Both the position numbers and the translations under genes were made by a program. Positions 1-32,000 of a stretch of 32,000 nucleotides of DNA are shown piece by piece (within the stretch, counting starts at the first letter, position 1; each line of letters begins with the position of its first letter). Source of the DNA: Aciduliprofundum boonei T469 (GTDB lineage: Archaea > Thermoplasmatota > Thermoplasmata > Thermoplasmatales > Aciduliprofundaceae); contig NC_013926.1 of the NCBI RefSeq assembly GCF_000025665.1, positions 1,170,001-1,202,000 of the forward strand, written 5' to 3'. The notes beneath the pieces are model-generated. The model did not search any database. It had not been told where the DNA came from and saw nothing but the letters and a program-made list of their open reading frames with translations.

Positions 1-1
1 T

Positions 2-1015
2 GCAGCTAAGAAAATCCTTGAAAACTGGAAAATGGATTGGAATGAAGGGAGAATAGTTATAGAGAATGGTAATGGCATAGTATTCATCGGTGTACGAGGT
101 GGGAGCAAGGCGAATTATACACTCGCTTTGATCCTTTCATCTATTCTATCACAAAAAATAGGAGAGAGTGTGGAATTCTCAGTATCTCCATACCATATTG
201 CTCTATTCAATCCCCATGTCAATGCTCCTTATATTAAAGAACTTTTGGAGAAATTGAGAAATGTAGAGGGCTTAGTGAGGCTTGTGGCCAAGAATTCCCG
301 TTTATTCAACTACATATTTATGCATGTTGCAAAAAAGATGGGTGTGATAAAGAAAGGGGCAGATATGAAAAAGGTAAGAATTGAGAAAATCGTGGATGCT
401 TACAAAGGTACACCCCTATACAAAGAAGTGCTAAACAAGATGAGCTTTGATTATATGGATGTTGAGGTTGTAAATTTAATATTAGAAAAGATAAGAGAGG
501 GGAAGACGGAAATAATCGTTAGAGAGATGAGCGATAAAAGCAAGATACTTCTGGAGGAGCATGGAGATTTGGTGTCACCAATCATAGCCACAAGACCCAT
601 TATAGAGGCCGTTCAGAAAAGATTATTGGAAGAGGATATGATTCTTGCCTGCCTATCTTGTGGAAAGAGCATACATATTAAAGTTAAGGATTTCAAAAAA
701 CCGATTTGCCCGTTTTGTGGAAGCGTGCGAGTAACTCTTTTAAAGCCCTATGAAGAGGATAAGCTTAAAATTCTAAAAAAGAAGAAATTCACGAGAGAGG
801 AGAAAAAAGAGTTAGATAGGATGATGGCAATTTCTCATCTTCTCAGAGTACATAAAAAAGCTGCAGCTTTAGCACTTGCAGGACGTGGCATAGGACTTAC
901 AACTGCAGCCAGGATATTACAAGTACCTTACGAGAACGAGTTCGAGATCGCAAAAAGAGTACTCAAAGAAGAATTAAAATATGCGCAGAATAAACAATTT
1001 TGGGATTTAAGATAA
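2..1015 (+). CDS. C-terminal part of a larger protein, probably an Lhr-type ATP-dependent helicase (DEAD-associated-like region plus zinc ribbon); 5' end lies outside the window
   Basis: The frame is open from nt 2 (AAKKILENWK precedes the Met at 32), so the ORF-track start is a window-edge artefact. GGSKANYTLALILSSIL and RLFNYIFMHVAKKMG resemble the region after the helicase core in Lhr-like proteins (recalled, not computed). A CLSC-x17-CPFC zinc ribbon lies at nt 650-718. Confidence 0.4.
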   Translation, partial: AAKKILENWKMDWNEGRIVIENGNGIVFIGVRGGSKANYTLALILSSILSQKIGESVEFSVSPYHIALFNPHVNAPYIKELLEKLRNVEGLVRLVAKNSRLFNYIFMHVAKKMGVIKKGADMKKVRIEKIVDAYKGTPLYKEVLNKMSFDYMDVEVVNLILEKIREGKTEIIVREMSDKSKILLEEHGDLVSPIIATRPIIEAVQKRLLEEDMILACLSCGKSIHIKVKDFKKPICPFCGSVRVTLLKPYEEDKLKILKKKKFTREEKKELDRMMAISHLLRVHKKAAALALAGRGIGLTTAARILQVPYENEFEIAKRVLKEELKYAQNKQFWDLR

Positions 1016-1045
1016 AAGTTAATAATTCTTCGCCCATACCCCTTT

Positions 1046-2281
1046 ATGAATCCTGAGCCTGGAGATTATGTGGAAGTCAAGACGGATAAAGGAATATTTA
1101 AAGGAGTTTTAATGCCAAGAAATAAATTTAGTGATGAGGATATAATCATTCTCAAGCTTGATAATGGATATAATGTGGGCATTGCGCCTCTCGAGATAAA
1201 GGTTCTTAAGAAGGGTGAGAAGAAAAAAAGAGTTAAAAGAGAGATAAAAAGCAGAGAAGGATTACCAACAATATCCATAATAGGCACAGGGGGCACCATT
1301 GCGAGTTATGTGGATTATAGGACAGGTGCAGTACATCCAGCATTAACTGCGGAAGATTTAATATTCTCCGTGCCCGAAATTGAGGAAGAGTGCAATGTCC
1401 GTGCTGAGGTGCTTTTCAATATTTTAAGTGAGGATATGAAACCTGAGTATTGGATCAAATTGGCAAAGCATGTGAAAAAAGAATTGGATAACTCGGAAGG
1501 AGTGGTTATACCTCATGGTACAGATACAATGAGCTATTCAGCCTCTGCCTTATCCTTTATGTTTGAGAACCAAACAGGTCCTATTGTTTTCGTTGGAGCC
1601 CAAAGAAGTTCAGACAGGCCAAGCAGTGATGCGTATATGAATCTTCTCTCAGCCGTAAAGGTTGCCAAGAGCGATTTAGGCGAGGTTGCAGTTGTGATGC
1701 ATGCGACCACAAGCGATGATTACTGCCATATTCATAGAGCTACGAGAGTGAGAAAGATGCACACCTCAAGAAGAGATGCTTTTAAGAGCATAAACTCAAA
1801 ACCTTTGGGGGAAGTTAGGGGAAATGAGATAAAATTTTATGGAGAGTACAAGAGAAAAAGTGAAGAAAATGTACTCTTAGAGAAAATGGACGAAAAAGTT
1901 GCCCTTATTTACTACTATCCGGGATTAAGTGAGGATATGCTTGAAAGAATGCTTGAGGGCATGCATGGAGCAATTATCATCGGTACAGGATTGGGCCATG
2001 TGGGTACCCATCTTCTAGATATCATTCAAAAGAAAATAAAGGATGGTATGATAATTGGAATAACTTCGCAATGCCTTTATGGAAGAGTGAATTTGAATGT
2101 TTATTCAACGGGCAGAGAACTGAAAAAAGCTGGAGTTATACCTCTGGAGGATATGCTACCAGAGGTTGCTTACATAAAATTGATGTGGCTTCTTGGAAAT
2201 TATGATGCTCAGAAAGCAAGAGCTCTATTATCTCAGAATCTAAGGGGCGAGCTCTCAACAAGGAGGATGATAACATGGTAA
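1046..2281 (+). CDS. gatD: Glutamyl-tRNA(Gln) amidotransferase subunit D (asparaginase-like)
   Basis: It carries the asparaginase-type motifs IGTGGTIAS and HGTDTM, and is 411 aa long. It overlaps the gatE start by 7 nt. Confidence 0.9.
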   Translation: MNPEPGDYVEVKTDKGIFKGVLMPRNKFSDEDIIILKLDNGYNVGIAPLEIKVLKKGEKKKRVKREIKSREGLPTISIIGTGGTIASYVDYRTGAVHPALTAEDLIFSVPEIEEECNVRAEVLFNILSEDMKPEYWIKLAKHVKKELDNSEGVVIPHGTDTMSYSASALSFMFENQTGPIVFVGAQRSSDRPSSDAYMNLLSAVKVAKSDLGEVAVVMHATTSDDYCHIHRATRVRKMHTSRRDAFKSINSKPLGEVRGNEIKFYGEYKRKSEENVLLEKMDEKVALIYYYPGLSEDMLERMLEGMHGAIIIGTGLGHVGTHLLDIIQKKIKDGMIIGITSQCLYGRVNLNVYSTGRELKKAGVIPLEDMLPEVAYIKLMWLLGNYDAQKARALLSQNLRGELSTRRMITW

Positions 2282-4065
2282 AGAGTGGGCTTGAAATACA
2301 CCAACAACTTGCTACAAAGAAGCTTTTTTGCAATTGTGATTCAAAATTAAGTGATAATGTAATTTACAAATTTGAGAGAGTTTTGAGACCCACTCAGAGC
2401 GAGATGGGCGAGATAGACAAGGCTGCTATTGAGGAAAGTTTGAAACATAGAAAATTCATATATGAAGCAACGGATAATTCTTGCTTGGTGGAGGCCGATG
2501 AAGAGCCTCCCCACGATTTGAATAGAGAAGCTCTTGATGTAGCACTAACAGTGGCTCTAATGCTCCATGCAAAGATTGTAGATGAGATTCATATAATGAG
2601 AAAAATAGTCATAGATGGTAGCAACACCTCCGGATTTCAGAGAACAGCACTTATCGCTGTGGATGGCTACATTGAAACATCATTTGGAAAGGTAAGAATT
2701 CCAACAATATGCTTAGAGGAAGAGGCAGCGAGGAAAATTGAGGAGAAGGATGATTATGTTGTTTATCGCTTAGATCGTTTAGGTATTCCTTTGATAGAGA
2801 TATCCACTGCTCCAGATATGAAAAATGGTGAAGAGGTAAAAGAAGTTGCCCAGAAAATAGGATACATATTAAGAGCTACAAAGAAAGTGCGAAGAGGAGT
2901 GGGTACCATTAGACAAGATATCAATCTATCCACAGGACAAGGCAGGGTGGAAATAAAGGGGGCTTCTAAGCTCAATATGATTCCAAAATGGGTGAATATG
3001 GAGATTGAGAGGCAAGAGATGCTTAAAGAGATAGCAAGAATCTTACAGGAAAGAAGGGCAATGGTGGATGAGAAAATTTACGATTTAACTGAAATATTTG
3101 AAGACACCGAGTCAAAAATAATAAAAAAGATGCTAAAGAAAGGAGGCAAGGTTTTGGGCATAAGACTTTTCGGATATGTCGGTGTGCTTAAAAATGATAA
3201 ATATAGATTAGGTAGGGAATTTGCAGACAGAGTTAGGGTGATTGGGATAAGGGGCCTCTTCCATTCAGACGAGCTTCCTGCTTATGGAATTAGCGCTGAA
3301 GAAGTTGAAAAAATAAGAGATTTGATGGGACTTGGAGAACAGGATGCTTTTGTGATTATCGCAGAGATGGAAGATAAGGCAAAGTTAGGACTAGAAAAAG
3401 TTATAGAAAGAGCTAAAATTGCAATAAAAGGGGTGCCTGATGAAACTAGGGGTCCAAGAGATGACGGTACCACTTATTATCTTAGGCCCTTACCAGGTGG
3501 AGCTAGAATGTATCCAGAGACAGATATACCACCAATAAGAATAAGTAAAGAGCACCTTCAAAAACTTGTAAGTTCTCTCCCGCCAATGCCTGAAGAGAGA
3601 GTTAAGGAGCTACTCTCTTTGGGTATAAATGAAGAGCTTGCTTGGCAACTTATCCACGAGGGTAAAGATGACTTGTTTGAATATCTATCAAAGAATTTCG
3701 GTTATCCAACAGTGGTGGCAAGAGCCCTTCTTCTTGGATGTGATGAAATAGATTATAAGGCTATATTCAAAGCGCTAAAAGATGGAAAATTTGCCAAAGA
3801 GGCTGTAGAGGAAATCGTTGAGCGTGCCTGTGGCGGTGAGAATATTGATGATCTCATACAGAATTTTTCCACTGAGGTAGATGTTGATGCCGTTATTGAT
3901 AAGATAATCAAAGAGAAAAAGGAGTTAATTGAAGAGCGCGGAGAAATGGCTTTTAAGCCTTTAATGGGGCTGGTTATGAAAGAACTTCGTGGTAAAGTGG
4001 ATGGAAAAATCATTGCAGAAAAATTAAAAGTTGCATTAAAAGAGCATTTAGAAAAAAATAAATAG
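2275..4065 (+). CDS. gatE: Glutamyl-tRNA(Gln) amidotransferase subunit E
   Basis: The N-terminus has GLEIHQQL, with LVEADEEPPH and GVGTIRQDINLS motifs typical of the GatB/GatE family. It is 596 aa and coupled to gatD. Confidence 0.9.
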   Translation: MVKSGLEIHQQLATKKLFCNCDSKLSDNVIYKFERVLRPTQSEMGEIDKAAIEESLKHRKFIYEATDNSCLVEADEEPPHDLNREALDVALTVALMLHAKIVDEIHIMRKIVIDGSNTSGFQRTALIAVDGYIETSFGKVRIPTICLEEEAARKIEEKDDYVVYRLDRLGIPLIEISTAPDMKNGEEVKEVAQKIGYILRATKKVRRGVGTIRQDINLSTGQGRVEIKGASKLNMIPKWVNMEIERQEMLKEIARILQERRAMVDEKIYDLTEIFEDTESKIIKKMLKKGGKVLGIRLFGYVGVLKNDKYRLGREFADRVRVIGIRGLFHSDELPAYGISAEEVEKIRDLMGLGEQDAFVIIAEMEDKAKLGLEKVIERAKIAIKGVPDETRGPRDDGTTYYLRPLPGGARMYPETDIPPIRISKEHLQKLVSSLPPMPEERVKELLSLGINEELAWQLIHEGKDDLFEYLSKNFGYPTVVARALLLGCDEIDYKAIFKALKDGKFAKEAVEEIVERACGGENIDDLIQNFSTEVDVDAVIDKIIKEKKELIEERGEMAFKPLMGLVMKELRGKVDGKIIAEKLKVALKEHLEKNK

Positions 4066-4106
4066 TAGGGTTATAATATCTTTTCTACCCAATAGGGTGA
4101 TGCCTC

Positions 4107-7100
4107 ATGAAAGGTGGAAGATTTGGTAAATTGGGGAGTATCCTAGTGGTAACTTTAATGGTTTTAACAGCGTTTGCAGTGATAATCAGTGTACAACCAT
4201 CCGTTCAGGCAAAGCAAGCAAATATGCAGGGAGTACACTTCTTATACAGGGATGTGCACATAAATGTAAAAGATTTGAAATATGTGACAGGCCCAAACGG
4301 TGGGAGATATATTGTAGGCAAGGGTATGAGGGAATTAACTAACCCTGGAGATCCTGCAGTACCTGTGAAAATAATAAGCTTTACCTTGCCTGCAGGTGCA
4401 AAGAACATAAGAGTCAATTTGCAAAATATATGGATGACTTCTTACGGAAAGCTGAAAATATCTCCAATACCTGCACCTGCATTGAAATCAGGAAGGGCTT
4501 TCCCGGCTAAGTTTTCACCACCAAAATACAATGAGAAAGTATACAAGTCCAGCAAATATTATCCCGATAAAAACTACGATTTTACAATAAGCAAGACAAT
4601 GGATAAGACGATAGTGAATGTTTACATATATCCTGTAAAGTACAATCCAGTTACAAACGAAGTAAAAGTAATGACCCATGCAAAGGTGGTTGTTTCCTAT
4701 TCTCCAGGCTCTCTTAAGAGCGGCAGTGCTCCTATTAATGTAGAAAACATAATAATCACCTCTCCACAGCTAAAGGCAGCAGCGCAGAGACTTGCAGATT
4801 TCCATAACAGCACAGGAGTAACATCATGGGTAGTTACAACTACTTGGATTGCAAAGAACTACCAGCCTGCACCGAATCCGCCAGTAAACGGATATGCAAA
4901 TGCTACCACAGATCCTTATGGTTTGCTCGGTGGTCAGGCCCTACCTCTGGAAAAGAATATGATAATAGGATACAATTATACATTGGCAAAGAAAATAATA
5001 GCATTCTTGCAGAATGAGAGTTATGGGAGTAATGTAGAATACATAACAATATTTGGTAATGCAAGAGCAGTACCGCCAAGCTATTACTGGACTGATCAGT
5101 ATATGTACCTACTGGCATATTATGGATTATCAGATATGTATGATGCATGGATACCCACGGATGCTTTCTATGCCCAGCCAAACTACAATTCTACATACTT
5201 CAGCTATGAGCCACAATTCTTCATAGGTAGAATTCCCGTTAATCCTTTGACTGCAAACAAGGTTGTTAATAAAATAATATATTACGCAACTCATAAAACT
5301 GCAGGTATAGAGAATGTCACACTCTCAGGAGGACAGGTATTTGAAACCCCATACTTCCTTGGAGAGACAGGAGTTCTAGAGCCACTTAACTATGGATGGC
5401 TTGATGGAGCAAAGGTCACTGAGTATTTCCACACACTAAGAAATTACACATATAATAATTTCATAAAGATGATGTACAACAGCGATATGATAATTGAAAT
5501 AACCCATGGCTCAGGATTTTCATTCTGGCACCACAACGATGAAGTTAGTGCTTGGGATTTCAGCATGAATTCATCCTATGGAAGCCTGCCAATTTACATA
5601 TCTGGCTCTTGCCTAAACGGTGCTTGGGATGAAGAGATGTATCCTTCAGAGTTTGCATCTGGAATAAATGGCGGTACATCAATAGCTGAAAAGATGCTTT
5701 ATGCACCAAATGGCATAATTGCATACTATGGAGCAGATAGAGAGGCATATGGAAGCACTTTTGCCTACTTTGATAATGGGACATTGGTAGCTCCAAATGA
5801 CTTTGGGGACTTGATAACAGAAGATGGTACTGTGGCAGGATATTTCCTAGCTACACACTATTATGGTTATGCAACCCTTGGTATGATGTACTATTATGCT
5901 CTGAGTCTTTACAACTATTGGCTAGGTGAAAATCTCACAAGTGTTGATCCATGGGATACTGGAATGAATGATAATCCTTGGGCAAGGTCTTACTTTGAAT
6001 ACTCACTCATAGGAGATCCCGCATTGAAAGTATCTGGAAACGGAGCCAGTTATCCATCTTACAATGTGCCAAGTGTTATAATACCCAACGCGGTTTATAA
6101 TTCAAATGATGTGCCAATAATTACAAGAGGAAAGGAAGTAAGCGTGAATATAAGTACCGATTCTCCAATAGTTAAAGTTGAGCTTCTTTATCTAGAGCAT
6201 GGATATGGTTCTGGTCCTTGGGGAGCACAGCCAACTTATTATGATTTCATACTTGATATGAAAACTTTGCATCCTGTGGCGACAAACAATGGGGTAAATA
6301 ACTTTACATATTCGTTTGTGCCAAATAGAGAAGGAACCTATATACTATCCGTATACAGTGCAGATGGAAAGAACACAAGGTTCTATATGTCTTGCAGCTC
6401 TCCAATGCCACCTCTGAGTGCTACGGAAAGAACAAATTATAATGGGAGAGCCTATAATGAGAATATAAAGAGTACCGCCCCAGATGTTCAGGTTATAACT
6501 CTTCTAGACTATGGAGATGTTGCATTTGGAAAAACCACGAATGTTACTGCGGTTGTATATAATTCTGGAAATGCTACAGCAACTAATATAACGGTTCATT
6601 TCTATCTGGAGAACTATGTTCTTATATTCCAAGAAGGTAACCTAAGCCATCCCTTGGTCTGGCTTGGGAATGCAACTATATCTTCTCTTGCACCTGGTGA
6701 AGTTGCTTATGTAACGATACCTTGGAAAGCTGTTAACTTAATACCTTTGGGAATGGATCCAACAAATTCTTCAGTTAGGTGGCAGTATGTAGTTGCGAGT
6801 GCTGATGTCGCTGGCGATACAAATTTGAATAACAACGCGATGTGGGCTTTGTTCCATGTGCATTTGCCTTTAGATGTCTGGGTTCAAAAAGTATTCATCC
6901 AAAAGGACCCAGTTGTAGGAGAGCCCAATAGTATCACATTTGAAATAACAAACATAGGCACAACAACCACTGCCACAAGCAATGTAACTGTTATGGATTA
7001 CTATGGTACAATAAAAACAGTGTCTGTGACTCTTGCACCTGGACAAACAAAGTTCATAACCGTGCCTTGGACACCAAAGGTTGCAGGTGAGGATATAATT

Positions 7101-8972
7101 GAAGTAATGGCAAGCACTCCAGGAGATCAGAATCCAAGGAATGATGTTAGCTTTTATTATCCAAATGGATACTGGTCAATTGCAACTTTCAAGGTATTGA
7201 GTTACGATGTAGAGCCAGTTATGGCATATCAGCGTGATGATAATATAAATATTGAGTTATACAACTTTGGTCCCTTAGCTTCTAATGGTACTAAAGTTGA
7301 TCTGTGGGAAATGGAAAATGTTACAGATATAAATATACAATCTCCGCATCCATATCCAAACAACTATGATAATGTTTGGACAATAACTGTTCCAAATGCA
7401 ACAAAGATAGCTTTGCACTTTAATTATCTATACGTTGAGCCTGGATGGGATTATGTGTATATTTACAACTCCACAGGCAAGCTACAAGTATCTTACACCG
7501 GCTTCTATAACGATCTGTGGACTCCGTTTATAAACGGCTCTACTGTGTATGTAGAGCTAGTATCTGATGAATCTGTTAATTATACTGGATTCTATATAGA
7601 CGCATATTCTACAGGGATCTCTCATATTGGTAGTACCCAGGTGGGTGCTATAGGTTCCGGAGATTATATAACTGCTATTATGTCTCTAGGTAATACTACT
7701 GCTGGGGTACACTATTATAAGATATCTACAAATACTCCGGGCGAGAGTGCAACACTGACCACAGGAGGTTCAAGCAATAATATTATTTATCAAACAATTA
7801 ATGTTACAGATACAATAGCTCCCCAGATAGAATCTTTCCATTTGGCGAATACCATTACAAATGATAGAAGTCCAGAGCTTAACTTTACATGGTACGATGA
7901 AATTTATAGTGGATTCTTCAAGGTGAGTGTACAGATAGATGGTATAACAATACCTGCGAGGGTAATTGCTAATGGCAATAGTGGAAATGTAATTGCAAAT
8001 GTTCCATTCCTGCTAGCTGATGGAAAGCATACTGTGCAAATAACTCTTGTAGATAATGGAGGGAATAAAGTTACTGAAAGTTGGACATTTACAGTGGATG
8101 CTACACCGCCAAGTTTGAAGATAACCACATCTACAAATACTCCTATAACATATACATCTACCTTCTGGATAAATGGAACCACAGAACCTGGTGCAACGGT
8201 GACCATAAATGGAGTAAATGTTCCTGTTGATCCAAATGGAAACTTTGCATATAAGACTACCTTGGTCAACGGTGAAAATGTGTTCCGGGTTGTGGCCACT
8301 GACGAGGCAGGCAACTCTGCCACGGAAATAGTTACTGCTTTATATTTGCCTCAGATACCAGAAATATTGAATGCGATTAATGCTATTAACTCGGAGATAA
8401 GTAATTTACAGAGTCAGGTAACTACTATGAAAGATGAAATCTCAGCTCTCCAAGGCAAGATATCTACTATCCAGGGTGACATATCCACAATTAACAGTGA
8501 TATAAATAATATAAAATCCCAGCTTGATACCCTAAATTCTAGAATTAATACACTGCAAAATGATTTAAAAGAGAATGTTACTGCTCTTAACAAAGCAATT
8601 GAGGAGTTAAATACAACATTGGTAAACAAGATTGAACAGAACATAAACAACTTGCAGAGCCAGATTAACGATTTGAAGAACCAAGCAAATGATTTACAGA
8701 GCAATATACAGCAGATTAACACAAATATAAGTGATATACAGAGTAAGAACAATGAGCAAGATAAGGCAATAAGCTCTAGCAATAACATAGGTTATGCAGG
8801 TATAGTTTTGGGAATTATAGCACTGATAATAGCGATAGTGGCGGTTGCAAGAAAGCCTAAGGTACCCATGCAGAAGGAGGAAAAGAAAGAAAGCACTAAA
8901 GAAAATCCTAGTGAAGAAAGTGAAGAAGATATAGATGAAACTGAAGAGGGCTCTGAGGAAGAAAAAGAATAA
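4107..8972 (+). CDS. Large secreted, membrane-anchored surface protein with a peptidase C25 (gingipain-like) core, CARDB/Ig-like and CUB-like domains, a coiled-coil stalk and a C-terminal TM anchor
   Basis: An SD-like GGGTGATG lies 6 nt upstream of the start. The N-terminal signal anchor ends in SVQA/KQ. IIEITHGSGFSFW (His467, nt 5505-5507) and YISGSCLNGAW (Cys502, nt 5610-5612) lie 35 residues apart, resembling the gingipain R His/Cys context (recalled). About 32 N-x-S/T sequons by manual count. Heptad-like Asn/Gln/Ser/Ile-rich segment at residues ~1412-1555, TM helix IGYAGIVLGIIALIIAIVAVA, then an acidic tail. Confidence 0.8.
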   Translation: MKGGRFGKLGSILVVTLMVLTAFAVIISVQPSVQAKQANMQGVHFLYRDVHINVKDLKYVTGPNGGRYIVGKGMRELTNPGDPAVPVKIISFTLPAGAKNIRVNLQNIWMTSYGKLKISPIPAPALKSGRAFPAKFSPPKYNEKVYKSSKYYPDKNYDFTISKTMDKTIVNVYIYPVKYNPVTNEVKVMTHAKVVVSYSPGSLKSGSAPINVENIIITSPQLKAAAQRLADFHNSTGVTSWVVTTTWIAKNYQPAPNPPVNGYANATTDPYGLLGGQALPLEKNMIIGYNYTLAKKIIAFLQNESYGSNVEYITIFGNARAVPPSYYWTDQYMYLLAYYGLSDMYDAWIPTDAFYAQPNYNSTYFSYEPQFFIGRIPVNPLTANKVVNKIIYYATHKTAGIENVTLSGGQVFETPYFLGETGVLEPLNYGWLDGAKVTEYFHTLRNYTYNNFIKMMYNSDMIIEITHGSGFSFWHHNDEVSAWDFSMNSSYGSLPIYISGSCLNGAWDEEMYPSEFASGINGGTSIAEKMLYAPNGIIAYYGADREAYGSTFAYFDNGTLVAPNDFGDLITEDGTVAGYFLATHYYGYATLGMMYYYALSLYNYWLGENLTSVDPWDTGMNDNPWARSYFEYSLIGDPALKVSGNGASYPSYNVPSVIIPNAVYNSNDVPIITRGKEVSVNISTDSPIVKVELLYLEHGYGSGPWGAQPTYYDFILDMKTLHPVATNNGVNNFTYSFVPNREGTYILSVYSADGKNTRFYMSCSSPMPPLSATERTNYNGRAYNENIKSTAPDVQVITLLDYGDVAFGKTTNVTAVVYNSGNATATNITVHFYLENYVLIFQEGNLSHPLVWLGNATISSLAPGEVAYVTIPWKAVNLIPLGMDPTNSSVRWQYVVASADVAGDTNLNNNAMWALFHVHLPLDVWVQKVFIQKDPVVGEPNSITFEITNIGTTTTATSNVTVMDYYGTIKTVSVTLAPGQTKFITVPWTPKVAGEDIIEVMASTPGDQNPRNDVSFYYPNGYWSIATFKVLSYDVEPVMAYQRDDNINIELYNFGPLASNGTKVDLWEMENVTDINIQSPHPYPNNYDNVWTITVPNATKIALHFNYLYVEPGWDYVYIYNSTGKLQVSYTGFYNDLWTPFINGSTVYVELVSDESVNYTGFYIDAYSTGISHIGSTQVGAIGSGDYITAIMSLGNTTAGVHYYKISTNTPGESATLTTGGSSNNIIYQTINVTDTIAPQIESFHLANTITNDRSPELNFTWYDEIYSGFFKVSVQIDGITIPARVIANGNSGNVIANVPFLLADGKHTVQITLVDNGGNKVTESWTFTVDATPPSLKITTSTNTPITYTSTFWINGTTEPGATVTINGVNVPVDPNGNFAYKTTLVNGENVFRVVATDEAGNSATEIVTALYLPQIPEILNAINAINSEISNLQSQVTTMKDEISALQGKISTIQGDISTINSDINNIKSQLDTLNSRINTLQNDLKENVTALNKAIEELNTTLVNKIEQNINNLQSQINDLKNQANDLQSNIQQINTNISDIQSKNNEQDKAISSSNNIGYAGIVLGIIALIIAIVAVARKPKVPMQKEEKKESTKENPSEESEEDIDETEEGSEEEKE

Positions 8973-8973
8973 C

Positions 8974-8991
8974 TCTTTTTTCTTTATTTTT
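8974..8991 (+). terminator. Oligo-T tract (T6, T3, T5) directly after the stop of the large surface-protein gene
   Basis: The sequence tcttttttctttattttt begins 2 nt after the TAA at 8970-8972. Archaeal RNA polymerase terminates at oligo-T runs. Confidence 0.45.
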
Positions 8992-9027
8992 GAGAAATTA
9001 AATATACTTTAACTCTTTTTTTACTAT

Positions 9028-9543
9028 ATGCTTATAGCTCTAACAGGAACTCCGGGTACTGGCAAAACTATAATTGCAAAGATACTGGAAAATGAGTATA
9101 GGGTAGTTTATCTAAAAGATTTCAAAGATGCCATACTTTACCATGACGAGGATAGAGATGCGGATGTTGTTGATATTGAGTATCTCAAGGAGAAAATAGA
9201 GAATATTGGAGAGGAGGTTATTATCGTAGAAGGACATTACTCTCACGAAATGCCTGTAGATGAGGTAATTGTGCTAAGATGCCATCCTGAAGAATTGAGA
9301 AAGAGATTGGAAAAAAGGGGGTATAATAAGGAGAAAATAAGAGAGAATCTGGAAGCAGAGGCCATGGGATTAATAACGGCAGAATCCATTAATTATCATG
9401 GAAAAGATAAAGTATTTGAGGTTGATACTACCACGAAGAAAGCGGAAGATGCTGCAAAAGAGGTGAAGCATATAATAAAAACATGGGACAAAAGATATCT
9501 GGCAAGAATAAACTATATGGAGGAAATACTCAAATGGTACTAA
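9028..9543 (+). CDS. Fap7/AK6-like putative adenylate kinase / NTPase (small-subunit ribosome maturation factor family)
   Basis: The N-terminal Walker A is LTGTPGTGKT. The 171-aa size and overall pattern match archaeal Fap7-type kinases. Confidence 0.7.
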   Translation: MLIALTGTPGTGKTIIAKILENEYRVVYLKDFKDAILYHDEDRDADVVDIEYLKEKIENIGEEVIIVEGHYSHEMPVDEVIVLRCHPEELRKRLEKRGYNKEKIRENLEAEAMGLITAESINYHGKDKVFEVDTTTKKAEDAAKEVKHIIKTWDKRYLARINYMEEILKWY

Positions 9544-10136
9544 ATAAATATAGAAAGAATGTTGATTCGCTTCTAACATCATTATCCAAACCATTTATGA
9601 AAATGCATCCTAATACCATAACATTAATCTCTCTTTTTATATCATTTCTCGCTGCCATATCTTATTATCTCACCCATATTAGTTCATATTTTCTATTTGC
9701 GTTTCTTGCATTCTTAATCCTCGCATCATTGATGGATGCTATTGATGGTAAAGTTGCCAGATTACGGGGCATATCTTCAAATAGGGGGGATTTTCTTGAT
9801 CATCTAATTGATAGGTATGCGGATATGATAATAATAATTGGGATATCTTTAAGTCCATATTCAACCCCACTAATCGGCCTATTTGCATTGTCGGGCGTGT
9901 TTATGACCAGCTATGTGGGCACACAAGCACAGGCAGTGGGAGTTGGAAGAATATACGGGGGTATCCTTGGCAGAGCAGATAGATTAGTGATATTGATGCT
10001 CCTGCCCATAATACAATTTTTCTGGTGGGGCTACTATTTCTCCATATCCTCTTGGATTTTAATACTATTTGCAGTTCTTGGGCATATAACGGCTATTCAG
10101 AGGATTCTCTCTGCCTGGAAATCCATTCCTTCTTAA
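9534..10136 (+). CDS. CDP-alcohol phosphatidyltransferase family membrane protein (archaeal polar-lipid head-group synthase, e.g. archaetidylinositol-phosphate or archaetidylserine synthase type)
   Basis: DAIDGKVAR-x8-G-x3-D-x3-D is a perfect CDP-alcohol transferase signature, and the protein has multiple TM helices. I chose the ATG at 9534 (in frame with the track start at 9483) because the upstream extension lies inside the Fap7-like gene. Confidence 0.8.
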   Translation: MVLNKYRKNVDSLLTSLSKPFMKMHPNTITLISLFISFLAAISYYLTHISSYFLFAFLAFLILASLMDAIDGKVARLRGISSNRGDFLDHLIDRYADMIIIIGISLSPYSTPLIGLFALSGVFMTSYVGTQAQAVGVGRIYGGILGRADRLVILMLLPIIQFFWWGYYFSISSWILILFAVLGHITAIQRILSAWKSIPS

Positions 10137-11187
10137 TTTTGTAATAAAGAAGAGGATGGCTCATCCAGTCTTTTTTACAGAGGTTATCATTTACTGCATT
10201 CTTCACACAAAGCCCGTATGCTTGAAGAGTGGAGCATTTAGGAACTTCATACTCCTTTTTCGAAATTCCCCCAGTTATGTGCTCAACTTGGTACCTTGTC
10301 ATAGATTCATTAAAATCAGGCGCAGTTGCAAATACTTTCATTATATCATCATTTCTGACCCCTATTTTATGAAGAAATGTTACAAGAAAGAATCTCGCTT
10401 GGTGGGGTAGATTCACTCCATTCTTCAATTTGACAAGTATCGATTTTAAACAGGGAGGAAATGCATCTTCCACCACATCGCCAAAATCCTGAGAGGAGTA
10501 TTTAGAGATGTATGCGTCTTTCAATTCTCTAATTTTCTCAATTTCATCTTTAAAATATTTTTTTAATGCATCTTTTTTATTTGCATTGCTCTCAATATCC
10601 CTTACAAAATTTTTAACAAATGCTTCTCTCAATATTTTTATGAATTCCTCTTTGCTCACAGGGACCCATCCTTCTTTAAGAGGTTGATTTATAAGCTTGA
10701 AAGCTTCTCCACTTATGCCCGATGCATATTTTATAAAATCTAAGAAATGAACCAATATGAAGAGTTCGTATTTTGTGCCTGCAACCCAAGGTTTTGGATT
10801 CTCCTCGTGCAATCTTCTAATTTTCTCGGGAATATCCTTGTACTTTACTCCCAAAGAGGATGCAACAAGATATATATTCTCACTGCTATCCTCAATCAAG
10901 TGTCCTTCAAGCTCGTCTCTTACAACATTCGCAAATCTTCTTGTTATTATTGGATCGCTAAGAGCTATTAGAAAAAGCTTGGAAATATAAAATCCAATAA
11001 TTTTTGTCTCTTCATCGGTTATTGAGCTCCTAAGATTCTCATCAAAGCAGCTTATAACTTTGGCTATCCCGTAATCGCGAGCGTTTTCATAAATTGAGGA
11101 TGTAAGTAGCTCATCCAGTTCTATATTTCTTACAACATCTAGGGCCTGTGGTAGAAATGGGTACTTAACAAGAGTGCGCATATTCAT
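10093..11187 (-). CDS. priL: DNA primase large (regulatory) subunit PriL with Fe-S cluster cysteines
   Basis: KYPFLPQAL lies near the N-terminus. FPPCLKSILVKLKNGVNLPHQARFFLVTFLHKIGV is the conserved PriL block, and the C-terminal CSTLQAYGLC...LCKK supplies three more Cys. The start is set to the ATG at 11187 (alternative 11181) because the track extension to 11235 uses a TTG and runs through the tRNA gene. Confidence 0.85.
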   Translation of the reverse strand: MNMRTLVKYPFLPQALDVVRNIELDELLTSSIYENARDYGIAKVISCFDENLRSSITDEETKIIGFYISKLFLIALSDPIITRRFANVVRDELEGHLIEDSSENIYLVASSLGVKYKDIPEKIRRLHEENPKPWVAGTKYELFILVHFLDFIKYASGISGEAFKLINQPLKEGWVPVSKEEFIKILREAFVKNFVRDIESNANKKDALKKYFKDEIEKIRELKDAYISKYSSQDFGDVVEDAFPPCLKSILVKLKNGVNLPHQARFFLVTFLHKIGVRNDDIMKVFATAPDFNESMTRYQVEHITGGISKKEYEVPKCSTLQAYGLCVKNAVNDNLCKKDWMSHPLLYYKIKKEWISRQRESSE

Positions 11188-11192
11188 ATCAG

Positions 11193-11315
11193 GGCCGGGA
11201 CCGGGATTTGAACCCGGGTCAAGGGATTGCCACAAAGCTCCTTTTAGGGGTAAAGCACCTTTTTTAAAGGGGCTTTTCCACAGTCCCCTAGGATAGCCCC
11301 TACCCTATCCCGGCC
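11193..11315 (-). tRNA. tRNA-His(GUG) with genomically encoded G-1 and a 50-nt intron at the canonical 37/38 position; CCA not encoded
   Basis: Minus-strand read: G(-1) GCCGGGA UA GGGU AGGGGCUA UCCU A GGGGA CUGUGG [intron] A UCCCU UGAC CCGGG UUCAAAU CCCGG UCCCGGC C. The acceptor stem has 7 Watson-Crick pairs and the T-arm is CCGGG/CCCGG with a UUCAAAU loop. Anticodon GUG, and discriminator C73 opposite G-1, the His identity signature. Confidence 0.85.
11228..11277 (-). other. tRNA-His intron flanked by a helix-bulge-helix-bulge-helix splicing motif
   Basis: The outer helix is the anticodon stem GGGGA/UCCCU. The 3' bulge is CAA. The 4-bp central helix pairs CUGU with GUGG (one C-G and three G-U pairs). 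The 5' bulge is GGA. The inner helix pairs AAAGC with GCUUU. Cutting 2 nt into each bulge gives the loop CUGUGGA. Confidence 0.75.
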
Positions 11316-11340
11316 ATGCAAAGAGTGAAATGACAGGTAA

Positions 11341-11355
11341 TACATAAATTTTTTC
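11341..11355 (-). promoter_or_regulatory. Candidate BRE/TATA (GAAAAAA TTTATGTA) for the tRNA-His / priL transcript
   Basis: On the minus strand the TATA-like octamer ends 25 nt upstream of G-1 of the tRNA. Sequence-only inference. Confidence 0.35.
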
Positions 11356-11402
11356 AGAATTGCTCCTAAAAATATTTTTACTAAAAGCTCATTTACTTGC
11401 CC

Positions 11403-12830
11403 ATGGTGAAGATCACAGATACAACACTTAGAGATGGACACCAAAGCTTGTTTGCCACCAGAATGCGCACAGAAGATATGATACCAATAGCAGAGGCAAT
11501 GGACGAAATGGGATTTTTCTCTCTAGAGGTTTGGGGTGGTGCCACATTCGATTCTGCCATGCGATTTTTGAACGAGAATTCGTGGGATAGGCCCAGAACT
11601 CTAAAAAAGTACATAAAAAACACTCCCTTGCAAATGCTCTTGCGTGGCCAAAACTTGGTTGGATATAGGCATTATCCCGATGATATTGTTGAAAAATTTG
11701 TGTTCAAAGCAGTGGAAGCTGGAATTGACATCTTTCGTATATTTGACGCTCTAAATGATATAAGAAACATGGAAACGGCAATTAAGGCTGTAAAGAAGGC
11801 AGGGGCGCATGCGCAAGGTTCTGTGGTTTATACGATAAGTCCAATACACACCTTGGAGAGTTTTGTTGAGATGGCAAAAAAATTGGAAGAGTTAGGCGTG
11901 GATTCTATCTGCATAAAAGATATGGCAGGACTTATGAGTCCGACAGTAGCTTCAAAATTGGTTAAAATGATGAAAAAAGAGCTCAGTGTGCCTATAGATT
12001 TACATACTCACAGCACGGCTGGATGGGCACCGATAACTTATATGAAAGCAGTGGAGGCAGGAGTAGATATAATTGATACCGCAATGTCTCCTTTTGGATT
12101 CGGAACTGCGCAGCCTGCAACGGAGAGTATGGTAGCCTCCTTTAAGGATACCCCATATGATACCGGAATGGATTTAAAGAAATTGGAAAAAATTGCAGAG
12201 TATTTCAGAGTAGTTGAGAAAAAGCTGAGAAAGTACACTAGAATGGAAATGCGCATTGCAGATACGAGAGTGCTTATTTATCAAGTTCCGGGTGGTATGT
12301 TATCTAATCTCTACAATCAACTGAAAGAAATGAAGGCAGAGGACAAGATCGAAGAGGTTCTTGCAGAGGTTCCCAAGGTTCGTGCAGAGGTGGGCTATCC
12401 CCCTCTTGTAACTCCATTAAGCCAAATTGTAGGCACTCAGGCAGTTATGAATGTTATCTCTGGTGAGAGGTGGAAAATGGTAACTAAGGAGATGAGAAAT
12501 TACATAAAAGGTCTATATGGAAAACCTCCAGGAGAGATAAAGGAAGAAATAAAGAAGAAGGTTCTGGGTGATGAGAAACCTATAACTGCTAGACCTGCAG
12601 ATTTACTGGAGCCAGGATTTGAAAAAGTTAAAGAGGAGATAGGCGATTTAGCCGATAATGAAGAGGATGTTCTATCTTACGCTCTATTTCCAGATGTGGC
12701 TAGAAAATTCTTCATGCGTAGAAAAGGGTTAGCAGAAGAAACCCCAGAGCCACCCAAGGAAGGAAAGAAGTACAAGATATGGATCAACGGAGAAGAGTAC
12801 TTTGTGAATGTGGAGGAGATGCCCCAATGA
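11403..12830 (+). CDS. Oxaloacetate decarboxylase alpha / pyruvate carboxyltransferase (transcarboxylase 5S-type) subunit without a biotinyl domain
   Basis: KITDTTLRDGHQS at the N-terminus is the HMGL-like carboxyltransferase signature, with IKDMAGL and LHTHSTAG motifs. The protein ends ...KKYKIWINGEEYFVNVEEMPQ with no (A/V)MKM biotinylation motif. I prefer the ATG at 11403 over the track TTG at 11397. Confidence 0.8.
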   Translation: MVKITDTTLRDGHQSLFATRMRTEDMIPIAEAMDEMGFFSLEVWGGATFDSAMRFLNENSWDRPRTLKKYIKNTPLQMLLRGQNLVGYRHYPDDIVEKFVFKAVEAGIDIFRIFDALNDIRNMETAIKAVKKAGAHAQGSVVYTISPIHTLESFVEMAKKLEELGVDSICIKDMAGLMSPTVASKLVKMMKKELSVPIDLHTHSTAGWAPITYMKAVEAGVDIIDTAMSPFGFGTAQPATESMVASFKDTPYDTGMDLKKLEKIAEYFRVVEKKLRKYTRMEMRIADTRVLIYQVPGGMLSNLYNQLKEMKAEDKIEEVLAEVPKVRAEVGYPPLVTPLSQIVGTQAVMNVISGERWKMVTKEMRNYIKGLYGKPPGEIKEEIKKKVLGDEKPITARPADLLEPGFEKVKEEIGDLADNEEDVLSYALFPDVARKFFMRRKGLAEETPEPPKEGKKYKIWINGEEYFVNVEEMPQ

Positions 12831-13519
12831 AACATTATTTTTATTATCCTTTTAGCTATCTAATACTTTTTATTTATCTTATTTTCTTCTTTTTCTTCTT
12901 TATGTTTTTCATTTTTGGTGTGCCTTATGCTTTCGTCAAATTGGGAATACCCTCTAATCTAGCAATGTCCATGTTTTTATTTGCGATCATTGGTAGTTAC
13001 ATAAATATACCAATAAAAAGAATAGAGAGTAAGAGCCCTATGGCCCCTAAGGGGTCTGTTAATTTTTGGGGATTAAAGTATCAGATTCCCCATACACCTC
13101 ATACAACCACCCTCTTGGCAATAAACCTTGGAGGTGCAATTATACCCATATTTATATCTTCGTGGGTTTTTGTATCTCTCTTTATTCATTCTTACTACAT
13201 TTTGATTCTAAAAAGTATCTTAGGTATAGCAATAGTAGCAATAGTGTCCTACATATTTGCAAAGCCGGTTAAAGGAATGGGAATAGCGCTTCCTGCATTC
13301 ATTCCACCTATTGTAGCATCTTTAACTGCATTGTTTATAGCCCCTGAAAATCCTGTGGCTGTTGCATACATATCAGGCACTCTAGGTACGCTGATAGGTG
13401 CAGATTTGATGCATATGAAAGATATTGAGAATTTAGGAGCGCCTGTGGCAAGCATCGGTGGTGCAGGCACATTCGATGGAGTGTTCCTCTCCGGCATAAT
13501 TGCAATACTACTGATATAA
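12827..13519 (+). CDS. Polytopic integral membrane protein of unknown function (possibly DUF1614-like)
   Basis: It has about 6-7 hydrophobic helices and motifs INLGGAIIP and IGGAGTFDGVFLSG. The ATG at 12827 overlaps the upstream TGA (ATGA), implying translational coupling. The family name is recalled only. Confidence 0.5.
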   Translation: MKHYFYYPFSYLILFIYLIFFFFFFMFFIFGVPYAFVKLGIPSNLAMSMFLFAIIGSYINIPIKRIESKSPMAPKGSVNFWGLKYQIPHTPHTTTLLAINLGGAIIPIFISSWVFVSLFIHSYYILILKSILGIAIVAIVSYIFAKPVKGMGIALPAFIPPIVASLTALFIAPENPVAVAYISGTLGTLIGADLMHMKDIENLGAPVASIGGAGTFDGVFLSGIIAILLI

Positions 13520-13524
13520 AAAAA
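13514..13524 (-). terminator. T7 tract immediately downstream of the pmbA stop (minus strand)
   Basis: The minus strand reads TAA TTTTTTT ATAT just after the stop at 13525-13527. It sits in the 5-nt gap between two convergent genes and runs into the stop codon and last sense codon of the plus-strand gene. Confidence 0.4.
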
Positions 13525-14826
13525 TTAGAGTTTAGAACGAGTTATATTTACCCCATCTACAAGGATATAGGGAAGGTACGAAGGAAGAACCTCATCCCAC
13601 CACTTCACTTTCTCTCTTTCTTTGCTTACTTCTACTATATTTGAGAATATGTGTGGCATATTTTCCGTGACTCTAATACCTTTCCAAGATTCTTTTATCT
13701 CTCCGTTCTCAATGTAGAATATTCCGTCCCTCGGTATAGTTGAGAAATCGCCGTTTCTGTAATCTTGGAACCTTGTATACCACAGATTGATTATAAATAA
13801 GCCCTTATCAATTTCTGATAGTAAATCTTGATAGCTTTTGTTTCCTTCTTTTACAACTGGCTGCCATGCATTTGGGTTTAGTATTCCAGCGTTTCCAGTG
13901 GTATCAGTATTGAATTTATGCGCAGTTGAGTAACTATGAAGGTAATTTTTCACTACACCTTTCTCGACTATGGGTGTTTTTTGAGTAGCTGTGGCTTCTT
14001 GATCAAATATGCGATAGCCCGTGGAGAATAAAGTTGGATCATCATAAATTGTCAATTTTTCTGAATAGACCTTCTCTCCGATCTTACCTGCAAAGAAACT
14101 CATACCTGCATCAACTGCAAATGCAGAGGCCATGTGCATGCTGTAAGAGATTAAAGAACCAAAGGCGAGGGGATGAAATAGAATTTTGTATTTTCCCTCT
14201 TCTCCATCTTTTGGTTCTCCTCCAAGAGAGGCAATGACTCCAGCTCTCTCTCCAATGCTCTTTGCATCTTCAAGTTCCTTCGCATCTGCAGTCGTGATTG
14301 CCTCTTGACCTGCATTTCTGTACTCGTTGAAAGCCCTTATAACTATATCCACATTTGCAACTTCATCTTTGGCACTGTTATAATTTGTTAATATCTCTCT
14401 TTTCACATAATCCCTATATACCACACCAGCAGCTCTGATGGCTCCTTTTTCTATAGCCCCATCAATCACTTCCTTGGCCAAATTTTCAAGGTCTAAATCC
14501 AAAATTTCGTAATCTATTTTCCTATTCCTATAATTTTGCTTTTTCGGGTTCAGACCATAAAAATCTTTGTTTTCAGGCAAAGTTTGCAGCATTCTTGCAT
14601 ATTTTTCAATAAGCTCCTCCGCCTTGTTCAAATTTTTTATGGTTGTCATAAACACTTTCTTCCCTTTAGAAAGAAAAACCTCTAAACTCTTTTCAACCCA
14701 TAGTTTAGAAATATCTATGTCATTATTTGAAAATCTAACTTGCCTTTTTTCCCTCTCTATTAAAATCAAAGAGGCTTCATCAATGCCCAAATTTTGAGCC
14801 TTATTCATAATTTTTTCAAGATCCAT
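13525..14826 (-). CDS. pmbA: PmbA/TldE-type metalloprotease partner subunit
   Basis: It is a 433-aa TldD/PmbA-family sequence lacking the HExxxH motif. It sits directly downstream of tldD, and its SD GAGGTGA overlaps the tldD stop codon. Confidence 0.8.
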   Translation of the reverse strand: MDLEKIMNKAQNLGIDEASLILIEREKRQVRFSNNDIDISKLWVEKSLEVFLSKGKKVFMTTIKNLNKAEELIEKYARMLQTLPENKDFYGLNPKKQNYRNRKIDYEILDLDLENLAKEVIDGAIEKGAIRAAGVVYRDYVKREILTNYNSAKDEVANVDIVIRAFNEYRNAGQEAITTADAKELEDAKSIGERAGVIASLGGEPKDGEEGKYKILFHPLAFGSLISYSMHMASAFAVDAGMSFFAGKIGEKVYSEKLTIYDDPTLFSTGYRIFDQEATATQKTPIVEKGVVKNYLHSYSTAHKFNTDTTGNAGILNPNAWQPVVKEGNKSYQDLLSEIDKGLFIINLWYTRFQDYRNGDFSTIPRDGIFYIENGEIKESWKGIRVTENMPHIFSNIVEVSKEREKVKWWDEVLPSYLPYILVDGVNITRSKL

Positions 14827-14830
14827 AATA

Positions 14831-16195
14831 TCACCTCAGTTTAATTTCCCTAAGACGGAGATGAGGGCCACCCATCCAAACATCAACGCCTTGCATGGGA
14901 TCTCCCTTTCCGCATGTACCTGCGAAGAACTCTAAATCCTTTGCTATTGCATCTATTCTGCTATAGAATCCAGGAGTGGTTATTTCTAAAACAGGTCTTC
15001 TTACAGGAGCCACAATCTCTCCGTTCTTTATTAAATATGCCTCTCTACCCACATATTTTTGATTGTAGCGAATATCATCAATGTTCCACTCAGTAAAGCT
15101 CTTCATATAAATTCCCTCTTTGACATCCTCAAACAACTCTTCCTTGGAATAATCTCCTGGCTCAAAGAATGTTGTGCTCATCCTAACTATGGGCTCTCTA
15201 TTCCACCACGATGAGCGAGCTGCTCCATTGCTCTTTGTACCAAGCTTTCCAGCGCTTTCTCTATTGTGTAGAAACTCATTTATTTTTCCATCCTTGTAAA
15301 GGTATCTTCTTCTTGCTGGAATGCCCTCTTCATCGTACTTGTAGTATCCAAAACTGTGTGGCACAGTGGGGTCATCTACAACATTCACAATCTCGCTTCC
15401 TATTCTCTCTCCAACCTTTGAAGGGTTTATAAAGCTCTCTCCAGCTTGGGCTGCCTCTCTTCCAAGTATCCTATCTGCCTCGCTTGGATGTCCACATGAT
15501 TCATGAGCAATTATGCCTGCAACCTCTGGACCTACAATCAAATCATATGTTCCCTCTGGGGATTTTTTTGCTTTGACAATTTCCCTAAGGGCTTTTTCCT
15601 CTTCAGGCAATAGAGATAGTATATCCCATCTATCAAATATTTCATAACCACCGCTCATTCCATATTGCCTATAACTCTGCTCAAAATTTCCATTTTCCAT
15701 AACACCGAGCATATAGAAATATTCAACCCGGGGGATTTTTGCCCTTATCTTTGAACCTTCTGAATTTATGTACAATTTTTCTATTTTCTTATCTTTAAGC
15801 ATTTGAAGCTTCATTTGAGCACCAAGGCGCTTATCAACATCGAGTAGATAATCTATTTTTTCATCGACATCCATATTTTCAATCTTCTTCTTTTCTTCCA
15901 CGCTCCAAGAATCTTCATAGCGAGCTTCTGAGGAAAAATCTATTCTGTTTTTCCTCTTTTTTGAAAGTTTTACCGCCCTTTCTGCAATTTCCTTGAGATT
16001 AGAAATATCATTTGTAGCTGAAAAACCTATTCCTTCATTGACAACTCTGACAGCAAAGCCATCTTCTTCCGTAGAAGATACAGCATTAATAACTCCGTTC
16101 TTCACAGTTATAATATTCATATTTATCTTCATGTACCTTATCTCAGCAAACCTTGCATCTATACCTTCTAATACCCTCTCGAGAATGTCTTCCAT
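14831..16195 (-). CDS. tldD: TldD-type zinc metalloprotease
   Basis: HESCGHPSEADR (HExxxH-containing TldD signature) is present, with family-typical length. The start is set to the ATG at 16195, with GAGG 9-12 nt upstream. The track start at 16231 is a TTG overlapping the upstream gene. Confidence 0.85.
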   Translation of the reverse strand: MEDILERVLEGIDARFAEIRYMKINMNIITVKNGVINAVSSTEEDGFAVRVVNEGIGFSATNDISNLKEIAERAVKLSKKRKNRIDFSSEARYEDSWSVEEKKKIENMDVDEKIDYLLDVDKRLGAQMKLQMLKDKKIEKLYINSEGSKIRAKIPRVEYFYMLGVMENGNFEQSYRQYGMSGGYEIFDRWDILSLLPEEEKALREIVKAKKSPEGTYDLIVGPEVAGIIAHESCGHPSEADRILGREAAQAGESFINPSKVGERIGSEIVNVVDDPTVPHSFGYYKYDEEGIPARRRYLYKDGKINEFLHNRESAGKLGTKSNGAARSSWWNREPIVRMSTTFFEPGDYSKEELFEDVKEGIYMKSFTEWNIDDIRYNQKYVGREAYLIKNGEIVAPVRRPVLEITTPGFYSRIDAIAKDLEFFAGTCGKGDPMQGVDVWMGGPHLRLREIKLR

Positions 16196-16205
16196 ATCAA
16201 CCGCC

Positions 16206-17348
16206 TCATAGGGTCTCCCGTCTGAATTCAAGAAGCTTGTCTCTTTCTTTCTTCACATTTCTCTCTAGTATCTCCAAAACATCTTTAAATGCGCTGTAAA
16301 TATTCCAATCATAGCTTCTGGCAAAGAAGAGCCTGCGGTCTGTAGTTAATCTGGCTCTCACGCTGTATTTTATCTCTTTTCCACTGATATGGTGCTCCTC
16401 AACATGGAATGTTAGGAGCTGGGGCTTGAATTCCTTAAAGCGATTGATTTTGTGCAGAAACTCTTCTACCATGTTGTAAATTATTTGATACGGCTCCATA
16501 TCCTCTATGTCCAATCCAGTTATTTGGACGAACACACCTTCTTGTTTTCCCTCCCTCAATATCGCTTCTATTACATCTCTTTGAGATATCACTCCAATTG
16601 GCACACTTTTTTTATCTATAACAGCGCATATGGATGAGTGAAATTCAATCATTTTCTCTACAGCATCCTTTAAAATAGAATCTTCGGAAACATAAACTGG
16701 AGGAACCATTATTTCTTTTACCAAAATTTGAACTTTTTTCTTCTCTCCAGATACCTCTCCCAAACTTGCCCTCTCTTTCTCTCTCCATACTGCTTTAGCA
16801 GCATCTCTCATATGCACTATACCCACAAGTTTTCTATTCTCATCCACCACAGGCACGCTCATCTCGCCAAGTTTTTTCATTATATCAACTGCATATTGTA
16901 TGGGCGAATCTTCCTCAACAAGCTCCGGCTCACTTGTCATGACATCCTCCACTGGAATATTAGCAACATCCTTCATTTTGGGAACAAGCTTTATTATATC
17001 CGTTCTTGATATTATGCCCACGAGCTTATTCTTTTCCACAATTGGCAGAGAGCGATAGCCTGCATCAATCATCAATTTAACAGCATCCTCTATGCTTGCA
17101 TCTGGATCTAAAACTGGAGGTTTTACCATAATATTTTCCACACGGGAGTATAGAGATAAACTCTTTCTCCTTATCAATGTTCTGTAATTCACATATCCAA
17201 CAAGCTCGCCCCTATCATTCACCACAGGCAGTTCGTGAAATCCATGCTCCTGCATCTTGCTTATTGCCTTAGATATGGTATCTCCAAGTTTAGCTACAAC
17301 AACATCCTTTGTCATAACATCCTTAACTTTTATCTCACCAGGTTCCAT
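16206..17348 (-). CDS. Four-CBS-domain protein with a C-terminal HPF/RaiA-like (S30AE-type) domain
   Basis: Four CBS repeats lie in residues ~8-265 (for example VMTKDVVV, IMVKPPVL, VMTSEPEL, IMVPPVYV, each followed by ...VV(D/N)...G(I/Y)(I/V)). Residues 271-372 resemble HPF by eye. The SD AGGTGA lies 4 nt upstream of the ATG. Confidence 0.7.
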   Translation of the reverse strand: MEPGEIKVKDVMTKDVVVAKLGDTISKAISKMQEHGFHELPVVNDRGELVGYVNYRTLIRRKSLSLYSRVENIMVKPPVLDPDASIEDAVKLMIDAGYRSLPIVEKNKLVGIISRTDIIKLVPKMKDVANIPVEDVMTSEPELVEEDSPIQYAVDIMKKLGEMSVPVVDENRKLVGIVHMRDAAKAVWREKERASLGEVSGEKKKVQILVKEIMVPPVYVSEDSILKDAVEKMIEFHSSICAVIDKKSVPIGVISQRDVIEAILREGKQEGVFVQITGLDIEDMEPYQIIYNMVEEFLHKINRFKEFKPQLLTFHVEEHHISGKEIKYSVRARLTTDRRLFFARSYDWNIYSAFKDVLEILERNVKKERDKLLEFRRETL

Positions 17349-17444
17349 ATTATCACCTCACTTGGCAGGTGCTTAACAATTTTCCTGCCTATTTTGCATA
17401 ATGGTTTATGAGAAAATAAACCTTTTGGCTCAAAGCAAAAAGCT

Positions 17445-17481
17445 TATATATGTCGGACATATATACTTAATATGTCTGACA
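17445..17481. promoter_or_regulatory. Palindromic elements in the CBS/ftsZ divergent intergenic region: a 21-nt perfect palindrome plus a second copy of its 12-nt core
   Basis: TATATATGTCGGACATATATA (17445-17465) is a perfect palindrome around G17455. ATATGTCTGACA (17470-17481) repeats ATATGTCGGACA (17448-17459) at 11 of 12 positions, with centres 22 nt apart. Both lie 20-60 nt upstream of the ftsZ start and overlap TATA-like sequence. Confidence 0.5.
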
Positions 17482-17502
17482 AAAATATGAAAGGTGATGA
17501 TG

Positions 17503-18558
17503 ATGGGTTTAGAATATTTGATTAAAGATGCCCTTTCTGCAGGGTATGATGAAAAGAGTGAGGCAGATGTAAATATAAAGGTGGTAGGCATAGGTGGCGG
17601 TGGATGCAATAGTATAACAAGATTGAGTACTCAAAACTTAAAGGCAGAATTGATAGCAGTAAATACGGATAAATCACATTTTTCAATAGTAAACGCCTCA
17701 AAGAAGGTTCTAATAGGAAAGAAGATAACGAACGGTCGTGGCGCAGGAGGAAATATGGAAATAGGGGAGCAGGCAGCCCAGATGGCATATAACGATATAT
17801 ACAAGATACTTGATGGAGGAGATATAGTATTTCTCCTTGCTGGTCTCGGCGGAGGAACTGGTGGAGGTGCAGGACCTGTTATAAGCGAGATAGCAAGGGA
17901 TGCTGGAGCACTCGTTGTGTCAATGGTAACCATGCCATTTAAGGCGGAGGGAAAGAGGAGATGGGAGCAGGCTGAAATGTCTCTTGAGAGATTTAGGGAG
18001 CATTCTCATACAGTTATAGTTCTCGATAACAACAGGCTTGTGAGCTTAGCCAAGAATTTACCCATAAAGAAAGCATTTGCAATTATGGATTACCTTATTG
18101 GAGATGTCATAACAAACTTGGCAGATGCTATAACCATACCCTCTTTGATGAATATAGATTTCTCAGATTTAGAGGCGTTGATGAGAAATGGAGGCACATC
18201 TACAATTCTCTATGGAGAGGGAAATTATTACACCCCCCAGGATGCCGTTATGGATACTTTAAACAACCCCCTTATGGATATAGATTACAGGGGTGCCAAC
18301 GGTGCGCTTATCCATATCACAGGTGGCTCTGAGATGTCATTACAGACAGTTTATAGAATCGCTGAGGGAATAACCTCCGGGATAAGAGATGATGCAGAGG
18401 TAAAAATAGGAGCAAGGGTTGATGATAGATACACAAAAAAATTAAAAATAACTACCATACTAACGGGGGTGCATACCCCATACCTACAGAAGCGAGAAGC
18501 GAGATACATAACGGAAGAGATAGGAGGCATAAATGACCTGATTTCAGTGGTCTACTGA
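17503..18558 (+). CDS. ftsZ: Cell division GTPase FtsZ (paralog not assignable by eye)
   Basis: It carries VVGIGGGGCN, the tubulin signature GLGGGTGGGAG, and the T7-loop motif NIDFSD. Three consecutive ATGs (17497, 17500, 17503) follow the SD AGGTGA at 17492-17497. I chose the last for spacing, so the start is uncertain by up to 9 nt. Confidence 0.85.
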   Translation: MGLEYLIKDALSAGYDEKSEADVNIKVVGIGGGGCNSITRLSTQNLKAELIAVNTDKSHFSIVNASKKVLIGKKITNGRGAGGNMEIGEQAAQMAYNDIYKILDGGDIVFLLAGLGGGTGGGAGPVISEIARDAGALVVSMVTMPFKAEGKRRWEQAEMSLERFREHSHTVIVLDNNRLVSLAKNLPIKKAFAIMDYLIGDVITNLADAITIPSLMNIDFSDLEALMRNGGTSTILYGEGNYYTPQDAVMDTLNNPLMDIDYRGANGALIHITGGSEMSLQTVYRIAEGITSGIRDDAEVKIGARVDDRYTKKLKITTILTGVHTPYLQKREARYITEEIGGINDLISVVY

Positions 18559-18594
18559 TTTTCCAAAATTATTTATACAATAAGCCTTTTCGTG

Positions 18595-18629
18595 CTTTGC
18601 CTATGATTGATTAAATGAAGGAGGTAAAG
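18595..18629 (+). promoter_or_regulatory. K-turn (kink-turn) RNA motif in the L7Ae mRNA leader that incorporates the Shine-Dalgarno sequence
   Basis: CUUUGCC (18595-18601) pairs with GGUAAAG (18623-18629) as a 7-bp C-helix. A 3-nt bulge UAU (18602-18604) is followed by G-A (18605-18606) opposite G-A (18621-18622). The SD GGAGGU is at 18620-18625 and the ATG at 18633. Confidence 0.6.
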
Positions 18630-18632
18630 AAA

Positions 18633-18998
18633 ATGGCTGCAATATATGTAAGGTTTGAGACACCAAAAGAACTGCAGGAAAAAATGCTTAGTGCGGTGGA
18701 GATTTCCAAAGAAACTGGAAAAGTGAGGAAGGGAACGAACGAAGTCACAAAAACGATTGAGAGAGGAGATGCAAAATTTGTCATAATTGCTGAGGATGTA
18801 AATCCTCCAGAGATTGTGGCTCATCTGCCTCTTCTATGCGAAGAGAAGGGAATCCCATATGGCTATGTTGCTACTAAGGAAGAGCTCGGCAAAAGAGTTG
18901 GAATAAAGAGTGCTGCCTCGGTAAGCATCCTTGACTTTGGAAAAGCTAATGATTCTTTTAAGGAAATAATCGAGCAGATTAAGGCAATAAAGAAGTAA
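18633..18998 (+). CDS. rpl7ae: Ribosomal protein L7Ae (K-turn binding; 50S, box C/D and H/ACA RNP component)
   Basis: YVRFETPKEL at the N-terminus, plus KGTNEVTKTIERG and VIIAEDVNPPEIV, are L7Ae hallmarks. The ATG at 18633 is preferred over the track start at 18615 because GGAGGT lies 7 nt upstream. Confidence 0.9.
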   Translation: MAAIYVRFETPKELQEKMLSAVEISKETGKVRKGTNEVTKTIERGDAKFVIIAEDVNPPEIVAHLPLLCEEKGIPYGYVATKEELGKRVGIKSAASVSILDFGKANDSFKEIIEQIKAIKK

Positions 18999-19009
18999 AG
19001 GTGATTTAG

Positions 19010-19219
19010 ATGGCAGATGAAGCTACGCCCGCCGAAGTCGTTGAAATTATGGGAAGAACAGGGATGACCGGTGAGGTTACTCAGGTAAAGGTTCGCGTTC
19101 TTGAAGGTAGAGATAAGGGGAGAATTCTAACCCGCAATGTTATGGGTCCTGTGCGAGTTGGGGATATATTGATGCTTAGAGAAACTGCAAGAGAGGCAAG
19201 AAAGCTGGAGGCAAGGTGA
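19010..19219 (+). CDS. rps28e: Ribosomal protein S28e
   Basis: [48 protein letters not shown] is a typical S28e sequence. The SD AGGTGA lies 5 nt upstream of the ATG. Confidence 0.9.
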
Positions 19220-19224
19220 TTTAA

Positions 19225-19470
19225 ATGCCCACAAAGCATGTTTGTGCCTTCTGCGGAAAAGAAATAGAGCCGGGCACTGGCAAGATGTATGTTACTAGGA
19301 CTGGCACAGTTTACTACTTCTGCAGTAGCAAATGCTACAAGAATATGATCGAATTGCACAGAATACCTCGCAAGGTTAGATGGACCGCTGCGTATAGAAA
19401 GGAAAAAGAAGTTAGATTACATTTAATACAGAGGCGAGAAAATGAAGCAAAGGACATTGGTACTTCTTAA
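19225..19470 (+). CDS. rpl24e: Ribosomal protein L24e
   Basis: It has the [17 protein letters not shown]...YYFCSSKC zinc-ribbon motif. The upstream context AAGGTGATTTA-N-ATG is identical to that of rps28e. The 3' end overlaps ndk by 29 nt. Confidence 0.9.
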
Positions 19471-19888
19471 GCCTGATGCGGTTAATAGAAGGCTTATGGG
19501 GGAGATTATCTCCCGCTTTGAAAAGAAAGGATTGAAGATAGTGGCAATGAAAATGCTCTGGATGAGCAGGGAAAGAGCTGAGAAGCACTACGAGGTACAT
19601 AAAGACAAGCCATTCTATGAGAGCTTGATAGATTACATAACCTCTGGCCCAATAGTGGCAATGGTTTTAGAAGGAGATAGAGCCATAGAAGTTGTCCGCA
19701 AGATGATGGGTAAGACAAATGGGATAGAAGCAGAACCAGGAACGATAAGAGGAGATTTTGCAATGAGTATACAGAACAACCTTGTGCATGGCTCGGATTC
19801 TGAGGAATCAGCAAAGAGAGAGATACCAATATTCTTTGATGATAGTGAAATTTTAGAGTACAGGCTGGTAGACGAAGTCTGGATATAA
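19442..19888 (+). CDS. ndk: Nucleoside diphosphate kinase
   Basis: [11 protein letters not shown] is present, along with the catalytic-His motif NLVHGSDS. Length is 148 aa. Confidence 0.9.
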
Positions 19889-21120
19889 TGTACACTGAGA
19901 AAGATATAGGCATTTTTTCTTTTTTATCCTCCACTTCTGGCATAGGTGGGAAGTTAAGGAAAAATGTTGAAGATTTTTATGTTGAAGAGATTCCATTAGA
20001 GCTGGAAAAGAAGGACAATGGCAAACATCTTTGTTTAAAAGTTAAACTTTTTAACTGGGAAACTAACAGATTCGTGAAAATATTGAGCAAAAATTTGGGA
20101 ATTAGCAGACACCGCATAAAATTTGCAGGAAATAAAGATAAAAGAGGAGTAACCATACAATATTTTTGCATCCTTAATTATCCAGGAAAAATAAACTTAA
20201 ATCTTAAGGATGTTGAAATTCTTGATGAATTTAGAAGCAGTAGGGAGATAAACATAGGAGATTTGTATGGAAACAAATTCGAGATAGTGGTTAGAGATGC
20301 AAAATGTGATGATAGAGTTGATAAGATAGAAGAGGAGTTAAATGGTTTTTTCCCAAATTTCTTTGGTGTGCAGAGATTTGGAGCAAGCAGACCTATAACC
20401 CATATTGTTGGAAAATTTATAATTAAAGGTAGATATGATGAGGCTGTAAGATACTACATAGGCTTTCCCTCTTCCTTTGATGAGGATGATGGAAGAAAAA
20501 TCTTCTTTGAGAATATGGATGCACGGGAAGCCATAAAAAATATAAGTAAAAATGCAAGTTATGAGAGAGCAATGCTGAATTACCTGATAAAAAATGAGAG
20601 AGATTATGTGGGTGCTCTAAAACAGCTACCCAAGAATCTCTTGCTATTATTCGTGCATGGATATCAGAGTTATATATTCAACAAAATTCTTAGTAAAAGA
20701 TTAGAAATAGGAATTGATGTGCAAGTTGGAGATATAATTATGAAGGTAGATAAATTTGGATTGCCTATGCAAGAATTTGTTAAAGTTACAGATTTCAATA
20801 TTGAAAAAATTAAGAATTTAATTAATGCAAAAAAAGCATATGTTTCCACCATACTATTTGGATATAATTCATATTTTAGTGAGGAGTCTCAGGGAGATAT
20901 CGAAAGAGAGGTAATTGATGAGGAAGGGATAAATAAAAAAATGTTTCACATAAAAGAGATTCCAGAATTGAGTTCAAAGGGTAGAAGAAGAAACATAATT
21001 TCTCCTATTATGGATTATAATCGAGACAATTGTAAGTTTAGGTTTATCCTTCATCGCGGCTCCTATGCCACATCCCTTATGAGAGAGTTTATGAAGCAGA
21101 ATTCTTTGGAATTTTATTGA
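19888..21120 (+). CDS. truD: tRNA pseudouridine synthase TruD/Pus7 family (archaeal tRNA psi13 synthase type)
   Basis: It has the GNKDKRGVTIQY (catalytic Asp) and FGVQRFG motifs. The start overlaps the ndk stop (TAATG). Confidence 0.85.
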   Translation: MYTEKDIGIFSFLSSTSGIGGKLRKNVEDFYVEEIPLELEKKDNGKHLCLKVKLFNWETNRFVKILSKNLGISRHRIKFAGNKDKRGVTIQYFCILNYPGKINLNLKDVEILDEFRSSREINIGDLYGNKFEIVVRDAKCDDRVDKIEEELNGFFPNFFGVQRFGASRPITHIVGKFIIKGRYDEAVRYYIGFPSSFDEDDGRKIFFENMDAREAIKNISKNASYERAMLNYLIKNERDYVGALKQLPKNLLLLFVHGYQSYIFNKILSKRLEIGIDVQVGDIIMKVDKFGLPMQEFVKVTDFNIEKIKNLINAKKAYVSTILFGYNSYFSEESQGDIEREVIDEEGINKKMFHIKEIPELSSKGRRRNIISPIMDYNRDNCKFRFILHRGSYATSLMREFMKQNSLEFY

Positions 21121-21799
21121 ATAATCCATATCTCAATTTATATCTCTCAAGCAGTTTTATAAACCTTATAGCAAATAGATCAATGAAAATAACATTGCCC
21201 AAGGCATGCAAAGTGTCAAACCAGATGGATGTAGCTTCAACCATCAGAAAACTCTGCCAAGTTAAACGGTAGATAAACGCAAGCCAGTACCATACATTCA
21301 TTATTATACCGTAAAGGTACCCGCTGAAGAATCCCAAGATTAAGAAGGCAAGGAACTCATGCTTTTTCCCATACATAAACTTTCTAAACAGCCACCCAAT
21401 TATTCCTATTATTCCCCAAGCAAACATCTGCCAAGGTGTCCAGGGTCCTTGACCTAAAAAGAAATTTGAAAGAAGCGCTGTCTCTGCTCCAATCATAAAT
21501 CCTGCAAATGGACCGAAAACATATCCAGAAACCAAGATTATAAATGTACAAGGTTGAACATTTGGTATTGCAGCAAAGGGTACTCTTGCTACTGCTGAGA
21601 AAGTGCCCAAAATAGCTATGACGGCGATTTCTTTGCTATTATTCGCACTTCTTTCATATAACACAAGTAAGGCCAATAGAATTAGAAGGAGTATAAGCAT
21701 TGAAGTCACGCCTAAAAATTTTGGATAAAATGTGGACAATGCACCAATACCTAAAATTAGAATTATTGTAACTATTAGAAAAAAACTATCTTTTCTCAT
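21089..21799 (-). CDS. ECF-transporter substrate-capture (S) component-like membrane protein, substrate unknown
   Basis: It is polytopic, and the motifs AVARVPFAAIPNVQPCTFIILVSGYVFGPFAGFMIG and GQGPWTPWQMFAWG resemble ECF S components. It is the last gene of the ECF operon, starting 1 nt after the ATPase stop. Confidence 0.6.
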   Translation of the reverse strand: MRKDSFFLIVTIILILGIGALSTFYPKFLGVTSMLILLLILLALLVLYERSANNSKEIAVIAILGTFSAVARVPFAAIPNVQPCTFIILVSGYVFGPFAGFMIGAETALLSNFFLGQGPWTPWQMFAWGIIGIIGWLFRKFMYGKKHEFLAFLILGFFSGYLYGIIMNVWYWLAFIYRLTWQSFLMVEATSIWFDTLHALGNVIFIDLFAIRFIKLLERYKLRYGLFNKIPKNSAS

Positions 21800-23356
21800 T
21801 TATAATCCCTCAATATCTTCCTCTACAAGTATCCTTTTATCTCCAACCCCATACAAAAGCTTGTTCAGTTGTGTTGTGTAGTTTAGAGAATTCGGCATTA
21901 TCTTTCTTTTCTCTCCCTCAACTATGATTCTTCCCTCTGCCATAATAGCCACTCTATCCACCGTTCTCGCTATCATTTCCATATCATGGCTAATAAGTAT
22001 TATCCCCCTTGATGTTGCATATTCCTTTAGAAATTTCGATAATTTTAACTTATGTGAGTAAGATAAACCCCTCGTAGGCTCATCCAAAATAAGTATCTTT
22101 GGTTCTATAACTGCAATAGAGGCAATGGCAGCTAGCATTCTCTCTCCACCAGATAGATCCTTTGAGTTCTTATCTCTCAAATTCCATATACCTAGCTTTT
22201 TCATTATATGCTCTACTTTTTCATCATTTTTAACACCCGTAGAAATATCTTCATAAATACTATCTCCAAACAGGTGCAAATTTGGATTTTGAAATACCAT
22301 GCTTATCTTTCCTCTCCTCTCTATTTTTCCCTTATGCGGTTTTAATAGGCCCACCAAAATCTTTGCAAGCGTAGTTTTCCCAGCACCATTTCTACCTACA
22401 ATTCCCAAAATTTCGTTCTCATAGAGGCTCAAATTTAATCCTTTTAAAACTGCATTTTTATCATAGGAAAATTTTAATTTTGTTGCTTCTAAAATCTTTT
22501 TCCCGTATTCTTTTTTCTCTCCCTTGTATTTCAATCTTTTTAAATCTTTAGCCAAAATTCTCCTTCCCTCCTTTACGGAGAGAGGCAGATAATCTTTTTT
22601 TAATAGAATAGCCAGTCTGGAAACTTGAGGATACCCTATACCCAAGGCATCAAAATCAACTTTAGATGCTATTATTCTAGGCTCTCCATCACCAATTATT
22701 TCCCCTCCTGAGAACACAATGATTCTATCTGCTCTGTACATAGTTCTTTCTAAGCGATGCTCTGCTAGGATAATACCTATCCCAAAATCATCATTTAGTC
22801 TTTCTAACAAGCTTAGAATATCCTCAGCAGAATTGGGAGATAATTGACTTGTAGGCTCATCAAGGAGCAGAAAATCAGGATATGTGGCAATAGCCGTTGC
22901 AATGGCAACTTTTTGCTTTTCCCCTCCAGATAACTCTTCAATTCTTCTATTTCGAAGATTTGCAATATTAATTAAATCTAAAGCTTCTTCTACCCTTTTG
23001 GATATTTCGTAACTCTGCAGTCCCATATTCTCCAGGGGAAATGCAATTTCTCTTTCAACAGTTTCCATAACAATCTGATTTTCAGGGTCTTGAAAGATTG
23101 AGGACACGCACTTTGCAATTTCTCTTGGAGGGTTATTTTTTATCGCCTTGCCATTTACTTTCACTTCTCCCTCATATCCACCGCTATAAAAATGAGGAAT
23201 GAGTCCATTTATAGATCTTAAAAATGTTGTCTTGCCAGAGCCTGATGGGCCCACAACCAAAACAAACTCTCCTCTATCAATTTTCAAATTTACTTTTTCT
23301 AAATTCCATTTATTGGATAAAGCGTATTTAAATGAAAAATTTTTGAACTCAATCAT
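21800..23356 (-). CDS. ecfA: Fused tandem ECF/cobalt-type ABC ATPase (EcfA-EcfA' in one polypeptide)
   Basis: It has two Walker A motifs (GPSGSGKTT, GRNGAGKTT), two ABC signatures (LSGGEKQK, LSGGERML) and two Walker B motifs (LLLDEPT, LILDEPT). Confidence 0.85.
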   Translation of the reverse strand: MIEFKNFSFKYALSNKWNLEKVNLKIDRGEFVLVVGPSGSGKTTFLRSINGLIPHFYSGGYEGEVKVNGKAIKNNPPREIAKCVSSIFQDPENQIVMETVEREIAFPLENMGLQSYEISKRVEEALDLINIANLRNRRIEELSGGEKQKVAIATAIATYPDFLLLDEPTSQLSPNSAEDILSLLERLNDDFGIGIILAEHRLERTMYRADRIIVFSGGEIIGDGEPRIIASKVDFDALGIGYPQVSRLAILLKKDYLPLSVKEGRRILAKDLKRLKYKGEKKEYGKKILEATKLKFSYDKNAVLKGLNLSLYENEILGIVGRNGAGKTTLAKILVGLLKPHKGKIERRGKISMVFQNPNLHLFGDSIYEDISTGVKNDEKVEHIMKKLGIWNLRDKNSKDLSGGERMLAAIASIAVIEPKILILDEPTRGLSYSHKLKLSKFLKEYATSRGIILISHDMEMIARTVDRVAIMAEGRIIVEGEKRKIMPNSLNYTTQLNKLLYGVGDKRILVEEDIEGL

Positions 23357-24254
23357 AGATGCTCACCCTCCCTAATAGCAGAGAAAGAGGTAATGAAAAC
23401 ATTAAAATGCACATTGGAACGCTATAATTTCTCCCAACCTTGGGATAAAAAACAAAATTCCCATGAAAAGTTATGTAAATGGTGCCCATGATGGCAGTAA
23501 AAATTAGAATGAAAACAGCCATTTTTTGCAGTGTATTTAGATTTATCCTTTTCCAAGCCCTCCGGGATTTAGAGGGATAGCCCTTTGTCTCCAAAGCTTC
23601 TCCAATCTCTATGGCTCTTTCCATCGATATATTGAGAAGGGTGGCCATGGCAGGATATCTCGCATTGATTCTATCTTTTAAACTTCCTGTGGATACAGGT
23701 AGACCCTTCAATTTTAAAGCATTTAGAGAATCCCTTGCTTCCTCAAGCATTATTGGGAAAAATCTAAGGGAAATAGATAGGGTCATTATCGCTTTATGAG
23801 GAATCTTTAATCTCTCCAATATGTTTATCAAATCTTCCATTCCCACATTGCTGTTAAATATGGCAAATGCTCCCATTATTATGAGAAGACGAAGAATCAT
23901 TGAGGAGGAGAAAACAATTGATTCGTATGTAATTTTAATGAAATTCCATTCCACGAGCACGGTTTCTCCATTTGTGCCTAAAAGTATGTTAAAAATAAAA
24001 ATGAAAATAGAAAAATAAATAGTGTATCTCATAAGCGTATGCCATAAATGGGAGTTCATAATCATCTTTAATACGATTAATGAGAGAAATATGGAAAATA
24101 GAATGTATGGGGAGGAAAATATTAAACTCAAGTATATGATAAGCATTAGCCACACAAATATAACAAAATGATTGATGTTTATTTTCATTATTTGCACCCT
24201 ACCAGCGAGAAAGGAGAGAATTAAGGAGAGAAGGAAAAGGAGCAAGATTATCAT
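23349..24254 (-). CDS. ecfT: ECF transporter transmembrane (T) component, CbiQ/EcfT family
   Basis: It is a polytopic membrane protein positioned between the DUF4430 gene and the ATPase. Both ends overlap neighbours: ATGA at 24251-24254 and 8 nt at 23349-23356. The family assignment rests on context and general pattern. Confidence 0.65.
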   Translation of the reverse strand: MIILLLFLLSLILSFLAGRVQIMKININHFVIFVWLMLIIYLSLIFSSPYILFSIFLSLIVLKMIMNSHLWHTLMRYTIYFSIFIFIFNILLGTNGETVLVEWNFIKITYESIVFSSSMILRLLIIMGAFAIFNSNVGMEDLINILERLKIPHKAIMTLSISLRFFPIMLEEARDSLNALKLKGLPVSTGSLKDRINARYPAMATLLNISMERAIEIGEALETKGYPSKSRRAWKRINLNTLQKMAVFILIFTAIMGTIYITFHGNFVFYPKVGRNYSVPMCILMFSLPLSLLLGRVSIYD

Positions 24255-25135
24255 ATCCTCTCACCGTTAAAATACCAAAATAAAGTTATGTTCCCACTTA
24301 ACAAATTTTCTATGCTCACACTCAAGTAATTTTCATCTGTGGCATAAATCCACATAATAACATTCTCACAGGAATTCAAGCCCTTGGGATTGAAGGGAGA
24401 TTGGGATATTTGTATAAAAGATCCTTGATAAACTCTTTCTCCTGCCATGATATTTCCGTCTTTAACATAGTAATCCCATCCAAGCTTGGTATGTATACTA
24501 TTCAAATAATCACATATTGAACTCTCGTATCCAATCACTATCACATTATTGTTCTGCAACTCTTCCGTAGTTATATTCTCTGTGAGGATAGAATTTATTC
24601 CAAATTTTTCAAAATATGAGCTTAGCTCTTTTGCGTATTTAAAATACCTATTCTGGTATACTATTGTGGTATTATAAACCATTCCATTATAACCATGCCA
24701 GAATGGCTCTGGAAAATCTGCTATTTCCGCATAGTTTATTGAATTGGATTTCCACCTATGAAAATCCCATCTTATCACATCTCCTGGATGTATTTTATAT
24801 AAAGATGCCCCAACATTAGCCAATATACCGTTCACATAATAGAACCAGAAAAATGTGCCGTTCTGGCGTATACCATTTATTCCTGTAACAAATTTTCCAT
24901 TATAAGCCGTGGATACATTTGCGATTTTTTCAAGGGTATCTATAACATTCTCTCCCGGCTTAACATTTTTCTCCTCAATTATCTTCTCTCCAAAATACAA
25001 GGAAATTATTATCTTTGTATTATTTTGAGGCATTTGGGGAGCTTGATTCTGGGGAATTTGAGGATACAAAAGAATCATGACTATTAATAGGATGGCTATG
25101 AATGCAATAATTCCTCCCTTCAATCTTCTCTGCAT
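24251..25135 (-). CDS. Membrane-anchored extracytoplasmic protein with a DUF4430 (transcobalamin-like C-terminal) domain plus an unassigned C-terminal half
   Basis: It has an N-terminal signal anchor, GIIAFIAILLIVMILLY. NVIDTLEKIANVSTAYNGKFVTGINGIRQNGTFFWFYYVNGILANVGASLYKIHPGDVIRWDF matches the remembered DUF4430 pattern (fV.sInG, W.y.VNG, GD.i.w). Confidence 0.65.
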   Translation of the reverse strand: MQRRLKGGIIAFIAILLIVMILLYPQIPQNQAPQMPQNNTKIIISLYFGEKIIEEKNVKPGENVIDTLEKIANVSTAYNGKFVTGINGIRQNGTFFWFYYVNGILANVGASLYKIHPGDVIRWDFHRWKSNSINYAEIADFPEPFWHGYNGMVYNTTIVYQNRYFKYAKELSSYFEKFGINSILTENITTEELQNNNVIVIGYESSICDYLNSIHTKLGWDYYVKDGNIMAGERVYQGSFIQISQSPFNPKGLNSCENVIMWIYATDENYLSVSIENLLSGNITLFWYFNGERI

Positions 25136-25224
25136 ACTTATGGTGATGAACTAAACATTTTTTAAATTTTCTAAAATAAGTTTTATGTAGAAATCATTTA
25201 ATAGGGGACATAAATAACAATTAT

Positions 25225-26439
25225 GTGGATGCAAACACAGCGTTTCTCAAATCTAAATTTCGGGAATACTATTTGAAAAACGATATTCTTTTACCTCCAA
25301 GATTTACCAAGAGAGAGTATGGTTTTATGTTCTTTGATAAAAAATTTGTGCTAAGACATAAAAGCTTCAAGAGAAGCTCTGAGATAAAGAGATTTTTGGT
25401 AGAAAATGTCCCAAAACATGCGTATTATTCTACCGCCTATTACAAAGCTCCAGATGTGCAAGATATGGAAGAAAAAGGATGGTTAGGAGCCGACCTGATA
25501 TTTGATCTGGATGCTGATCACATACCAGAAACAGAAGGAAAAAGATATGAAGATATGTTGAAAATAGTAAAAAAAGAGGCAGAGAAATTGATATTTGATT
25601 TCTTGGTGGGAGATATGGGGTTTAAAGAAAATGATTTATTTATTGCATTCTCGGGTGGCAGGGGATACCATATTTATGTGAGAAATCCCGAGGTTTGGGA
25701 GCTTGATAGCGACAATAGAAGGGAAATTGTGAATTACATAACAGGCGAAGGAGTGGATATTTATAAATTTTTTAGAGTTGAAGAGATTAAAACTGGAAGA
25801 AGAAAGAGAAGAAAAATCTATTATCTCTATCCTCTCAACTATGGTGGATGGTACAGCAAAGTGCACGCAGAGATAATCAGGGAGTCAAGGTATCTTCTTG
25901 AAATATACAACTCCTTTGGAGAGAATGAGCTTATAAAGAAGATAAATGAAGTTTTAGAAGATAAAAAGTTATCAAAGAAGCTTGTAAGAGAATTATTGTC
26001 AGAGAATAAGGAATACACTACAAAATTAGAGCATCTTGCCAATAGTGAAGAGTCACAAAAACTCCAAATTTTTAAGAATGATGCCCTTCGAGATCTCTTC
26101 TTGATATACATAAAGAATAAAATAAGAATAAAAGGTGAGGTAGACGAACCTGTAACAACTGACATACATAGGTTAATAAGATTAATAGGTTCATTACATG
26201 GAAAAACTGGTTTCCTTGTTAGGTCTTTAACCTTAAAAGAGTTTAAATATTTTAACCCTTTAAAGGATGCTATTCCAGAAGTATTTAAAAATGAAAATAC
26301 AAAAATAAAAATAAAAAATACACTAAAAATAGAGTTGAACGGGGAGAAGTATGAACTTCAGGGAGAATATTGTGTACCGGATTATGTTGCAATCTTTGCA
26401 ATTGCAAGAGGTTTAGCTGATTTCATAGCGAGATGCTAG
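25225..26439 (+). CDS. priS: DNA primase small (catalytic) subunit PriS
   Basis: It has DLIFDLDADH (catalytic DxD), SGGRGYHIYV and DEPVTTDIHRLIRLIGSLHGKTG motifs. The start is a GTG at 25225. No in-frame ATG would retain the conserved N-terminal FREYY block. Confidence 0.85.
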   Translation: MDANTAFLKSKFREYYLKNDILLPPRFTKREYGFMFFDKKFVLRHKSFKRSSEIKRFLVENVPKHAYYSTAYYKAPDVQDMEEKGWLGADLIFDLDADHIPETEGKRYEDMLKIVKKEAEKLIFDFLVGDMGFKENDLFIAFSGGRGYHIYVRNPEVWELDSDNRREIVNYITGEGVDIYKFFRVEEIKTGRRKRRKIYYLYPLNYGGWYSKVHAEIIRESRYLLEIYNSFGENELIKKINEVLEDKKLSKKLVRELLSENKEYTTKLEHLANSEESQKLQIFKNDALRDLFLIYIKNKIRIKGEVDEPVTTDIHRLIRLIGSLHGKTGFLVRSLTLKEFKYFNPLKDAIPEVFKNENTKIKIKNTLKIELNGEKYELQGEYCVPDYVAIFAIARGLADFIARC

Positions 26440-26446
26440 GGAAAAG

Positions 26447-26456
26447 TATATATTTA
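26447..26456 (+). promoter_or_regulatory. TATA-like box (TATATATTTA, preceded by GAAAAG) upstream of rps17e
   Basis: Its centre lies about 26 nt upstream of the ATG at 26477, which suggests a leaderless or near-leaderless mRNA. Sequence-only inference. Confidence 0.4.
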
Positions 26457-26476
26457 AGCTTCCATTTGCGGCAACT

Positions 26477-26683
26477 ATGGGATCAATAAGGCCTTCAAAC
26501 ATAAAAAGAGTCGCACGAACGCTTGTGGATACTTATCCTGATAAATTTAATGGCGATTTTGAAAATAACAAAATTATGGTATCAAAATTGACTGATGTGC
26601 AGACAAAGAGATTGAGAAACATGCTGGCGGGATATGTTACTAGATACTGGAAAATTAAGAAGATGAGAGAAGAAGGGAGTTAA
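26477..26683 (+). CDS. rps17e: Ribosomal protein S17e
   Basis: MGSIRPSNIKRVARTLVDTYPDKF...NKIMVSKLTDVQTKRLRNMLAGYVTR is a typical S17e sequence. Confidence 0.9.
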   Translation: MGSIRPSNIKRVARTLVDTYPDKFNGDFENNKIMVSKLTDVQTKRLRNMLAGYVTRYWKIKKMREEGS

Positions 26684-27233
26684 TTTTTTCCTCCAGGCAT
26701 TTTAATTTACCCTTCGCCCTAATAAGTAATTTATTTGCCATTTCTAAAAAGAATGTTAACTGTTCCTCTTTCACAATAATTTTTCCCTCTCTTCCTATTG
26801 GAATGTGCAAATTCTCGGTGCTAAGCACTTCAACAAGAATTTTTTTAGATTCAATTTTCTTTATTGATGTGTATTTAAATCCGCATTCTAAGGATATCTT
26901 TATCAATTTATTTGCCCACTCTGTCTCAGATGCTACAATATGAATTATGGGAGATTGCATAATAAAAAACAAATAATGCTCTTTGTAATCCTTTAAGCAA
27001 TTTACAAGCTCTTTTTTATCCACTTCCCTATGCCATTTACAAACGAATTTTGCATCTTTTTTATCGCCTATTTCTGGTATATTTAACAGCACAATTCTAC
27101 CTGAGCAACTACTAGTGGTATAAAAATAAGGCAAAGAATTGATTTTTTCTAGAAGGGATATTATATCTTTATCCACTTCACCTTTACTCTTCGCCCTTTC
27201 GTATTTTTCCAAGGCCTCTTTTTTATTCATCAT
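26655..27233 (-). CDS. taw3: tRNA wyosine-derivative methyltransferase Taw3 (TYW3 family)
   Basis: YTTSSCSGRIVLL is the TYW3 signature. The 192-aa length is typical for archaeal Taw3. Confidence 0.8.
   Translation of the reverse strand: MMNKKEALEKYERAKSKGEVDKDIISLLEKINSLPYFYTTSSCSGRIVLLNIPEIGDKKDAKFVCKWHREVDKKELVNCLKDYKEHYLFFIMQSPIIHIVASETEWANKLIKISLECGFKYTSIKKIESKKILVEVLSTENLHIPIGREGKIIVKEEQLTFFLEMANKLLIRAKGKLKCLEEKINSLLLSSS
26684..26689 (+). terminator. T6 tract immediately after the rps17e stop, lying inside the convergent taw3 coding region
   Basis: TAA (26681-26683) is followed by TTTTTT. The same bases encode E-K-I of Taw3 on the other strand. Confidence 0.4.
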
Positions 27234-27282
27234 TTAAATCACTTTATTTTATAAACCTATTACATTTATTATACTTACTAAA

Positions 27283-27732
27283 TCATTGAAATACAATTAT
27301 CCCCCATCTTCCAAGCGATACCTGTAAGCCGTATATATTCTCTCGAACATATCCATTTATTATCTTTATCTTCATCTCGGGTTTTAGTTGCATACCTATT
27401 TTATCTATTTCCTCGTTCCAAAGTACGAGTTGACATGAGCCGGTATCATCATAAATATCGACTCTCATAACTCTTAATTCCCCGTTCTTCCTTGTTTCCA
27501 CGGAGCCTATTCTTTTTATTTTTGCCTCTATCGTGGCGTTTATTCCATCGTATAAATCTGCAATCTTCATTTTATTTCCCGGATTTCTACCAAGCTCATC
27601 TACAATCATATAAGCTATCGCCTCTTCATTGAGTAACCCATCATACTCTTTCTCTCTTTTTTTAATCTCATCTTTAAATCTCTCATAGGACATAAGATCT
27701 TCAATAAGGAGATAGAGAGCGTTAATGTCCAT
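27283..27732 (-). CDS. Single-OB-fold ssDNA-binding protein, RPA-like (short form)
   Basis: The N-terminal helical segment (SYERFKDEI...DGLLNEEAIAYMIVDELG) resembles the start of archaeal RPA proteins. It is followed by an OB-fold pattern (KIADLYDG...IEAKIKRIG...DDTGSCQLVLWNEE...IINGYV). The start is set to the ATG at 27732; the track start at 27753 is a TTG. Confidence 0.6.
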   Translation of the reverse strand: MDINALYLLIEDLMSYERFKDEIKKREKEYDGLLNEEAIAYMIVDELGRNPGNKMKIADLYDGINATIEAKIKRIGSVETRKNGELRVMRVDIYDDTGSCQLVLWNEEIDKIGMQLKPEMKIKIINGYVRENIYGLQVSLGRWGIIVFQ

Positions 27733-27864
27733 AGATGGACATCCACTCCACAATCATAAACTTAACGACCCCATGGAATGGCATTTTTTGATTTTACCTC
27801 TACGCTATCAAACCAAAATATACCAAATTATAAGGTCAATTGAATAAATGAAACATAACATAGG

Positions 27865-28983
27865 TTATGTTACATCCTTTGCTACCACATATACTCCATT
27901 AATGTGAAAAAGCGAAGCTTTATCCGTTCCACTTAATTCTCTTTCTATTTTCCCCCTTATTTTCCAATATTCCTTTGGATTCAACTTCATTCTCAATGTA
28001 ACCTTTCCGAATTTCTCCTTACGCAGGAATTTAATTATGTCCTCTAAATTCTCAGAATAGTCCAAAACAATGAAAGGCTTTAGAAAAGGAGATTTGATTA
28101 AATTATCAGATGATGCCAGGGTTCTTCTTTTCCCTGTAGAAACATACCACAATCCTTTGTACCTTTTTTCTAGCTCCCCTAACAAATGGGCATAATAAGG
28201 TGCTTCATCAACTATATAAACGTAATTACTAAACTCACTTTTTAAAGTAAATACATCATCGTCATTTGATTCCAGTGTTTCACCAGAAGGTAATGCAACG
28301 GCTCTTCTATCAACTCTGTAGAGGCTACCAATATATGCTGTTAATCTTCTAATGCTACCATTCAACGATATATACTCTTTTTCCCAATCTTTTGGGATTT
28401 TATCTTGAGAAATTTGGGGAGGTATATCAAATATGTAATCTCTCTTTCCATATTTCTCTATAATTTTTAAAGGTGAAGGCAAGAGATTTCTTAAATCTCT
28501 TTCTTTCTCCTCCTCACTTCTTGCAGGATCTGAAAAGATTATATCATATCTTTTAGCGATATTGTAAATTTCGTTGCTACAACAATCTCCGCAGATAAAT
28601 TGCATATTTTTTATTCCGTATGTTTTAGCATTTCTTCTTGCATATTCAATTCTTCTCTTATCAATATCCACACATAAAACCTTTCTATTTGTGCGGGCAA
28701 AAAAAATTGCCTGCATTCCAACACCGCAGCTTATATCCGCTATTGTATAATCCCTTACTCTTTCCGCTCTGTATTTCCCTATAACTTCTGGTGTAGAGTA
28801 TCTCAATCCATAGGTGTCAAAATACAGCTCTTTTTTTGAGAATTTATCCTTTATTTTTATTCTGCACTTTGCAACTTCATATACTTCCTCGGCATCGAGA
28901 TTTTTAGAGATCTTTTTTATTATTCTCTCCTTTGGATAACCTCTGCGAATCAGAGCAATTGCCTTCTCTATTTCCCTTTCCAT
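27865..28983 (-). CDS. Class I SAM-dependent methyltransferase with an unassigned C-terminal domain (putative RNA methyltransferase, substrate unknown)
   Basis: Motif I is IADISCGVGMQAIFFA, followed by VLCVDID and IIFSDPAR. The layout resembles a widespread uncharacterised methyltransferase family with a THUMP-like C-terminal domain (recalled). The start is set to the ATG at 28983. Confidence 0.6.
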   Translation of the reverse strand: MEREIEKAIALIRRGYPKERIIKKISKNLDAEEVYEVAKCRIKIKDKFSKKELYFDTYGLRYSTPEVIGKYRAERVRDYTIADISCGVGMQAIFFARTNRKVLCVDIDKRRIEYARRNAKTYGIKNMQFICGDCCSNEIYNIAKRYDIIFSDPARSEEEKERDLRNLLPSPLKIIEKYGKRDYIFDIPPQISQDKIPKDWEKEYISLNGSIRRLTAYIGSLYRVDRRAVALPSGETLESNDDDVFTLKSEFSNYVYIVDEAPYYAHLLGELEKRYKGLWYVSTGKRRTLASSDNLIKSPFLKPFIVLDYSENLEDIIKFLRKEKFGKVTLRMKLNPKEYWKIRGKIERELSGTDKASLFHINGVYVVAKDVT

Positions 28984-29105
28984 ATCCACAAACCTACATA
29001 ATTTCGAAGAAAATAAAAGCATCGTTGCATAATTTGTTGATTAAATAAACATTATATGTGTATAATAATTATTAAGTAACCAATAGGACATATAAAATAT
29101 AAAAT

Positions 29106-29540
29106 CTAAGATTTTTTAAGCCATATAATTTTTACTTTGGAAGGTAACTTTTCTCTGATCTCATTAAAAACGGACCTTTTTATGAAATAATAGCCCTTCT
29201 GCGAAACATAGAATAAGAAACCTTCGCGTAGAAATCCTTTTATTTCCAATACTTTTTTCACATCTCTCAGTTCCATGATCTCTTTCTTTTTCGCATCACC
29301 ATGCCTGTAGAGACGAGGCACATAGACCGAATCTTCAAAGATAACATAAAGAGAGGTACCGATATATAGATAAAAAGTTAAAAGAAACAGAATTATGGAG
29401 ATAGATAGCATAATAGCCGAAGATAGCCAAAGGTGAATTAACAGATCCACTATTCCACCCAGAAGAAACATTAAAGCCATTAGGTATCCAAGTATCGTGA
29501 AGGTCAATCGAATTACTTTTCTCCTCAGCTCCCTGTCCAT
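29106..29540 (-). CDS. Small membrane protein (two predicted TM helices plus a basic ~70-aa soluble tail), unknown function
   Basis: Two long hydrophobic segments occupy residues ~12-60. It starts 4 nt after the oppF stop on the same strand. I recognise no motif. Confidence 0.45.
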   Translation of the reverse strand: MDRELRRKVIRLTFTILGYLMALMFLLGGIVDLLIHLWLSSAIMLSISIILFLLTFYLYIGTSLYVIFEDSVYVPRLYRHGDAKKKEIMELRDVKKVLEIKGFLREGFLFYVSQKGYYFIKRSVFNEIREKLPSKVKIIWLKKS

Positions 29541-29544
29541 TTTA

Positions 29545-30615
29545 TTATCCCTTTGTGTAAAGGTGGCAGGCTACATAATGCCCTGGCTTTGCTTCGATTA
29601 ATGGTGGCTCTAGTTTATCACATATACCAGCTTTGAAATATTCGCATCTTGGATGAAACCTGCATCCTTTGGGTGGATTGACGGCACTTGGTACCTCGCC
29701 TGTAAACAATTTTCTCTCTTTCTTTCTCTTAGTTGGGTCTGGTATAGGTATGGATTCAAGGAGCAATTTAGTGTAAGGATGGAGAGGATCATTGAATAAA
29801 TCTTCAGCAGGTGCTAGTTCTACAAGTTTTCCTACATACATCACACCTATTCTATGAGCCATGTGCCTAGCTACACTCAGGTCATGCGTGATGAAAATAT
29901 ATGTTAATTTTAGGTCTCTCTGTAACTTCTTTAGAAGATTTAAAATTTGAGCCTGCACAGATACATCCAACGCAGATGTAGGCTCATCCAGCACTATAAA
30001 ATCAGGATTTAACGATATGGCTCTTGCGATACCTATTCTCTGTCTTTGTCCCCCACTAAATTCGTGAGGAAACCTGTGAAGGTGCTCTTTTTTCAAGCCA
30101 ACTAGCTCAAGCAGCTCAATTATTCTATCTTCGACTTTATGAGGAGGCACTACCTTATGCGTCAAGAGAGGTTCGGCAAGTATTTTTTTAACAGTCATTC
30201 TGGGATCTAAGGAAGATTGTGGATCTTGAAACACTATTTGCATTTTTCTTCTATATGGCATCATTTCCTTATCTTTTTTCAAGTTCAAATCATATTTTTT
30301 CCTTATTTCTTCCAATTCTCTTTTAGATTTCTCATCTTTTTTGCCCACAAGTTCTCTAATTCTATCCTGCACATTTTTGGGTGTTTCAAAGAAAATCATG
30401 CCATCATCTGCTTTTATAAGCCTTAAAATAGTCCTACCCAATGTTGTTTTACCGCAGCCAGATTCTCCAACTATACCTAAGGTTTCACCTTTTTTTATCT
30501 CTAATGATACATTATCTACAGCTTTAACATGGGCAATGATCTTACCAAACATACCTCCCTTTACTGGAAAATATTTCTTCAATCCATAAATTTGAAGAAT
30601 TGTATCATCACTCAT
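29545..30615 (-). CDS. oppF: Oligopeptide/dipeptide ABC transporter ATP-binding protein (OppF/DppF type)
   Basis: It has Walker A GESGCGKTT, signature FSGGQRQR and Walker B FIVLDEPTS. The C-terminal Cys-rich extension is GCRFHPRC...GIC...ACH. The start is set to the ATG at 30615, which overlaps the oppD stop by 8 nt; the track start is further upstream. Confidence 0.85.
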   Translation of the reverse strand: MSDDTILQIYGLKKYFPVKGGMFGKIIAHVKAVDNVSLEIKKGETLGIVGESGCGKTTLGRTILRLIKADDGMIFFETPKNVQDRIRELVGKKDEKSKRELEEIRKKYDLNLKKDKEMMPYRRKMQIVFQDPQSSLDPRMTVKKILAEPLLTHKVVPPHKVEDRIIELLELVGLKKEHLHRFPHEFSGGQRQRIGIARAISLNPDFIVLDEPTSALDVSVQAQILNLLKKLQRDLKLTYIFITHDLSVARHMAHRIGVMYVGKLVELAPAEDLFNDPLHPYTKLLLESIPIPDPTKRKKERKLFTGEVPSAVNPPKGCRFHPRCEYFKAGICDKLEPPLIEAKPGHYVACHLYTKG

Positions 30616-31651
30616 TATCCTCACCCTCCGTTTCCTTGATCTTTTCAAAGAATTCCTTAGCAAAATGGCAAGCGACATAGTGTCCTGGCTCTATCTCTAC
30701 TAACTTAGGTTTCTCCTTCTTGCATATATCTTGGGCATACTCGCACCTTGGATGAAATCTACATCCAGGAGGTGGGTATATTAGATTGGGTACAGAACCT
30801 TTGATATATTTCAATTCCTCTTTCTTTTCAGCTATACTGGGTATAGCTTGCATCAGTCCCCTGGTATAGGGGTGTACAGGATTTTTAAAAATTGTATAAA
30901 CATCTGCCATCTCCACAATATTTCCAGCGTACATCACCGCTACTCTATCGCATACATCTGCTACAACACTCAAATCATGCGTAATAAGAATTATTGATAT
31001 CCCCAATTTCTCTCTCATATCCAGTAGGATATTTAAAATCTGAGCTTGAACAGTCACATCTAAAGCTGTTGTAGGTTCATCTGCTATAAGCAAAGAGGGT
31101 TCGGTAGCGAGCATCATTGCAATCATAGCCCTTTGTCTCATTCCTCCACTCAACTCGTGGGGATAGCTATCTATAGCTCTCTCCGGATCAGGCATCCTAA
31201 CTAACCTCAACATATCTATAACATTTTTTCTTTCCTTCTTTTTAATATCTTTTGGAGCTTTTTTGATATTTTCAATACCATATTTATGCAACAGGATTAT
31301 CTCTAGAATTTGATCACCTATGGTGTACACAGGATTTAAAGCAGTCATAGGCTCTTGAAATATCATACTTATACCTTTACCTCTAATTTTTCTCATTTCA
31401 TCCTCTGGTAACTCTCTAAGGTTCTTCCCTTGGAAAATTATCTTTCCGCTCTCTATCTTTCCAGGCTCATCAATTAACCCAATTACAGAAAGAGCAGTTA
31501 CTGATTTTCCGCAACCAGTTTCACCTACGAGCCCGAAAATTTCCCCCTTTTTTACAAAGAAAGAAACACCATCCACAGCTTTTACAACTCCCTCATAAGT
31601 GTAAAAATAAGTATGAAGATCTTCAACCTTTAACAATATCTCATTATCCAT
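30608..31651 (-). CDS. oppD: Oligopeptide/dipeptide ABC transporter ATP-binding protein (OppD/DppD type)
   Basis: It has Walker A GETGCGKSV, signature LSGGMRQR and Walker B LLIADEPTT. The C-terminal extension is GCRFHPRC...DIC...ACH. Confidence 0.85.
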   Translation of the reverse strand: MDNEILLKVEDLHTYFYTYEGVVKAVDGVSFFVKKGEIFGLVGETGCGKSVTALSVIGLIDEPGKIESGKIIFQGKNLRELPEDEMRKIRGKGISMIFQEPMTALNPVYTIGDQILEIILLHKYGIENIKKAPKDIKKKERKNVIDMLRLVRMPDPERAIDSYPHELSGGMRQRAMIAMMLATEPSLLIADEPTTALDVTVQAQILNILLDMREKLGISIILITHDLSVVADVCDRVAVMYAGNIVEMADVYTIFKNPVHPYTRGLMQAIPSIAEKKEELKYIKGSVPNLIYPPPGCRFHPRCEYAQDICKKEKPKLVEIEPGHYVACHFAKEFFEKIKETEGEDNE

Positions 31652-31655
31652 GCTT

Positions 31656-32000
31656 TCACCTCCTTAACCTCGGATCCAAGATATCTCTGATTCCATCACC
31701 AAATAGATTGAAAGCTAGTACAGTTATGAATATTGCAAGTCCTGGAAATGTGGACCACCACCAATAGCCAGAAACCAGCCAAGAGCGCCCTTGGCTAACC
31801 ATAACGCCCCAGTCTGCAGTGTATGCAGCAGCACCTAGACCCAAGAAGGCCAGACCTGCAGCAGTTAGAATAACATTTCCAAGATCCATGGTAGCTTGGA
31901 CAAGAATTGGGGGCAATGAGTTTGGTATGACATGTTTCCATATTATTTTGAATCTACTTATGCCAATAGCCCTTGCTGCCTCTATATATTGATTCTCCTT
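31656..32000 (-). CDS. oppC: Oligopeptide/dipeptide ABC transporter permease (OppC/DppC type), C-terminal part; 5' end outside the window
   Basis: The frame stays open to the window edge (...IEAARAIGISRFKIIWKHVIPNSLPPILVQATMDLG...). It ends FPGLAIFITVLAFNLFGDGIRDILDPRLRR, a typical OppC C-terminus. Confidence 0.8.
   Translation of the reverse strand, partial: KENQYIEAARAIGISRFKIIWKHVIPNSLPPILVQATMDLGNVILTAAGLAFLGLGAAAYTADWGVMVSQGRSWLVSGYWWWSTFPGLAIFITVLAFNLFGDGIRDILDPRLRR

What the first reader, a model, noticed from the sequence alone, without database searches (positions are those of the whole stretch)
16206..17348. Four CBS modules fused to an HPF/RaiA-like (ribosome-hibernation type) domain in an archaeon
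Residues ~8-265 are four tandem CBS motifs. Residues 271-372 (nt 16233-16538) read VFVQITGLDIEDMEPYQIIYNMVEEFLHKINRF / QLLTFHVEEH / KYSVRARLTT / RLFFARSYD / WNIYSAFKDVLEILERNVKKERDKL. This is a beta-alpha-beta-beta-beta-alpha layout. By eye it aligns with E. coli HPF/YfiA: an ITG start, a long amphipathic helix ending in F, three short strands, then (A)xxxxDxYxAxDxxxxxLxRxxxKxKDK. The HPF/RaiA (S30AE) family is generally treated as bacterial and plastid, and CBS pairs are adenosyl-nucleotide sensors. The fusion therefore suggests an energy-charge-gated ribosome-silencing factor in an archaeon. The gene sits 10 nt upstream of tldD-pmbA on the same strand and diverges from ftsZ. I cannot tell from the sequence alone whether this architecture has already been described.
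Basis: partly seen in the sequence, partly recalled or inferred. Interest (0 to 1): 0.75.

Follow-up and report, generated by a model that had tools for sequence, protein, structure and literature searches.

The report
Archaeal ribosome hibernation factor HibA/AHA

Summary
ORF 16206-17348 (-) encodes a 380-aa protein with four Pfam CBS domains (residues 8-61, 70-122, 133-187, 210-264). Its C-terminal domain passes the Pfam gathering threshold for PF02482 (HPF/RaiA). [quoted passage not shown]

The window is Aciduliprofundum boonei T469 chromosome.

The interpretation also holds, but it is no longer new. The architecture was described as HibA (Pyrococcus abyssi / Thermococcus barophilus; bioRxiv Oct 2025, Nat Commun Apr 2026) and independently as AHA (Haloferax volcanii; bioRxiv Feb 2026). 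Both came with cryo-EM structures on 70S ribosomes, knock-out phenotypes and AMP binding.

The A. boonei protein aligns end to end with P. abyssi HibA (PDB 9SR9; profile-profile probability 100%, E 1.5e-42). It keeps the conserved GExxGEK loop that in HibA/AHA enters the peptidyl-transferase centre. The A. boonei genome was in the published survey set.

Ribosome binding, and whether nucleotides gate it, are untested for this protein. Gating is also unresolved for the family.

One apparently undescribed side observation: hibA forms a tight, probably co-transcribed unit with the tldD-pmbA protease genes. This arrangement is conserved only in part of Thermoplasmatota.

The parts
16206..17348 (-). 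hibA/AHA-family gene: 380 aa plus TGA stop at 16206-16208. 100% identical to an Aciduliprofundum boonei protein annotated 'CBS domain-containing protein'.
17166..17327 (-). CBS1 (residues 8-61)
   Evidence: 59.1 bits, cutoff 24
16983..17141 (-). CBS2 (residues 70-122), with the canonical G-h-h-S-x-x-D motif 111-GIISRTD-117
16788..16952 (-). CBS3 (residues 133-187)
16722..16787 (-). Loop between CBS3 and CBS4 (residues 188-209, WREKERASLGEVSGEKKKVQIL). It is the counterpart of the HibA 'PTC loop' (P. abyssi residues 190-207) and AHA 'loop 3'. AlphaFold confidence is low (pLDDT about 43 for residues 190-204) but the sequence is strongly conserved: W188 37/47, G197 37/47, G201 42/47, K/R203 42/47.
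   Evidence: literature
16557..16721 (-). CBS4 (residues 210-264). Motif 252-GVISQRD-258, with G252 and D258 invariant in 47 homologues. It aligns with P. abyssi 253-GILTVKD-259 in the CBS3/CBS4 region, where HibA and AHA bind AMP/ATP.
   Evidence: literature
16212..16538 (-). HPF/RaiA-like domain (residues 271-379): beta 273-277, alpha 285-302, beta 309-320, beta 326-336, beta 340-347, long alpha 350-379
17349..17493 (.). Divergent intergenic region between hibA and ftsZ. It holds the GAGGTGAT ribosome-binding site of hibA (17353-17360). An A/T-rich AAAAGGTTTATTTT element about 60-75 nt upstream of the ATG could be a BRE/TATA promoter (inference only).
   Evidence: sequence read directly
14831..16195 (-). 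tldD (454 aa from the ATG at 16195), 10 nt after the hibA stop. A GAGG motif overlaps the hibA stop codon. Probably co-transcribed.
13525..14826 (-). pmbA/tldE (433 aa), 4 nt after the tldD stop. GAGGTGA overlaps the tldD stop. A T7 run follows immediately after the pmbA stop codon (likely archaeal terminator).

Best explanation
The gene encodes the Aciduliprofundum boonei member of the HibA/AHA family of archaeal ribosome hibernation factors.

By homology with the solved P. abyssi and H. volcanii complexes, the mechanism would be as follows. The C-terminal HPF/RaiA-like domain sits in the mRNA/tRNA channel of the 30S subunit at the decoding centre. The N-terminal CBS tetrad docks on the 50S subunit over the A/P (and, in HibA, also E/L1-stalk) tRNA sites. 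The conserved loop after CBS3 reaches into the peptidyl-transferase centre. [quoted passage not shown] The CBS3/CBS4 pocket binds adenine nucleotides, with AMP preferred in HibA.

Shown here: the domain architecture, the fold, full-length homology to HibA, and conservation of the loop and of the CBS4 ribose-binding-type motif. Inferred: ribosome binding, translation inhibition and nucleotide binding by this particular protein, and any nucleotide-dependent switching.
For: 1. Four CBS domains plus PF02482 above the gathering threshold. 18 of 22 family members hit PF02482 independently.
2. The C-terminal domain model (pLDDT 92) has the HPF fold. The 34 best PDB matches are all HPF/RaiA/YfiA/pY.
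3. The best PDB sequence match is 9sr9_H, a full-length alignment of residues 6-369 to 4-372, E 5.7e-24. 9SR9-9SRF and 9T7H are the HibA-70S structures.
4. BLASTP gives 25% identity over 372 collinear columns, E 2e-25. Profile-profile comparison of 47 Thermoplasmatota homologues against 10 Thermococcales HibA gives probability 100%, E 1.5e-42, 368 columns covering both domains.
5. The loop 188-209 is poorly predicted but sequence-conserved (GExxGEK, as in P. abyssi YGELAGEK).
6. A profile of the C-terminal domain finds 1039 cluster representatives at E <= 1e-3. 107 of the top 150 are >= 340 aa with an N-terminal CBS tetrad, and about 10 are stand-alone proteins of 105-126 aa. This is the same picture as published.
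7. Experimental function of homologues: cryo-EM, in vitro translation inhibition, delayed regrowth of the hibA deletion strain with about 60% fewer 70S ribosomes, 4.4-fold fewer colonies in the AHA deletion strain with loss of ribosomal proteins, and AMP binding.
Against: Identity to the characterised proteins is only about 25%. Nothing has been measured for A. boonei.

The TIGR00741 equivalog cutoff is not reached.

The HPF domain here has no net positive charge (net 0, pI 7.1). This gives no electrostatic support for rRNA binding.

The linker geometry and the three 50S docking positions seen in P. abyssi may not carry over.

Nucleotide gating of ribosome binding was not seen for HibA.
Confidence: 0.88

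Rival explanations
1. The protein is primarily a nucleotide-sensing regulator of the co-transcribed TldD/PmbA metalloprotease. Alternatively, it is a dual-purpose stress module in which hibernation and proteolysis are coupled, for example with the protease removing the factor or recycling peptides on exit from or entry into dormancy.
For: hibA-tldD-pmbA are packed with 10-nt and 4-nt gaps. Shine-Dalgarno motifs overlap the upstream stop codons, and the first T-run comes after pmbA. The same order, with adjacent or overlapping stop and start codons, recurs in relatives down to 38-47% identity. It is found in 15 of 22 species-level loci whose HibA is >= 40% identical.
Against: The linkage is lineage-restricted. 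It occurs in 0 of 52 loci in the <= 38% identity Thermoplasmata clade. It is absent in 7 close DHVE2 relatives that have enough flanking sequence, and absent in P. abyssi and T. kodakarensis, where function was shown. Synteny by descent explains it. No physical or genetic link between TldD/E and ribosome hibernation was found in the literature held.
Confidence: 0.06
2. The C-terminal domain is a generic small alpha/beta RNA-binding or other fold (for example dsRBD-like) that only resembles HPF. The protein would then be an ordinary CBS-regulated protein unrelated to ribosomes.
For: The Pfam score is only 2-5 bits above threshold, and the TIGR00741 cutoff is not met. dsRBD structures appear among weaker Foldseek hits (ranks 38-49).
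Against: All 34 top fold matches are HPF-family proteins, while the dsRBD hits have TM 0.40-0.47 and E > 1e-3. 18 of 22 homologues hit PF02482. The C-terminal domain aligns with that of HibA, which is seen in the 30S decoding site.
Confidence: 0.03
3. It is a CBS-tetrad transcription regulator of the HhpR type (CM-3 family), or another non-ribosomal CBS-tetrad sensor.
For: NCBIfam HhpR gives a partial match (79.3 bits, residues 6-185). CBS tetrads serve many functions.
Against: The HhpR cutoff is 520 bits, so the match is far from met. HhpR-type proteins lack the HPF domain. The CBS tetrad here is collinear with that of HibA, including the PTC loop.
Confidence: 0.02

Closest known systems
HibA (Pyrococcus abyssi PAB0961 / T. 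kodakarensis TK1186 / T. barophilus F0LKU5; Madru et al., bioRxiv Oct 2025, Nat Commun 2026, PMC13324472; PDB 9SR9-9SRF, 9T7H)
   Same: [quoted passage not shown] Similar length (380 vs 392 aa). Collinear homology over both domains. Conserved GExxGEK loop after CBS3. The CBS4 G-h-h-S/T-x-x-D motif is aligned.
   Different: About 25% identity. The A. boonei and Thermoplasmatota C-terminal domain is recognised by Pfam PF02482, whereas the Thermococcales proteins carry no precomputed PF02482 hit. Different genomic context: operon-like with tldD-pmbA here, a stand-alone gene in P. abyssi and T. kodakarensis. No experimental data for A. boonei.
AHA (AMPKgamma-HPF from Archaea; Haloferax volcanii HVO_2384; Souza et al., bioRxiv Feb 2026, PMC12934967)
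   Same: Same two-module architecture. The HPF domain sits in the 30S A/P sites and mRNA channel. The CBS tetrad sits on the 50S with 'loop 3' of the third CBS in the PTC. Two AMP are bound at CBS3/CBS4. The family was reported in 2,723 archaeal species of 17 phyla.
   Different: The host is a halophile, not a thermoacidophile.
Bacterial/plastid HPF, RaiA (YfiA, pY), long HPF (PF02482 / TIGR00741)
   Same: Same fold (TM 0.53-0.80 to Vibrio, E. coli, Thermus, Listeria, Mycobacterium and chloroplast proteins). Same Pfam family above threshold. Same 30S site in the archaeal homologues, according to the papers.
   Different: The bacterial proteins are stand-alone (about 95-115 aa) or carry a C-terminal dimerisation domain. 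Here the domain is C-terminal to a CBS tetrad. The core is about 10 residues longer, with a longer beta2-beta3 hairpin and a longer last helix. The TIGR00741 equivalog cutoff is not met. No 100S-type dimerisation domain is present.
Dri (Thermoproteota; PDB 9E6Q/9E7F) and SriA-D / ARC-A/P (Methanosarcinales; PDB 9ZNF/9ZNG/9ZNI)
   Same: These are CBS-tetrad ribosome hibernation factors of archaea. Their tetrads are the best or near-best structural matches of the N-terminal module (SriA E 8.4e-22; Dri E 1.4e-17).
   Different: None has an HPF domain. Dri has two tetrads (655 aa). Sri/ARC are stand-alone tetrads that act in pairs. The published phyletic patterns show they largely exclude HibA/AHA.
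AMPK gamma subunit (eukaryotes) and MJ1225
   Same: CBS tetrad with adenine-nucleotide sites. Structural match E about 1e-17 to 1e-18, TM 0.53/0.65.
   Different: This protein is not part of a kinase heterotrimer, and AMPK gamma has no ribosome-binding domain.

Membership tests
HibA/AHA archaeal hibernation factors | N-terminal module of four tandem CBS domains (two Bateman pairs) | tested here: met
   Pfam CBS x4 at residues 8-61, 70-122, 133-187 and 210-264. The model matches CBS tetrads of SriA, Dri, AMPK gamma and MJ1225.
HibA/AHA archaeal hibernation factors | [quoted passage not shown] | tested here: met
   PF02482 at 26.0/29.1 bits against a cutoff of 23.7. 18/22 homologues hit it. Model pLDDT 92 with that topology. 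Top 34 PDB fold hits are all HPF family.
HibA/AHA archaeal hibernation factors | Full-length collinear homology to an experimentally characterised member | tested here: met
   phmmer to 9sr9_H gives E 5.7e-24, residues 6-369 vs 4-372. BLASTP gives 25% identity, E 2e-25. hhalign gives probability 100%, E 1.5e-42, 368 columns.
HibA/AHA archaeal hibernation factors | Long loop in/after CBS3 that enters the peptidyl-transferase centre (PTC loop / loop 3) | tested here: met
   A 22-residue loop (188-209) is present, with low pLDDT. It is aligned to P. abyssi 190-207 with a shared GE-x-x-GEK and is conserved in 37-42 of 47 homologues. Its insertion into the PTC is not testable here.
HibA/AHA archaeal hibernation factors | Two archaeal-specific insertions in the HPF domain (beta1-alpha1 and beta2-beta3) | tested here: inconclusive
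   The beta2-turn-beta3 hairpin spans 28 residues (309-336) and the beta1-alpha1 loop 7 residues. The core is about 10 residues longer than E. coli HPF.
HibA/AHA archaeal hibernation factors | Adenine-nucleotide binding at the CBS3/CBS4 interface | not testable with these tools
   Only sequence hints are available. 252-GVISQRD-258 has G252 and D258 invariant and aligns to the P. abyssi CBS4 motif.
HibA/AHA archaeal hibernation factors | Binds 70S ribosomes, inhibits translation, preserves ribosomes in stationary phase | not testable with these tools
   Shown only for P. abyssi / T. barophilus HibA and H. volcanii AHA.
HibA/AHA archaeal hibernation factors | Encoded in an archaeal genome | tested here: met
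   100% identical to an Aciduliprofundum boonei protein on a 1.49-Mb contig. Relatives are in Thermoplasmatota and a few DPANN MAGs. The window carries archaeal primase, eS28, eL24, L7Ae and GatD/E.
Bacterial HPF/RaiA (PF02482; TIGR00741 yfiA equivalog) | Score above the curated family cutoff | tested here: met
   The Pfam cutoff is met. The stricter NCBIfam equivalog cutoff (40.9) is not met, at 28.9 bits. The protein is therefore a member of the superfamily/domain family, not of the bacterial equivalog.
Bacterial HPF/RaiA (PF02482; TIGR00741 yfiA equivalog) | Stand-alone short protein, or long HPF with a C-terminal dimerisation domain | tested here: not met
   The domain is at residues 271-379 of a 380-aa protein, behind a CBS tetrad. 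Nothing follows it.
Dri / SriA-D (ARC) CBS-only hibernation factors | One or two CBS tetrads without an HPF domain | tested here: not met
   An HPF domain is present. Sequence matches to 9e6q_3, 9znf and 9zni chains cover CBS regions only.
HhpR-type CBS-tetrad transcription regulator (NF053603) | NCBIfam score above cutoff 520 | tested here: not met
   79.3 bits, partial match to residues 6-185.

The most novel reading that the evidence does not exclude
In Aciduliprofundales and neighbouring thermophilic Thermoplasmatota, the hibernation factor is translated from one transcript with the TldD/PmbA (TldE) metalloprotease. This could reflect a functional coupling not described for any hibernation system. 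For example, the protease might clear the factor, or ribosome-derived peptides, during entry into or exit from dormancy, with the CBS tetrad sensing AMP for both.
Probability: 0.1. Interest if true: 0.5.

Novelty: already known. Interest (0 to 1): 0.2.

Why it matters
The architecture matters because it shows that the HPF/RaiA hibernation module is not confined to bacteria and plastids, and because it links ribosome silencing to an AMPK-gamma-like nucleotide sensor. That point was made experimentally in 2025-2026 by the HibA and AHA studies.

What this window adds is modest:
- It is a clear Thermoplasmatota member, from a cultivated thermoacidophile, whose HPF domain is close enough to the bacterial family to pass Pfam's threshold.
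- It sits in a conserved operon-like arrangement with tldD-pmbA that the published work does not mention.

The finding does show that the first-stage reader can recover a real and recently discovered protein family from raw sequence.

Tried and rejected
1. The search for related loci with the 47-sequence alignment failed because no stretch was conserved enough. It worked with a 10-sequence alignment.
2. The search for homologous proteins with the C-terminal domain profile returned only 8 fragments. The exhaustive representative search was needed for breadth.
3. Foldseek with the full-length model was dominated by CBS tetrads. It could not return HibA itself because the fold library stops at 2026-04-08. 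The C-terminal domain therefore had to be modelled and searched alone.
4. The sigma-70 promoter and intrinsic-terminator scan is not meaningful for an archaeon and gave counts near the shuffle expectation. Operon structure was instead read from gaps, Shine-Dalgarno motifs and T-runs.
6. PDB chain 9l96_a (406 aa, 'CBS domain-containing protein', second-best sequence match with both domains aligned) could not be tied to any paper.
7. I tested whether the tldD-pmbA linkage extends to the characterised orthologues. It does not in P. abyssi or T. kodakarensis, and no literature links TldD to hibernation.
8. An HhpR-like transcription factor and a dsRBD-like fold were considered and rejected.

Full report
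**What is there.** A GAGGTGAT ribosome-binding motif lies just upstream of the ATG. The protein is 100% identical to a 'CBS domain-containing protein' of Aciduliprofundum boonei on a 1.49-Mb contig. The rest of the window is ordinary archaeal chromosome: GatD/GatE, a large C25 peptidase, both primase subunits, L7Ae-S28e-L24e-NDK-TruD, an ECF transporter and oligopeptide ABC ATPases.

**Domain content.**
- Pfam finds four CBS domains (E 3.3e-56). Scanned separately they map to residues 8-61, 70-122, 133-187 and 210-264.
- The C-terminal part matches PF02482 (Ribosomal_S30AE, the HPF/RaiA family) at 26.0 bits in the whole protein and 29.1 bits alone, against a gathering cutoff of 23.7.
- The NCBIfam yfiA equivalog model also matches (E 1.3e-6) but stays below its strict cutoff (28.9 vs 40.9 bits).
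- The Pfam match is not an accident of one sequence. 18 of 22 divergent homologues of this domain (27-85% identical to it) hit PF02482 on their own, best E 1.3e-8.

**Structure.**
- AlphaFold2 with a 47-sequence alignment gives mean pLDDT 85.2. It shows a CBS tetrad followed by beta(273-277)-alpha(285-302)-beta(309-320)-beta(326-336)-beta(340-347)-alpha(350-379).
- Foldseek of the whole model returns CBS tetrads: SriA, SSO3205, AMPK gamma, MJ1225 and Dri. That library ends on 2026-04-08 and so lacks the HibA entries.
- The C-terminal domain modelled alone has pLDDT 92. Its 34 best PDB matches are all HPF/RaiA/YfiA/pY proteins from bacteria and chloroplasts (TM 0.53-0.80, best E 1.6e-7). Weak dsRBD matches appear only after them.

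**The family is already described.**
- A text search found four 2025-2026 reports on CBS-containing archaeal hibernation factors.
- Madru et al. (PMC13324472) found HibA on stressed P. abyssi 70S ribosomes by cryo-EM. [quoted passage not shown] It was present in 47% of archaeal genomes and is usually annotated as 'CBS domain-containing protein'.
- In HibA the C-terminal domain sits in the 30S mRNA/tRNA channel. The CBS module takes three positions on the 50S: at the PTC, at uL5 and at the L1 stalk. A loop (residues 190-207) wraps the universally conserved PTC adenine.
- HibA inhibits translation in vitro, and this needs the C-terminal domain. The T. barophilus hibA deletion strain regrows late and has about 60% fewer 70S ribosomes.
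- The CBS module binds AMP, ADP and ATP with Kd of 12, 65 and 113 uM. Neither AMP nor ATP changed the ribosome complexes appreciably.
- Souza et al. (PMC12934967) independently found AHA (HVO_2384) on H. volcanii ribosomes. It has the same architecture, 'loop 3' in the PTC, two AMP at CBS3/CBS4, and stationary-phase survival defects. They report 3,160 homologues in 17 archaeal phyla.
- The A. boonei genome (GCA000025665) is in the genome list of the Madru et al. survey.

**Membership of the window protein.**
- Its best match among PDB sequences is 9sr9_H (392 aa), aligned from residue 6 to 369, E 5.7e-24. 9SR9-9SRF and 9T7H are the HibA-ribosome entries.
- The second-best match, 9l96_a (406 aa), also aligns over both modules. 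I could not tie it to a paper.
- BLASTP to P. abyssi HibA gives 25% identity over 372 collinear columns, E 2e-25.
- A profile of 47 Thermoplasmatota homologues against a profile of 10 Thermococcales HibA gives probability 100%, E 1.5e-42, 368 aligned columns across both domains.
- The loop after CBS3 (188-WREKERASLGEVSGEKKKVQIL-209) is the only segment with pLDDT below 50, yet it is strongly conserved: W188, G197, G201 and K/R203 occur in 37-42 of 47 sequences. It aligns to the P. abyssi PTC loop with a shared GE-x-x-GEK. This is the pattern expected of a loop that folds only on its rRNA target.
- CBS4 keeps a G-h-h-S-x-x-D motif with G252 and D258 invariant. It is aligned to the corresponding P. 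abyssi motif in the region where AMP/ATP bind. That this Asp contacts the ribose is my inference from general knowledge of CBS domains.

**Breadth of the family, checked independently.** A profile of the C-terminal domain searched against 1.84 billion cluster representatives finds 1039 proteins at E <= 1e-3. Of the top 150:
- 107 are >= 340 aa with an N-terminal CBS tetrad;
- 23 are truncated versions that still carry CBS domains;
- 6 are 136-339 aa with no CBS match;
- about 10 of the 14 short CBS-free ones (<= 135 aa) are genuine stand-alone HPF-like proteins of 105-126 aa.

This mirrors the published 'HibA plus HPF/RaiA-like' picture.

**Mechanism, with shown and inferred parts.**
- Shown here: architecture, fold, family membership, and conserved loop and motif.
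- Inferred by homology: the HPF domain blocks the 30S A/P sites and mRNA channel; the CBS tetrad covers the tRNA sites on the 50S with the loop in the PTC; the single chain staples 70S ribosomes in an inactive, protected state; and adenine nucleotides bind at CBS3/CBS4.
- Whether nucleotide binding gates association is unresolved even for the characterised members. For the unrelated CBS-only ARC system, ATP-triggered release is reported.

**Context.**
- hibA is followed on the same strand by tldD and pmbA, with gaps of 10 and 4 nt. tldD most likely starts at the ATG at 16195. The TTG at 16231 listed by the ORF tool would overlap hibA, and relatives align from the ATG.
- GAGG/GAGGTGA motifs overlap the upstream stop codons. 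There is no T-run between the genes, and a T7 run follows directly after the pmbA stop. Together this suggests one transcription unit.
- The same order recurs in relatives at 38-47% identity with adjacent or overlapping stop and start codons.
- Among 80 species-level loci, it is present in 15 of the 22 whose HibA is >= 40% identical and that have enough flank. It is present in none of the 52 more distant loci, though 8 of those have a TldD-like gene 3.6-5.3 kb downstream.
- It is absent in P. abyssi and T. kodakarensis.
- Neither paper mentions TldD or PmbA. No paper in the library links TldD to hibernation.
- I read this as lineage-restricted synteny with probable co-expression. A functional coupling is possible but weakly supported.

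**Verdict.** The architecture is no longer novel. This is an uncharacterised Thermoplasmatota member of the published HibA/AHA family, so interest is low, with the tldD-pmbA linkage as a minor lead.

Noticed in passing
window 13525-17348 (-); loci L001, L005, L007, L008, L010-L012, L023-L031, L080: hibA-tldD-pmbA form a tight, probably co-transcribed unit. Gaps are 10 and 4 nt, Shine-Dalgarno motifs overlap the stop codons, and the first T-run comes after pmbA. The arrangement is conserved in 15/22 species-level loci with >= 40% identical HibA. It is absent in more distant Thermoplasmata and in Thermococcales, and is not mentioned in the HibA/AHA papers.
   Followed up: yes
(protein tables): Most Aciduliprofundales/Thermoplasmatota HibA proteins carry a precomputed PF02482 hit, while none of the 120 listed Thermococcales HibA do. 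The Thermoplasmatota HPF domain therefore looks closer to the bacterial family. This may bear on the HGT-versus-LUCA disagreement between the two papers.
   Followed up: partly
window 4107-8972 (+): A 1621-aa ORF with a Peptidase_C25 (gingipain-type) propeptide and catalytic domain, followed by CARDB, CUB, Big_13 and Glucodextran_B domains. It is probably a large secreted or surface protease of this peptide-fermenting archaeon.
   Followed up: no
window 10093-11235 (-) and 25225-26439 (+): The DNA primase large and small subunit genes both lie in the window, but 14 kb apart and on opposite strands.
   Followed up: no
window 17494-21120 (+): ftsZ is followed by the conserved L7Ae-S28e-L24e-NDK cluster and truD. 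eS28 is one of the ribosomal proteins contacted by HibA in P. abyssi, according to PMC13324472. The proximity here is most likely coincidental.
   Followed up: no
window 14831-16231 (-): The mechanical ORF call for tldD starts at a TTG (16231) that overlaps hibA by 26 nt. The ATG at 16195, with a GAGG motif 7-10 nt upstream, is the more likely start, and relatives align from it.
   Followed up: yes
window 29106-29540 (-): A 144-aa ORF between a methyltransferase gene and oligopeptide ABC ATPase genes has no Pfam match at E <= 1e-5.
   Followed up: no
window 11397-13519 (+): An oxaloacetate-decarboxylase-alpha-like carboxylase gene (HMGL-like + PYC_OADA) overlaps by about 50 nt the listed start of a DUF1614 membrane protein ORF. 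The true start of the latter is probably further downstream.
   Followed up: no
PDB 9l96_a: A 406-aa 'CBS domain-containing protein' chain in four PDB entries (9L96, 9L98, 9L9C, 9L9V) aligns to both the CBS and the HPF parts of the query. It is apparently another HibA/AHA-type structure, for which no paper was found in the library.
   Followed up: partly
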